Shown here: positions 1-52,509 of the stretch, piece by piece
Numbering within the stretch: position 1 is the stretch's first letter
Layout of the letters: every line of letters begins with the position of its first letter
Source of the DNA: an uncultured archaeon
GTDB lineage: Archaea > Asgardarchaeota > Lokiarchaeia > Sigyniarchaeales > SOKP01
Length of the DNA stretch: 52,509 nt
Assembly (NCBI GenBank): GCA_964388035.1
Contig: CAYLZE010000001.1
Span: 95,325-147,833, forward strand
Reading direction: 5' to 3'
Translations under genes and position numbers: made by a program
Notes under the pieces: model-generated
What the model was told of the DNA's origin: nothing
Seen by the model: the letters and a program-made list of their open reading frames with translations, nothing else
Database searches by the model: none

Positions 1-192
1 TACCAAGAAGCCCAGGGAATTTTAAATTTTTGAACCATTTAATTCACTCATTTTTAGAATAGTTAACAAATTGTATTTTAAAAAATGAAATTCTCTTTAA
101 AATTAATAATTGACTGCTAAAATGTAATTCTATATTATTGTTATGGAGCTGACAACATTTAAACATTATGGTAAAATCAATAAAATCAATCC

Positions 193-1008
193 TTACTCCT
201 CCCTTTTAGCTTGAAATAAGCGAGTGATATTAGGCCAGAATATCAAGAGCAGAGCTGTCAAGATTAAAATAGTAATGGTACTATCAACATTTAAAATCGA
301 TACAGGAACGTTATAGAGGGCATGAATTCCCATTGCAATAAAGATATTTTTTGTTCGGAGATAAACCAAGGCAAAAAGCCAGCCTAATCCGAATACTATT
401 AACAGACTTAGAACTAAATCCCATCCCATAATTCCCCCCAGCAATCGTATGGGAACATGTATTAAAGCAAAAATTGCTTGTGAAACGAGTAATGCTTGGG
501 TTAGTGTTATTTTAACGGATTTCTCTTCCTTTTGGAATAAGAAATAGAATTGAGGGACTAAGAATGCCCGGAAAACCATTTCTTCATAAAACGCATTGCC
601 AAAAATTTGAGCAATAAAACTTCCGAGAGGAGGTAATAGACCATAAGTTATCCAAATTGGATTTATTTCAAGGTTTTGAATTGCAATGAGCATTACGACC
701 AAATTAATTAGTTGCAATATTCCCCAAAAGGCTACTATTAGAATAATTGCGGGAATTATTTTAGATTTGATTAACCCGAGATCGTTAGCGGAGACATTAT
801 TTCTAATAATAATTAAGAAATATGCAATAAAAATTAATCCTAAATTAACGATTAATGTAATATTTATCAAGCCATGGGTATAGATTTCCACAGGATCAAG
901 CCAGTCATGAGTGAAAACCACAAAAACAATGAAAATGGTGAGTATAATGTCCGCAATAAGGACGAATAAAATATTAATCTTCTTACTTTTCTGAATCTGG
1001 TCAAACAT
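193..1008 (-). CDS. CPBP-family (CAAX/Abi) intramembrane glutamic protease
   Basis: Multi-TM protein with the family motifs EExxFR (YEEMVFRA), FxxxH (FALIH) and HxxxN (HALYN). Confidence 0.9.
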   Translation of the reverse strand: MFDQIQKSKKINILFVLIADIILTIFIVFVVFTHDWLDPVEIYTHGLINITLIVNLGLIFIAYFLIIIRNNVSANDLGLIKSKIIPAIILIVAFWGILQLINLVVMLIAIQNLEINPIWITYGLLPPLGSFIAQIFGNAFYEEMVFRAFLVPQFYFLFQKEEKSVKITLTQALLVSQAIFALIHVPIRLLGGIMGWDLVLSLLIVFGLGWLFALVYLRTKNIFIAMGIHALYNVPVSILNVDSTITILILTALLLIFWPNITRLFQAKREE

Positions 1009-1305
1009 GAATCGGAGTAATCAGAGTTATAATTGGAGAAAATGAAAAAAATCTTATAAATGTATCAAATTTGAACTATATAAATTAAAATTAAATAAAA
1101 TTATTAAGAAAGAAAATTCGTTTTTGCTACTTACGGATACTAATTTATCTTAAGAAGATTAGAATTACTACTTTTCGAATATAAGGAGATTCCATCTATT
1201 AAGATTAATAATTAATTCCCATAATGAGTTAGCAAATCAGATATTCAGTTTAGAATAGATTTTTAATAGTAATTAAGTATAATAATGCATATAACTATCT
1301 TTTAA

Positions 1306-1497
1306 ATGGTAAAGAATATCGCATCAAAAACTATTAAGATCCAAGAAGAAACGTATTTAAGACTTATCCAATTAAAGCAAGAAAATGAGATTTTAGATGA
1401 CTTAATTCAGCGATTAACCTTTCAAAAGCAAGATATTTCTCCCTTTTTTGGATTTTTCACAGAGAAGGAAGGAGATGAAATTGAAAAAGCCATTTAA
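1306..1497 (+). CDS. Archaeal VapB-type antitoxin (possibly C-terminally truncated)
   Basis: KTIKIQEETYLRLIQLK...DDLIQRL pattern typical of archaeal RHH antitoxins; lies directly upstream of a PIN-toxin remnant. Confidence 0.75.
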   Translation: MVKNIASKTIKIQEETYLRLIQLKQENEILDDLIQRLTFQKQDISPFFGFFTEKEGDEIEKAI

Positions 1498-1550
1498 GAT
1501 GCTATAGATTAAATGATTTAATTGAAGAAAGTAGAGATGAGGAAAGTTAA

Positions 1551-1965
1551 TTGGATAAAGCAGTTTGCATAGATACTCGGGTCTTATCTAATTATCTTAA
1601 GGGAAAAGACACTGCAAGGTGCAAGGAAAATCATAAATAAATATGAGGAAAAAAGATTTGAAATTTATACAACCATTATAAATATTACTGAGTTTTTTAT
1701 GGGAGCATATAAGATAGGTAATTTATCTGATGAACGTCTCAAAGTATTAAAAGCTTTTTTTTCTTATACTCAATCCAAGAACAATTGATTACGTACAAGT
1801 ATTTTAGCAGGAAAGTTATATGCAAACGTGTTAAAAGGAAAAGAAATTGGATGGAGAGACACTTTTATTGCTGCTATTACAATACATAAGGGAAATACAA
1901 TTATAACCAGTAATGCCGAACATTTCAGACGCATTCCAGAATTGGTGGTAAATGAAAATTTTTAA
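1551..1965 (+). pseudogene. vapC: VapC/PIN-domain toxin pseudogene
   Basis: Manual translation from TTG 1551: MDKAVCIDTRVLSNYLKG... A 7-bp duplication TGCAAGG (1613-1619/1620-1626) shifts the frame; then ...IYTTIINITEFFMGA..., in-frame TGA 1786-1788, then ...GKEIGWRDTFIAAITIHKGNTIITSNAEHFRRIPEL, ending at TAA 1965. Confidence 0.85.
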
Positions 1966-2121
1966 TTAGAAAAATTAAACCGAATCAATGGAATAATAAA
2001 AAGATAACTGGAAGTAGGAGTTGGCGCTTATTTATTTCCTTAAATCGTAAGAATTTATATTTTTTCCCGTTGCTATTAAACCATGGCGGGTTTACCCTTT
2101 ATTTAAAATATTTAATGAGAT

Positions 2122-2940
2122 TTATTCCCCCCAGTTTTTCTGTCCAGCAATATCTACTGCATTAATTTCAGCATGATGATATCTTTTATTTTTAGTAGTT
2201 TTTCCTTTTCTAATTTGAATAGCTTGAACAGGACAATAATGAATGCACGCGTAACAATAAGTACATTTAATATTTTCTTTCCATTCTGGTTTATCATTAT
2301 TTATTCTTATTTTTCCCGATAAGCACACTCTTTCACACGTTCCGCATCCTTTACATTTTGAATCTGAATAAAAAGTTTTTTCCACGTTGAAAAAACTTGT
2401 TCTTTGATATATCCATGTAATTAATGGAAAGATTAAATGGAATACTAAAAATAATGAAATCGGGTCTTTTTGCATTTGGACTTTCTTATTAATGATAATT
2501 TCTTGAATTGTATCCAATTTCTCTTGTAAATTATGTTCTATTTCCTCGATCTCCTGTTCAGATGGAATTTTAAACATGGGAATATAATTTATCGGCATTT
2601 CGACCGAGAAGGATGCATTAAGAAACTTATTTTTTTTAGCTAGTAATTTATTCATGTCTGAAAAAACTTTAGAGCTACATATTCGTGAGGTTATCGCAAA
2701 TATATAGGATGAGGTACTTACGTCAACTCTTTGGAGAAATTTCTTAACTATATGAGGAAAAGTAAAAGCTTGTATTGGAAAAACAAATCCTATAATTTCT
2801 GCTTTTGTTTCAATACTAGGAAGATCTAATGCACTGATAATTGGTATGAGAGTAGTATTAGGAATTCTCTTTTTCAATTCTCGCGCAATATGAAGGGAAT
2901 TTCCGGTTCCTGAAAAATAATATATTTCGAGGTCTTTCAT
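2122..2940 (-). CDS. EFR1-type flavodoxin-ferredoxin fusion protein
   Basis: N-terminal YFSGTGNS flavodoxin motif; C-terminal CxxCxxCxxxC and CxxCxxCxxxCP 4Fe-4S motifs. Confidence 0.9.
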   Translation of the reverse strand: MKDLEIYYFSGTGNSLHIARELKKRIPNTTLIPIISALDLPSIETKAEIIGFVFPIQAFTFPHIVKKFLQRVDVSTSSYIFAITSRICSSKVFSDMNKLLAKKNKFLNASFSVEMPINYIPMFKIPSEQEIEEIEHNLQEKLDTIQEIIINKKVQMQKDPISLFLVFHLIFPLITWIYQRTSFFNVEKTFYSDSKCKGCGTCERVCLSGKIRINNDKPEWKENIKCTYCYACIHYCPVQAIQIRKGKTTKNKRYHHAEINAVDIAGQKNWGE

Positions 2941-3137
2941 GTGAATTTTCCAAATATATTAATATCTCATTATAAATCTATATTTGGAATTCTTTAATAT
3001 TTATTACAGAATGATTAATGTTAATTAAGAGTGACCTTTTTGCTCTTATTCTATGTTATTGTGAACTTAAATCGCGTGTAATTTATGATAAATGCATGGA
3101 ATTCTTTTATAGATGCGAATATGTTTTTATAATAGAT

Positions 3138-3419
3138 ATGACTAAAAAGATTAATATAAAATTACCTATTGATTTGCTTGAATTAACTGGCCTTAGTTCT
3201 GAACGATTAGAAGAAAAAAGTCTTTTAATCTGGGTGTTAGAGTTATATTCAGAAGGTAAGATTACTCTTTTTAAAGCAGCAAATTTAGCTCACTTAAAAG
3301 TTGATAATTTTTTATCTGAATTTAAAAGGTGGCACCTAAAGCATATTGGATGCTCAGAAAATCTCCAACAAGCACAAAACGATCAAGATGTAATTCATAA
3401 CTTAATTAAAGATCAATGA
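3138..3419 (+). CDS. UPF0175-family predicted antitoxin
   Basis: LELYSEGKITLFKAANLA HTH pattern; in-frame ATG 3138 preferred over ORF-track start 3018; stop overlaps next ATG (ATGA). Confidence 0.75.
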   Translation: MTKKINIKLPIDLLELTGLSSERLEEKSLLIWVLELYSEGKITLFKAANLAHLKVDNFLSEFKRWHLKHIGCSENLQQAQNDQDVIHNLIKDQ

Positions 3420-3873
3420 TCATGATAATTCTTGATAATAGTATATATTGAGTGCCTTTTCATATCTTGAACTTTTACCTTCATTAGAAAAACTTCTTAA
3501 ATCAGCGCTTATTACAAAAGAAATGCAAAACGATTATTCGATTGGCTGGCTACAATCTATTCCTAACGGGATATAAAAATATAGGAGACAGATAATATTG
3601 ATTTAAAAAATATTCCTTTATCATTGAGTTCAGTATATTGAGTCTCATTAGGTTAGCGTTAGAACATAATATGCCTCTAACCTCAGATGATAGACCTTTA
3701 AGAAATTACGCAAAAAGACTTCAGCTCTCAATTACAGGTTCACTTGGATTATTGAAAACCCTATATCAAAAGAAAATAATTAAAACTAAGGAAAAATATA
3801 CTTATTATTTTCAGAAACTTCAAGATATCGATATATATCTGATGAACTTAGGAAATGGGCATTAGAAGATTAA
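3416..3873 (+). pseudogene. DUF3368-like PIN-domain toxin pseudogene
   Basis: MIMIILDNS(fs)ILSAFSYLELL...; C-terminal part LALEHNMPLTSDDRPLRNYAKRLQLSITGSLGLL (ORF 3638-3865); several frameshifts, some in AT dinucleotide runs (about 3442-3448 and 3831-3838). Confidence 0.8.
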
Positions 3874-4095
3874 ATATAATTCTTCCTCATATTTGACGAA
3901 TTAACCATTGTGCTACAATTACTTTGATTAACATGTTAATGATATCTCATGCTATATATATTTATTTATTAAAATAAGAGTAAATCAATTGAGGCCCACT
4001 TATAACTCGTTGTTATTACTGTGACAATCTATCCCAATATTTTTATGGATTTTAACATTATATAGAATTAATAATCAATAACCAAAGAAAAATTA

Positions 4096-4383
4096 ATGAT
4101 GTCTTCAAAAAATAAATACATAATAATGAACAATCAAGATAATTGTGCGACCACATTGGATGATCTTCCTCAAGGAGAAACACTAAATATTCGGGGAAAT
4201 ACTATTGTATTGAATCAACCCATAGCTCTGGGACATAAACTTGCCTTGGAGGATATACCCTCGGGAAAGTTAGTATACAAATATGGTCAAATCATCGGAA
4301 TTACGACAAAAGCAATCCAGAAAGGAGAGTGGATTCACATTCATAATCTAAAAAGCCATTATTTGGAGATGGTTTCCAAATGA
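4096..4383 (+). CDS. UxaA-family dehydratase small (SAF-domain) subunit, SuyA/altronate dehydratase-like
   Basis: DNCAT...GHKLALEDI...KYGQIIG...IQKGEWIHIHN SAF signature; ATGA overlap with the large subunit. Confidence 0.9.
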   Translation: MMSSKNKYIIMNNQDNCATTLDDLPQGETLNIRGNTIVLNQPIALGHKLALEDIPSGKLVYKYGQIIGITTKAIQKGEWIHIHNLKSHYLEMVSK

Positions 4384-5558
4384 CAGAAGAATTTATGGGG
4401 TATGCGCGCCCTAAAGGAATGGTGGGAATTCGAAATAAGATAGGTATAATGGCCAGCGTGTCATGTGTAGATTTTGTGGTAGAAAAGATTGCTCGAGGTG
4501 TTGAAAATTCCGTTGCTATTACCCATCCTCTTGGTTGCGGTCAATTTGGGCAAGATCTTACCAATGTTCAGCGTACCTTAGTAGGGCTTGGATCTAATCC
4601 TAATCTTTATGGCGTGCTCATCGTTGGACTTGGTTGTGAGAACTTGAAGAGCGATTATCTGGCTAAAAACATTAAGCGAACGAAAAAACCAGTAGAACAT
4701 TTTGATTTACAAGATGTCAACGGAGGGGAGCCGGTGGCTGTTGAAAAAGGAATAAAAATCGCCAAGCAGATGACCGCAGAGGCTAAGGAGTTGAAAAGAG
4801 AGCCATTTGATTTTTCTCATTTAATTTTAGGATTGGAATGTGGGGGTTCCGATTCTATTTCTGGAATAACCGCAAATCCAGCAGTAGGCGTGGTATCGGA
4901 TAAAATAGTTAAATATGGAGGCACGAGCATCCTGCCTGAATTCACGGAATGGATTGGGACGGAGCATCTTCTCATGAAAAGGGCAATAAGTGAAAAAGTG
5001 GCAAGGCAGATCGAGCTTCCTATTAAACGGCTGTTGGAACGCACCATGGAAATAGGCGTGGATTTTAGAGGTTCCCAGCCCACTCCTGGAAATATTGAAG
5101 GAGGCTTAACTACTATTGAAGAAAAATCCCTCGGAACAACCGCAAAATCGGGGAAATCTCCCATCAGTGGAGTAATTAATTATTCCCAAAAACCTAAAAG
5201 GAAAGGGCTTTGGCTAATGGTGGAACCCGGGAATGATATTGAATCAATGACGGGGCTGGCTGCAGCCGGAGCTCAAATAATAACGATGACTACAGGGAGA
5301 GGCACTCCGACAGGAAATCCAATTGCTCCGGTGATAAAGTTATGCGGTAATCCTCACACTTGCGACTGGTTAAAAGTGCATATTGATGTTGATGCAAGTA
5401 AGATTATCACGGAAAATAAATCAGTAGAAAATGTGGGTGAAATATTATGGCAAGATGTCAAAGCAACATGTAATGGGAAATTAACTAAAGCAGAGTTGTT
5501 TGGACATTATAATATTGCAATTTGGAGGCACTTAGCATTTCCATTTTCCCTGGTTTAA
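4380..5558 (+). CDS. UxaA-family dehydratase large subunit (altronate/galactarate dehydratase or sulfolactate sulfo-lyase SuyB-like)
   Basis: GIRN, HPLGC, GLGCE, LECGGSD..SG.TANP, GN..GGLTTIEEKSLG and TTGRG motifs. Confidence 0.92.
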   Translation: MTEEFMGYARPKGMVGIRNKIGIMASVSCVDFVVEKIARGVENSVAITHPLGCGQFGQDLTNVQRTLVGLGSNPNLYGVLIVGLGCENLKSDYLAKNIKRTKKPVEHFDLQDVNGGEPVAVEKGIKIAKQMTAEAKELKREPFDFSHLILGLECGGSDSISGITANPAVGVVSDKIVKYGGTSILPEFTEWIGTEHLLMKRAISEKVARQIELPIKRLLERTMEIGVDFRGSQPTPGNIEGGLTTIEEKSLGTTAKSGKSPISGVINYSQKPKRKGLWLMVEPGNDIESMTGLAAAGAQIITMTTGRGTPTGNPIAPVIKLCGNPHTCDWLKVHIDVDASKIITENKSVENVGEILWQDVKATCNGKLTKAELFGHYNIAIWRHLAFPFSLV

Positions 5559-5618
5559 CTTTATTAATATAACATTGAAATTATTATAATTAATTAATAA
5601 AAATGTAGGTGAAAATAC

Positions 5619-6560
5619 ACGTTAGAAAAAATTTTCGGTATAATACCTCCTATTATTACACCTCTCAAGGAGGATGAGAGTATCGATGAAGAGGGTCTTC
5701 GAGCAGTGGTTGATTTTCTTGTCAAGTATGGGGCTTCAGGAATTTTTGTGAATGGCACGGCAGGAGAATTTCCTTATCTATCGGTAAAAGAACGAGTTTC
5801 AGTGACAAGAATTGTTAAGGATCAAGTTCGCTCTAAAGTTTGCGTGTTAATGGGAGTTTCTGATGTATCACTAAAAAGAACCCTGAAATTAGTCGATCAT
5901 GGCGTGGAATTAGGCGTGGATGGTTTCGTTACCACATTTCCTCAATATTTTTCGCTAGATTCCAATGATATTAGATTAATCTTAACTCAAATTCATGATA
6001 GAATCCCCGATAAGCCAGTTTTAGCTTATGACGTGAGTAGTGTAGTACCCACCACAGCAAGCCTGAATCCAAAATTGATTATAGAACTAGCAAATGCGAA
6101 AATTCTTCTAGGGTTGAAATATACTGGAGCTGATTGGGAAAATTATGCCTCTATTATCCTTAATGGATTGAATAATCGAGATTTTTTTAGATTATTTGCA
6201 GGTTCAGAAGCACTAACTAGAAAGATATATGAAGAGGGCTATCAATTTGATGGAGGGATCTACTCTGGATCAAATATCTTTCCACGACTTTATCGTGATT
6301 ATTATGAAGCAATGAAATGCAAGGATGAACCATTAATTTCAAAAACTCTCGGGCTCTTGTTCCTTTCAGGGGGTATTTTTGGAACAGTTCCCCCTTCAAG
6401 CGGACCTGGGCTGATAAAAGAAATATTAACTAAACTAGGGCTTCCCATCTCGTCAAAAGTACATTCGCCCTTGCCCCCTATTAAAGATAGGATTTTCAAG
6501 AAAATTGATAAATTGCTTGAAACTATTGAAAATGCGGGTTATTTGGATAAATATGATTAA
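5619..6560 (+). CDS. DHDPS/NAL-family class I aldolase (KDG-aldolase-like); start probably at ACG 5619
   Basis: GIIPPIITP lies in frame upstream of the ORF-track GTG 5706; GTAGEF, conserved Tyr (AYDV) and Schiff-base Lys (GLKYT). Confidence 0.85.
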   Translation, partial: TLEKIFGIIPPIITPLKEDESIDEEGLRAVVDFLVKYGASGIFVNGTAGEFPYLSVKERVSVTRIVKDQVRSKVCVLMGVSDVSLKRTLKLVDHGVELGVDGFVTTFPQYFSLDSNDIRLILTQIHDRIPDKPVLAYDVSSVVPTTASLNPKLIIELANAKILLGLKYTGADWENYASIILNGLNNRDFFRLFAGSEALTRKIYEEGYQFDGGIYSGSNIFPRLYRDYYEAMKCKDEPLISKTLGLLFLSGGIFGTVPPSSGPGLIKEILTKLGLPISSKVHSPLPPIKDRIFKKIDKLLETIENAGYLDKYD

Positions 6561-6600
6561 TTTTATTTATTCTACTTAAAATTTAATTTAAGCTTGTTAA

Positions 6601-8283
6601 ATGATGATTAAGATGACCGAAAAAGAAGTAGATATAAAAGAAAGAAGTAAAAGTATTTTTGAGCCAATCAAGAACACTCCCAACTATTTTGGTCCATATG
6701 GTGTTTGGAGAGGGGTAGGCTTGGAAGAAAAAGAAATTGATAAAAAGCCATTAGTAGCAATTGCGAACACGTGGAGTGATTTCAACCCCGGACATCGGCA
6801 TCTTCGACAAATTTCTGAAGGTGTAAGATGGGGAATACTTGAAGCCGGAGGCATTCCCATGGAATTTAATACCATTGCCCCTTGTGATGGCATAGCCCAA
6901 GGTAATGAGGGAATGAGATACATTCTCCTCCAAAGAGATCTCATTGCAGATTCTATTGAAGCCACGCTTGAAGCCCACCGCTTGGATGCTATGGTGACTT
7001 TATCCTCTTGTGATAAGATTAATCCTGCTGTCTTGATGGCGGCAGCTCGCTTGAATATTCCCACAATTTGCATTCCGGGAGGACCGGGGATGATGCAGAT
7101 CGAATTTAGTCCCAATTATAAGGGATTATATCATCATGATTATGAACGACCCGATGACGTTTTTGCTTGTCATACTTGTGAGACCCAAGGAGCTTGCGGG
7201 TACATGGGTACGGCTAATTCTATGCAATGTCTTGCTGAAGCTCTAGGAATGACAATGCCCAATGCTGCGACAATTCCTGCAGTAAGTGAATATAAATATA
7301 TCATTGCGAAGCACTCCGGGAGACAAATTATAGAGCTACTTAAAAAAGGAATCAAACCCTCGGATATCCTCACCCAGGAAGCATTGGAAAATGCTATCAT
7401 GGTGGATATGGCCATCGGAGGTTCCACGAATGTTGCGCTACATTTACCTGCTATAGCTCAAGAGTTAGGAATTGATTTAGACCTTGAACTCTTCAACAAG
7501 TATAGTAAAATTATTCCCATGATTGCAAATGTTCAACCCAGTGGCGTTTATTCTATTACCGATCTTTATGGAGCTGGGGGCATACCCGCTGTCATGAAAC
7601 GAATAGAAAAATTTCTTCACTTGGATTGTCTCACCGTGTCTGGAAAAACGTGGAAGCAGTTATTGCGCAGGATTAAATTCCAAGAAGAGGAAATAATTAG
7701 ACCTTTAGCGAATCCCATTTTTCCCGAAGGAGGAACCGTCATACTGAAAGGTAATCTTGCTCCTAATGGTGCGGTTATAAAGCAATCGGGTATAAAGGAT
7801 AAAAAGATGTTAAATTTCACGGGGGAAGCGATGGTATTTGATTCTCATCATGAAGCGGTTCAAGCTCTCACCCGAAATGAAATAAAAAATGGACACGTGG
7901 TAATCATTCGATATGAAGGGCCTAAAGGCGCGCCAGGGATGCCCGAGAATCAAGCCTTCGGTGAATTACTTAATGTGCGCAAGGATATCACGGATGTGGC
8001 AATGATTACGGATGGTAGATTTTCAGGAGCTACCTTCGGACCTGTCATTGGTCATGTTTCTCCAGAAGCATACGTTGGAGGACCCATTGCCATCATAGAG
8101 AATGGAGATACGATTAAGATTGATATCCCAAATAGAACAATGGATGTTTCACTCTCTGATGAAACCATTAAAAAAAGACTAGAAAAATGGCATCCTATTG
8201 AACATGAGGTTAAGAGCAAAGTCCTAAAACGGTATCGCATGCTCGTTACTTCTGCCGATAAGGGTGCGGTCTTAAAATGTTAA
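6601..8283 (+). CDS. IlvD/Edd-family dihydroxy-acid / sugar-acid dehydratase
   Basis: PGH, CDG, CDK, GACxxMGTANSM, GGSTN, YEGPKGAPGMPE, TDGRFSG and GHVSPEA motifs. Confidence 0.93.
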   Translation: MMIKMTEKEVDIKERSKSIFEPIKNTPNYFGPYGVWRGVGLEEKEIDKKPLVAIANTWSDFNPGHRHLRQISEGVRWGILEAGGIPMEFNTIAPCDGIAQGNEGMRYILLQRDLIADSIEATLEAHRLDAMVTLSSCDKINPAVLMAAARLNIPTICIPGGPGMMQIEFSPNYKGLYHHDYERPDDVFACHTCETQGACGYMGTANSMQCLAEALGMTMPNAATIPAVSEYKYIIAKHSGRQIIELLKKGIKPSDILTQEALENAIMVDMAIGGSTNVALHLPAIAQELGIDLDLELFNKYSKIIPMIANVQPSGVYSITDLYGAGGIPAVMKRIEKFLHLDCLTVSGKTWKQLLRRIKFQEEEIIRPLANPIFPEGGTVILKGNLAPNGAVIKQSGIKDKKMLNFTGEAMVFDSHHEAVQALTRNEIKNGHVVIIRYEGPKGAPGMPENQAFGELLNVRKDITDVAMITDGRFSGATFGPVIGHVSPEAYVGGPIAIIENGDTIKIDIPNRTMDVSLSDETIKKRLEKWHPIEHEVKSKVLKRYRMLVTSADKGAVLKC

Positions 8284-8488
8284 AGCAAGGGTTCCTATTT
8301 ATTTTTTTTCTTTATCTAAGTAATGTTTCCCTTTCTATTAGTAAACTATTAAGAATTTTTATTTAATTAAACAACTTTTAAAAAAATAATCTTAAATAGA
8401 ATTTTGTATGATTTTTACTTGTACTAAAATTATCAATGAAAATTCTAAAAATAAAAATTAAAAACTTATAAAAAGGTGTGGAATAAGA

Positions 8489-9247
8489 ATGAAGGAATCC
8501 GGTGAGATGGAGCTAGTAAAACCCGGAGTATCCTGGAGACATTTAGTGGTTACTGCTTTAGCTACGGGAGTAGCAACAATATTAGCAATATATGCGGTCA
8601 TTGCTGCCCCAGTAGCTCCTTTTCCGGGGGTTTCAGGGTTATATCTCGCAGCTGCGGTGTACGTACCTCTTAGTCTTTGGCTAGGTATTTGGGGTGTTCT
8701 TGCTGGTTATATTTCATGTATAATTCTAGGTTTTATTTCAGGATTCGGAGTTTGGAGCTTTTACTGGGCTTTAGCAGATTTATTTGAAGGATTAGTACCA
8801 CTTTTAGTGTTCAGGATTGCGAGAGCTGACGTAGATATAGGAAAAGATTTGAAACATCCTAAAGAATTATACTTATTATTAGGGGTATTAGTTATTAATC
8901 TAATTGTTTCTGCCGTTGCAACTGCCTTGGTGTTATCTATCTTATGGATTATTACCTTGATCATTACAATTGGTCTTTTAATTGCAATGTACGCACTTAA
9001 TCCCTCAAAATCTTGGCTACTCTATGTTATTTTTGGAGTATTTGGCGCAGCATTAGTTTCTGCATTATTTGGAATCTCCGGACTCGTTTTAGCGGGATTC
9101 GCTCCTATAGAAGCCTTCTGGGTAGGAGTAATTGGATGGTTTGCTGGAGACCTAATTGTGCTCTCAGCAATTGCTACTCCTATGATGGTATCTCTCACGG
9201 GAAGATTAAAAGAAACTTCCGTATTTGTAGAGAAGTGGTTTTCTTGA
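8489..9247 (+). CDS. Putative ECF substrate-binding (S) component, MASE1-like multi-TM protein
   Basis: Highly hydrophobic; AxxxA in TM1 (ATGVA/ATILA); C-terminal WFAGD...TP; first gene before ecfT and ecfA. Confidence 0.65.
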   Translation: MKESGEMELVKPGVSWRHLVVTALATGVATILAIYAVIAAPVAPFPGVSGLYLAAAVYVPLSLWLGIWGVLAGYISCIILGFISGFGVWSFYWALADLFEGLVPLLVFRIARADVDIGKDLKHPKELYLLLGVLVINLIVSAVATALVLSILWIITLIITIGLLIAMYALNPSKSWLLYVIFGVFGAALVSALFGISGLVLAGFAPIEAFWVGVIGWFAGDLIVLSAIATPMMVSLTGRLKETSVFVEKWFS

Positions 9248-9272
9248 CAATAATTAATTATAAATTAGTAAG

Positions 9273-10145
9273 GTGAGAAGAGTTTCAACTCTTTCTAAAA
9301 CTTTTTTTTCTTATATCCCATCCAATAGCGTGATGGCAAAAACCCATCCCGTTGTAAAAATAGCGATGACATTAATTTTAAGTATAAGCGCCTTTTTCTT
9401 AACTAATTTTCTGGATTTAATCGCCCTCTTGATATTTGATATCCTTCTCATCCTCATTACTAAAATTCCTGTATTTTCAAAGAAATTTAGAAAAATTCTC
9501 ATTGCTTTCTTTTTCATGAATGTATCTATTTTTATTGCGTGGTGTTTCTTTTCCCAACGTCCCGGAAATATTGTTTTTTACCAAAGAACTATCGAGTTAA
9601 TCAAAAATAAATGGACGTGGCATATTCTTATTACTGAAAACACGCTCCAATCGGCGGCTACCATCTCTTTAAGAGCAATCATCATGTTCTTGTTGATGCT
9701 GTTTTTTTTCGTGAGCGTATCTGATCGCGATTTAATTTATGGATTGAGATCGATTAAAATTCCATTTGCCCTCTGTTTAATGATTAATTTGACCTTCCGT
9801 GGATTATCAATGTTTCAACAAGAATATTCGATTGTGAAAGAAGCAATGATGACGAGGGGGGTTGAATTTAAGAAAGTCTCTCTTACCAAACGGATTAGCA
9901 ATTTTGTTTCCATCTTCATGGCTTTAATTGTGCTCATGTTCAAAAAAACAGAGGACATGTCGAATTCTATTGAGGCTAGAGGCATACCTTTTCGTTCTAA
10001 AAATAGGACAATATATCAATATTATCCCTTAACCAAGAAAGATTATGTAAGTCTTGTTATATTGTTTCTTTTCCTATCCCTGACTATTTGTCTGAGAATT
10101 ATTAATCAAAACTTGATATTAACTTTAATTAGTTTAGTGGTGTGA
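9273..10145 (+). CDS. ecfT: ECF transporter transmembrane T component
   Basis: HPVVK N-terminus, two XRG coupling motifs (MTRG, EARG), CbiQ/EcfT layout. Confidence 0.9.
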   Translation: MRRVSTLSKTFFSYIPSNSVMAKTHPVVKIAMTLILSISAFFLTNFLDLIALLIFDILLILITKIPVFSKKFRKILIAFFFMNVSIFIAWCFFSQRPGNIVFYQRTIELIKNKWTWHILITENTLQSAATISLRAIIMFLLMLFFFVSVSDRDLIYGLRSIKIPFALCLMINLTFRGLSMFQQEYSIVKEAMMTRGVEFKKVSLTKRISNFVSIFMALIVLMFKKTEDMSNSIEARGIPFRSKNRTIYQYYPLTKKDYVSLVILFLFLSLTICLRIINQNLILTLISLVV

Positions 10146-11689
10146 ATCTCGTGGTTCCAATCATCAAGATAACAGGTTTTAACTGGAAATATAAAGCTTC
10201 TCAAGATTTGGTACTTAAAAATATTAACTTGGAGATAAATAAAGGGGAATTTATTGGGATCATGGGTCCCACCGGGGCGGGAAAATCCACGTTATGCCAT
10301 TGCATGAATGGATTAATTCCGTTGCGAACTCGAGGATGGATAAAAGGAACCGTGGAACTCTTTGGAAAAAATACCCGGAAAGCCAAGATGACGGAATTAG
10401 GGCAAAGAGTTGGTATTGTATTTCAAGATCCCGAAACGCAATTCATCATGATGTCTGTTGAAGATGAAATTGCTTTAGGATTAGAAACGTTAGGGTTAAA
10501 GCGAAATGAAATCAAAGAACGGATTGAATGGGCTTTAAAGCTCGTGGATCTTGAGGGATATGAGCAAAAAGCGCCTGATGAGCTTTCGGGGGGGCAAAAA
10601 CAAAGGATCGCAATGGCTTCTATCATGGCAATGCGTCCCGAAATTTTGATCTTAGATGAACCCACCTCTGATTTAGATCCCGAGGGAAAAAAGGAAGTAT
10701 TTGAACTATTAGAGGTAATTAGAGAAAAGTTTGATATAACCATAATATTGGTGAGTCATGAAACCCAGAAAGTTGTAGATTTTTGCGATCGTGTCATTCT
10801 TCTTGATGAAGGAATGATAAAATTTGATGGCCCCACCCAGGATTTTATTAAAAAGGAAGATTTACTAAAATCCACAGGAATCGGTATTCCTTCCCAGTTG
10901 ACCCATGAATATTACTCACAAACTCATAAAACGTTTAATATTCAGCAAGTCGCACGGAATAGAATACCCGTGATAGAAATTAAAAATCTGAATTTCACTT
11001 ATCCCAACCTGACACGAGCGTTGAAAAACATAAATCTGACTCTCTATCAAGGGGATTTTGTTGCAATCATTGGCAGAAATGGATCGGGAAAAACTACTCT
11101 TATAAAGCATTTTAACGGGCTCTTAAAACCGCAAGAAGGAAGCGTGTTTTTAAATAATAAATCAATTACCGAATATTCCATCCCTGAAATCGCCCAAAAT
11201 GTCGGATATTGTTATCAAAATCCCGATCATCAACTTTTTAAAAATACCGTTAAAGAGGAAATCGAATTTGGATTGAAAAATCTTCATGTTCCCGATGAAG
11301 AAATAAAAATACGATATGAAAAAATTGTAGAGTTATTGGGTTTAGCTAAATTTGAAAAAGATTACTCCTCCACACTTTATCTCAGTAAAGGCATCCGACA
11401 ACGCTTAGCATTGGCATCCGTATTGGTTTTAGAACCGAATATTCTAATCATCGATGAGCCCGCCACAGGGCAAGATTATAAATTGATTAAAAGTTCCATG
11501 CAAATTCTTGAAGATTTAAATGAAAAAAACAAAACCATAATCATTGTCACTCATAACCCATTTATCATTTCAAATTATTCGCGAGAAGTAATCGTATTAC
11601 ACGACGGAAAACTCATCGCAAAAGTACCCACGATGGACTTTTTAAAAGATGCTAAACTGCAAAAAATTGCTTGTTTCACTCCTCTCTAA
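10142..11689 (+). CDS. ecfA: ECF transporter fused tandem ATPase (A-A')
   Basis: Two Walker A motifs (GPTGAGKS, GRNGSGKT), Q-loops FQDPETQ/YQNPDHQ, signatures LSGGQ/LSKG, two DEP Walker B motifs. Confidence 0.95.
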   Translation: MNLVVPIIKITGFNWKYKASQDLVLKNINLEINKGEFIGIMGPTGAGKSTLCHCMNGLIPLRTRGWIKGTVELFGKNTRKAKMTELGQRVGIVFQDPETQFIMMSVEDEIALGLETLGLKRNEIKERIEWALKLVDLEGYEQKAPDELSGGQKQRIAMASIMAMRPEILILDEPTSDLDPEGKKEVFELLEVIREKFDITIILVSHETQKVVDFCDRVILLDEGMIKFDGPTQDFIKKEDLLKSTGIGIPSQLTHEYYSQTHKTFNIQQVARNRIPVIEIKNLNFTYPNLTRALKNINLTLYQGDFVAIIGRNGSGKTTLIKHFNGLLKPQEGSVFLNNKSITEYSIPEIAQNVGYCYQNPDHQLFKNTVKEEIEFGLKNLHVPDEEIKIRYEKIVELLGLAKFEKDYSSTLYLSKGIRQRLALASVLVLEPNILIIDEPATGQDYKLIKSSMQILEDLNEKNKTIIIVTHNPFIISNYSREVIVLHDGKLIAKVPTMDFLKDAKLQKIACFTPL

Positions 11690-11749
11690 AAAGCTTTAAC
11701 GCAGCTTTATTTTTATTCCAAATTGTGAAAAAATACATGAACTCCAAAT

Positions 11750-11992
11750 TTACCATGCTGAATTTATCGAATCGAGTAATTCTTTGAATTTCTTATAATC
11801 CGGAACAAGTTGACGAATAGAAATTGCATCTAATTTAGCATTTTCAAGTATTCCATTTTTTGCTTTTGTAATAAAGTCATCCGTATTTTCTTCCTTCCAT
11901 TTCTCAAGAATGATACGAATTGTTTTTTGAACATGTTGGAGTTTAAAAGTAACTAACTCTCGTGCAACTTCTTTCTCTAGTTTAACATCCAT
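11750..11992 (-). CDS. Small hypothetical helical protein (possible antitoxin-like)
   Basis: 80-aa ORF with protein-like composition and ATG start; family not firmly recognised. Confidence 0.6.
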   Translation of the reverse strand: MDVKLEKEVARELVTFKLQHVQKTIRIILEKWKEENTDDFITKAKNGILENAKLDAISIRQLVPDYKKFKELLDSINSAW

Positions 11993-12136
11993 ATTATGTG
12001 AACAATTATTTTTGTAAGTATTATCTAGTATGGTTAAAATTTTTTATTTGTCTTTTATTCTAAATTCTGCGATAAAAACTTAAATTCTTCTAATTTAAAA
12101 CCAGCAACTTCAATTTTACATGAGGAAAAATAGGTT

Positions 12137-12562
12137 TCAATCCTCTATGATTGGCAAGATGGCATTACCGGGGCAATCCTTAAAGCACTTTAAACATTTA
12201 AAGCACTTTGCTAAGTCTTCTATTCGAAATTGTATCCTCTCCTCCCCGCCCTCTTTATCCTTACCTAAATAAAACAATCCTTGAAAGCAAAATCCCTCTT
12301 TTAAGCAGAGATTACAGTGTTGGCACTTTTCTTGATCAACCGTAAATCCTTTTAAGGTGCCTTCTTCAATCGAAATCACCTCAAGGGCACCGTGCTCGCA
12401 CACATCCACGCATTTCAAGCAACCTTCACATTTTTCATAGTCCACATAGCGAAGGGAATCTTTGAAAAATATGGCTTTAGGAGAACAACTGTACACGCAG
12501 CGCTGGCATCTCACGCATAGACTTGGATTGATGCTAATGGGAAACAGTTTTTCTGATTTCAT
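12137..12562 (-). CDS. Polyferredoxin (four 4Fe-4S motifs)
   Basis: CVRCQRCVYSC, CEGCLKCVDVC, CQHCNLC-x5-C and CFKCLKCFKDCP. Confidence 0.9.
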   Translation of the reverse strand: MKSEKLFPISINPSLCVRCQRCVYSCSPKAIFFKDSLRYVDYEKCEGCLKCVDVCEHGALEVISIEEGTLKGFTVDQEKCQHCNLCLKEGFCFQGLFYLGKDKEGGEERIQFRIEDLAKCFKCLKCFKDCPGNAILPIIED

Positions 12563-13138
12563 CGCGATTCGTTAATAAAATAAACCTTTTTAAATCTAAA
12601 GAATTTTTTCTTTTTTTCTTCTTTAATTCAAATTACATCTACATCATGCTTATAATTTTAAGAATAACATTTTCAATTTAGCGAGGATGGAAATAATATT
12701 TTTTCAATTCTTTAATCCCTTTAAAATTAATGATCTTTGTTTTTTCTTTTAGTTCTTTAAAAAAAGTAAGAGTGATTATAATCTATAATAATTTTAAATT
12801 TATTGATTCCTCAGTAATAGAATATAAAAATGAAGACTTGAATGAATTAGGTTATTCTATCATTAATCCTTCCTGTTTATAACAAAAACGTTATGCTACT
12901 AATAATTTATTTATAGAGATAATATTTTTGTCAATATGAATGAGGATTTGAATTCCTTCCGTCTACTGAACATGACATTATGATTTAAAAACATATTTAC
13001 CAGAACCATTTGATAAGTAACTATATAAAGGATTAAAAAGTTTTACATGTATGGTGGAAGAGGTAGACAAATTTTCTGGAACATGTTATTCCAAGATAAC
13101 TGATTTTCATTCTATTGCACAATGTCTTAAACCTTTAA

Positions 13139-14125
13139 ATGGTGGTTAAGTTGGCGCACGTTATACTAAAAAATAAAAAAATCGAAGTAAAAAATAGGCA
13201 ACTAAATTTATCAGAAAAGAAAATAAAGGAGATCAGTAATATCAAAGGTATTGATAAACTCACCGAACTAGAGGAATTAAACCTAGCCTATAATAAAATT
13301 ACTAATATTGAAGGCATTGAGAATTTAACTAAATTGAAATTATTAGATTTACACGGAAATAAAATATCAGAGATAATTGGTCTTGATAGTTTAAATAACT
13401 TAAGGGTGTTAATTTTAAGCAGTAATCAAATTAATGAGATTAAAGAGCTTGAAGAACTATCAAAATTACAGAGCTTACAACTCGGCGGTAACAAGATAGC
13501 AAAGATTAATCATCTCGAGAGGTTGCAAAATTTAGAAAGTATTCATCTTAATGGAAATCAAATCCATGAAATTCAAGGATTAGATAATCATCCTAAATTG
13601 AAACAATTAGATATATCCCAGAATAAGATTACAGAGATAAAAGACCTCGAATCACTTCCTAATTTATTAAAATTGAATTTAGATCAAAATAGAATAGTTG
13701 ACATTAAAGATCTTAACTCTTTAACTAAGTTAGAAGTGTTATTTCTATGTAATAATTTCATATCGGAGATTAAAAATTTGGAATCTTTAAAGAAATTAAA
13801 GGTCTTAGCGCTTTCTTCTAATAAGATCACAAAAATTCAAGGCTTAGAACAATTGGCATTGTTAGAAAAGATTTATTTAGAAAATAATCAAATTAAGGAG
13901 ATTAAAGGTCTGGATAAATTATTAAATTTAGCATGGATATATCTTGAGGATAATCAGATTCAGGAGATTAAAGGGTTAGAAGCGCAAAGTAAATTAGCGT
14001 GGCTCTCTCTTAACAACAATCCAATTCCTAAGGAAATTACCGACAAATTAGGGGGCTTATCAAATGGGAGTGCAATTAATCCCCAAGCCTTTGTAGAATA
14101 TTGCCGTCTTAAAACTACTTCCTAA
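13139..14125 (+). CDS. Leucine-rich repeat protein, Sds22-class 22-aa repeats
   Basis: About 12 tandem LxxLxxLxLxxNxIxxIxx repeats ending in NNNPI; no signal peptide evident. Confidence 0.95.
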   Translation: MVVKLAHVILKNKKIEVKNRQLNLSEKKIKEISNIKGIDKLTELEELNLAYNKITNIEGIENLTKLKLLDLHGNKISEIIGLDSLNNLRVLILSSNQINEIKELEELSKLQSLQLGGNKIAKINHLERLQNLESIHLNGNQIHEIQGLDNHPKLKQLDISQNKITEIKDLESLPNLLKLNLDQNRIVDIKDLNSLTKLEVLFLCNNFISEIKNLESLKKLKVLALSSNKITKIQGLEQLALLEKIYLENNQIKEIKGLDKLLNLAWIYLEDNQIQEIKGLEAQSKLAWLSLNNNPIPKEITDKLGGLSNGSAINPQAFVEYCRLKTTS

Positions 14126-14299
14126 TCGTCCCATTCCAAGGACTTTTTGAACAAGTGGGGCACATCGATAAATCCCCCTTATCATTTATCAGCAATTTAC
14201 CCGCTTCAGCACGTTTATTGCATGTGGGCTCTCCGCACTATTCACATTTTCTAGTATCCCTGATTTTAACTCTGATTTACAGAAATAGCATTTAGTCAT
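14115..14299 (-). pseudogene. Small Cys-rich double zinc-finger gene remnant (not in ORF track)
   Basis: Manual translation: MTKCYFCKSELKSG(fs)DTRKCE*CGEPTCNKRAEAGKLLINDKGDLSMCPTCSKSPWNGTIRK*; 185 bp, one frameshift and an internal TAG at 14238-14240. Confidence 0.7.
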
Positions 14300-14586
14300 A
14301 AATATTATCGAACAGTATTGATAGTTTCAATCAATTATCATTGAATAATGAGTCACCTGATTTTATTTTAATTAAGAAAGGTATGAATTTATCATGCAGA
14401 AATTTTTGATTATAATTTAAATCTAAATAATAAAGAATAATGTAATAATTGTGAGTTTTTAAGGTCTTTTTCCCATTAAATGATTTTAATAAGTTTACGC
14501 AGAATTCTTGATTTTACCTCTACAGTAAAAGTTTCTATTAATCTTAACTATTTGATATTCTTCTATGCTTGGGAAGGGATAAGATT

Positions 14587-14598
14587 AAAAAAAAAAAA
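14587..14598 (-). terminator. Oligo-T archaeal-type terminator candidate
   Basis: A12 on + (T12 on -) immediately after the MFS stop at 14611. Confidence 0.4.
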
Positions 14599-14610
14599 TG
14601 CACAATTTAA

Positions 14611-15993
14611 CTACTTGAGTATTTTCAATTGATTCTCGTGGATTTTCTCGGGTGTAAGATTGTAGAATTTATAGAAGATGATTAATCCGATGATCATTGC
14701 TATTATTGGAATGAGTGCCAAGTGCACGTGAATTCCCCACTGTGCTAAGGGTGTCTGAACGGAAGCTCCTTCCACGAAACCGGTCATGATATGCACCGTG
14801 GCGAAACTTAAGGCTTGCACGACAATTGCTAGTCTTGAAAAAAACTGTTGAAATCCATTGTATATCCCTTCCTTTCGCTCGCCCGTCCTGACGACGGACT
14901 CGTCAATGACATCTGCAAGAATTACAGGCTGAATCATCCAGAAGGCGCCAAGAGGGATGCCCCATAGAATCATTGAGAGCAAAAATCCTAGGTAAGTATT
15001 AGTAAAGATCATGGGTGTTGTTAATGCCGTGAGCATCGCGCCCGTTATAATGGCGAGCTTGCGATTATCATTTAATTTATGCATCACTTTTACCCAAACA
15101 GGAGTAAATACAAGGACAGATATTAAAAACCCTGCCATGATAAAGGTAACGGCACTCGCTTCCATTTTTAGAATGAAGTTCACCGCATAGGGCAGCGAAG
15201 CTGTCATGGATCTTATCATTACTTGATAGCATAGCAAGAGGATAATGAATACCACGAAACTCCGTTGTTTGAGAGCTTTTCTAAGCTCACCGAAGAAGGA
15301 AACCCTTTTTACTTGTTTTTGCATGCCTAAATATTCTGTAATTCTTTCTTTTTCCTCCTTGCATCCCGGAAGGCATAAAGCGACTGCTATACCGCCAATA
15401 GCCGCGACCACCCAAGCTTGTATGAGATAGGATTTTAGATCCCCGAAAATTATCAATAAGGGAGGAATGATGGCGCCAAATGCGGATCCGAAAACACCAA
15501 TAAATATGCTAAAGCCCGTAGCCGTCCTTCTTTCCTTTAGGGCCCGGAACTTATCCGGAAACAAAGACGAATAATTAACCCACATGATAGAGGCGAATGT
15601 ATCAAACAAGCAAATCGTACCTACTAACCATATAAAGAGGATAAAAGCATCGGTCTTAGGATCCACTACTGGCGGGTTAAAGATTAATACATAGGACAAG
15701 ACATAAGGAAATCCCCCTAAAATGATCCACGGAAATCTTCTTCCCCATTTTTTAGTAAACTTAAAAGGGCGTTCCGTTAAATAGCCAACCAAGGGGTCAT
15801 TTACTGCATTCCAGATGGCATAAATAACATAGCCGATTCCAACTAACCAGGAGTTTAGTCCGATCTCTGCTTCATAATAATAAAAAGTAAAAGCGCTGAA
15901 TGCCATGGCCATGAATTCATTAACTAGCGTTCCAAAACCGTAGGAAGCCATGTTTAAATTGGAGTGCTTTATAAGTATCTCTTCATCTTTCAT
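14611..15993 (-). CDS. MFS transporter, GPH (MelB-like glycoside-pentoside-hexuronide) family
   Basis: WNAVNDPLVG, WGRRFPW, ADVID...GERKEG.Y motifs; about 12 TM. Confidence 0.92.
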   Translation of the reverse strand: MKDEEILIKHSNLNMASYGFGTLVNEFMAMAFSAFTFYYYEAEIGLNSWLVGIGYVIYAIWNAVNDPLVGYLTERPFKFTKKWGRRFPWIILGGFPYVLSYVLIFNPPVVDPKTDAFILFIWLVGTICLFDTFASIMWVNYSSLFPDKFRALKERRTATGFSIFIGVFGSAFGAIIPPLLIIFGDLKSYLIQAWVVAAIGGIAVALCLPGCKEEKERITEYLGMQKQVKRVSFFGELRKALKQRSFVVFIILLLCYQVMIRSMTASLPYAVNFILKMEASAVTFIMAGFLISVLVFTPVWVKVMHKLNDNRKLAIITGAMLTALTTPMIFTNTYLGFLLSMILWGIPLGAFWMIQPVILADVIDESVVRTGERKEGIYNGFQQFFSRLAIVVQALSFATVHIMTGFVEGASVQTPLAQWGIHVHLALIPIIAMIIGLIIFYKFYNLTPEKIHENQLKILK

Positions 15994-16166
15994 GATTTTG
16001 ACTGTTCTATATTGATATAAATTAATTATAAAGATCCTTATTCTTTTTAATTTCGTTGAAGTTCTTTATATAACTATCGAATTTTGCTCATTGATAAAAA
16101 TAAAAAAAAGTCTTACTAAACGTTAGCGCCAATTTTAAATAAAGCAGTAGCTTATTAAAATTCAAC

Positions 16167-17033
16167 ATGGATGATCATCTCACTTTAGTCAGTTTTCTAA
16201 GTTCAAAAGTTAATCTTGTTAAGCTGGTCATTTTCACAATCATTTTTTTCTTCGTGGATCTAATGAATCAAGGAATTAGTGGAGGGCTTGCTCTTACATG
16301 GACTTACTTTATTCTTGCTATTTGTACAGGTTTTGTGTATGGGATTGTTATAGGGTTTCTTGTACAGTTAATAACGTATACAAAGAAAGGGCTTCTTCTT
16401 GTATTTTGGCCGCTTCTTTTCATAGTACAGCAATTTAATAACCTACTTGAAGGATATTTTTTCACGGAAAGCGTGGGGAATACCGAATTAATATTTGGTT
16501 CCTTACTATCATTATTAATCACGTTCATTTATTCGATCTCTCTAATTATTTTATTTCAAGTAAAACCAACTTCAGAAATATTCCCTGAAAATATTAAGTC
16601 ATATTTTGCGAAGCACTCATCATTTTCCTGGATCATGAGAATAATTTTAGGAGGGGTGGCATATTTTCCCGTCTATTTCATCTTTGGCGCATTAGTGAGT
16701 CCTTTTATTCTCCAATATTATAATACCGGGGGGAATTTAGTTGTACCGGATTTGTTAACCATTTTTCTCTTACAAATAATTAAGGGATTTCTCTATACCC
16801 TAGCGTTCCTTCTATTATTTGGTTCTCTAAATTTTGATAAAAAACGCTGGTTTGCAGCCATCGTTTCAATCCTCTATGTTCCGGGGGTATTCGTACCTTT
16901 TTTAATAAGAGAGAGTTTTGTTCCCGCCCTCAGGTTCTTTCACGGTTTTGAATTACTTGCGGATTGCGTGGTCTATGGAATAATTCTTGTTGTTCTATTC
17001 GTGAGCGGAAGGGCTCCCGAAAGGGAAGAATAA
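16167..17033 (+). CDS. Hypothetical multi-pass membrane protein
   Basis: About 8 hydrophobic segments, possibly two related halves. Confidence 0.75.
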   Translation: MDDHLTLVSFLSSKVNLVKLVIFTIIFFFVDLMNQGISGGLALTWTYFILAICTGFVYGIVIGFLVQLITYTKKGLLLVFWPLLFIVQQFNNLLEGYFFTESVGNTELIFGSLLSLLITFIYSISLIILFQVKPTSEIFPENIKSYFAKHSSFSWIMRIILGGVAYFPVYFIFGALVSPFILQYYNTGGNLVVPDLLTIFLLQIIKGFLYTLAFLLLFGSLNFDKKRWFAAIVSILYVPGVFVPFLIRESFVPALRFFHGFELLADCVVYGIILVVLFVSGRAPEREE

Positions 17034-17124
17034 TAACTTAAACCAATTTTTTAGTTATTCTTAGATGTTCAATGAGGTTTGATGCATCGATAATGCAAAA
17101 TCAAAGTTTTAACTAAATTAAAAC

Positions 17125-18108
17125 TTATAAATCATCTGGCTCTAGGATTTCAAAGCATTCTTTAATCGTTCTTAAATCTATATTGGCACCTGATATGACA
17201 ATAGCAACCTTGCGATTCACAAACTTCTCCCTATACCTTTTAACTGCTGCCAATCCAACAGCACCAGCCCCTTCACAAATGAGGTGATGATATTCCATGA
17301 ATTCTAGTATCGCTTTCTTTATTTCCCTTTCACTGACCAATAGAACCTCTTCACACAAGCGTTGTATGTAGGGGAAAGTTATAGAACCTTTTTCAACGCC
17401 ACCATGCAAACCATCTGCAATAGTTTCCTCCATCGGAACATCCACTATTTGTCCTTGTTTCAGGGACTCTAGCATCACGGGGCATCTTTCCACTTGAACT
17501 CCATAACACCGAATAGAGGGATTGATAGCTTTCGCGGCTATAGCTATTCCCGAGAAAAGACCACCCCCGCTAATTGGGATTAATATATCATCAACATCAG
17601 GAGCTTGTTCTAAAATTTCAAGACCTATTGTGCCCTGTCCCGCGATTACATGGGGATTATTATAAGGTGATATATAAGGAATGTCCTTGACCCTCGAATC
17701 TTCAATTGCTATTCGTTCTGTATCATCATAGATAGATCCTTTGATTTTAAGAGAAACGCCATAAGATTTAATCGCTTCTATTTTCGTTAGTGGAGCATTT
17801 TCGGGTACATAAATAATTGCCGGAATATTTAATAACTTAGCAGCAAATCCTATTCCTTGAGCATGATTTCCAGCCGATGCCGTTATCACCCCTTTATTTT
17901 TTTGTTCTGAAGGTAGTGATAGCATTGTATTTAGAGCCCCTCTAAGCTTGAAAGAACCCGTGAGTTGTAAATTTTCTAATTTTAGGTAAATTTCAGCGTT
18001 GCTTTGAGTAGAATAATAATGACTGAATCTTAAAGGAGTCTTCAGAACATGAGACTTGATCAATTTTCGGGCAGAAAATATGTTCAATATTGTGATTTCG
18101 GGTTTCAT
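17125..18108 (-). CDS. PLP-dependent Thr/Ser dehydratase (fold type II, no ACT domain; serine racemase/EutB-like)
   Basis: KLENLQLTGSFKLRGA, SAGNHAQG, GQGTIGLE, SGGGL and SGANID motifs. Confidence 0.92.
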   Translation of the reverse strand: MKPEITILNIFSARKLIKSHVLKTPLRFSHYYSTQSNAEIYLKLENLQLTGSFKLRGALNTMLSLPSEQKNKGVITASAGNHAQGIGFAAKLLNIPAIIYVPENAPLTKIEAIKSYGVSLKIKGSIYDDTERIAIEDSRVKDIPYISPYNNPHVIAGQGTIGLEILEQAPDVDDILIPISGGGLFSGIAIAAKAINPSIRCYGVQVERCPVMLESLKQGQIVDVPMEETIADGLHGGVEKGSITFPYIQRLCEEVLLVSEREIKKAILEFMEYHHLICEGAGAVGLAAVKRYREKFVNRKVAIVISGANIDLRTIKECFEILEPDDL

Positions 18109-18293
18109 AATGTCATTTACACTCTTATAAATTTATAATAGTCATTACGTTAATTATACTAGATATAGATCATATAATTTTTGAGGAATAGAAAGATTTA
18201 ATCTATTTTTAATTATATAAAAAAAAAAAATTGATTAAGAAAATATTATCATCAAATTCTATTACTTATTCGGAAAAAATGTTCTATTTTCAC

Positions 18294-18626
18294 CTATTCT
18301 GGTGCTGGCGCCTTCATGCCCAACATTTCTAATGCTTCAGAGACTGTAAAACGAACTTCAATTTTATACCGAAATCCCATAACTTTATGATATTTAACCA
18401 TGTAATTTTGTTGAATAAGTAGAAATTCATCTAATTTACCTGGTTTTACCTCGTAGACTCCCGTGACCTCTATGCAACCTTTTCGTGCTTTTACGGCATT
18501 TGGAATAATTTCTTTAGTTAGACCCCTCACTTTAGATCTAATTTCTTTTACAGTTTCCACCCATATTTTTGCACATTCTTCTGTTTTATCATTAGGCATG
18601 TAAGAAGTCGTAAAAACATATGGCAT
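18294..18626 (-). CDS. Small hypothetical protein
   Basis: 110-aa ORF with GGAGGGAG SD-like sequence upstream on the - strand and an oligo-T tract downstream. Confidence 0.75.
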   Translation of the reverse strand: MPYVFTTSYMPNDKTEECAKIWVETVKEIRSKVRGLTKEIIPNAVKARKGCIEVTGVYEVKPGKLDEFLLIQQNYMVKYHKVMGFRYKIEVRFTVSEALEMLGMKAPAPE

Positions 18627-18859
18627 GGTACTCTCCCTCCGTTTTTTTATTTAATATACAATTTATAAGGATGAATATATAAAAAAATCAAATTACATCC
18701 TACTTATTTTTTATAAATTGGATTTCAGAAGAGAAAGATAATATATTATTATTTAAATATTTCCATTTTTGTCAAATTTCTGCAAAGGATAAAAATCAAT
18801 TTTTTAATTTTATCCTTGAAGATCGCTTTTAATCATGAGGTTAGAATAGCCATCCGTGA

Positions 18860-19780
18860 TCAAAATTTATTAAATCTTGGGAATAAAGCAATAGCATTAT
18901 CATGTTCAATAATAATTCGATCTTGAGCGTTTAACCTATTAAAACTTTCAAATTCTTTAATCATGCTCATTGTAACGGGTTCAGGAGCAAAGGGATAATC
19001 CGTACCGAAAAGAACGTGTCTTGACTCGACTAATTACAAGAGTGAATTGAGAGAATATGGCGTTGCGGCAAGGGCAATATCGTAATAGAGGTGTTTTAAA
19101 AGATTAATTATCTTTTTGTTGCCAAACGATATTCTCCATGTTAAATAGGGAATTGTTCCACCTCCATGAGCAAAAATGAATCTGATATTTGGATATCGTT
19201 TGATGGCACCACCATGAATCAAGTTAGCAACAGCCCGCGTGGTATCAAAAACAAATTCTAATATGGCCGGACGGAAATTTGTCATCGTTAATTTATCAGC
19301 AGGAGGAATGTTGGGATGAACAAAAACAACCGCATTTCTTTGATTTAACTCGTTTAAAACGTCGTTGAATTTGGGATCACCTAAATACGTTCCATCGATA
19401 TTTGTTAGCATTACTATTCCGTCTAACATCAATGTATCTAGTGCGTAAGTTATTTTCTCTAATGATGCTTTAATATCTGGCATGGGCAAAACAGCAAATG
19501 CTCCAAATCGTTGGGGATACTCTTTTACCAAGCGGGCTGAATATTCATTGCATTTGCGCGCAAGATTTTTTGAAAAATCTAAATCACCAAAATATATCCC
19601 AGGAGCTGAAATGGAGGTAATTGCTATCTTAATCCCGTGTCGATCCATGAGTTCAATACTCTTTTCTGGAGTCCAACTTGGAAAAGGTTCCCCCACTGCA
19701 GTCTTAATGCCAACACCAGCAAGAGCTGTAAGATACTCTGCCGGAACGATATGGTGATGAACGTCAATTCGGTCTAACAT
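18860..19780 (-). pseudogene. Amidohydrolase_2 (ACMSD/aromatic decarboxylase-like) with internal TAA
   Basis: IDVHHH, FVHP, DTTRA, AHGGG; TAA at 19036-19034 is followed in frame by LVESRHVLFGTDYPF...HDNAIALFPRFNKF up to TGA 18860. Confidence 0.85.
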
Positions 19781-20079
19781 GATTACCGTGACAATTTTCC
19801 ATTCTGCTTAAGGAATCTAAATTTCATTTCTTTATAACACTTTAACATGCTAAAATATTTAAAAAAAATTCAATCGTTTTAGAATCTAAAATTGAAAATG
19901 TTTCGCATTTGAGAAATTTAAGCGTTAAATAAGGTAAAGTTCTAAGAGTGGTTATATTGAAAATTATAAAAAAACTAGTTTTTAATCTTACAATAACTTT
20001 TTACAATCTCAATAGGGTTAAATGTATTTAAAAAAATATCGAATCTTGTTAATTAAATTAGAAATTAAATATATTTAAT

Positions 20080-21573
20080 TCAAATCTTTGATACACTCAG
20101 ATCTACGATTTGAAGTCCTAATAATTTTGCTCCTATTATGAATTCTTCCTTCCAATCTCCGATAAAAGAAACTCTATGCCATCCAAATGTTTCCCAATCA
20201 TAATTTTGCATTATCGTTTTTACATTACTCTTCACCAGCATTTTTGAGACACACCCTCCATCATTGATAATATTATCTATTATTTTTCCCGTGCGAAGTT
20301 CCATTTTCTTATTGAACATGCTTATTTTAATGGTAGTGACGGTCTCTCCGATGGGAAATTTCACGCGGGGACAAGCACCTATATAATGGGATTCGCCATG
20401 GTAAACGATGTCATAATCGCCCAATTGAGTGGTATCTCCAAAGTAATCTATGGGTGCCACACAGTGCATATAAGTGATAGTTCCATTGATCATATCGAAT
20501 GTATGGTTTGAAACATATCCTGGTCTCCCCGTGATGGTTAATCCATAAATGAAACTAATTAAAGAGTCCATATCGGATTCACACGTACCAAAGACTCCTT
20601 CCATGTAAAGTTGCATGAAGGCTAAGCAAGGATACGCAGGAATTTTGCCACTAAGGAGAAAGGAACCGCAATCTGGGCTAAAATATTTAATACCCTTGTC
20701 TTTCAATAGCTTTTTAAACGCTAAATATAATCTTGCGGAATTTATAACAGTATTTTCTGAAGGTTCGCTTTTCAGAGCATTCTTTACCCATATTTCTGCG
20801 ATTTTTTCAGCTTCTTTTTTATCTATTTCATCATAATAAGTTAAAATTTCATCAGGCTCTTCCTTAATCATCTCCATTCCAAACACTTGTTTAACGTTTT
20901 GCTTATAAAGCACCTCATTTCTTCTCCATTGATGCGCTTGGTCATTCCCTACTGTGTCGGTATAGAATTCAAACTCTTTATCCGTACTCTTGCTGATGAG
21001 TTCTTGTAGGACTTCAGGATGATTTTTCATTAAAATCTTTCTTTCGGGATTAAGTAATCCTAATACTCTATCCCAATTAATGGAATAATCATCACTTACA
21101 TAGACCAAAACCTTTTCTCCTTTCAGTTGCAATAGATTACACATTACTCCGATCGGTTTGTCAAACATTTCATTATTGAGGGATGAAATTAGTTGAAGTG
21201 GGTAATTTTTATCCTTAAGCAAAGCCATGATTTTGGTAAAAGTATGATCCCCGGCATAAATTAAATTGGCCAAAACAACGGGCTTTCCCATTTCTATGAG
21301 TTCCACTCCCGCCGTTATCAATCCGGGATCTCCATAATGACCTATCGTGAAGATTATCATGCCATCTGATTGTTTTATCCCACTTTTAATTTTGTTAACT
21401 TGATCCTTATTGTAAGTATAGATTAAGTCATTAGATATGAAATCAATTCCGGGAAATTTCTCCTTCACATGAGTCAATAATTTCTGAATAATTTCGTCAT
21501 TATCATGACCCAAATAAGGCCATCCTGCCTCCCATTGACTTTTTCCAATGAATATAACTTGAATTTTTACCAT
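20080..21573 (-). CDS. L-fucose/L-arabinose isomerase-like protein
   Basis: PCLA, CESD, HCVAP and GWHRV motifs typical of FucI-like C-terminal domains. Confidence 0.75.
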   Translation of the reverse strand: MVKIQVIFIGKSQWEAGWPYLGHDNDEIIQKLLTHVKEKFPGIDFISNDLIYTYNKDQVNKIKSGIKQSDGMIIFTIGHYGDPGLITAGVELIEMGKPVVLANLIYAGDHTFTKIMALLKDKNYPLQLISSLNNEMFDKPIGVMCNLLQLKGEKVLVYVSDDYSINWDRVLGLLNPERKILMKNHPEVLQELISKSTDKEFEFYTDTVGNDQAHQWRRNEVLYKQNVKQVFGMEMIKEEPDEILTYYDEIDKKEAEKIAEIWVKNALKSEPSENTVINSARLYLAFKKLLKDKGIKYFSPDCGSFLLSGKIPAYPCLAFMQLYMEGVFGTCESDMDSLISFIYGLTITGRPGYVSNHTFDMINGTITYMHCVAPIDYFGDTTQLGDYDIVYHGESHYIGACPRVKFPIGETVTTIKISMFNKKMELRTGKIIDNIINDGGCVSKMLVKSNVKTIMQNYDWETFGWHRVSFIGDWKEEFIIGAKLLGLQIVDLSVSKI

Positions 21574-21745
21574 TACATGTTACCTCTCTTTTCTACTAAT
21601 TTTAATTTTGATTCTAATGCATGTATATTTGAATTCTTTAAGTATAAAAGAATTTCTACATTTTTTCTCATAACATGGGGTATTCAGTTAAAGTATCGTA
21701 TCTTTTCCCAATTTTAGTATTCAGCAAAGAATATGATGATAAAAA

Positions 21746-22861
21746 ATGGTCGACATAAGGAACTCCCGCAGAACTGCAGTATTAATTGACCTTCAAGCAA
21801 TTAAATACAATTTACTCCAGATAAGGAAGAGGGTTGGAAATCACGTAAAAATATGTGCAGTGGTAAAAGCAGATGCGTACGGACACGGAGCTAAGGAAGT
21901 GTCAAGTTTTATTGAAGAAGAGAAATTAGCAGATTATTTCGCGGTAGCCACGGTCATTGAAGGCTTTGAATTAAGGAAAAATGGCATTAAATTGCCAATC
22001 CTAATATTGGGATTAATAATGCCCGATGAGACGTTAGACGCGATAAGGCAGGAGTTAACTATTACGGTAAGTGATGAGTCATTAGTGGACGTTATCGATG
22101 ATATTGCGGTTGCGTGGTGTAAGAAGGCAAAAGTTCATCTGAAAATCGATACGGGAATGGGAAGGATCGGCTGTCATCCTGAAAACGCCCTAGCTTTGGC
22201 CCAATACATCCATTCGAAATCAAATATCTTTTTTGAAGGGATTTTCTCGCACTTTTCAACTTCTGAAAGCAAGGATAAAACCTATTCGGATGAACAACTG
22301 AATTCTTTTTTATCATGCATTCGTGATATGGATAATAATAATATTCACGTGCCTCTTCTTCACATGGCAAACAGTGGAGCCATTTTAGATCTGCCCAATA
22401 CCTATTTTAATATGGTCCGAGCGGGAATCATGATTTATGGCGTATATCCTTCCGAGGATGTATCTCATTCCATCGCATTAAAGCCAGCCATGAGCATGAA
22501 ATCGGCAATCGTGTTCATTAAGAAATTGCCCAAGGGACATCCCATTTCTTATGGAAATACCTATAAAACGACAAAAGAAACTTATATTGCCACGATTCCT
22601 GCGGGATATGCTGATGGCATCCCAAGATCCCTCTCAAATAAGTATCGCGTGTATATTCAAGGAAATCTTTATCCCATTGCCGGTAGAGTGTGCATGGATC
22701 AATTTTTAGTGGAATTGGGTGACAAATTCTTTCCCATAGGAACGGAAGTGGAAATATTTGGAGGTAATGGCTTTTCCATTTCAGAATTGGCAGAACAGGC
22801 TCACACTATTCCTCATGAGATCATGATTCGCATGAAAAGACCGTTAAGATATTATTTATAA
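21746..22861 (+). CDS. alr: Alanine racemase (fold type III PLP)
   Basis: AVVKADAYGHG, HLKIDTGMGRIG, SHF, HMANSGA, ISYG, GYADG and GRVCMDQ motifs. Confidence 0.95.
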   Translation: MVDIRNSRRTAVLIDLQAIKYNLLQIRKRVGNHVKICAVVKADAYGHGAKEVSSFIEEEKLADYFAVATVIEGFELRKNGIKLPILILGLIMPDETLDAIRQELTITVSDESLVDVIDDIAVAWCKKAKVHLKIDTGMGRIGCHPENALALAQYIHSKSNIFFEGIFSHFSTSESKDKTYSDEQLNSFLSCIRDMDNNNIHVPLLHMANSGAILDLPNTYFNMVRAGIMIYGVYPSEDVSHSIALKPAMSMKSAIVFIKKLPKGHPISYGNTYKTTKETYIATIPAGYADGIPRSLSNKYRVYIQGNLYPIAGRVCMDQFLVELGDKFFPIGTEVEIFGGNGFSISELAEQAHTIPHEIMIRMKRPLRYYL

Positions 22862-23117
22862 TTTCATGGAATCTTTTTAAAAGGTAATTGATAAAGTTAA
22901 GAAAAAAAGAGGTTAGAGCGATCACGCTTTTGAGCTCTTCTTGTTTTTACAATTTTTTCGGGAGCAAGAACATTTACTTTTATTAACATTACAAGTGCAA
23001 TCAGAGTTAAAATTTTAAAAAGATATAAATAACATATCAAATTCCTTAACCCGTCACATTTAATATAAATTTTATATATATTATTGAGAATAGTAAAAAA
23101 TAGGGGACATTAAAAAA

Positions 23118-24509
23118 ATGGAAGTGGAAATAGAAGCAGACAATGTATCAAATCTTTCTATCGTGTCTTATGGGATGGCAGATTTCAATTTCGAAATTTT
23201 TAATGGAATCTATGGTGCTTTTTTCTTTATCTTTTGGGAAACTGAAATTGGTTTAAATGTATGGCTGGTTGCCTTAGCATATACGATTTATGCCATCTGG
23301 AACGCTGTGAACGACCCCCTAGTTGGTTATTTTGAAGATCGTCCTAATCGATTATGGAAGCGCTATGGAAAACGGTTTCCATTCGTATTAATCGGAGGTG
23401 TACCCGCATTACTTACCTTAGCCGCTATTTTTAGCCCACCTTACTTAGATCCGGTGAGTGGCGCTTGGATATATTTTGTCTGGATTTTGCTTTTTGCTTG
23501 TTCTTATGAATTCTTTTTTACTCTCATAGCATTAAGCCATTCCGCCCTATATCCCGATAAATTTCGAATGGATAATGAGAGACGTAAAGTGGGTGCCATT
23601 CAAATGGCACTAGGTCTCGGGGGAACAACAGTAGGATTCATACTTCCGCCATTTTTCATTACTTATGGAGATAGAGCTTCTTACATGAGCATGGCATGGA
23701 TCTTTGCATTGATCGGGGGCGTCATATTTCTTTCAATGCTTCCAGGTCATCGAGAATCTCAAAAAATGAAAGACCGTTATATCTTGGAGCAACAAAATCC
23801 TGAAAGATTATCTTTTATTCAAGCATTCAAAATTATTCTAAGTCGAAAGAATTTTATCGTAGTCTTATTGGTGCTTTTCATGGACGCCATCATCGGAGCG
23901 TCACTTACGGGGTCTATCCACTATGTCACAAAATATATTTTGGAAGAACCCGCAGAAATGGCAACCCTTGTTCTTGCGGGATTTATAATAGGAGCGTTAG
24001 GTTCCATCTGGCCGTGGCTGATCTTATCAAATAAAATGAAAAATCACCGGAGAATGCTAATTATAGGGGTCTTTTTAAATACGATATTCTTGTTACCTTT
24101 CATGTTCGCTCATACACTTATTGCTTTTGTGATATCAGCACTTTTACTTGGCATTGGTGGTGGGGCTCTGAGGGTCGGGAGGAATCCAGTTTTTGCGGAC
24201 ACGGTGGATGAAACAACATTAAAGTCGGGCCAACACGTGGAAGGGGCTTTTATGGGCGTATACACGTTCTTTATGCGGTTTGCGCTCATTGCACAAGGCT
24301 ACATATTCGCAATCGTGCATCAACTCACGGGATTTAATCCCGATGCGGAGCATCAAACAGAATTGGCAAAATTCGGGATCTTATTGCATACGGCTTTTAT
24401 ACCCATGATTCTTTGTCTCATCGGTTTAATTGTGTTTGTCTTGGTATATAATCTCACTCCTGAGAGAACAAAACAAATAAAAGAAGAATTAAAGCAAAAA
24501 AAATTATAA
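23118..24509 (+). CDS. MFS transporter, GPH family
   Basis: WNAVNDPLVG, YGKRFPF and ADTVDE...EG motifs; paralog of 14611-15993. Confidence 0.92.
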   Translation: MEVEIEADNVSNLSIVSYGMADFNFEIFNGIYGAFFFIFWETEIGLNVWLVALAYTIYAIWNAVNDPLVGYFEDRPNRLWKRYGKRFPFVLIGGVPALLTLAAIFSPPYLDPVSGAWIYFVWILLFACSYEFFFTLIALSHSALYPDKFRMDNERRKVGAIQMALGLGGTTVGFILPPFFITYGDRASYMSMAWIFALIGGVIFLSMLPGHRESQKMKDRYILEQQNPERLSFIQAFKIILSRKNFIVVLLVLFMDAIIGASLTGSIHYVTKYILEEPAEMATLVLAGFIIGALGSIWPWLILSNKMKNHRRMLIIGVFLNTIFLLPFMFAHTLIAFVISALLLGIGGGALRVGRNPVFADTVDETTLKSGQHVEGAFMGVYTFFMRFALIAQGYIFAIVHQLTGFNPDAEHQTELAKFGILLHTAFIPMILCLIGLIVFVLVYNLTPERTKQIKEELKQKKL

Positions 24510-24783
24510 GAAAATACAATCTTCATTTTTTCATTTTTTTTTAATATTTCATCCTTGCTACAACTTTTTTTATGATCATTAAATCGTTCATTAAAAATTA
24601 AGTATATTTCAATCGATTTTACTTTTTTTACAATCCTTGAGTTATGGGTTTTATCAAAATCTACATGAATAAAAAAAAGCTCTCAAATAAATCAAAATAA
24701 TATATCCTTACCCTTGGATACCCACTATGGAATTTTTTCTTAATAAAATAAAAAGATAAAATAATTTCTGATTGAAATATTTA

Positions 24784-25653
24784 TCAGTTAAAATGCCGTT
24801 GCTCCTTTCCTTGAAGATAATTTTTCATCAAATTTTCTAAATTCTTGGCAAATATCAATCTTTTTTCTTCAGCTGAGATCGGCAGAGCTAACACCTTTTC
24901 TATTTCTATTCGGGCATTTAAACTTGGCATGTCAGTACCGAAGAAAATTCTCTCAACACCAATGTCAGGATCTTTTATGGCTTCAACGAATTTATAAGTA
25001 TAAGGATTACCACACATCTCTAGATAAGAATTCGGACATTTTTTTGCAACCTCAAGAGCGTGGTTCACTTGCGGACATAAACCTGAATGTCCGATTATAA
25101 ATATGGATTCCTCATTCTTCTTTAAAATAGGAAGGATGTTAATAATATCGGAATGACTCCCCGTGTGGGAAAGGATGATAATGTGATTTTTTCCACAAAA
25201 TTCGAAAATCTTCATTAATTCCTCGAAATGAGTGGTGAATCTAAATTTCATGATGTCGGGATGGATCTTAATTCCACATACCTTTTTAATAACAAGTTCT
25301 TCTAAATCTCTTTCTAAGGTTTTAGAATTGGGATTAATGTAACCGAAACCTACCATTCTTTCGGGGCACATTTCATTCATTCTATAACTAAGCTTCCTAT
25401 CCATTTTAAATACGGGCAAACAGACGGCTTTATCGATATGATAATAATCCTGCATTAATCTAAAGAGGTGCACGTTTTTTTCTGTTCTATTTTTAGATAT
25501 GCTTTTAAATCTTTGCCAGTTTGAGAAAATTAAATCCATTATTTCAATAGTTGCCATGTTTTTAAACAAAAATCTAAGAGGGCGGGCTATCAAGTTAGAA
25601 AAATGACTATGCGCATCAAAAAGCACGTATTTCTCATCTTGATGGATTATCAT
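24784..25653 (-). CDS. Amidohydrolase_2-family metal-dependent hydrolase
   Basis: DAHSH, GIKIHP, SHTG, GHSG and FGTDMP motifs. Confidence 0.88.
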   Translation of the reverse strand: MIIHQDEKYVLFDAHSHFSNLIARPLRFLFKNMATIEIMDLIFSNWQRFKSISKNRTEKNVHLFRLMQDYYHIDKAVCLPVFKMDRKLSYRMNEMCPERMVGFGYINPNSKTLERDLEELVIKKVCGIKIHPDIMKFRFTTHFEELMKIFEFCGKNHIIILSHTGSHSDIINILPILKKNEESIFIIGHSGLCPQVNHALEVAKKCPNSYLEMCGNPYTYKFVEAIKDPDIGVERIFFGTDMPSLNARIEIEKVLALPISAEEKRLIFAKNLENLMKNYLQGKEQRHFN

Positions 25654-26435
25654 TAGGAAAACAACACCTCCGCATTGGAATTGAAAATAAATTTCTTATC
25701 CGTATCCGTAATATGATATAAACTGAACACTTTCACTATTTCGATGCTCGTCCCGCAATACGGATAATTACTCCCGAATAAAAGGCGTTGTGGTCCTATT
25801 TTCCAGATGACTTCTTCTAAAGGTGTAGTAGATGGAGCCATGGAAGTCTCCACATGAACATTTGGATACATTTTACAGGTTTTCCAAATTTTCAAATAAT
25901 CGGCGGAACCTCCTGCATGTCCCATTATGAAGGAAAATTCCGGAAAATAAGCAGGAAACTTGTTGAAAGTATCTTTCAATCCATTGGGTTGGAATCCTTT
26001 CTCTTCTAATAAAGGCCAATCGGTATGGATGTATATGGGAGTATTTTGACCCAAAGCGTCGGTTATCGCTCTAAAATAAGGTTTCAAAAAATTTTTGTTG
26101 AGCTCAAACCCTTGTTCGGGATGGATTTTAACTCCTTGTATCTTAATTTTCGTTTTTTGCTCTGACAATAATTTTTCATTCGCTTCTTTATCTTTAGAAA
26201 AATCTAGAAGTCCAAAGATAAAAGCCCTGTCTCCGTATTTTTCCTTAAAAGGTCTAATTTTTTCGATATAGGATTTAATGTCGTTAAAATCATTTTCAAT
26301 TACAGTGGGCATCAAGCAAAATTTTTTAATCTTAAATTTCGCCCTATCCTTTTCAAATTCTTCCATGTTCGAAACATGGCAATGAAAGTCAAATAGTTCG
26401 AAATCCGGTATATCTAAAAATAATTCTTTTTTCAT
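25653..26435 (-). CDS. Amidohydrolase_2-family protein (conserved Asp replaced by Asn)
   Basis: DFHCH, GVKIHP, IHTD, GHAG, FGSNYP; TAATG stop/start overlap with the next gene. Confidence 0.88.
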   Translation of the reverse strand: MKKELFLDIPDFELFDFHCHVSNMEEFEKDRAKFKIKKFCLMPTVIENDFNDIKSYIEKIRPFKEKYGDRAFIFGLLDFSKDKEANEKLLSEQKTKIKIQGVKIHPEQGFELNKNFLKPYFRAITDALGQNTPIYIHTDWPLLEEKGFQPNGLKDTFNKFPAYFPEFSFIMGHAGGSADYLKIWKTCKMYPNVHVETSMAPSTTPLEEVIWKIGPQRLLFGSNYPYCGTSIEIVKVFSLYHITDTDKKFIFNSNAEVLFS

Positions 26436-26730
26436 ATTTTAATTCCTTAATTATTTTGCTTATAAATAAAAATTAGGTAATTATTTTAAATTAAATTTTT
26501 CTCAGTTATCAAAAAAATGCAACAACGATTAAATCGGGACGGAAAGGGGGTTATTAAATTGATAATATTGTTTGGAAAGTTTGATTTTCCTTATATTCTT
26601 TATTTTATATCTCGAATCAAATTTAACAAAAATGTTTGTGCTCCTTGACGGAATCGAATTTTTTTATGTTTAACTTCCTATAGGACGTGGTTGGTTAAAC
26701 TTTTTTAAATATCAATACTATTTACATCTC

Positions 26731-27207
26731 ATGAAAGCATTAGTTGCATATTTTACAATGGGTGGACGTACTAAGAAAATGGCGGAAACCATCGCAGGTG
26801 AGCTCAAGAATTATGAAATTAATTATATTCCCATCGAACTTGAGGGAAAGTTTAGAGACAAGATGAAGGTGGTACAAATGTTCATGCGTGGTGATTTTAC
26901 CGCTATAGAAAATGAATTAAATCAACTTGGTACTCAAGATTACGATTTAATTATCATCGGAATGCCCACGCATGGTGGATTCCCGCCGAAAGCCTTTGAT
27001 GAGATTTTAAAAAGATTGGGAGATCCTAGTGGGAAAAAAGCGATCATGTTCTCAAAAGCGCGATTTTCAGGTGAAAAATCTAAAAATTACATGAAACAAA
27101 AAATGGAAGAAAAGGGCGCTAATGTAATAGCGGAAGCCGGGTTCCGGGGATTTTTTCGACTAAGCTCGAAAAGTGCGCTTAAATTCGTAAATCAAATTGA
27201 CTTGTGA
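26731..27207 (+). CDS. Flavodoxin-like protein
   Basis: AYFTMGGRTKKMA FMN-loop variant and YDLIIIGMPT. Confidence 0.85.
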   Translation: MKALVAYFTMGGRTKKMAETIAGELKNYEINYIPIELEGKFRDKMKVVQMFMRGDFTAIENELNQLGTQDYDLIIIGMPTHGGFPPKAFDEILKRLGDPSGKKAIMFSKARFSGEKSKNYMKQKMEEKGANVIAEAGFRGFFRLSSKSALKFVNQIDL

Positions 27208-27359
27208 ATTTTCCCGCCTGATTGTTGTCGAATCCTAATTAAATCTAAGTCTAATTTGACTCAATCTTAAATCAATTAAGATTTTTATTGCTCGAGGCAT
27301 GAAATTAATCGTATGATCATAACTCTTAAAATACCATACTATCAATCATTCTAAAAATT

Positions 27360-27890
27360 ATGGGAAAACCTAAAAAAACGGGAACTTATCCTCATTTTTG
27401 TTTAGTAATATTCGCTCAAGGAACTTGGTCTGAAAAGGAACGGGCTTCATTTCGTCTGAGTTTTATAAAAATGCGAGAAAAATTATCAGATAATGATTAT
27501 CCGTTCTTTACTAAGTTAGTTTACAGAGAAGAAAAACCATTTTATTCTGATTGTAGTCTATGTGGCATGATCCATGATCTACTCCAAGAAACGGTAGGTT
27601 CAAATGACCATCTTTTTTATCAAGGGCATCATCTCATCATTCTTGAAGATGATAGGGAAAATATGAAAGAATTGATTAACATCATTAAGAGCAATGATAA
27701 AATAAAAAAAATAATAATTTTATATCTCGATCCCCTCAAGGAGATAGACCGAAATACGATTAAGAAATGGAACTTAGAAGAATTGAAGAGGCTTCTTAAT
27801 CATCAAAAAGTCACCATATCAAGTTTCGAGAAAACCCTTGAGATGAACGATTTTAAATCACGAACCTTATACGAAATCTCTAAATTTTAA
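27360..27890 (+). CDS. Hypothetical protein
   Basis: 176-aa ORF with one CxxC; no family recognised. Confidence 0.7.
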   Translation: MGKPKKTGTYPHFCLVIFAQGTWSEKERASFRLSFIKMREKLSDNDYPFFTKLVYREEKPFYSDCSLCGMIHDLLQETVGSNDHLFYQGHHLIILEDDRENMKELINIIKSNDKIKKIIILYLDPLKEIDRNTIKKWNLEELKRLLNHQKVTISSFEKTLEMNDFKSRTLYEISKF

Positions 27891-27995
27891 TAGAAAATTA
27901 TGAAATGACTGCACAAGATTTTAATTAAAATCTCCTAAAGATAGTCTTATAGAAAGGTAGTAATGAATCAATTTGGTGTTTATTTCCCTCTTTTT

Positions 27996-28826
27996 CTATA
28001 AAAATTGCTTAATAAAGTTAATACTATTTCTTAATGCAGTTGAGCTGAATACTTCTATGATCAATGCTCCAGAATAATCATGAGATTTGATAATTTTAAA
28101 GATCTCTTCGAAATTAACCGTTCCTAATCCTAATTGAGGATGTTTATCGGTTTCCTTGTCATTATTCTCAACTACATGTACATTTTTAATTCTTTTGTGG
28201 AATTTGTCCCATAATAAATCGACATTCCCATCATTGGTCCAGAAATGCGATGTATCATATGTAAAAAATAAATCGTCACGATTTAACATTGAGAAAAACT
28301 CTTCAATCTCATTTACATTCAGGAATAAACCAGCATCTTTAGGCATGTTCTCAATGCATATGTTTACTCCTAAATCTTCCGCTGCATCCAATAATTTTAT
28401 GACTGCATTAATCAAGATGGTCGTGTTATGCTTTTTCAATGAGTCAATAGGGAGATCAACGGGACCGGGATGTATGGTCATGATTTTTGCGCCTATTTCC
28501 GCACAAACCCGTGCATTTTTAATGTATGATTCTACCGTCGCGTTGGAAATCCATGGATTAAAAGAACAGAGAGAAACATCTATAAAATTAGCGTGGATCT
28601 GTTTTTCAATTGAATATGTCCCGCACAATTCAATGAAATCCTTAATCCGTTCATCTTCTATTATATTTGGCGGATCTAATACAATTTCACATACTTTTAA
28701 ATTTTTTTTCTCACAATATTCTAAGGAAGACTCGGTAGCTTTTAATAATAAATCGTTTAAATCTGTAAATTTCTGCCTGACAGCATTATATACCAGATGA
28801 CCTAATGAACTAATTCCTAATTTCAT
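27996..28826 (-). CDS. Sugar-phosphate isomerase/epimerase (xylose isomerase-like TIM barrel)
   Basis: TIHPG, CIENM, YDTSH, NVHV, DKH.LG.G and LIIE motifs. Confidence 0.88.
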   Translation of the reverse strand: MKLGISSLGHLVYNAVRQKFTDLNDLLLKATESSLEYCEKKNLKVCEIVLDPPNIIEDERIKDFIELCGTYSIEKQIHANFIDVSLCSFNPWISNATVESYIKNARVCAEIGAKIMTIHPGPVDLPIDSLKKHNTTILINAVIKLLDAAEDLGVNICIENMPKDAGLFLNVNEIEEFFSMLNRDDLFFTYDTSHFWTNDGNVDLLWDKFHKRIKNVHVVENNDKETDKHPQLGLGTVNFEEIFKIIKSHDYSGALIIEVFSSTALRNSINFIKQFL

Positions 28827-29095
28827 GTTTAAATCTCTCGTTAATTTAAGTATAGCTAATTTTTATTTTGCTTTAATACATTTGTAATCTTTTTAACTAA
28901 GACAAAAATGAATTTCTTGATTTAATTTAGCCATGTATATTTCATATATTATTTTATTTACTGTGTAAGAATATTTTGAGACTGTTTCTCTAATCCTGTT
29001 CTTGATTTTTGACATTAGGGTTAAACATGCTAATGAAAATTAAACAAATTAAGGATTAATTAAATTTTAAATTATTTGATTAATATAATTCATGT

Positions 29096-30229
29096 ATGAA
29101 ACCATTACGATTGGCATTCTGTGGTTTTGGTCCTAATGCGAATGAACACCATCACGAGCTATTGAACGATGAAATCCTGAAAAATCGCACGAAATTAATC
29201 GCGGGTTTTGATCCTGATCCCCAGGTTCAAGAGCACTTCAAAAGATATAATGATGTAAAGATAGCTAACTCTTTAGAAGATCTTTTTAATACGGAAGGGC
29301 TTGAGGCAGTTATAATTAGCAGTCCGCCTCAATATCATGCAGAACAAGCAGTTGCCGCTTTAGAATCGGGACTTCATGTCTATTCGGAAGTTCCCATGGC
29401 ATTAAAGCCCGAGGATCTTGAAAAAATCATTGCAGCGGAAGATTCTTCTGGAAAGGTATATCAATTAGGGGAGAATTATTGCTTTTTTCCCGAGGTACTT
29501 TTTGCAGGTTATTTAACATCCTCAGGCAAATTAGGGTCAGTGGTTTACGCAGAAGCAGAATACTTACATGATGTTACTTATCGTTGGAGGGAGGGAAATA
29601 CTGGGGATGAAAATACCCCGAGAATCGATTCTTGGTATCAACTCTTTGATCCCATGATGTATGCGCATTCCATTGGACCTGCTCAAGTAGCCATGGGAGG
29701 GATTGAAAATCCTTTACCTTTTACAGAAGTAACGAGTTTTGCTAACGATAATGGGGGGCTTCAAGGAAAGCCAATATGTGCACCAGCAAAAGCTTTTCAA
29801 GTGGCTTTATTTCGAGCGGAAAATGAAGCAATAGCGAAATGTGCGAATGCCTATGTATTTGCCAGAGAACCCAACCGAATTTCCGTTCAAGTTTCTGGCG
29901 AGTTAGGAACTTATGAATGCTATCAAGTAGGTCAACCCGGAAGATTTTTTCTAGCAGATGGGCATAAAATCACGCGCAGCCGACATCGCAAGGGTAAGAC
30001 TACAAATATAGATAATGCAGAATTATCCAAGGTTATTCCGGAAATTAAAGGATTATACTTCGGTGGATTGACAAGAATAATGGATGATTGGTTAAATGCT
30101 ATAGATAAAAAAGCTATCTCAAAAATTAATGCTCGAATTGGAGCTAATTTCTGCGAAGCCGGGTTAGCTGCATCGCAATCTGCCCGTGATGGAGGAAAAC
30201 CCGTGAAAATTAAAACATTTACCAAGTAA
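29096..30229 (+). CDS. Gfo/Idh/MocA-family NAD(P)-dependent oxidoreductase
   Basis: N-terminal Rossmann (CGFG), SPPQYHA, GLHVYSEVPMA and EAEYLHD motifs. Confidence 0.9.
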   Translation: MKPLRLAFCGFGPNANEHHHELLNDEILKNRTKLIAGFDPDPQVQEHFKRYNDVKIANSLEDLFNTEGLEAVIISSPPQYHAEQAVAALESGLHVYSEVPMALKPEDLEKIIAAEDSSGKVYQLGENYCFFPEVLFAGYLTSSGKLGSVVYAEAEYLHDVTYRWREGNTGDENTPRIDSWYQLFDPMMYAHSIGPAQVAMGGIENPLPFTEVTSFANDNGGLQGKPICAPAKAFQVALFRAENEAIAKCANAYVFAREPNRISVQVSGELGTYECYQVGQPGRFFLADGHKITRSRHRKGKTTNIDNAELSKVIPEIKGLYFGGLTRIMDDWLNAIDKKAISKINARIGANFCEAGLAASQSARDGGKPVKIKTFTK

Positions 30230-30245
30230 TTTTTAATTTTTCTTC

Positions 30246-31268
30246 CTATTTGCCCGGATAAGTTTCAGATAATACTTGATTAATTAACACGTCATGAAAT
30301 TTCGCGGGTTCCTCAAAATTTGGAGAGTGAGCCGACTTTTCGAACCATATCAATTTCTTTTTAGGTGCTTTCAGTTCATTAAAATACTTTTCAGCCAATT
30401 CAAAAGGTGTATTGTAATCATGTCTTCCAATGCAATAATAAACGGGTATTTTAAGTTCAATTGCTTGTTTAAAAAAGTCTATTTCATATAAATGGGGCCA
30501 CATGTTCTCTAAGGAAAATTTACTTCCCTTGAAGAACTTAAAGAGATCTTTAAAACTATATTCGGGAGAACCGAATGCTATTTTAAATAAAGGCCATCTA
30601 CTTTTTTCACCATACATGAATCCTCCAAATTCTTTAAGCCATTTTCTCTCTATTCTTAAGTGTTCAATATTTTGTCCGTTATATGGTTGAATGGCTTTTA
30701 GTTGTTCGATCGCTTTTTGGTTCCCACTTTTTTGAGCTTGTTCAAAAGTATAATCATAGGATACTCTCTCATTATCATATTGATTCACAACTTGGCCCAC
30801 TCCGACATAGGCATAGAAAAGCTCGGGATATCGATTAGCTAAAAGCGTTCCTAAAATACTTCCCCAAGAATGACCTACTATATAAATTTTTTCTTTCTTA
30901 AATCTCTTTCTTAGATATTCTATTAACTCATGAGCATCTTGAACAAATTGCTCGGGAGTCATAGTCTCTTTAGGGATTGTTTTTGAGTAGGATTTACCGG
31001 CGGCTCTTTGATCCCAATTAATCACGATAAAATACTTTTCTAATTCACGTTCGAACTTATATGCCATCGGCCCTTCAATTGTTCCAGGACCACCGTGTAG
31101 AACCAATAAGATGGGATTATTTACATCATGTCCCCGAATAAGTATCCATTGAACTATTCCCCCAATTTCCACCTTTTCTATGGATGCAATGCTATCTGGA
31201 TTAATATTTCCTCGAGCATCCTTTATTTTTGGGGTCTTAGAATAGAACATTCTAAAAATATTAACCAT
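30246..31268 (-). CDS. Alpha/beta hydrolase (proline iminopeptidase-like)
   Basis: LHGGPG, WDQR, GHSWG nucleophile, HDYNTP and SAHSP; ATG 31268 preferred as start. Confidence 0.9.
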   Translation of the reverse strand: MVNIFRMFYSKTPKIKDARGNINPDSIASIEKVEIGGIVQWILIRGHDVNNPILLVLHGGPGTIEGPMAYKFERELEKYFIVINWDQRAAGKSYSKTIPKETMTPEQFVQDAHELIEYLRKRFKKEKIYIVGHSWGSILGTLLANRYPELFYAYVGVGQVVNQYDNERVSYDYTFEQAQKSGNQKAIEQLKAIQPYNGQNIEHLRIERKWLKEFGGFMYGEKSRWPLFKIAFGSPEYSFKDLFKFFKGSKFSLENMWPHLYEIDFFKQAIELKIPVYYCIGRHDYNTPFELAEKYFNELKAPKKKLIWFEKSAHSPNFEEPAKFHDVLINQVLSETYPGK

Positions 31269-31587
31269 AATTAGGAATTCTGATTTATTCAATATAAAGA
31301 TTTGGAAATATACTTTAATGGGTTCTTCTCCGAACAGCATGACCTTCTATTCCAGATGATATCGATAATAAGATCCATATTAGGATTTTCTTGATATACC
31401 ATAAAGAAACAATTGATTAATGAAATTCAAAATTAGATTTAAAAAAAAATTAATTTTGTATATATTAGATAATAACAAAATTTTAATCGAATTCCATGAA
31501 AAAGGAGGAATTATTTATAAATAACATTCACCCATAATGTGACATTAAAGGAATTCAATAATAACTTTTTAAATACAAGTGCTAAAA

Positions 31588-33357
31588 ATGAATGCAAATC
31601 CAAAATGGCACGTGCCCGATGATAGACCTTGGTTCAATTCTGGTTTATGGCAAGAAGGAGTTCCAAAGCAACCTGATTTTCCCGTCATGAGCCTTGGAGA
31701 TTGGTTTGATCAAAAAACGGAGGAATTTGCAAGGCAAAAATATTCTTGGTTTTTAAAAACTACGATGAATTATAGCGTTCTCAGGAAACATGTAGATACT
31801 CTTGCCACCTCTCTAGCTAAAAGAGGAATTAGGAAAGGTGACGTGATAGCTATATTACTTCCCAATAGCTTTCAATTTACTATATCTTATTTTGCCACGG
31901 TGAAATTAGGTGCTATAGTTAACCCCATAAATCCCACTTATAAACCATTGGAAATATTAAATGTATTAAACCAAATCAAACCAAAAGCTCTTATCTGCAT
32001 GGATGCAATGTACGGATTAATAAAACCTATCTCCGATAAATATGCCTTTGATTTCATCATTTCCACGAATATCGCGGATTTAGCTGCAATCCCGGGTCCA
32101 ATCAAACAAAAATTGATAAGTGAGGGAACCATTCCCAGCGGTGAGGTTCCAGGAGCTCTAAACTTCTTGGAATTGGCACCCAAGCGCGGAGAGGTGGATA
32201 TTCCGGAGGTTGAAATAGATCCCTTAAAGGATACCGCCGTATATTTGATGACGGGAGGAACGACAGGGGTTCCTAAAGCAGCAATCATCACCCATTATAA
32301 TTGTATCTGTAATGCCAAGCAAAATTTCATGTGGATGCCGGATGCCGTGCATCCAATGGCATGTATTGGCATTCTACCCATGTTTCACGCGTTTGGTATG
32401 ACAATAGTGCAGAACGTGGTAATAGAAGGAGGAGATTTTAACATTTTGTTTCCCCGTCCTCCGTCTTCTCTAAAAGAAGTAGTGGATACCATATTAGAAG
32501 TCGGTCCTGAAGGCGGCACCATTTTACCGGGAGTAGAAAATCTATTTATTGGACTAACTCGGTATTTAAAAGAAAATCCTGAACCTAAATTGAAAGGAAT
32601 GTTCCGCTTATGCGTGAGTGGAGCCGGTCCTTTGCATAAACCGGTTAAAGATAATTTTGAAAAAATCAGTGAAGGCCGATTGGTAGAGGCTTATGGATTA
32701 ACGGAATGCACGACCGCAGTAAGTGCAGGACCTTTCAATGGAAAGGATCAAACGGGTACTATTGGCTTGCCATATCCCGGGACGGAATGGATGATTTTTG
32801 ATATGGAAGATTTTGACAATGGTCCATTGAAAGGACATGGTCCAGAATACACCGGTGAAATTTGTGTAAGCGGGCCCCAAGTTTTTAAAGGTTATCTAAA
32901 TAATCCAGAAGCTACTGCTCAGACGTTAAGAGAATGGGAGGGTAAAACATGGTGCCTAACGGGAGATATCGGGTACATGGATCCCTCCGGACAAATGGTC
33001 ATAAGAGATAGAAAAAAACAAATGATTAAATATAAAGGATATTCCGTCTTTCCTAAAGAAGTAGAAGAATTAATAGGCAGTCATCCCGATGTATTAGAAG
33101 TGGCGGTGGCAGGATTGCCAGATCCTGAGACGGGTGAGTTCGTAAAAGCTTGGATTCAAATTAAAAACGAAAGTTTCGGTAAAATCACGGTACCAGAATT
33201 AATGGAATGGTGCGAAGAAAATATAACTCATTACAAGTGTCCTAAAGAAATTGAGTTGATAGAAGAGATACCAAAATCCATGGTGGGTAAAGTAGAGAGA
33301 AGACAATTGCAAATTAACGATCCTAAATGGAAAGAAAAATATGGGGGTTCTCTATAA
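31588..33357 (+). CDS. AMP-forming long-chain acyl-CoA synthetase
   Basis: TGGTTGVPK, AYGLTE, TGDIG, DRKKQMIK and PKSMVGK motifs. Confidence 0.93.
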   Translation: MNANPKWHVPDDRPWFNSGLWQEGVPKQPDFPVMSLGDWFDQKTEEFARQKYSWFLKTTMNYSVLRKHVDTLATSLAKRGIRKGDVIAILLPNSFQFTISYFATVKLGAIVNPINPTYKPLEILNVLNQIKPKALICMDAMYGLIKPISDKYAFDFIISTNIADLAAIPGPIKQKLISEGTIPSGEVPGALNFLELAPKRGEVDIPEVEIDPLKDTAVYLMTGGTTGVPKAAIITHYNCICNAKQNFMWMPDAVHPMACIGILPMFHAFGMTIVQNVVIEGGDFNILFPRPPSSLKEVVDTILEVGPEGGTILPGVENLFIGLTRYLKENPEPKLKGMFRLCVSGAGPLHKPVKDNFEKISEGRLVEAYGLTECTTAVSAGPFNGKDQTGTIGLPYPGTEWMIFDMEDFDNGPLKGHGPEYTGEICVSGPQVFKGYLNNPEATAQTLREWEGKTWCLTGDIGYMDPSGQMVIRDRKKQMIKYKGYSVFPKEVEELIGSHPDVLEVAVAGLPDPETGEFVKAWIQIKNESFGKITVPELMEWCEENITHYKCPKEIELIEEIPKSMVGKVERRQLQINDPKWKEKYGGSL

Positions 33358-33463
33358 CAAATTTTTCATTTTTCTTTTTTCTTTTGAATAGTAAGAAGTA
33401 GGATTAATGATTATAAATCCATGAATAAAGTTTTTATTCAGTTGTAATATTTTACAACAGAAT

Positions 33464-34948
33464 ATGCTAAACAGCACGACTCATTTCATTCACGATATTT
33501 TAAATCCGAAAACTGTTGCGATATATGGTGCCAATAATTCGGGAGCTTCTTTAGCCTGCATACAGCTCATGAATCTCATCATATCTCAATTTCCGGGAAA
33601 GATTTATCCCATCCATTTAAATTTAGAATCCATCATGGGTTTTAAAGCTTACAAGACTATTACCGAAGTACCAGAAACTCCAGACGTGGTTATAATTGTA
33701 TTACCACCTAAAGTTGTTCCCGAAATTTTCGAAGAATGCGGTAGAAAGGGAGTAAAATATATCATCCTTATCTCGGGAGGGTTTAGAGAATTAACGGGAG
33801 ATCGTCATAATGATCTCACGGAACAACTAAATGAAATTGCTCATCGTCATGGCATAAGGTTCATCGGTCCAAATTGTTTGGGCGTGTTTAATAATTGGAT
33901 TACCGAAGAAGAGGGAAAAGCATTCAATATTTCTATATGGGAAAGATTAAAGAGAAATCACTTTTCCATTGCTTCGCAGAGTGGAACTCTTTCGAGTCAT
34001 ATCTATTTCGATCCCGAAAATTTAGATCTTGGTTTGGGCAAATCAATTTCGGTGGGAAACGAGGCTAATATCGATCTCTTGGATTGCCTTGAGTATTATA
34101 AAGATGATAATCAAACTAAGGTGATTGGATTATATATAGAGGAAATAAAACGGGGCAGGAAATTTCTAAAGCTGGCTAAAGAAGTTACCAAAAAAAAGCC
34201 AATAGTTGCTATTTATGGGGGAGGATCGGAGGCAGGTAATCGCGCGCTGTCAAGCCATACGGGTTCTCTGGCAGGAGATGGTAGAATATACCACGCAATG
34301 TTTCGAGAGACGGGTATCATAGAAACAAATCAGGTACAAGAATTTTTGGATATTTCTCAAACTCTTGTTAAGGGATTTCTTCCCAGGGGCAAACGCGTTG
34401 GAATTATAACAAACTCGGGGGGTCCCGGAACAATGCTAGCAAACAATGCTGAAAACAGTGGGCTCTTAGTTCCCGAACTATCCGAAGGATTGCAACAAGA
34501 ATTGAAGAGCATGTTGCCTCCAATAGCCAGCTTTAAAAATCCCATTGATGTTACGTTTGATATGAATTTACCTTATTATTATATCACTTTACCGGAAATT
34601 CTCATGAAATCCGGAGAAATCGATGTTCTAATCCAGTATGGTGTCGTAGGTTTTCAAGATGTGATGGATAATTACTTGAAATGTGAAGAAATAGCGAAAC
34701 ATGCCGAATTTTCGGAGCAAGATCCTAAAAAGAGTGATAAGTTGGCCGAAAAACTAGTGCGTCCAACTATAGAAAATGCAAAGAGATATTCAGTGCCTAT
34801 TTTTCACATTAGCCCCCAAAATTACAATAGTCCTTGGTCAAAGCGTTTGCGTCAAAATGGAGCAATGTTATTCAGACTATGGGATCGCCCTATCCCCATG
34901 ATTAAAAAGCTCTGCGATTATGCGGAATTTAGACAAAAGTGCTTATAA
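33464..34948 (+). CDS. ADP-forming acyl-CoA synthetase alpha-subunit-like (ACD)
   Basis: CoA-binding N-domain, GPNCLG, SQSG, SVGNEA, phospho-His SHTG, TNSGGPG and NPID; no ATP-grasp domain. Confidence 0.9.
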   Translation: MLNSTTHFIHDILNPKTVAIYGANNSGASLACIQLMNLIISQFPGKIYPIHLNLESIMGFKAYKTITEVPETPDVVIIVLPPKVVPEIFEECGRKGVKYIILISGGFRELTGDRHNDLTEQLNEIAHRHGIRFIGPNCLGVFNNWITEEEGKAFNISIWERLKRNHFSIASQSGTLSSHIYFDPENLDLGLGKSISVGNEANIDLLDCLEYYKDDNQTKVIGLYIEEIKRGRKFLKLAKEVTKKKPIVAIYGGGSEAGNRALSSHTGSLAGDGRIYHAMFRETGIIETNQVQEFLDISQTLVKGFLPRGKRVGIITNSGGPGTMLANNAENSGLLVPELSEGLQQELKSMLPPIASFKNPIDVTFDMNLPYYYITLPEILMKSGEIDVLIQYGVVGFQDVMDNYLKCEEIAKHAEFSEQDPKKSDKLAEKLVRPTIENAKRYSVPIFHISPQNYNSPWSKRLRQNGAMLFRLWDRPIPMIKKLCDYAEFRQKCL

Positions 34949-35011
34949 TCAGAAATTTTCTTCAAAATTCATCAAAAAATTATTATGCTTTTTACCTTTT
35001 AAATAAATAGG

Positions 35012-35872
35012 ATGATGACACAAGACTTTAAAATATTCGATGCTCACATGCATTCCTATGGAATATGGTTGAAACCATTTGATGGGGATTTACTCAAGTA
35101 CATGGATCATTATAACGTGGAAAAAGCGATTATCACTACGATAAATCGAACGAAGTATTATGAAAATGAAAAGACTGCAACACCTTCAGATGGCTCTAAG
35201 AAAGAGGAAAGTCAAATAGATAAATTCTTTCGAATGGTTCCTAAAGGACAAATACCCCATGAGGATGTGATAAAAATAGCTGAACGTGCCCCAACACGAT
35301 TTTTTAAATTCTTTTGGTTTAATCCCACAATTTCCCCTGAAAAGGAAGCAGAAAGCTATAAAGTCTTGGAGGACCATTTTAAAATGGGTTTTCAAGGAGT
35401 AAAGATTCATTCGGCATTTAACATGGTGCGAATTCCTCGCGATGTCATTAAATTAGCAACTTTCATGCAGGAACATGATAAAAATCTCATGCTTTATATC
35501 CATTCTATGCCAAAAACAAGCTATTTTAGCGGAGTATCCTGTAAAGAAATTGCGAAACTTGCGAACATGTTTCCAGAGTTGAAAATTATTGTAGGTCATG
35601 CGGCCTATGCCATGGAGTTTGCCGTGGAAGTTGGAATGTTTCTTAAAAAAAATTCTAATGTTTATTTTGAAACCTCCTGTTCAGTTTCCTTTGGTATCTT
35701 TCATATTTTAAAAACGATTGGACATGAACGCATAGTATATGGTTCGGATTCTCCCACGGCTTCAGATTTACCCCTTGAAATACAGAAAATTGTAACATTA
35801 CCAAATATTTCGGATGAAATAAAACAAGACATTCTCTATAATAATATCTCAAGATTAATAGAGAAGTTATGA
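35012..35872 (+). CDS. Amidohydrolase_2-family metal-dependent hydrolase
   Basis: DAHMH, GVKIH, VGHA, FETS and YGSDSP motifs. Confidence 0.88.
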   Translation: MMTQDFKIFDAHMHSYGIWLKPFDGDLLKYMDHYNVEKAIITTINRTKYYENEKTATPSDGSKKEESQIDKFFRMVPKGQIPHEDVIKIAERAPTRFFKFFWFNPTISPEKEAESYKVLEDHFKMGFQGVKIHSAFNMVRIPRDVIKLATFMQEHDKNLMLYIHSMPKTSYFSGVSCKEIAKLANMFPELKIIVGHAAYAMEFAVEVGMFLKKNSNVYFETSCSVSFGIFHILKTIGHERIVYGSDSPTASDLPLEIQKIVTLPNISDEIKQDILYNNISRLIEKL

Positions 35873-36002
35873 ACGAATTGGGAGAAAATGTTTAGGGCGG
35901 CTGGTCTCCAATCCTTGCTTTTATTTTGATTTCTTAAATGATTACTATAAGGTTTGCCCTACAAATTTGTCATTATTAAGCTGGAAAAAAAAGAGAGGTT
36001 CT

Positions 36003-36275
36003 CTATTCTTTCTTTAACCCTTTTTGGATGAAATCCTTCACTTTGGTATTAAATTCCTTTACCTTTACTAATTGTTCCTTAGGAGTGGGAAGATTAATAA
36101 TTTTTTTGTGGGATGGAGAATTCACTAGTCTTTGAATTCCCACTTTCTCTTCCAGCCATACTTTTTCGAAAAAATCATCGCCTTCTGGCCATTTTTTAGA
36201 TTCTGAAGCTCGTTTAATACCTTCATTAAACCATTTATTTGCTATTTCTTTTATTTCTTCCTCTTTCATTTTCAT
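36003..36275 (-). CDS. Small hypothetical protein
   Basis: 90-aa charged ORF. Confidence 0.6.
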   Translation of the reverse strand: MKMKEEEIKEIANKWFNEGIKRASESKKWPEGDDFFEKVWLEEKVGIQRLVNSPSHKKIINLPTPKEQLVKVKEFNTKVKDFIQKGLKKE

Positions 36276-36577
36276 GTGGGTCTTTTGTCATTCTTTAATT
36301 TTCAATATACTCTTATTAGAAATTATTCATATGGTAAATTTATATTTTACGTAAAACTTTTCACGGGAATCATGACCTATTATCTGAAAAGAATTAAATC
36401 AACATTTTCTCTTTACATGGTTTTTAACAGAGAGATTTTTTTTCTGATGTCTAGTTTTTTTTAACAATAAAGATAAGAACCATAATTTTAATATCTTCTA
36501 TTGGGATCAAGATTTAATTATCTTAAAAAAATTAGAAATTAGTTGAACTTAATTGAACTATCATTGGTATTTAAATC

Positions 36578-37423
36578 ATGACGGAATACTATGCAAATAT
36601 TAATGGAATTCGGATGTGCTATGAAGTATATGGAAAAGATGGTAGTTTTCCTGTGTTTTGCGTACATGGGTTTGGCTCGAAAAAAGAAACCTGGGTTGCA
36701 CAAATCAACGATTTATCTCAATATTTTATACTAATTACATATGATCAGCGTGGGGCTGGTAAATCTGATCGTCCCGAAGAACCTTTTACCATGGACGTGC
36801 TTGCTGCTGATTTAGCGGCTCTTATGGATTTTTTAAAAATCGAAAAAGCCCATTTTATCGGTTTTTCATTAGGGGGGATGATCCTGCAACATTTTGTTTT
36901 GAAATATCCAACGAGAGTTGAAAAATTAGTGTTAATAAATACCAGTCCCGGTATCCCACAAAAAGGTGGGATTGAAGCCTTCCGAAAGAATCAGCTGGAA
37001 AGAATTGAAGCGATTAAAAAAGATCCGGAGCAAGTACTTTGGAATGATATAAAGAGAGGATTCCATATTAGCTTTCAAAAAGAAATGAAAGCGAATCCAA
37101 AAAAGAAATTTTATGGGAGCTGGTCGGTTCAAGATTTAATTGAATACATGCGAACGAACCCAAGCACGCCTCAAGATGTAGAAAACCAAGTACACGCTTT
37201 AAAGTCTCACGATACTTGGAATCAACTTAACAAGATTAAACATGATACTTTATTAATAGCAGCATCTCACGATAAACTCACTCCTCGTGCCGTGATGGAA
37301 CAAATTCATCATGAGATTCCTAATAGTACGATACAAGTAATTGATAAAGCGGGACATGAAGTTCATCGATCGCGAGCTCCAGAAGTTAACAAGATAATAA
37401 TCGATTTTTTAATGAAATCATAA
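36578..37423 (+). CDS. Alpha/beta hydrolase (enol-lactonase/PcaD-like)
   Basis: HGFG, DQRGAGKS, GFSLGG and AGH motifs. Confidence 0.9.
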   Translation: MTEYYANINGIRMCYEVYGKDGSFPVFCVHGFGSKKETWVAQINDLSQYFILITYDQRGAGKSDRPEEPFTMDVLAADLAALMDFLKIEKAHFIGFSLGGMILQHFVLKYPTRVEKLVLINTSPGIPQKGGIEAFRKNQLERIEAIKKDPEQVLWNDIKRGFHISFQKEMKANPKKKFYGSWSVQDLIEYMRTNPSTPQDVENQVHALKSHDTWNQLNKIKHDTLLIAASHDKLTPRAVMEQIHHEIPNSTIQVIDKAGHEVHRSRAPEVNKIIIDFLMKS

Positions 37424-37767
37424 ACAATAGGATTTCATTTCTATGAAAAAATGAAATTTTTAACAAGTTAATATTTATTCTTTAAAGTTGGGTTTCAAAT
37501 TTTATATCAAAAACGCATTATGAAGTGTAGTCTTAACTTGACATAACTTACACGTAATTTCCTAATCCTAAAAATGGTTAATAACATCTTGCTTTTCTCA
37601 AACATTTGAACGTTGTCCCATTGAGCATGTAGAATTATTTGGAATTATTTAATTCAGAACATAATAAATACAGATCTTGAAGTAAACAATACAGTATTTA
37701 TAGATTAATGCTTTACCTTTAATTATCATATATCATTTACAAAAATGAAAATCGTTTAAAAATAAAA

Positions 37768-39180
37768 ATGACCGAAATAGAGAAAAGTAACGTTTCCAAA
37801 ATGGCTCCCAGAAGTACTAAAAAGATGATCTTTTATAATTTAGGAGCGATTGTTGGTGGATTACTTTATACCATGTATAATCAGCTTCAATTTTTTGCTG
37901 TTTCCTTGCTTTTAATACCCCAAGCAGTCATGGCTATTGTATTTTTAATCTTTTCAATCGTGGATGGCTCTAATGACCCCATTATTGGTTATCTCACGGA
38001 TAGATCAAAAAGGTTCACCGCAACGTTAGGAAAAAGATTTCCCTATATAATGATCGGTACTTTTTTATCTCCCATCTTCCTTATTTTTTGCTTTACCCCT
38101 TTAGGAGGCAGTTCCATTATTATTTCCGTTGTAATACTGACCTTTTTAATTTGTATTTATGAAACGTTAAGAACTACATCTGAAGTAAACATAAGTGCCT
38201 TATTTCCTGATATGTTTAGGGGCCAGAAGGAGAGAAGGAAAGTAACTTCAATTGCCGTGATTATAGGTCTTGTAAATAGTCTTCTGGGAATAATACTCAT
38301 CCCCATGTTTATACAAATGTATGGAGGAGTCACCAGCATCTCTGCTTACACCTTAGCAGTCATTTCTGTCGTGATTGTAGTTTATATAATAGCAATTCCT
38401 TTTAGTTTTGGAGTGAAAGAACCCGATGACATGAAAGAATTACGTGTCAGATTAGACGCAGAAAATAGAAGCAGTTCTCCCGTAAAAGAAGTTGTTGTTC
38501 GAGTATTTAAAGACCGAAATTGGATGTCATTCACGTGTGCATATTTCTTGTATACTGTTGCGGGCTATTCCTTGCTTGCGGGAATTAACTTTTACGTGAT
38601 TCACGGCTTAGGCCTACAAATAAGTGATACAATATTACCTCAATTACTGGCACTTATTATGAGTGTCGTGTCAATTCCCATCTTTTCCAAGATAACTAAA
38701 AAATCGGGAGCAAAAATAGGATTTTTTATTAGTCTGGCGGTATTTGCCCTGTTTTTCATCCTATTTTTTGTTCTGGTAAACGATATCATTTGGTTTACCA
38801 TCATGTTCTTGATTGCAGGTATTGCGCTGGGAGGACACGGGTTCATGTATAACATCGTCACTTCTGAATCAATAGATAATGCCGTGGTAAAATCTGGAAA
38901 GAGGGAAGAAGCTACATATAATGGAATTCTCCGTATTTTTTCAGGATTTTGTTATTTCTTCCAATCCCTTATTTTTGCTATAACCAGTGCCTTTTCAGGT
39001 TATGATCCCTCCTTGGGAGCTGATCAGACCGAGCTTGCAAAACTTGGCTTGAAATTGCAAATGTCTCTCATCCCTTTCTTTATAATCATCATTGCAATGA
39101 CTATATTTTACTTTGGTTATGCAATCAACAAATCAGATGCGATTAAAAATACTAAAAAATTAGCTGAAATGTCCCTTTAA
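37768..39180 (+). CDS. MFS transporter, GPH family
   Basis: DGSNDPIIG, GKRFPY and GKREEATY motifs. Confidence 0.9.
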   Translation: MTEIEKSNVSKMAPRSTKKMIFYNLGAIVGGLLYTMYNQLQFFAVSLLLIPQAVMAIVFLIFSIVDGSNDPIIGYLTDRSKRFTATLGKRFPYIMIGTFLSPIFLIFCFTPLGGSSIIISVVILTFLICIYETLRTTSEVNISALFPDMFRGQKERRKVTSIAVIIGLVNSLLGIILIPMFIQMYGGVTSISAYTLAVISVVIVVYIIAIPFSFGVKEPDDMKELRVRLDAENRSSSPVKEVVVRVFKDRNWMSFTCAYFLYTVAGYSLLAGINFYVIHGLGLQISDTILPQLLALIMSVVSIPIFSKITKKSGAKIGFFISLAVFALFFILFFVLVNDIIWFTIMFLIAGIALGGHGFMYNIVTSESIDNAVVKSGKREEATYNGILRIFSGFCYFFQSLIFAITSAFSGYDPSLGADQTELAKLGLKLQMSLIPFFIIIIAMTIFYFGYAINKSDAIKNTKKLAEMSL

Positions 39181-39198
39181 TTTTTTTTTATTTTATTT
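39181..39198 (+). terminator. Oligo-T archaeal-type terminator candidate
   Basis: T9 and further T tracts immediately after the MFS stop codon. Confidence 0.45.
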
Positions 39199-39535
39199 AA
39201 ATTTTCTAAAGGTTTTTTATACAATTTAGTTTTCTTTAAAAAATAGATCTTTATTCAATTTACTTTCTTTTTGGAAAGCTTGATTGCATTTACTCTAGAA
39301 ATATACATCTCTTCCGATTCAATAAAATGTGTGAAAAAACCAATATAAATGGGTTTCTTACTAGTTTTTTAATTTGTATAAAATTACTTTTTTGGATATC
39401 ACTTCTATATTATATTCATTGATTAACATCCATTTTGAAAGATAATCACGAAGAATAAATCAAGTAACTAGTTCTATTTTGGATTTAATAATAACTTAAA
39501 TAAAGGAAATAACCTAATATTAATATATAATAAAA

Positions 39536-40120
39536 TTGAATATCTTTCTTGTGAACAAAGTGAATCATATAGGGGATTATGGAAGTGAAGAGGAAGTAGA
39601 TAATGTTCAATGGAATTTAATAAAAATTTCTCACGTGGACGACAAAATTATAAAAAAGTTGATAACCCACATGAAATCCGAATTATCTGATAACTTTTTC
39701 ATTTCTTTCGAATCGTTAATCAACATTGGCATGAAAGCGAGAGAATTAGTATCAAAAACTTACAATGAATATTCGGATTCCACCAATTTCCGCAAGTATC
39801 TATTTCAATTTATTTTAAATTTTTACGATGATATCGTAGAATGTCCTTTAGTGTTAAGGTTATATCATCCGGATTTCATAATTCGTGCCAAAAATTTAAT
39901 GCAAATTGAAGAAAAGGGAGATATATCATATTTGAAATTCATTATTCCTTTAATGAATGATCCGGATGACAGTGTAAGATGGGCGACTATTAGAGTACTG
40001 GAATCCTTCAAACAATTTGAGGACAATCCTATAATGGTTAAAAAAATTCAACATAGAATTAATAAAGAACCTAATCCTGTTATAAAAGAAAAGTTAGAAA
40101 AAATTTTTTCTCAAAATTGA
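39536..40120 (+). CDS. HEAT-repeat-like helical protein
   Basis: LMNDPDDSVRWATIRVL and HPDFIIRA HEAT-like units; start uncertain. Confidence 0.75.
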   Translation: MNIFLVNKVNHIGDYGSEEEVDNVQWNLIKISHVDDKIIKKLITHMKSELSDNFFISFESLINIGMKARELVSKTYNEYSDSTNFRKYLFQFILNFYDDIVECPLVLRLYHPDFIIRAKNLMQIEEKGDISYLKFIIPLMNDPDDSVRWATIRVLESFKQFEDNPIMVKKIQHRINKEPNPVIKEKLEKIFSQN

Positions 40121-40137
40121 AATTTTTAGAGTCATAA

Positions 40138-40335
40138 TCATCTTTTTCTAATATCTGCATTTGCCCTGTACATTTTGTCTTTAAATTCTTGAGATTTTTG
40201 GCGCAATATTTTCCGTCGCTCTACGATGCTAACTCGGTTTTGTTTTAAGAGCGTATCTAATTGTTCCATGTATTCTTCCACGCTTAGCTCTAAATTAAAA
40301 ACCGAGTCATAATCTACTTTATCACTCAATTTCAT
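40138..40335 (-). CDS. Small helical hypothetical protein
   Basis: 65 aa, AGGAAAGGA SD-like sequence upstream on the - strand. Confidence 0.7.
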   Translation of the reverse strand: MKLSDKVDYDSVFNLELSVEEYMEQLDTLLKQNRVSIVERRKILRQKSQEFKDKMYRANADIRKR

Positions 40336-40597
40336 GATGTTTCCTTTCCTTATTTAATCAAACTATATTTTTATATCTTATAGACTTTATATACTTGGAA
40401 TATTTATTTTTTTCTTTCTCAAAAAAAGACCTAAAAAACTATCTTAATCATTAATCTCTACTTGATAACATGTACATGATATTAAATTATTATGAAAGTA
40501 ACCACGATTAAATTAATCAAGCACCTTTCCATCTCTTACAATTATCATGGACGAGTATCCGATTTGACCGCTTGAAAATGATGGGAGATAATTTAAA

Positions 40598-41188
40598 TTA
40601 TATCTTTGCTTGAATGTTTGTATAGTCTTTTTTAACGATCTCTGATATCCCAAAACGCAATGTAATAAGTTTTGTATCAACTTTAGTAGTTTGGCAAAAT
40701 ACGGTGGGAACATTAGCTTCATGCTTGTCTAAAATATCTATAATAATTATTCGTTCTTTATTGGAATTAAAGAATATTTCATAAAGAGCACTAATTTCAA
40801 ATTCATGGATATTCTTTTTCAAGAGCTTTCTTACATAAATATCATAGCGTAAAAAAAAGGAAAAAAGAGAATCATCCACAGCTACCTCTAAATTCGGGAA
40901 TTGTGAATTTGCCAAGTGTTTTAAATATTCAAAACGAATTTTATTCGCTCGAATCCACTCAAAAGCAAAATCTAATCCTGTTTTTTCCGATTCCAATTTA
41001 TCTTCATAATATGTCAGAACACCTTTAACATCTTCAAATTGAGCCCCAATGGACTGCGTGTTATGCAGGAAATATGCAATGGAATGAATAAACTCTGGAT
41101 TCTCTAAACTATGACGAACTCGCTGAAAATAATCGTTTAATTTTTCTTTATCAATTGCAAAAGAATCTATCATTTCTCGTTCTTGCAT
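40598..41188 (-). CDS. Hypothetical protein
   Basis: 196-aa ORF, mostly helical-looking; no family recognised. Confidence 0.8.
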   Translation of the reverse strand: MQEREMIDSFAIDKEKLNDYFQRVRHSLENPEFIHSIAYFLHNTQSIGAQFEDVKGVLTYYEDKLESEKTGLDFAFEWIRANKIRFEYLKHLANSQFPNLEVAVDDSLFSFFLRYDIYVRKLLKKNIHEFEISALYEIFFNSNKERIIIIDILDKHEANVPTVFCQTTKVDTKLITLRFGISEIVKKDYTNIQAKI

Positions 41189-41314
41189 GCCTTTAATTAG
41201 CTCCGTTTCTAAATATTGATTATTTATTTCGGTGATTATTATATATTAATTTATATCTCAATTTTGATTTATTTTTATTTAATCAGCTTGAATTTTACTT
41301 TTTTAGACTGCGCA

Positions 41315-42352
41315 TCATTTAACGCTATCTAGGGTATTTTGAATATCATGGAGTGGATCTTTTTCTAATGTCCCCCAATTCACAAATGGATTTATCATGG
41401 GATTAATTTCTGCCACAGTCTGCTCAAAGCTCTTCTTTTTATCGATTATTTGGCGAAGTTTTTGTCGATAATGAATCATTTTATTCGGTTCGGAAGATAA
41501 GTTCACCTTATTGACTAGAATTACTCCATAGCTTTCTTTAACATTATCATCTATTAAATATTCTTCCAAATATATGACGATTTTATCTTCTTTACTCAAT
41601 TTTATCAATCGAATGTTGGGGCTAAGCCCAGATACGTCAAATAAAAACAAAGTTTCCTTAATTCGTTGTTCGTAATAATTTGGAAGTATGGACATGACAT
41701 AAAAGGAAGGAATACTCTTTAAAATCTCTATTCTATTAACATCCTCCGGATCACAGGTAAATAAACCCGACTCTTTTTTATCTTCGGCTATTTTTCTCTT
41801 AATTACGCCCACGCAATAATATTCTATGGGAGCTTCCCAATAAATTTTACGGGATGATCCGAGGGAATATTCAATTAAACTCAGGCCCCGTTTAAGTTCC
41901 GCTTGAAGGAAGTTTTCAAGTCGGAAATCCTCGCCCATGATCGCTTCTTTTACAACCTTTCCCTGTAAGATGCTTGGGTGTATCAATTTATCCATTTTAT
42001 CATAGATGATCTTAATATCTTCCGTATACGGAGATCCGATAAATGCAAATAAATTCGTGATCTTTCCTTGAAATTGGATGGTTGAATTTAACAAGAAAAA
42101 AGATTGCAGAAAATCTTTAACATTTCCATGCGCTTCATTAATTGATATGGAGGATTCTATTCTTTCAATCGTCCAAGAACTAGTTTCTTTCAAGGCTTTG
42201 GTCAAGAATATAGGTCCTAAATACCTCAAAGATAAAGTGCGAATCCCATCTAGGGCGGACTTGGATAAGGTTCCCGGAACTTTTATTTCCTCGAAAATCA
42301 AATTATTCTCCGTGCAAAAAAAGAGACCTAAAATGTAATTCGCTTCTTTCAT
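41315..42352 (-). CDS. Hypothetical protein (possible longin/sensor-like alpha-beta domains)
   Basis: 345-aa ORF; fold guess rests only on the hydrophobic strand/helix pattern. Confidence 0.7.
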   Translation of the reverse strand: MKEANYILGLFFCTENNLIFEEIKVPGTLSKSALDGIRTLSLRYLGPIFLTKALKETSSWTIERIESSISINEAHGNVKDFLQSFFLLNSTIQFQGKITNLFAFIGSPYTEDIKIIYDKMDKLIHPSILQGKVVKEAIMGEDFRLENFLQAELKRGLSLIEYSLGSSRKIYWEAPIEYYCVGVIKRKIAEDKKESGLFTCDPEDVNRIEILKSIPSFYVMSILPNYYEQRIKETLFLFDVSGLSPNIRLIKLSKEDKIVIYLEEYLIDDNVKESYGVILVNKVNLSSEPNKMIHYRQKLRQIIDKKKSFEQTVAEINPMINPFVNWGTLEKDPLHDIQNTLDSVK

Positions 42353-42545
42353 GTTACCTTGGTGTACATGCCATAATAAGTGATTTAATAAAAAATATCT
42401 TTCTTTTATGACTGATGGTGAGAATTTATTTTAAAGCACACTAAGAAAATTTTGCATATTTCAATAATTAAATTATAGGCAGGTATATTATTTAATATAG
42501 CTATTGCATGTATATTAATTAATTCCAACAAAAAAATAGATCTTC

Positions 42546-43385
42546 ATGATTTCCCCCAAATCTCTAACATTTAATCAAAATTCCTGTAAAAAGCCTTCTC
42601 CCCTCGAAGAATTTCTCCAAAAAACTCAAATTTTTAAGGGCGTGGAATTGAACTATGAAAGTATTAAAACGGAATTATCCGATAATTTCAAGTTAAAAGA
42701 GTTGGCTGAAATCCTACAAGTATATGATCATGAGGCCGTAAGCATTTTCTCCTTAGAAGACTTTTCCTTAAGTTCTGATGAAAACTTTAAATCAAAAATT
42801 ATTCCGCAGCTGAAGGAGATGATGGATTTTTGTTATAAATTAGAATGTGATTTAATTACAGTCCATCCTTCATCAATAGATTTGGAATTGCATGGCAGCG
42901 ATCCTCCAAAATGGAGAATTATAAAAAGAACCACGAAACGACTTCAAGCAATAGCAAAAATGGCATGGGAGGAAGATATTAATATCGGATTTGAAATGGT
43001 AAGTGATGCAAAGAGTTCAATTCAGACGATTGAAAATGCAATGGAAGTGCTGAATCCCCTGAAGTCCCAAGAGAATGTGGGATACATAATAGATTTATTT
43101 CATTTGATTAAAACACAAACTGATTTTACTTTGCTTGCCCCTATTAAGGAATTTATTTTTCTTGTTCAGATATGTGATTTCAAAAATAATGCGGAACAAA
43201 AACCGGGAGAATTAACAGAAGAAGACAGAATTCTGCCAGGTCAGGGAAATTATAATTTTAAACAGTTCTTCACCTCATTACATAAAATTCGATACAGAAA
43301 AAGAATCTCGGTAGAAGGATTCCAATGCGAAGAATGTGATGCTACTGCAATAAAGGAAGCTTATCAAGTTTTATTGAACTTTTGA
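42546..43385 (+). CDS. Sugar-phosphate isomerase/epimerase-family TIM barrel (IolI/IolE-like)
   Basis: GFE, IDLFH, VQICD, RILPGQG and SVEGF motifs. Confidence 0.82.
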   Translation: MISPKSLTFNQNSCKKPSPLEEFLQKTQIFKGVELNYESIKTELSDNFKLKELAEILQVYDHEAVSIFSLEDFSLSSDENFKSKIIPQLKEMMDFCYKLECDLITVHPSSIDLELHGSDPPKWRIIKRTTKRLQAIAKMAWEEDINIGFEMVSDAKSSIQTIENAMEVLNPLKSQENVGYIIDLFHLIKTQTDFTLLAPIKEFIFLVQICDFKNNAEQKPGELTEEDRILPGQGNYNFKQFFTSLHKIRYRKRISVEGFQCEECDATAIKEAYQVLLNF

Positions 43386-43586
43386 GAAGTAAATCTAATT
43401 AGAGTTGCTGTAATCAATTATTACATGTGTTGGTTTATCCATTTGGAGCAATTAAGGTATTTTCTTTAATGCAGATTTTAAAAATCTAAGAATTTATTTA
43501 ATAAGAATTTTAATTATTTATATAAATTAGTTTTCTTTACTATTACACGTAATATAAACTATTAACCAAAATCTATGTTGATTTGA

Positions 43587-44114
43587 ATGCCATCCTCTTA
43601 TGATTATACATTCAAGTTTCTTTTGCTAGGAGATGCCTCAGTGGGCAAAACTTCCTTCACAAAACGGTATTGTTATAATATTTTCAACCCATCCGAACGC
43701 TTAACTATAGGAGTTGATTTTCATGTCAAGACCATTGATTTACGAGGCAAGAAGATAAAACTCCAAATTTGGGACATCGGAGGCGAGGCCAGGTTCCGAT
43801 TTCTACTTCCAACTTACTGTTTGGGTGCAAATGGCGCATTTTTGTTGTATGATATATCACGTTCCTCTACTTTAGAAAACATACAGGAGTGGATTTCTAT
43901 TGTTAGACAAAAAGCAGGACCGATTCCCATCATGCTTCTTGGTTCTAAAACCGATTTAGCACCTTCCCAAAGAAAAATAACTTCTGAATTTGGACTTCAA
44001 ATCGCACAGAAAAATGATATTGCAGCTTTTGCAGAAATTAGCTCAAAAAATAACGTGAATATTGATGAAACCTTTGACACGCTTACCAAGCTAACCTTGG
44101 AAAAAATGGAATAG
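43587..44114 (+). CDS. Rab-like small GTPase (Ras superfamily)
   Basis: G1 GDASVGKT, G2/RabF1 TIGVDF, RabF2 KLQIW, G3 DIGGE, RabF4-like YCLGA, G4 SKTD, G5 SSK. Confidence 0.95.
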   Translation: MPSSYDYTFKFLLLGDASVGKTSFTKRYCYNIFNPSERLTIGVDFHVKTIDLRGKKIKLQIWDIGGEARFRFLLPTYCLGANGAFLLYDISRSSTLENIQEWISIVRQKAGPIPIMLLGSKTDLAPSQRKITSEFGLQIAQKNDIAAFAEISSKNNVNIDETFDTLTKLTLEKME

Positions 44115-44119
44115 TTGAG

Positions 44120-45094
44120 GTGATCAATGTGGAAGAAGGAGAATTCTTAATTCTTAGCCAATTATTTGATTCAATTGGGATAGTAGAAAAAGGAATTGAG
44201 AGGATTTATGATTATCTTTTAAGAAATAAAAAAATTGAAAACCTCAATGAAGTGTGCGAACAAAATGGACTTTCCTTAAAACGAGGATACAAGATATGTT
44301 CGGTATTAAATGATCTCAATCTAGTTCAAATCTATGACCGACCCATGAAAATCTTCCTTCAGACGGAAGTCGTTGCCCGTTGGCAAGAATTAATTAACCT
44401 TCGCATCGAAAAACTTCAAAAAGAATTTCAAGAGCAGAAAGAAAAATGTGAATTAAACCTAGAGGAATTTTTAAAAAACTATGATTTAAAGGAAAAGGAG
44501 ATACAAGAGCCCGTAGAATTTTATGGGTTGAATATTCCCAATTTTTCGGAGATTTTAAGAAATTACAAAGTCGCGAGTTCTGAATGTCGCATAGCAATTG
44601 GAATCCATTATGAGAATCCTTTAATATCCTTGATTAAAAAAGAACAAAAAGATGATATTCAAAAGCTATTAAAAAACGAAATCCTTCCCGAAATTCTATC
44701 TGTGGAACCCAATTTAAGGAAGTTAAATGTAATCCTCGTATTGAATGAAGAGCTATTTATAGAATTGATTAATAGCAGTGAATATGCCTTATTAAATGAA
44801 CTCATCAATTCCATGGATTTAAAAGTTAATAAAATCGATGCAAGGATCACGAATGTAAATTTCAGCAATTTTAGTCTAACAGATGACGAGCTTATCCAGC
44901 CAAGCTTCGATCCCACGAACCAACTAATCGGTTGTTATATTTCAAGAAATAAGAATATTTATCAAATCTTTTCGGATAAATTTAACGAGATAAGTAAAAA
45001 TGGCATTTCACTGAAGGATTTTGTAAAACAGAATAAATCTATTCCCTTGGATTCCATTTCAGAGAAGACTTTCTTAACCTTAAGCTTATTGTAA
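44120..45094 (+). CDS. TrmB-like winged-HTH transcriptional regulator
   Basis: N-terminal RIYDYLL...LNEVCEQNGLSLKRGYKICSVLNDLNLV wHTH, then a coiled coil and an alpha/beta domain; GAGGTGA SD suggests a GTG 44129 start. Confidence 0.65.
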   Translation: MINVEEGEFLILSQLFDSIGIVEKGIERIYDYLLRNKKIENLNEVCEQNGLSLKRGYKICSVLNDLNLVQIYDRPMKIFLQTEVVARWQELINLRIEKLQKEFQEQKEKCELNLEEFLKNYDLKEKEIQEPVEFYGLNIPNFSEILRNYKVASSECRIAIGIHYENPLISLIKKEQKDDIQKLLKNEILPEILSVEPNLRKLNVILVLNEELFIELINSSEYALLNELINSMDLKVNKIDARITNVNFSNFSLTDDELIQPSFDPTNQLIGCYISRNKNIYQIFSDKFNEISKNGISLKDFVKQNKSIPLDSISEKTFLTLSLL

Positions 45095-45178
45095 TTAAGG
45101 AAATCTTTTCTTGAACGCTTATTCTAATATCAATTCCCTTAATAAAGAGAAATCAAATATAAAAGGAGTTAAAAAAAA

Positions 45179-46720
45179 TTATTTATTATTATTAAGTTCT
45201 TTTTTAAACTGCATGGCCTTTCTGAACTTCTTTAGCTGCTCTCGGGGTGTAACCGTAGGTCGTTCATAACGTTTTAGTTTGGATTTAATTCCAAAAAGAT
45301 ATTTGGCAATATCCTTCAGCTTTTCAGTATCGTAGCGCATCATCATGGTAATGGTTTCCATTTGGGGGCTACCCCCACCATGAAGGCCTGCTACCTGCAT
45401 TAGGCCCGCTAGTTCCGAGACAGCCAGCGCTTCAATACCCTTGAAGCATTTATACACGTTCTCTGGCTTGACCCTCGGGTTGCGCTGCATGTATTTCATG
45501 GCAAGTTCTCCGACTTCTTCAGAAAAAAAGGAACCCTCTAATGGAAGAGTAGCGATAAGGCCACCGGATAAATCGGCAAGCAATTTATATTCTTCATAAA
45601 TCATCTCTCCAGCAAGCCTCCTTCCTGCATTGGTTAATATTTCATCCGGTACTTGAGTGCCGGAAGGGGCTTTTTCAGAATGCTTAGCGCTGGACTCTCC
45701 GGCTGCAAATACTAATTCTGCGGTGCCAATAATGTGAGAAATTTTATCTTGCGCATGAGAAGCCTTTTCAATTCCATTGTATTCTGCAACTAAAGCTGCT
45801 GAACTAGCTATTACCTCAGAAACTGCAGGTTTACATCCTGTATAACTATGGCGATGATAATGTGCAAACATGAGGGCAAGGAATCCTGCATATGCGGTCT
45901 GTCGGGGGTCTCCATTTCCATTTAAGAAAACTCTTTCATTTGGGACAAAAACATCATCAAAAATAATAAAAGTCTCCGCATCCCCCAAATTCATTGTGGG
46001 AATGTCGTAATGCTCGCTTTTATGTTGATATGCCGGGCGAGTTAATAACTTTACTCCATCCCAATCACACGGCAAAGCGAAAGCCACGGCATAATCATTA
46101 TCTTCAGGTCCCATATATCGACAAGGGACAACAATCATCTCATCGGCATAAGGCGTGTTAGTAATATTGCACTTGGCGCCCCGTACGATTATCCCATCCT
46201 CACGAGTTTCCACTACCCTTAAATACATGTCGGGATCGGCTTGTTCGTGAGGTCTTTTCAACCTATCTCCCTTGACATCTGTTTGAGCGCAACTAGCTAC
46301 TAAATCATTTTCCTGAAAATACTCCATGTACTTTTTAAATCTTTGATAATAATCCGTTCCCAATGCCTCGTCCATTTCATATGTGATGACAGATAATCCA
46401 TTCAATGCATCAATTCCCATGCACCTTTGTATGCATCCTCCCACGCGATGACAGAGTAAGCGCGTCATGCGTTGTTTCTTTAACAGATCATCTTCACTCT
46501 GATGAATGTGACAAAATCTATTTATTTTTTTTCCAGTTAGGTGAGAAGTAGCCGTGCATACATCTTCATAGTCCGGATCTTGGGCTCTATCAAATGTCTC
46601 TCTAATGATATACATGCCTCCCGCAAGTCTAGGATCATCTCTGCCCACTTTTTCATCACCGATATACACGTTAGGTTTCATCTTATATAATTTGTCTAGA
46701 TATTCCTGATAAGTTCTCAT
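45179..46720 (-). CDS. abfD: 4-hydroxybutyryl-CoA dehydratase (HpaB/AbfD family)
   Basis: CIQRCMGID, QTDVKGDR, HRHSYTGCK (3 Cys + His Fe-S ligands) and HGGGS motifs. Confidence 0.88.
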   Translation of the reverse strand: MRTYQEYLDKLYKMKPNVYIGDEKVGRDDPRLAGGMYIIRETFDRAQDPDYEDVCTATSHLTGKKINRFCHIHQSEDDLLKKQRMTRLLCHRVGGCIQRCMGIDALNGLSVITYEMDEALGTDYYQRFKKYMEYFQENDLVASCAQTDVKGDRLKRPHEQADPDMYLRVVETREDGIIVRGAKCNITNTPYADEMIVVPCRYMGPEDNDYAVAFALPCDWDGVKLLTRPAYQHKSEHYDIPTMNLGDAETFIIFDDVFVPNERVFLNGNGDPRQTAYAGFLALMFAHYHRHSYTGCKPAVSEVIASSAALVAEYNGIEKASHAQDKISHIIGTAELVFAAGESSAKHSEKAPSGTQVPDEILTNAGRRLAGEMIYEEYKLLADLSGGLIATLPLEGSFFSEEVGELAMKYMQRNPRVKPENVYKCFKGIEALAVSELAGLMQVAGLHGGGSPQMETITMMMRYDTEKLKDIAKYLFGIKSKLKRYERPTVTPREQLKKFRKAMQFKKELNNNK

Positions 46721-47096
46721 ATAATCACTTTCTTAGTTTTATTGATCAATATGAATAGTGAATCTATTCTTAAATATACTATTTACGCTAACATAAAGAA
46801 TATAATCATTATAATGAAATGGAATTTTTGCATTTCATTTTATATCATGAAAAGAAAGCCATTATCTTTCTTGAAAATTCGCTTAGAATCTTATATGCGT
46901 TCTTAAATTTATCCGTTTTTTAAAACACAATAAAGACAGAAAATAAAATAATAAAATAGAAATTCACGACAGAGAATTAATAAATACGATGTGAAAAGAT
47001 CCACAAATCTCAAATCTTCATGAGCCCGTAAGTTATCAAGACTTATTGATTATTAAAGAAATCATCAAGTTTATTACATAATTTTTTTTATTGAAT

Positions 47097-48464
47097 ATGA
47101 AATTAAGAGAAATGCATGAAAAAGGTGTTAAAAGATTGACAGAAGTATATATTGTTGATACCAAACAAGGAGTATCCTCTGCAGTCAAGGAAATGTTTTC
47201 CCATCTGGAAAAAACGGGACCCCTATTAAAATCTAGTAAAGAAGTTTTCATTAAAGTTAATGGAATAGATTATAAAAAACACGTCTACACTTCCCCCGAA
47301 GTGCTGGAAGCCGTTATCAATTATTTAAATGAACTCGGCGCAAAAGTCCACGTCATGGAAAATTCCACGCAAGCTAACATGACACGAGTGGTATTCGCCA
47401 TAAATGGATATAAAGACGTTTGTGAAAGAACGGGAGCAAAAATTATTTATTTGGATGAAGAAGATACTAAATCCTTCGAATTTAAGGGAAAATTCTCAAT
47501 AGAAAAAGATTCTAAAGGATATAAATTAAAAACTTTTCGCTTACCCTCGACAATTGTAAAAATTATAGAAAATAGGGATGAGGTGACCTATATTAACATC
47601 CCAAAGCTTAAGACTCATAGCATGGCACGTGTTACGCTTGGAATAAAAAATCAATGGGGCTTTCCACAGCATGAAGACCGTGGTAAAGATCATAACTTTA
47701 ACTTGCATTCAAAACTCGTGGATGTATACGAGTATATCCGGCCTGATATTACATTAATTGACGGGATTGAGGGAACAATCCACGGCCATTACCCACCCAC
47801 AGCTTTCGTGGACCGCCTTGTAAAACAATTCAATATCCTCATAGGTGGAAGAGATACTCTTTCCGTGGACGTTGTAGGCGCAAGAGTGTTTGGATTATCA
47901 ATTGATGAAGTACCTCATTTGAAGATTGCTCAAGAGCGAGAATTAGGGGAAGGAGATCTAAATAAAATCCATGTCATTGGGAAGAATCTGGAGGACTATA
48001 AGGAAAAATATGGATGGAATTTATTACAAGAGTTTCCTGATAACGTGAAAGTCGTTATAGGTAAACAGCTGGCATGCATTGAAGGATGCGTCAATAATCC
48101 AATGGCAACCCTGCAAGGATTTGCCTATGATTATCCAGACAAGTTTAAAGGCGGATGGTTCATAGTAATGGGAAAGGGACACGATGAAAATATCGTGGAA
48201 CAACTGAAAGCAGAGGGATACACTAAAGGGCTCGTGGCAGGGTATTGTGCCATAGATGAAGTGGGAGAAAAACTCAAAAATGCATTCGGAAAGAGAAAAG
48301 TCTTTTTTTCCGGAGATTGTAACAACCTTGCCGAAACGGTGAGAGCAGAACTTAAATTAGCAGGCATGACCGTCTTCGATTTGGTTCCCATTCCTACAGA
48401 GCAACTCATGGCCCTAGTTGACGATGCATTAAAGCACGGTAGTACTGCTTTGACACCTCTCTAA
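47097..48464 (+). CDS. DUF362-domain protein with Cys-containing C-terminal domain
   Basis: VFIKVN, TSPEV, NIPKLKTH, TLGIKN and LIDGI motifs; C-terminal CIEGC/GYC/GDC. Confidence 0.85.
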   Translation: MKLREMHEKGVKRLTEVYIVDTKQGVSSAVKEMFSHLEKTGPLLKSSKEVFIKVNGIDYKKHVYTSPEVLEAVINYLNELGAKVHVMENSTQANMTRVVFAINGYKDVCERTGAKIIYLDEEDTKSFEFKGKFSIEKDSKGYKLKTFRLPSTIVKIIENRDEVTYINIPKLKTHSMARVTLGIKNQWGFPQHEDRGKDHNFNLHSKLVDVYEYIRPDITLIDGIEGTIHGHYPPTAFVDRLVKQFNILIGGRDTLSVDVVGARVFGLSIDEVPHLKIAQERELGEGDLNKIHVIGKNLEDYKEKYGWNLLQEFPDNVKVVIGKQLACIEGCVNNPMATLQGFAYDYPDKFKGGWFIVMGKGHDENIVEQLKAEGYTKGLVAGYCAIDEVGEKLKNAFGKRKVFFSGDCNNLAETVRAELKLAGMTVFDLVPIPTEQLMALVDDALKHGSTALTPL

Positions 48465-48586
48465 TCCTAAAATATAACCTCTCGATGCTATTGATTTTAA
48501 GCTATTACCTTATTTTTTTAAAAATAATCCATAATCTTATTATAATAGCTTTCACGTGATTTTATTAAACTTAATCAACTTTATTT

Positions 48587-49825
48587 ATGAGAATACAACG
48601 AGATACTATAACGGTATTAAATCTATCAGCAGTTTCCTTTTTAGTGCTACTCGGATTGAGCATCGTGGCTCCTATTCTTCCGGAATACGCGGAAACCTTT
48701 AATGTAAGCTACACGCTTGTGGGATTAATTGTCTCAGCATTTGGCATAGGACGCATATTTCTTGATTTGCCCGCGGGATCATTGGCACGAAAATACAATA
48801 AAAAAGTGATCATGATTTTTGGGCTAAGTCTTGTAATTATTTCCTCAATTATGGCCGGATTAGCACCAAATTATTCTATTCTACTATTAGCACGATTTAT
48901 TGAGGGAATTGGTTCCGCTCTTTATGTAACAACAGCCACAATTTTTATTGCCTTAGTAGCATCTCCTGAACGAAGAGGTCGATTAATGAGCATTTTCACG
49001 GGCTCTTTTCTTCTTGGGTCCATTTTTGGTCCTAGTTTCGGAGGATTTATAGCCACTTTATATGGTATACGTGCTCCCTTCTTTGTTTATGCTATAGTTG
49101 TGACGATAGGATTAATTCCAACCTTCATGCTTCCAAGAGCTAGCAATCCTTTTAGCGAAGGGGGCTTTACCCTTCGAGAAATTCCCCGTAAAGCTTGGAA
49201 AAGCTTGAAAGATCGCAATTTTCTCCTGATTTTTCCTGCAATTTTTTCCCTTTTCTTCATCCGGACGGGGGTTAGAAGTACCCTCGTTCCATTATATGGT
49301 GGAAATGTACTGGGATTAAATGAAAGTGATATTGGAATCCTTATCACCCTCGCCGGTATTGCTACAATGGCAACAATCTTACCCATCGGCAATATATCGG
49401 ATCGAATAGGTCGAAGGAGACCGCTTATCTCATGTCTCATTCTTGCGGCACCTGTAACCGTCCTAATTCCATTTACCAAAAACATGCTTAGCCTTTCCAT
49501 CTGCTTGTTAGCATACGGGGCAATAATTGGGTTATCAGGACCCATTGCTGCTTATGTTACCGATATTTCGCCACCTGATCAAATAGAACTTTACATGGGT
49601 GTTTACCGAACCATAGGTGATATCGGGTTTGTTATTGGGCCATTATTGCTGGGATTCATAGCAGACCTCACCAGCACGCCTGCCGTCGTGGGAGGCAAGA
49701 TAGTAAATTTGGTGGGATGGCCGCCCTTTGTCGTTGCGGCATGTATCATGATAATATCAGGGCTTTTTCTCCTAAAGGCACCAGATCCTGCATTAAATAA
49801 AAAATTGAAATCTTTCGAACCCTAA
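48587..49825 (+). CDS. MFS transporter (DHA1-like)
   Basis: About 12 TM; ARFIEGIG and motif A GNISDRIGRR. Confidence 0.9.
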   Translation: MRIQRDTITVLNLSAVSFLVLLGLSIVAPILPEYAETFNVSYTLVGLIVSAFGIGRIFLDLPAGSLARKYNKKVIMIFGLSLVIISSIMAGLAPNYSILLLARFIEGIGSALYVTTATIFIALVASPERRGRLMSIFTGSFLLGSIFGPSFGGFIATLYGIRAPFFVYAIVVTIGLIPTFMLPRASNPFSEGGFTLREIPRKAWKSLKDRNFLLIFPAIFSLFFIRTGVRSTLVPLYGGNVLGLNESDIGILITLAGIATMATILPIGNISDRIGRRRPLISCLILAAPVTVLIPFTKNMLSLSICLLAYGAIIGLSGPIAAYVTDISPPDQIELYMGVYRTIGDIGFVIGPLLLGFIADLTSTPAVVGGKIVNLVGWPPFVVAACIMIISGLFLLKAPDPALNKKLKSFEP

Positions 49826-50010
49826 TCCCCAACCTTAACCTCTCTCATCAAGAAGAAATTTAAGTATAAGAACTACTTCTAAAGATGTTTGAAATTACTA
49901 CTTTTGATTTTATTATGGGAAGAGAGAACTTTTCTTCACTATAGAGAATCTACTAAATTCAAAAAACTAAAAACTCTAAAATTTATTTTCCTTTTCTTCA
50001 AATTAATTTC

Positions 50011-50589
50011 TCATGGTTTATTGACAATTGTTTTAGCGGTGGGGTCTTTTTCATAACCAAAATGATTCCCATGAATACCGTTTAAAATGAGCATGGAATT
50101 TTCACCCATCAGCGCCCCACAATAATCTCCTACTGCACCTTTTATCTCTAAAACCCTTTTACTGGGCAATAAATATCCTATAAAATCAAGGGAAAATCCT
50201 ATTTCCTTTCGATCGTAAAAAGTCTCTATCATGGGCTTATTAGCATCTCTAGCATCATTTATCACTTTTAAACAAAAGGGTTCTAAATTTAAATTTATCT
50301 GATCGCGTTGTTCAAATAATCTCGTTAAGAGTGCATTAATGAATAGTCCGGCAATTACGGGGAAAAATGGTTTACGATTGAATTTACAAGCCTCATTATC
50401 TAAAAGTGCTTGAATATCTTCTAAATTAAAAGACTCAAATGTTTGAACCATTTCTACAAATTCTTGATAAATTGCGAAGACTTTATCCAAGATTTCTTCG
50501 GGTATGTTCATTGAGACTTCCACGACTTTATCCAAAAGCCCATAATACTGAAATATTTCATTAAGGGCTTGTGTCAATTCCAAATTCAT
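50011..50589 (-). CDS. Hypothetical protein with short C-terminal GXGXG-like (FwdC/GltB-type) repeats
   Basis: LEIKGAVGDYCGALM and LILNGIHGNHFG. Confidence 0.65.
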   Translation of the reverse strand: MNLELTQALNEIFQYYGLLDKVVEVSMNIPEEILDKVFAIYQEFVEMVQTFESFNLEDIQALLDNEACKFNRKPFFPVIAGLFINALLTRLFEQRDQINLNLEPFCLKVINDARDANKPMIETFYDRKEIGFSLDFIGYLLPSKRVLEIKGAVGDYCGALMGENSMLILNGIHGNHFGYEKDPTAKTIVNKP

Positions 50590-50743
50590 ATCTGCATATT
50601 TGTGGTAAAAACGGTCATATTTAAAATTAGTTTTTCAGAAAAAAAGCTTTTTAAAATATTTAAGAAAAACTTTCAAATAGGAGAAAAATTATTGTTATAA
50701 AATAAAGTAAAAATTAATTCACTTAGTTAAAGTGAACTAAAAC

Positions 50744-51466
50744 TTGAGAAAAGTATTGGTCTTGTTTGGAATCGTGCATTGGGGATTAATCGGATTTTTA
50801 ATTTACTTATTTATAGTTCCCTTGCAAGTAAGCTGGGTGTGGGTGTTAACTGGAGTTCTATTGTACACGGTTTTTTTCGTATTAGTAATTGTAAGGATTC
50901 TGCGACATTATTACCATTTCCCAATTCCCTCTATAATTACACGTGTTATTGACAATCCCCTCCGAAGGAGATTTATTCAAAATCCTGATGTTATAGCGGA
51001 ACGCATGCAACTTAAACCCGGCATGAAAGTTGTTGAAATCGGTCCAGGTAAGGGATCCTACACCAAAGCAGTAGCAAAAAGGATTTTGCCAGATGGAAAA
51101 GTATTTGCGGTAGATATATCAGAACGAGTGATAGACCATTTGAAACAAATCATTGAAAAAGAAGGAATCGACAATATCATTCCTAAGATTGAAGATGCTT
51201 ATAATTTTACGTTTTCTGATCAGAGTTTTGACCGAATATTTGCAGTTGCCTGCTTACCGGAGATCCCTGAACCAGTGAGAGTTTTAAAGGAATGCCGAAG
51301 AATATTAAAGCCAGATGGTTTAATCTCTCTCTGTGAATTATTTGTAGATCCCGATTATCCTCGTCGAAAAACTGAAAAAAGATGGGCAGATGAAGCACGA
51401 CTTGAATTGGCTAATGAGTTTGGCGGTTGGGGTGCTTATCAGCTAAACTTTAGCAAAAAAACTTAG
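50744..51466 (+). CDS. Class I SAM-dependent methyltransferase with N-terminal TM helices
   Basis: VVEIGPGKG, FAVDIS, SFDRI and RILKPDG motifs; hydrophobic first 55 aa. Confidence 0.9.
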   Translation: MRKVLVLFGIVHWGLIGFLIYLFIVPLQVSWVWVLTGVLLYTVFFVLVIVRILRHYYHFPIPSIITRVIDNPLRRRFIQNPDVIAERMQLKPGMKVVEIGPGKGSYTKAVAKRILPDGKVFAVDISERVIDHLKQIIEKEGIDNIIPKIEDAYNFTFSDQSFDRIFAVACLPEIPEPVRVLKECRRILKPDGLISLCELFVDPDYPRRKTEKRWADEARLELANEFGGWGAYQLNFSKKT

Positions 51467-51496
51467 GAATCTTAATTATAAGGAGGGGATGTTTTA

Positions 51497-52465
51497 TTGG
51501 AATGGACCAGGATGATGAGAGGAGCAAGAACTATTTTGGATGATTGCGCTTCTCTAAAAAAGGGAGAGTCCGTATTAATTATTACGGATACTTTAACTTT
51601 AAACATTGCTCAAGTTTTGTTAGCAGCAGTGCAAGAACGGGATGCCGAACCCATTTTGGCCGTGATAAATCCTCGAGCGATGGATGGTCAAGAGCCCCCC
51701 TCGCCCCTCGCTGAAGCCATGAAATCTGCAGATGTAATTCTTTGTCCCGTCCAAAAATCCATCACGCATACTAATGCTGTGAAAAATGCCGCCGCCGCAG
51801 GAGCAAGAATTCTGGTCATGACTGCTTTTACAGAACGTTTAATGATCCATGGAGGAATTGAAGCAGATTTTAGGGCGCAAAAACCTATTTGTGAAAAATT
51901 AGCGAAATTATTCACAGAAGCGAAAATTTTAAAATTAACCACTCCGGCTGGTACGGAATTAACAATGAAAATTAATAATAGAAAAGGAAATGCCCTAATT
52001 GGCATGGTAAGTCCCGGCACCTTTTCTCCCATCCCAATCATAGAAGCCAATGTATCTCCTATAGAAGGTTCTTGTCAAGGTATAATGGTTGTAGATGCAA
52101 GTATACCTTATATCAATATCGGTTTGCTAAAAGAGCCGATTTATATTAAAGTGGAAAATGGATATATCGCTGAAATCAGCGGAGGATATCAAGCAAGAAT
52201 ATTAAAAGTTGATTTGGAATCAAAAAACGACAAGAATGTGTATAATATCGCAGAAGTCGGAGTAGGATTGAATCCAAAATGTCAAATGACGGGCATCATG
52301 CTTGATGATGAGGGCGTGCTTGGATCCTGCCACATCGGAATCGGAACCAATGTAACTCTGGGAGGAACCATAAAAGCACCGATCCATTATGATCTAGTAT
52401 TGTGGAAACCTACTCTTCAATTGGATGGAAAAATTCTCATTGAAAATGGTGAACTTAAATTTTAG
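51497..52465 (+). CDS. Aminopeptidase T / peptidase M29-like metallo-protein
   Basis: TPAGT.L, NIAEVGVGLNP, DEG..G.CHIGIG and HYD motifs; AGGAGGGG SD upstream of TTG. Confidence 0.85.
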   Translation: MEWTRMMRGARTILDDCASLKKGESVLIITDTLTLNIAQVLLAAVQERDAEPILAVINPRAMDGQEPPSPLAEAMKSADVILCPVQKSITHTNAVKNAAAAGARILVMTAFTERLMIHGGIEADFRAQKPICEKLAKLFTEAKILKLTTPAGTELTMKINNRKGNALIGMVSPGTFSPIPIIEANVSPIEGSCQGIMVVDASIPYINIGLLKEPIYIKVENGYIAEISGGYQARILKVDLESKNDKNVYNIAEVGVGLNPKCQMTGIMLDDEGVLGSCHIGIGTNVTLGGTIKAPIHYDLVLWKPTLQLDGKILIENGELKF

Positions 52466-52509
52466 AATAATTTTTCGAAATATTAGCAAATGGATCTATC
52501 ATTTTTTTT

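Follow-up and report, generated by a model that had tools for sequence, protein, structure and literature searches.

Genes and features of the locus

The DNA analysed here, hereafter the window, is a 52,509-nucleotide stretch of a contig (C1 of genome G000) from an uncultured Asgard archaeon of the Sigyniarchaeales. Seven co-directional + strand genes, as described in the initial annotation, were upheld by ORF listing and Pfam/NCBIfam scans at 4096-11689, in the order SAF, UxaA, DHDPS-type aldolase, IlvD/Edd dehydratase, then S, T and fused A-A' of an ECF transporter (Table 1). The cluster had also been described as kinase-free, and no match to a sugar or glycerate kinase family was found among the ~38 window ORFs scanned. 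Logan contigs obtained independently in two salt-marsh runs match the window letter for letter over 5495-5829 and also span the IlvD-S junction (8178-8765). Three MFS_2, four Amidohydro_2, one Gfo/Idh/MocA and two xylose-isomerase-like TIM barrel genes mark the wider window as a carbohydrate-type island.

Table 1. Features of the locus and its surroundings (positions in the window).
Feature	Position	Strand	Evidence or remark
LarA-like gene (2-hydroxyacid racemase/epimerase family), first 38 bases	1..38	-	remainder upstream, G000:C1:94280-95362
SAF-domain small subunit, split UxaA/GarD-family dehydratase	4096..4383	+	PF08666, 39.3 bits
UxaA/GarD-family large subunit, Cys-bearing dehydratase type	4380..5558	+	GD_AH_second 133 bits, GD_AH_C 299 bits
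DHDPS/NAL-family class I aldolase	5619..6560	+	PF00701, 104 bits
IlvD/Edd-family dehydratase, putative accessory DHAD-like paralogue	6601..8283	+	ILVD_EDD_N 390 bits, ILV_EDD_C 238 bits
AT-rich spacer, 205 bp	8284..8488	.	T8 run at 8302-8309; likely terminator and ECF-unit promoter
ECF S component (predicted), unnamed archaeal family, 252 aa	8489..9247	+	fold match; no Pfam/NCBIfam match
EcfT (CbiQ family) transmembrane coupling subunit	9273..10145	+	PF02361, 78 bits
Fused EcfA-EcfA' double ATPase	10142..11689	+	TIGR04521 454 bits, TIGR04520 452 bits, both above cut-offs
2x[4Fe-4S] ferredoxin	12137..12562	-	Fer4 Pfam matches
MFS_2/GPH-family symporter	14611..15993	-	PF13347, 209 bits; TIGR00792 gph 135 bits, below cut-off

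The aldolase ORF was listed as 5706-6560 from an internal GTG, the first canonical start. Its conserved N-terminus, which aligns with orthologues beginning MLEKI or MLDKI, lies at 5619, where orthologues carry a Met codon and the window reads ACG, with GGTGA 6 nt upstream; the start was corrected accordingly. The class I assignment stood, placing the protein in the DHDPS family with motifs GTAGE, AYDVS and GLKYT all present and E. coli YagE (88 bits) among the nearest solved structures. Against the archaeal KDG aldolase model it scored only 42 bits (cut-off 390). Since the aldolase has no canonical start and the only other genome of the genus (G302) has no SAF gene adjoining its UxaA, parts of the enzyme module may be decaying.

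Two dehydratases in a recurrent, probable sugar-acid module

The SAF and UxaA genes overlap by 4 bp; the small subunit aligns to the galactarate dehydratase model over its positions 2-78, and the large one scores 199 bits against E. coli GarD (PDB 6u7l). Their split had been taken to match the sulfolactate sulfo-lyase SuyAB, a reading that found no support: of 80 related loci, 70 have a SAF gene upstream of the large-subunit gene, making the split the norm in the clade and not a diagnostic trait. Four Cys are reported to be conserved in the dehydratases of the family and absent from SuyB (Watanabe et al. 2019, PMC6336799); all four are retained in the window subunit, where C29, C53, C86 and C154 are invariant across Asgard copies. 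The placement asked of a tree was obtained on the UxaA side, in a tree that held no SuyB sequence: the window copy and the other aldolase-linked copies, four in all, form one clade (SH-aLRT 99), and Cys-less relatives fall elsewhere, in an alphaproteobacterial and a haloarchaeal clade.

The IlvD/Edd protein, which carries the cluster Cys motifs as well as the Ser of GRFSG, scores ~620 bits against the DHAD model versus 260 bits against the Edd model. It just reaches the TIGR00110 cut-off (619.6 against 618.15 bits), stays below that of NF002068 (627 against 644) and far below that of the YjhG/YagF-type model (247 against 808). Among solved structures, true DHADs come closest to it. This and the TIGR00110 score would suit an extra biosynthetic dihydroxy-acid dehydratase whose adjacency to the aldolase is incidental, an explanation to which we give little credence. 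The genome has a better-scoring copy on contig C107 (TIGR00110, 646.8 bits), only 45% identical to that of the window and belonging to a near-universal core clade (about one per genome, 43-48% identity), whereas the window copy falls in a second clade that is patchy and multi-copy (58-76% identity). The KARI genes on contig C4 have neither this copy nor any other of the paralogues in their vicinity, the aldolase-IlvD pair is kept in two syntenic clusters of another Asgard genus (G210 and G319, whose IlvD copies are 75-76% identical to ours), and IlvD stands beside UxaA again in distant phyla. Grouping with biosynthetic DHADs, an outcome named at the outset as contrary to a sugar-acid role, was thus found by half: the protein is DHAD-like by HMM, yet on sequence grounds it is an accessory paralogue and not the core copy of its genome.

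Both dehydratases bear on another route raised by the initial annotation, archaeal sulfo-ED with desulfonation, where IlvD would be a 6-sulfogluconate dehydratase, the aldolase would cleave KDSG and SAF+UxaA would act as SuyAB. The latter shares with the window pair the COG2721 superfamily, the small and large subunits and Fe(II) dependence. Also in favour of the route, GPH-family transporters are close by, an aldehyde:ferredoxin oxidoreductase (AOR) could replace sulfolactaldehyde dehydrogenase, and archaea have no characterised SQ pathway yet (PMC12890257). However, the retained Cys, a split common to the whole clade and the DHAD-leaning IlvD scores all speak against it, no sulfonate-related context was seen, and sulfoquinovosidase, SQ dehydrogenase and sulfite-handling families were not found among the ORFs scanned. 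We regard this route as very improbable.

To judge from synteny, the four enzymes belong to a module that recurs elsewhere. In the clusters G210:C3 and G319:C329, SAF/UxaA points away from AOR-aldolase-IlvD-MFS_2, in which the MFS_2 gene lies immediately 3' of IlvD; both clusters also carry LarA-like, TrmB-like and GH172 genes. A Syntrophaceae MAG locus (L182) holds a CUT1 sugar ABC transporter, IlvD, SAF, UxaA, ferredoxin, AOR and aldolase, and UxaA, IlvD and aldolase occur together in a Methanomethylicia MAG (L190) and a Megasphaera MAG (L215). In these other genomes the set is often accompanied by AOR and never by an ECF set, MFS_2/GPH or sugar ABC transporters being found instead. In the genome under study, MFS_2-AOR, TrmB-like and LarA-like genes lie just upstream of the window (C1:88268-95362). 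The LarA-like gene is 68% identical to that of G210:C3, in which Pfam Lar_N is present and NCBIfam LarAH family matches fall below cut-offs.

These observations support the two-dehydratase aldonate route of the initial annotation, as a kinase-free sugar-acid module whose substrates and step order we infer. The first unit would catalyse non-phosphorylative sugar-acid catabolism: an aldonate or deoxy-aldonate would be converted to a 2-keto-3-deoxy acid by the Fe-dependent split SAF+UxaA and/or the Fe-S IlvD-type dehydratase, each most likely serving a different sugar-acid configuration. The aldolase would then release pyruvate and a short aldehyde (lactaldehyde, glycolaldehyde or glyceraldehyde), to be oxidised by the AOR encoded 8 kb upstream, with the LarA-like epimerase and the TrmB-like regulator as further members of the conserved set. 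The ferredoxin at 12137..12562 could possibly be the electron acceptor of this AOR; it has the size (141 aa) of the one in the UxaA-AOR gap of L182. Uptake would most likely proceed via a GPH-type MFS_2 symporter, for which the likeliest genes are that at 14611..15993, with a 75% orthologue at the same position in G302, and a second one abutting the AOR gene (G000:C1:88268-89773).

Dehydratases acting in series rather than in parallel are an unlikely arrangement, in which IlvD would dehydrate an aldonate, the aldolase would yield pyruvate and glyceraldehyde, AOR would form glycerate, and SAF+UxaA would make pyruvate from glycerate or some other short 2,3-dihydroxy acid. AOR is indeed the commonest SAF/UxaA neighbour in Asgard genomes, even without aldolase or IlvD (L007, L081, L085, L175, L176, L177, L263), a co-location that equally fits removal of an aldehyde product or sugar oxidation. 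In several genomes SAF/UxaA lies 3' of genes for RidA and a D-serine-dehydratase-like protein, enzymes that turn a C3 compound into pyruvate. The lack of a kinase among the ORFs scanned also fits, and SuyAB, a member of the UxaA/GarD family, performs an analogous elimination on 3-sulfolactate; nevertheless, glycerate dehydration is known for no UxaA/GarD member, and those characterised use C5-C6 acids.

The parallel arrangement that we prefer has several known counterparts. In E. coli yagE-yagF-yagG(-yagH) and yjhH-yjhG, a D-xylonate dehydratase (IlvD/Edd) is encoded with a 2-keto-3-deoxy-xylonate aldolase (DHDPS) and a GPH symporter; in the window, too, IlvD/Edd adjoins an aldolase of the DHDPS type, and genes for a GPH/MFS_2 transporter and a glycosidase are not far off, but the window IlvD is DHAD-like and not YjhG/YagF-like, and a UxaA-type second dehydratase and AOR complete the set. 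As in the archaeal non-phosphorylative Entner-Doudoroff pathway of Sulfolobus/Thermoproteus, an aldonate dehydratase would precede a DHDPS-family KD(P)G aldolase and an aldehyde oxidoreductase. The dehydratase of that pathway belongs to the enolase superfamily, unlike those of the window, and the window aldolase is remote from the KDG model. Gene layout also relates the window to the C. jejuni fuc locus (cj0480c-cj0490), where UxaA, split into an N- and a C-terminal part, adjoins a DapA-like aldolase and MFS transporters. The Campylobacter split UxaA (cj0482-0483) and DapA-like Cj0481 are assigned to a non-phosphorylative L-fucose/D-arabinose pathway (PMC6946681, PMC12566272), and gene context and pathway models assign split UxaA genes to L-fuconate dehydration in both Paraburkholderia and Campylobacter. 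The route-1 non-phosphorylating L-fucose/D-arabinose pathway of anaerobic bacteria (Watanabe 2020) is likewise kinase-free, with pyruvate and aldehyde as products. Unlike both, the window operon has no dehydrogenase, lactonase or mutarotase (neither sugar dehydrogenase nor lactonase being found inside the four-gene unit 4096-8283), adds an IlvD paralogue and uses AOR in place of an NAD-dependent aldehyde dehydrogenase.

A complete ECF importer with an uncharacterised S component

The S protein has no Pfam or NCBIfam match, and its 142 homologues, found in archaea (Asgard, Bathyarchaeia, Methanocella), are all named 'hypothetical' or 'membrane protein of unknown function' among the matches listed. 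Its AlphaFold model (pLDDT 89) gave solved ECF S components as all 15 top fold matches (Z 17.4 to 9.3), the best being 4hzu_S (Z 17.4, rmsd 2.7, 162 residues aligned). The 'S-like' label is hence carried by the predicted fold, which makes the protein, from an archaeal family that is uncharacterised, a clear candidate for an ECF S component. It shares this fold with HmpT/PdxU2 (4hzu_S), RibU, PanT, BioY, FolT and ThiT (Z 17.4-12.5). Unlike these vitamin-type proteins of 155-207 aa, it has 252 aa with extra helices at ~124-170 and fits no S family of Pfam or NCBIfam.

With EcfT and the fused ATPase, the transporter is complete, as had been proposed. EcfT has the two Arg motifs of known ECF systems (TFRGLS and EARGIP), and in the fused ATPase the Walker A/B motifs occur twice, with a degenerate second signature motif (LSKGI). 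The predicted S-T complex supports the pairing weakly, with a score of 0.38 against 0.00 for the best control (at least 68% contact agreement between runs, partner pLDDT at least 72). Of 80 solved complexes, 58 pass the same mark, as do 2 of 110 mismatched pairs; at a score of 0.60 or below, it is passed by only seven of those 80 and by both mismatched pairs. The pass may reflect structures memorised by the predictor, as similar complexes are already solved. The joint encoding of S, T and A-A' resembles group I systems with a dedicated S component (BioMNY, CbiMNQO).

Two neighbouring, probably separate units

The initial annotation had coupled the importer to the enzymes, a proposal that synteny did not bear out. 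S-T-AA' are together in 10 of the 12 Asgard loci fetched, with neighbours that vary by genus, such that the ECF module does occur in unrelated neighbourhoods of relatives. In other Asgard genera, SAF, UxaA, aldolase and IlvD are all missing from within ~10 kb of the 10 S-T-AA' loci. Homologues of these enzymes are likewise absent from all of 80 metagenome loci with an S homologue, and neither S nor T has a homologue in any of 80 UxaA loci sampled across prokaryotes. The sole exception is G302, with the order UxaA-aldolase-S-T-AA' (59-85% protein identity), the ECF set lying directly 3' of the aldolase; the adjacency is hence more than a single occurrence, but it is shared ancestry and not independent evidence.

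Downstream of IlvD, a T8 run begins 19 nt past the stop codon, and in G302, too, a T-run lies just past the upstream stop codon. The ~170 bp upstream of S align to the S-upstream DNA of G302, though the preceding gene differs. The T-run and the conserved stretch suggest separate transcription, with the ECF unit probably driven by its own promoter.

Import of the module's substrate, or of a related sugar acid, by the ECF set in this genus, an unusual bulk-carbon role, is improbable in our estimation. Adjacency and shared direction in both genomes speak for it, as do the S family's lack of an assigned vitamin and the catabolic neighbourhoods of other genera, where the ECF set is often near MFS_2, SDR, enoyl-CoA-hydratase-family and GH172 genes. 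No vitamin-salvage gene consistently accompanies the set in those genera, so a catabolic substrate of some kind is possible. Against a link to these enzymes stand the lack of adjacency outside the genus, the MFS_2 or ABC transporters of the G210/G319 cluster and its Syntrophaceae analogue, the T-run with the conserved region upstream of S, and upstream regions of the two units with neither a palindrome nor a shared 11-mer other than AT-only ones. Moreover, in most longer Bathyarchaeia-like contigs the S gene is alone, with no T/AA' homologue in the flanking sequence available, in the manner of S components that rely on a common energising module.

We therefore lean, with some reserve, towards two separate units that abut, a sugar-acid module (4096-8283) and an ECF importer (8489-11689). 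From the comparison of gene neighbourhoods, the two are probably neighbours in this genus alone and not a functional pair. The second unit would be self-contained, probably a group-I-style importer of a small molecule unrelated to the enzymes. Overall, the locus is an ordinary to moderately interesting variant of known systems, and what is new is the kind of S component in a complete vitamin-type (ECF) importer.

Gene content, assembly and start codons

The seven genes that the initial annotation had described as co-directional are all upheld on the + strand by the ORF list together with Pfam and NCBIfam scans (table below), and its remark that a kinase is missing agrees with the Pfam scan of about 38 window ORFs, which returned none. 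The window corresponds to G000:C1:95325-147833 of a host genome of 5.47 Mb in 211 contigs; close homologues of the window proteins carry the Promethearchaeota (Loki-type Asgard) label in public records, and the window DNA is also found in salt-marsh metagenomes. Two runs supply Logan contigs that match exactly across the stretch containing the aldolase start and bridge the junction between IlvD and the membrane protein S, so neither feature is an artefact of our metagenome-assembled genome alone.

Genes of the enzyme and ECF units, with window positions and supporting evidence
Feature	Position	Strand	Evidence
SAF small subunit	4096-4383	+	ORF list; Pfam SAF 39 bits
UxaA/GarD large subunit	4380-5558	+	Pfam GD_AH_second 133 bits, GD_AH_C 299 bits; 4-bp overlap with SAF
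DHDPS-family aldolase	5706-6560 (ORF list); conserved N-terminus from 5619	+	PF00701, 104 bits
IlvD/Edd dehydratase	6601-8283	+	Pfam N- and C-terminal domains, 390 and 238 bits
252-aa membrane protein (S)	8489-9247	+	no family match
EcfT	9273-10145	+	PF02361, 78 bits
Fused EcfA-A'	10142-11689	+	TIGR04520 and TIGR04521 above cut-offs

The listed aldolase ORF begins at an internal GTG. Its conserved N-terminus (LEKIFGIIPPIITP...) begins further upstream at an ACG codon, where four orthologues and paralogues have Met, and no in-frame ATG, GTG or TTG occurs between the stop at 5610 and position 5706; a GGTGA motif lies 6 nt upstream of the ACG. A frameshift or sequencing error behind the missing start was rejected, since in the alignment the orthologous start is in frame and the two contig sets give the same sequence. 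The gene for an aldehyde:ferredoxin oxidoreductase (AOR) orthologue upstream of the window likewise has ATA at C1:89795 where its orthologues have Met (G000:C1:89780-89800, the same contig of our genome), and both the ACG and the ATA stand 6 nt past a GGTGA/GAGGTGA Shine-Dalgarno-like motif (window 5608-5621 for the aldolase). Two genes of the same pathway without a canonical start may mean that this lineage makes use of near-cognate start codons or, alternatively, that the genes are in decay.

Two dehydratases and a class I aldolase

The large subunit aligns with residues 123-515 of E. coli GarD, and the domain set of the UxaA/GarD superfamily (COG2721) is present, namely GD_AH_second, GD_AH_C and, as a separate subunit, SAF. 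UxaA, GarD, D-idonate and D-arabinonate dehydratases, a heteromeric L-fuconate dehydratase (assigned by gene context) and the heteromeric SuyAB belong to this one superfamily, in which four conserved cysteines, Cys134/173/208/276 of C785_RS13685, were proposed as iron ligands and described as conserved in all members but the sulfo-lyase (Watanabe et al. 2019, PMC6336799, section 8 for the latter). C29, C53, C86 and C154 of the window protein align Cys to Cys with GarD at matching spacing, the last interval of 68 residues being equal to the published one (PMC6336799). All four are invariant in 10 Asgard UxaA copies and present in 106 of 116 relatives; three of them are absent from the other 10 relatives, all alphaproteobacterial or haloarchaeal, which fall in other clades of the tree.

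Among the 116 large subunits placed in that tree, the aldolase-linked Asgard copies, four in number (from the window, from a second genome of the same genus, G302, and from two genomes of another genus of the family, G319 and G210:C3), group together with SH-aLRT 99 inside the clade of the Asgard family. The gene is therefore native to the lineage, with the aldolase-linked copies as a subtype of their own. This nesting led us to reject a recent transfer of the gene from bacteria. A paralogue on contig C30 of our own genome is placed elsewhere.

Haloarchaea carry a UxaA-family large subunit without three of the four cysteines (L264, L234, L238, L245, L246, L252 and L254 among the fetched loci). 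At most of these loci, SAF and another member of the UxaA family come after it. On Haloferax volcanii pHV3 (382694-401839, L264) the cluster lies among Gfo/Idh/MocA, enolase-superfamily, DHDPS-family, GH4 and MFS genes.

The second dehydratase has the IlvD motifs APCDG (C95), SSCDK (C137), ACGYMGTANSM (C199) and TDGRFSG (catalytic Ser). It scores 619.6 bits with the dihydroxy-acid dehydratase (DHAD) model TIGR00110, a borderline margin over the equivalog cut-off of 618.15, 451 with the L-arabinonate dehydratase model, 260 with Edd (cut-off 708) and 247 with YjhG/YagF. Among solved structures, true DHADs come closest (409-380 bits) and L-arabinonate dehydratase next (357). Both the passing TIGR00110 score and these structures would suit an extra biosynthetic DHAD, but the genome also holds IlvD genes on C3 (61% identical to the window copy), C54 (58%) and C107 (about 44%), and the last is the best of the set to DHAD models (TIGR00110, 646.8 bits) and stands 3 kb from an acetolactate-synthase-like gene. 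Among 71 genomes of the family, the C107 copy belongs to a clade of 43-48% identity to the window copy, mostly single-copy and present in nearly all genomes with a match, whereas the window copy belongs to a second clade (58-76%) that is patchy and often multi-copy. A second biosynthetic enzyme thus seems very improbable to us; model scores and the two-clade distribution point to an accessory paralogue that derives from a DHAD and stands in catabolic surroundings.

The initial annotation had noted that the split SAF+UxaA layout matches SuyAB, and had named an archaeal sulfo-ED/desulfonation route as one of two readings. The pair does share the heteromeric small (SAF) plus large layout, in two genes, with SuyAB, but 70 of 80 related loci are split, so that the layout is not specific and gives no pointer to the sulfo-lyase. 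The cysteines speak against it: SuyB is reported to be without all four (PMC6336799; this side of the comparison is the published statement) and the window protein keeps them all. No sulfolactate, sulfite or sulfonate-related gene family was found by Pfam among the about 38 window ORFs. With regard to a 6-sulfogluconate dehydratase such as that of Pseudomonas putida SQ1, the IlvD gene offers one indirect point, an Edd score far under its cut-off. A sulfo-ED/SuyAB route is the least credible of the readings considered here.

In the aldolase, the motifs GTAGE, AYDVS and GLKYT (with the Schiff-base Lys) are invariant among five orthologues and paralogues, and E. coli YagE is among its nearest solved relatives. 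YagE is the 2-keto-3-deoxy-xylonate/galactonate aldolase of E. coli, and its gene adjoins those of YagF, an IlvD/Edd-family xylonate dehydratase, and YagG, a GPH symporter.

Recurrence and setting of the enzyme module

Our genome carries a second SAF+UxaA pair on C30 (69% identical) and a second aldolase (48%). At G210:C3 and G319:C329, in the other genus of the family, SAF/UxaA is divergent from AOR, aldolase (54-58%), IlvD (75-76%) and a transporter of the GPH-type MFS_2 family, the G210 cluster also holding esterase, LarA-like, TrmB-domain and GH172 (DUF2961) genes; neither enzyme locus contains ECF genes. Our own genome has kept this set just upstream of the window, where an MFS_2 gene (C1:88268-89773) abuts the AOR orthologue (62%). 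A TrmB-like gene (42%) is also present there, as is a LarA-like one (68%), which extends into the window as its bases 1-38. Besides the separate SAF, the 80 UxaA loci across prokaryotes have SDR (15), IlvD (11), DHDPS-like (9), LarA-like (5) and AOR (4) genes as neighbours. A Syntrophaceae genome unites sugar ABC transporter, IlvD, SAF, UxaA, ferredoxin, AOR and aldolase, and UxaA, IlvD and aldolase are also found together in Methanomethylicia and Megasphaera genomes, all metagenome-assembled. By gene content, the enzymes form a recurrent module common to distant anaerobes.

The module would work like E. coli yagEF(G) and like the fucose route of Campylobacter and anaerobes; in Campylobacter jejuni, a split uxaA' (cj0482-0483) and the DapA-like cj0481 were assigned to a non-phosphorylative L-fucose/D-arabinose pathway (PMC6946681, PMC12566272). 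UxaA-type dehydratase, DHAD-type dehydratase, AOR and LarA-like protein make a new combination and not a new kind of system.

The two dehydratases could also act in series, UxaA after AOR. The aldolase would release an aldehyde, AOR would turn it into glycerate or a similar short dihydroxy acid, and the UxaA-type enzyme would dehydrate that product. IlvD, class I aldolase, AOR and split SAF+UxaA would then make up a natural, fully kinase-free and ATP-neutral route from hexonate to two pyruvates. To our knowledge, such a minimal kinase-free route has so far only been assembled artificially. We consider both the serial order and the complete route unlikely.

The rest of the window is consistent with the use of carbohydrates or organic acids. 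It encodes three MFS_2 transporters and four Amidohydro_2 proteins, a family to which several sugar lactonases belong, and in addition two xylose-isomerase-like TIM barrels, a Gfo/Idh/MocA oxidoreductase, CoA ligases and hydrolases, as well as an HpaB-like protein, an alanine racemase and a Thr/Ser dehydratase. These genes (window 14611-15993, 23118-24509, 37768-39180; 19034-19780, 24784-26435, 35012-35872) together make up a large catabolic island, with non-metabolic genes interspersed.

A different context occurs in several Asgard genomes (L079 11152-12631, L080, L084, L175, L176), where RidA and a D-serine-dehydratase-like gene with Ala_racemase_N and D-ser_dehydrat domains precede SAF+UxaA on the same strand, often with AOR in between. 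This context is aldolase-free; one genus additionally has a core-type IlvD at a distance of 1.3 kb.

The ECF set and its relation to the module

The 'S-like' call of the initial annotation proved right on structural matches. For the AlphaFold model of S (24 homologues, pLDDT 89), the 15 best VIA-align matches are all solved ECF S components (Z 17.4-9.3), led by 4hzu_S (Z 17.4, rmsd 2.7 over 162 residues) and followed by RibU, PanT, BioY, FolT and ThiT (Z 14.4-12.5). Foldseek against the PDB gave no match at E <= 0.001, with BioY and ThiT at probability 0.99-1.00 but E of only 0.06-0.2. Curated S-family models in Pfam and NCBIfam (BioY, ThiT, RibU, QueT and others) do not match S, and the protein atlas offers only clusters that are unnamed, labelled MASE1 or called 'ECF S component', QueT (0.88) being no more than a lead. 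EcfT has two Arg-containing coupling motifs and the ATPase two full nucleotide-binding domains. The predicted S-T complex gives weak support to binding of S by T, with a score of 0.38 (best control 0.00), its runs sharing at least 68% of contacts with partner pLDDT of at least 72. Of 80 solved complexes, 58 reach the mark applied, against 2 of 110 mismatched pairs; with scores of 0.60 or less it is reached by only seven of the 80 and by both mismatches. Because similar complexes are solved, the pass may reflect structures already known to the predictor.

A large protein collection contains 142 S homologues, from Asgard lineages, Bathyarchaeia and Methanocella; where a source name is shown, it is 'hypothetical' or 'membrane protein of unknown function'. 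S is present in 18 of 301 sampled genomes of the phylum, among them only 8 of the 68 of the same family. On the modelled structure, S joins the ECF S-component fold class as a new and longer member, well folded and belonging to an uncharacterised archaeal S family. In Bathyarchaeia-like contigs (L115-L165, S about 40-48% identical) S is mostly solitary, T and AA' being absent from the available flank, a layout that resembles S components sharing a common energising module; these solitary genes lie in a conserved block of small genes. One Asgard locus (L039, G156:C75) has tandem S genes at 2490-3242 and 3493-4251 (73% and 62% to the window S) before a single EcfT/EcfAA' pair. In another (L023/L044, G240:C182, about 20468-21112) an S homologue (52%) is interrupted twice by in-frame stops, has neither T nor AA' homologues within about 10 kb, and is probably a pseudogene.

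S, T and AA' are kept together in 10 fetched Asgard loci, with neighbours that vary by genus: YjbQ, an enoyl-CoA-hydratase-family gene and a 2-oxoacid:ferredoxin oxidoreductase; SDRs and MFS_2; an M20 peptidase; or, in G246, a GH172 gene directly after AA'. This last gene (L043, G246:C39, 5655-6722; GH172/DUF2961) is 71% identical to the G210-cluster copy and begins about 90 bp past EcfAA' on the same strand, a placement that may be chance because our own genome has six GH172 copies.

That the ECF importer feeds the enzyme module, as had been proposed, finds no backing in synteny. SAF, UxaA, aldolase and IlvD are absent within about 10 kb of the 10 S-T-AA' loci outside the genus, no enzyme homologue occurs in 80 metagenome loci with an S homologue, and neither S nor T occurs in the 80 UxaA loci across prokaryotes. 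The exception is G302:C56, in the same genus, which reads LarA-like (divergent), UxaA (77%), aldolase (59%), S (85%), T (74%), AA' (71%) and a convergent MFS_2 (75%), with no IlvD in the cluster; the adjacency is therefore a trait of the genus, inherited once. At this locus (L262, G302:C56:9000-28999; gap at L262 8251-8474) a 224-bp AT-rich gap without tblastn match stands before UxaA, where SAF is missing. A true coupling in this genus would account for both adjacencies, but nothing of the kind was found at the loci compared outside it, and we think it quite unlikely.

A T8 run lies 19 nt past the IlvD stop, T-runs come right after the upstream stop codon in both the window and G302, and about 170 bp upstream of S align between the two although a different gene precedes S. 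These features fit a separate transcription unit for the ECF set. No palindrome was found upstream of either unit in the window intergenic regions, nor any 11-mer, other than AT-only ones, common to both; a scan for sigma-70 promoters and hairpin terminators, unsuited to archaea, gave fewer sites than shuffles. We favour, as the probable arrangement, a non-phosphorylative sugar-acid module served by GPH-type transporters, standing beside an independent ECF importer.

What is known of sugar and sugar-acid catabolism in Asgard archaea comes almost entirely from gene lists. The recurrent set defined here, with split UxaA, DHAD-like IlvD paralogue, DapA-like aldolase, AOR, LarA-like epimerase and GPH transporter, supplies concrete enzymes and substrates for testing. 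Two attractive ideas are left unsupported by this work: the import of a bulk carbon source through an ECF transporter, and a sulfoquinovose pathway in an archaeon. The ligand of the S component, once found, would widen the known substrate range of ECF transporters.

Follow-up and report, generated by a model that had tools for sequence, protein, structure and literature searches.

A Rab-like small GTPase gene and a tightly coupled gene for a predicted TrmB-fold protein are conserved as a pair in one order of Lokiarchaeia-type Asgard archaea

A gene for a Rab-like small GTPase and, directly downstream on the same strand, a gene for a protein with a predicted TrmB/TrmBL2 fold form a closely spaced pair in the window (the whole stretch of 52,509 nucleotides that was analyzed), and the same pair recurs in related loci. 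The data are best explained by an operon of two genes, restricted to one order of Lokiarchaeia-type Asgard archaea, for a soluble, Rab-like GTPase from a subfamily with Glu in place of Gln and for a translationally coupled partner whose C-terminal domain would be a catalytically dead PLD-like sensor domain. Our preferred reading of its function, to which we give a probability of roughly 0.4, is that the TrmB-fold protein reads the state of the GTPase to control DNA binding. The features of the locus are the following:

43514-43530, forward strand: TATA-like box TTATTTATATAAATTAG, some 60 nt ahead of the start codon ATG of the GTPase gene; putative promoter for both genes
43587-44114, forward strand: Rab-like small GTPase, 175 aa (Pfam Ras, orthologue profile)
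44117-44125, forward strand: near-perfect Shine-Dalgarno site GAGGTGATC, within the likely 14-nt spacer
44129-45094, forward strand: protein of predicted TrmB/TrmBL2 fold, 321 aa from its most likely start (orthologue N-termini, AlphaFold2 model, Foldseek, VIA-align)
44153-44359, forward strand: predicted winged helix-turn-helix of the partner, residues 12-80 of the 324-aa reading (secondary structure of the model)
44369-44479, forward strand: predicted long helix, residues 84-120 (model; included when TrmBL2 and TrmB are aligned over the whole length)
44516-45091, forward strand: C-terminal alpha/beta domain of predicted PLD-like fold, residues 133-324 (model, VIA-align)

The sequence-only reading had placed two open reading frames at 43587-44114 (175 aa) and 44120-45094 (324 aa), both on the forward strand, with a gap of 5 nt between them. 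We reproduced these coordinates, and the tight junction stands as described, with the GTPase stop codon TAG at 44112-44114 and GAGGTGA at 44117-44123, but the 5-nt gap does not. The GTG at 44120, with which the mechanically defined frame of the partner begins, falls within the Shine-Dalgarno-like site. When 30 orthologues were aligned, their N-termini (MEDxEF...) coincided with GTG 44129 (MEEGEF...), and starting there gives a product of 321 aa, the orthologues being 320-321 aa long. Because the orthologue N-termini match GTG 44129, which on this alignment is most likely the true start in place of 44120, the intergenic gap is most likely 14 nt. The 3' end of GAGGTGATC, a sequence that can pair with the usual 3' tail of archaeal 16S rRNA, lies 3-5 nt ahead of this start codon. 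Elsewhere, GGTGA occurs no more than 20 nt before the partner start in 70 of the 77 related loci, and in 54 of the 77 the sequence AGGTGA ends in the TGA stop codon of the GTPase and is followed by 4 nt and an ATG. Fifty loci have a gap of 4 nt between the two genes, and nearly all the rest have one of 1-19 nt. The arrangement at the junction is beyond chance.

In 78 of 80 related loci the GTPase gene immediately precedes the partner gene, both on one strand; the remaining two loci are cut off by a contig edge. A second family of this order has the pair at all five loci examined, among them that of the closed Ca. Harpocratesius repetitus genome, whose two proteins are MCF2140688.1 and MCF2140689.1. 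Three of the four informative distant metagenomic relatives have it too, these three at 32-36% identity, and it is unbroken in loci where the identity of the partner falls to 30%. Such strict conservation and tight coupling defeat the objection considered in the sequence-only reading, that the pair might not be conserved in relatives. The partner family itself was detected in 60 of 68 and 7 of 7 genomes within the two families, which belong to a single order, and in none of the 225 other genomes of the phylum; the names of the cultured strains MK-D1 and L. ossiferum are absent from the genomes listed with the pair. Pairwise distances of the GTPase and the partner are correlated at r = 0.87 (partial r = 0.84), as against only 0.41-0.46 for either of them with the neighboring AbfD-like gene, bearing in mind that shared descent alone can produce such a correlation and that AbfD may be a poor proxy for species history. 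No fused GTPase-partner protein was seen among the longer proteins or the 47 representative clusters, and our literature search found no paper that describes a GTPase/TrmB-fold pair.

The identification of the first product as a Rab-like GTPase is secure. It matches Pfam Ras (PF00071) over residues 10-169 with 145.4 bits (cut-off 21.6, E = 1.5e-42), and when a profile of its orthologues (70-82% identity, 78 loci) was compared with the PDB, the best solved relatives were Rab3A, Rab8A, Rab10 and Sec4, at E-values of about 1e-43. The G1 motif GDASVGKT (residues 15-22), the switch-I threonine T40 and the G5 motif SSK (152-154) are invariant or nearly so in 27 orthologues. Two other motifs are unusual. 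In G3, WDIGGEARF, Glu67 replaces the catalytic glutamine of DxxGQ; it aligns with the switch-II glutamine of Rab8A and is invariant in the 27 orthologues. In G4, SKTD, the lysine and aspartate are retained with serine in place of asparagine, and this first position is Ser or Ala in the orthologues of the first family and Asn in the Harpocratesius orthologue. Counterparts of RabF1-F5 (IGVDF, KLQIWD, RFRF, YCLGA and LLYDI) occur in the expected places, those of F3 and F4 as partial matches, under the general motif definitions and those of PMC4915359. The tail of the protein, which ends in ...LTLEKME, contains no C-terminal cysteine that could be prenylated, and other archaeal Rab-like proteins lack it too (PMC4915359).

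Assigning the partner depended on structure prediction. Its AlphaFold2 model (pLDDT 84) begins with a winged helix, followed by a long helix and then by a PLD-like domain. Foldseek searches with this model returned TrmBL2 (5bpd, E = 2.6e-11) and TrmB (3qph, E = 1e-7), and VIA-align gave Z = 11.6 for TrmBL2 (residues 9-296, 237 aligned) and Z = 9.9 for TrmB 3qph; in both programs these two proteins were the only structural matches spanning both domains. Language-model features point the same way, in that the clusters neighboring the partner all carry PF01978 TrmB (scores 0.90-0.91). Sequence comparison gave far less. The partner is only 13-17% identical to TrmBL2, has no match to Pfam TrmB (PF01978) at E <= 0.1, and is absent from the 37 PF01978 matches of its genome. 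Scans against Pfam and NCBIfam yielded only sub-threshold noise (DUF4250, DUF7342, QnrD), and a profile search of the PDB with the partner alignment found nothing significant, the best hit being 30 residues of Legionella lpg1496 at E = 0.12. In an hhalign comparison with the eight canonical TrmB paralogues of the genome, the winged helix aligned in register, but the match was weak (probability 7%, E = 0.005). Judged by the predicted model, the partner is a divergent member of the TrmB/TrmBL2 structural family; the earlier label "TrmB-like" thus holds for the winged-helix and TrmBL2 architecture of the predicted fold but not for any Pfam TrmB match.

The winged helix is the most conserved part of the partner, with a mean column conservation of 0.87 over 78 sequences, and archaeal winged-helix regulators align to it at Z = 10-11.5 (VIA-align). 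Its invariant residues include K54, R55 and K58 in the third helix of the fold (53-65), R74 and K77 in the wing, and a GIIEKGIE loop. The basic residues in the third helix and wing are an indirect sign that the partner may bind DNA as a dimer, either sequence-specifically or cooperatively. The long helix would be the counterpart of the coiled-coil dimerization helix of TrmB and TrmBL2, and on the model it probably serves dimerization here as well. The net charge of the winged helix is only about +1, and that of the entire, acidic protein is -11.

For the C-terminal domain, VIA-align gave NucT (Z = 12.0), Nuc (Z = 11.4) and FAM83B (Z = 11.4), with Nuc, NucT and Zucchini structures in the range of Z = 10-12, while the N-subdomain of the TrmB sugar domain (2f5t residues 110-246) aligned at Z = 9.9. 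The highly conserved core of the domain, NFSNFSLTD-ELIQPSFDP-...-LIGxYISRN (residues 246-277), has a conservation of 0.80. An HKD active site (HxK(x)4D) was considered and rejected, as the domain has no invariant His or Lys; one C-terminal position that is His in many orthologues is Arg, Lys, Trp or Tyr in others. The beta-barrel half of the TrmB sugar-binding domain (PF11495) has no match in the partner; past residue 293 the model contains helices only, and the alignment to 2f5t is restricted to its residues 110-246.

The neighborhood lends no weight to the suggestion, made from the sequence alone, that the switch is tied to nutrients. The sugar-isomerase-fold gene noted upstream is real, a xylose-isomerase-like TIM barrel at 42546-43385 (Pfam E = 9e-26) separated from the GTPase gene by a 201-nt AT-rich spacer, but it is not a conserved neighbor, being found in just 14 of 80 related loci. 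We therefore rejected a sugar or nutrient context as a conserved feature, and the nutrient link is left unsupported, all the more as the partner is without the TrmB beta-barrel half. No sugar-transport or glycolytic gene is conserved beside the partner in the 80 loci. The upstream neighborhood has been rearranged repeatedly, with a HEAT gene, an ORF345 pair and the TIM-barrel gene each present in some loci only, and a convergent AbfD-like gene is kept in 60 of 80 loci and is missing in the second family. A model of ORF345 had no Foldseek match and weak VIA-align matches to longin structures.

Our preferred reading starts from the gene order, coupling, conservation, folds and motif states established here; the binding of the two proteins, the DNA binding, the direction of control and the targets we infer. 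The GTPase and its partner would be produced in matched amounts and would form a complex, and the nucleotide state of the GTPase would substitute for the small-molecule effector of classical TrmB regulators. The target of the GTPase would be the conserved C-terminal domain or, within the winged helix, the invariant GIIEKGIE loop, and DNA binding by the dimeric winged helix would change as a result; transcription of a regulon would then shift, probably including that of the operon's own promoter. We put forward somewhat more tentatively the specific version of this scheme in which the GTPase switches DNA binding by the partner through attaching, in one of its nucleotide states, to the partner's pseudo-PLD domain. 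A complex prediction for the partner, GTP, Mg and the GTPase, run with alignments for both proteins, gave scores of 0.20 and 0.09 against a mark of 0.32, which favor neither binding nor its absence.

A plain autoregulated operon would account for part of these observations without any contact between the two proteins: the TrmB-fold regulator would sense a small ligand through its PLD-like domain and set the level of the GTPase. Co-transcription of regulators with their target genes is common, and a regulator encoded within the operon that it controls need not touch the GTPase. The TrmB/TrmBL2 fold of the model and the conserved winged helix fit such an operon, as does a canonical TrmB gene elsewhere in the genome that adjoins another GTPase gene, without tight coupling. 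So do the blocks conserved upstream of the GTPase gene. The putative promoter TTATTTATATAAATTAG aligns with a conserved block, TATAATAATATAAA, that lies upstream of the GTPase in most of 45 related loci, and the conserved blocks in the 45 aligned regions comprise two TATA-like boxes and a ATTCATTAAAGTAATAA-like element, although in AT-rich DNA from related genomes regulatory conservation is not separable from relatedness, and neither an operator nor a palindrome was defined. However, coupling by a 4-nt gap with the stop codon inside the Shine-Dalgarno site, kept across the order, is more typical of subunits made in a fixed ratio, and the very tight shared history of the two genes is likewise subunit-like. 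The partner also has no ligand site that we could name, and the sugar-binding beta-barrel subdomain of TrmB is missing. On balance, we find an operon of this kind doubtful.

The partner might instead be a dedicated regulator or effector of the GTPase (a GAP, GEF, scaffold or localization factor) and not a transcription factor, with the winged helix used for protein contacts; it could, for instance, provide in trans a function that a GTPase with Glu for Gln and Ser for Asn is missing. We regard such a role as unlikely, and the paralogues in the genome bear directly on it. Among its 69 Ras-family matches, 47 paralogues could be aligned, and 13 of these have Glu for Gln in G3, mostly together with a non-Asn G4; as far as these alignments go, the substitution is a trait of a GTPase subfamily. 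Only the paralogue described here, out of the 13, has a tightly coupled downstream gene, and the partner gene is single-copy in the genome. Because the 12 other Glu-type paralogues do without such a partner, the variant motifs alone do not demand one, even if the non-canonical G3 (DIGGE) and G4 (SKTD) and the strict coupling of the pair are what a dedicated regulator would lead one to expect. The acidity of the partner and its near-neutral winged helix are also consistent with protein binding, as are two precedents: pseudo-PLD domains such as the DUF1669 of FAM83 are protein-binding modules (match at Z = 11.4), and winged helices mediate protein contacts too, for example in TFE/TFIIE (Z = 8-9). 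Against this, the invariant basic residues lie exactly on the DNA-contacting helix and wing of the fold, and the nearest relatives by structure and by language-model features are all DNA-binding regulators.

That the partner is a chromatin protein like TrmBL2, coating DNA non-specifically while the GTPase modulates the formation or removal of filaments, seems to us quite improbable: TrmBL2 is the best whole-length structural match, and both proteins have the short architecture in which the beta-barrel subdomain is missing, but the partner is acidic overall and nearly neutral in its winged helix, is encoded by one gene copy in an operon with a signaling GTPase, occurs in one order only and shares just 13-17% identity with TrmBL2. 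Mere adjacency by descent, with no functional link, is highly improbable, because although every genome with the pair belongs to one order and the convergent AbfD-like gene is retained too, in 60 of 80 loci, the upstream neighborhood has been repeatedly rearranged (HEAT gene, ORF345 pair, TIM-barrel gene), AbfD is missing in the second family, and the pair is never broken down to 30% partner identity and keeps its overlap of Shine-Dalgarno site and stop codon.

Asgard archaea encode dozens of eukaryote-like small GTPases, almost none of which, to our knowledge, has been assigned a partner. The pair described here offers a rare, testable partner for one of them, since an unbroken, translationally coupled gene from a fold family of DNA-binding regulators makes a concrete experiment possible. 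If our preferred reading is true, a Ras-superfamily switch in Lokiarchaeia is wired to transcription and not to membranes, a direct signaling logic from small GTPase to DNA that we do not know to have been described for prokaryotes. Control of DNA binding by the GTPase would mean that some pre-eukaryotic Ras-superfamily switches served gene regulation and not membrane traffic, which bears on how GTPase signaling was recruited in eukaryogenesis. If the partner is instead a GAP or GEF, its fold would be new among regulators of Rab-like GTPases. According to Tran et al. (2024, PMC10933270), gene order says little about which regulator belongs to which GTPase.

Among known systems, the closest in architecture is TrmBL2, the chromatin protein and global repressor of Thermococcales (5bpd, 5box, 5bqt, 5bpi). 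Like the predicted partner, it has three parts and lacks the beta-barrel subdomain: the winged helix at the N-terminus is followed by a long coiled-coil helix and a single PLD-like alpha/beta domain. In contrast to TrmBL2, the partner is acidic, has no Pfam TrmB match, is confined to one Asgard order and is always coupled to a GTPase gene, a coupling that we know of in no TrmBL2. TrmB and TrmBL1 of Pyrococcus and Thermococcus (3qph, 2f5t) likewise have a winged helix, a coiled coil and a PLD-like first effector subdomain, but the partner lacks the C-terminal beta-barrel subdomain of their sugar-binding domain, and its proposed input is a GTPase, not a sugar. The GTPase shares the Ras fold, RabF-like motifs and, with G3 and G4 in variant form, motifs G1-G5 with the Rab-like proteins of Lokiarchaeota and Thorarchaeota (PMC4915359; Thor-Rab, PMC10933270), and differs from these and from eukaryotic Rab3, Rab8 and Sec4 in having Glu for the switch-II Gln and Ser for the Asn of NKxD. 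It also has a fixed operon partner, whereas GTPase genes of MK-D1 are generally found outside operons with regulators (Tran et al. 2024, PMC10933270). MglA-MglB and Rag-Ragulator resemble the pair in that the gene of a small GTPase stands beside that of a dedicated partner, but the partner here is predicted to belong to a winged-helix/PLD-like, DNA-binding family and not to the roadblock/longin proteins.

The Rab-like GTPase gene and the gene directly downstream of it, here called the partner, lie among the following features of the window:

39536-40120, + strand: HEAT-like gene, 194 aa
41315-42352 and 40598-41188, - strand: divergent two-gene unit
42546-43385, upstream of the GTPase gene: xylose-isomerase-like TIM-barrel gene (Pfam E 9e-26)
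43587-44114, + strand: GTPase ORF, 175 aa
44120-45094, + strand: partner ORF as mechanically called, 324 aa
45179-46720, - strand: HpaB/4-hydroxybutyryl-CoA-dehydratase-type (HpaB/AbfD-family) gene, convergent on the partner (Pfam HpaB_N E 3.5e-94)

The sequence-only reading described two ORFs 5 nt apart with GAGGTGA at their junction. Both co-directional ORFs are present, as is the motif (44117-44123, between the TAG stop of the GTPase gene at 44112-44114 and the partner start), but the gap most likely has to be revised. In an alignment of 30 partner orthologues, the position matching their N-termini (MEDxEF...) is GTG 44129, reading MEEGEF; GTG 44120 is out of line with them and falls within the Shine-Dalgarno-like site. 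From GTG 44129 the partner has 321 aa (orthologues, 320-321 aa) and the spacer is 14 nt, with GAGGTGATC directly 5' of the start. Partner residues are numbered here on the 324-aa reading.

We scanned one genome per species and found 104 loci encoding a partner relative, 80 of which were fetched. In 78 of the 80, the gene immediately 5' of the partner, in the same orientation, encodes the GTPase (70-82% identical); in the other two the contig is cut less than 80 nt from the partner start. Fifty loci have a 4-nt spacer, in 54 the stop TGA of the GTPase gene closes an AGGTGA, and GGTGA occurs at most 20 nt from the partner start in 70 of 77. In a phylum sample of 301 genomes, the partner family is found in 60 of the 68 from the window's family, in all 7 from a second family of the same order, and in none of the 225 from 28 other families. 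All five fetched second-family loci have a GTPase (46-53% identical) directly upstream of a partner (30-38% identical); among them is the locus from the closed Ca. Harpocratesius repetitus genome, whose annotations for the two genes read 'GTP-binding protein' and 'hypothetical protein'. Three metagenomic representatives (32-36% identity) also carry the pair. The proposed pairing is thus kept across relatives, and the comparison shows the Rab-like GTPase and TrmB-fold protein to be encoded in an order-wide, translationally coupled putative operon. The window's own genome has one partner copy. Metagenomic contig L082 has tandem copies (858-1826 and 3401-4384, sharing 35% and 33% identity with the window partner) with no GTPase gene within 857 nt upstream.

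The Rab-like assignment was borne out: the GTPase matches Pfam Ras at 145 bits, and the best solved relatives of a 27-orthologue profile are Rab3A, Rab8A, Rab10, Sec4, Rab11 and Rab35 (E ~1e-43). Its G1 motif (GDASVGKT), switch-I Thr and G5 motif (SSK) follow the canonical pattern, and it carries RabF-like motifs. In G3 (WDIGGEARF) the switch-II catalytic Gln is replaced by a Glu, which aligns with the Gln of Rab8A, and G4 is SKTD rather than NKxD. Ras Q61E reportedly outpaces wild-type Ras in GTP hydrolysis; Glu at this position therefore need not mean an inactive GTPase. Neither departure is peculiar to the window GTPase: its genome has 69 Ras-family matches, and 13 of the 47 that align well make up a subfamily carrying Glu (WDF[GA]GE rather than DxxGQ), mostly with a non-Asn G4 ([STG]KxD rather than NKxD). 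Examples are 47478-47999 on contig C18, 7587-8084 on C30 and 8513-9010 on C90; the window GTPase is the only one of the 13 with a tightly coupled downstream gene. It has no C-terminal Cys, an absence also described for archaeal Rab-like proteins (PMC4915359). A second regulator-GTPase adjacency in this genome (contig C173, locus L095) consists of a gene for a canonical PF01978 TrmB protein of 282 aa (1456-2304) and, 216 nt on, a small GTPase gene (2521-3078) with the canonical motifs DIGGQ and NKTD.

That the partner is TrmB-like held for its fold but not for sequence membership. It has no significant match in Pfam, NCBIfam or a profile search of PDB sequences, and fails Pfam TrmB (PF01978) membership. 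Its family is narrow: 484 proteins (90% clustering), labelled Asgard or unnamed throughout, and 47 clusters at 50% identity among 1.84 billion representatives. The AlphaFold2 model, built on the orthologue alignment, is confident (mean pLDDT 84) and comprises a four-helix winged helix (residues 12-80) followed by a helix of 37 residues (84-120) and, C-terminally, an alpha/beta domain (133-324). Foldseek placed TrmBL2 first (5bpd, E 2.6e-11, ~290 columns), then TrmB (3qph, E 1e-7); for the C-terminal domain, PLD-fold proteins, Nuc, Zucchini, FAM83 and PLD3/4 among them, follow TrmB. With VIA-align, the model matched NucT (Z 12.0), TrmBL2 (Z 11.6, 237 residues, model 9-296), archaeal winged-helix regulators (Z 10-11.5) and TrmB (Z 9.9), and only TrmB-family entries covered both domains. 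Because the orthologue alignment has no invariant His or Lys in the C-terminal domain, the PLD HKD site has been lost. The alignment to the TrmB sugar-binding domain ends at 2f5t residue 246 and the model is entirely helical beyond residue 293, so the beta-barrel subdomain is also missing, as it is in TrmBL2 but not in TrmB. When eight canonical TrmB paralogues encoded in this genome were compared by hhalign, the winged helix aligned in register, but with E 0.005 and probability 7%; in language-model features the partner lies beside clusters all carrying PF01978 (scores 0.90-0.91). Given the fold matches, the failed Pfam membership and these neighbors, we label it a protein of TrmB/TrmBL2 fold that probably belongs to the family as a very divergent member. 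Conservation is highest in the winged helix (0.87) and C-terminal core residues 236-296 (0.80). Most orthologues end in L-C-[VIL]-[ML], with Cys third-last, which differs from a canonical CaaX box; in the window partner (45083-45091) and its nearest relatives the ending is LSLL.

The pair is the sole invariant element of the neighborhood. The upstream sugar-isomerase-fold gene noted earlier is present, 201 nt of AT-rich spacer away from the GTPase gene, but occurs in just 14 of the 80 loci, which leaves the suggested nutrient or sugar link without conserved support. The convergent HpaB/AbfD arrangement is found in 60 of the 80, at ~82% identity; some copies, at ~73%, are perhaps a paralogue, and the gene is absent beside the pair in the five second-family loci. 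A HEAT-like homologue lies upstream in 65 of the 80, usually as the immediate same-strand neighbor ~220 nt from the GTPase gene; in the window three genes are inserted between them, and a HEAT_2 gene is also near the distant pair L085. The divergent unit occurs in 21-22 of the 80. Its 345-aa product (41315-42352) has no Pfam match, and its AlphaFold model, good over residues 176-345 but poor (pLDDT 30-50) in the N-terminal half, has no Foldseek match. Residues 176-320, compared with 48,161 chains by VIA-align, give weak matches, almost all of them to longin-domain proteins (Sec22 Z 6.3, VAMP7 6.2, DENND1A 5.9; also synbindin, Nprl2, Lst4, Mon1-Ccz1 and a Lokiarchaeal roadblock-longin). Members of this protein family were found in 35 of the 68 genomes from the window's family and in none of the 7 from the sister family; of three paralogues in the genome, one (C2:37815-38849) has a further GTPase gene (C2:39853-40335) ~1 kb away. 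The downstream 196-aa ORF (40598-41188) may be truncated or split: orthologues have ~344 aa in most related loci, and the short form, adjoining region 40138-40597, is found only in the window and its closest relative, L001. The 43387-43586 region, upstream of the GTPase gene, holds blocks common to most related loci (two TATA-like boxes ~45 nt apart, a (GAA)ATTCATTAAAGTAATAA-like element between them and, near -30, sequence resembling TTTACCTAATTAC) and is a candidate operator region.

What survives of the first interpretation is the Rab-like GTPase, the TrmB fold and the conserved pairing, without the nutrient link. Our tentative reading, with a probability of roughly 0.4, is that the GTPase stands in for the small molecule that acts as effector in classical TrmB regulators, and would switch DNA binding by a partner dimer. 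Counted against it, the partner is acidic and its winged helix near-neutral, alignment of the upstream region defined no operator for it, and no fused GTPase-partner protein was found among the 47 representative clusters or longer proteins. A plain autoregulated operon whose products make no contact is the foremost alternative, though an unlikely one. We also doubt that the partner is a dedicated GAP, GEF or effector of the GTPase that does not bind DNA; here the near-neutral winged helix speaks in favor, and against it are K54, R55, K58, R74 and K77, which are invariant and lie on the fold's third helix (53-65) and its wing. A TrmBL2-like chromatin role, with the leading Foldseek match on one side and the acidic charge on the other, seems quite improbable. 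Pairwise GTPase and partner distances correlate at r 0.87 (52 loci), and those of the AbfD-like neighbor with each at only r 0.41-0.46; shared descent could yield this, so we count it as weak support. Descent alone is a highly improbable account of the adjacency.

Full-text literature searches found no paper linking Asgard GTPases with TrmB-type proteins. In MK-D1, GTPase genes generally do not share an operon with genes for roadblock, longin or TRAPPC3 proteins, and genome layout is a difficult basis for matching GTPases to regulators (Tran et al. 2024, PMC10933270). Each member of the window's pair, one a Rab-like GTPase and the other a TrmB-fold regulator, is of a known kind; their fixed pairing is hitherto undescribed.
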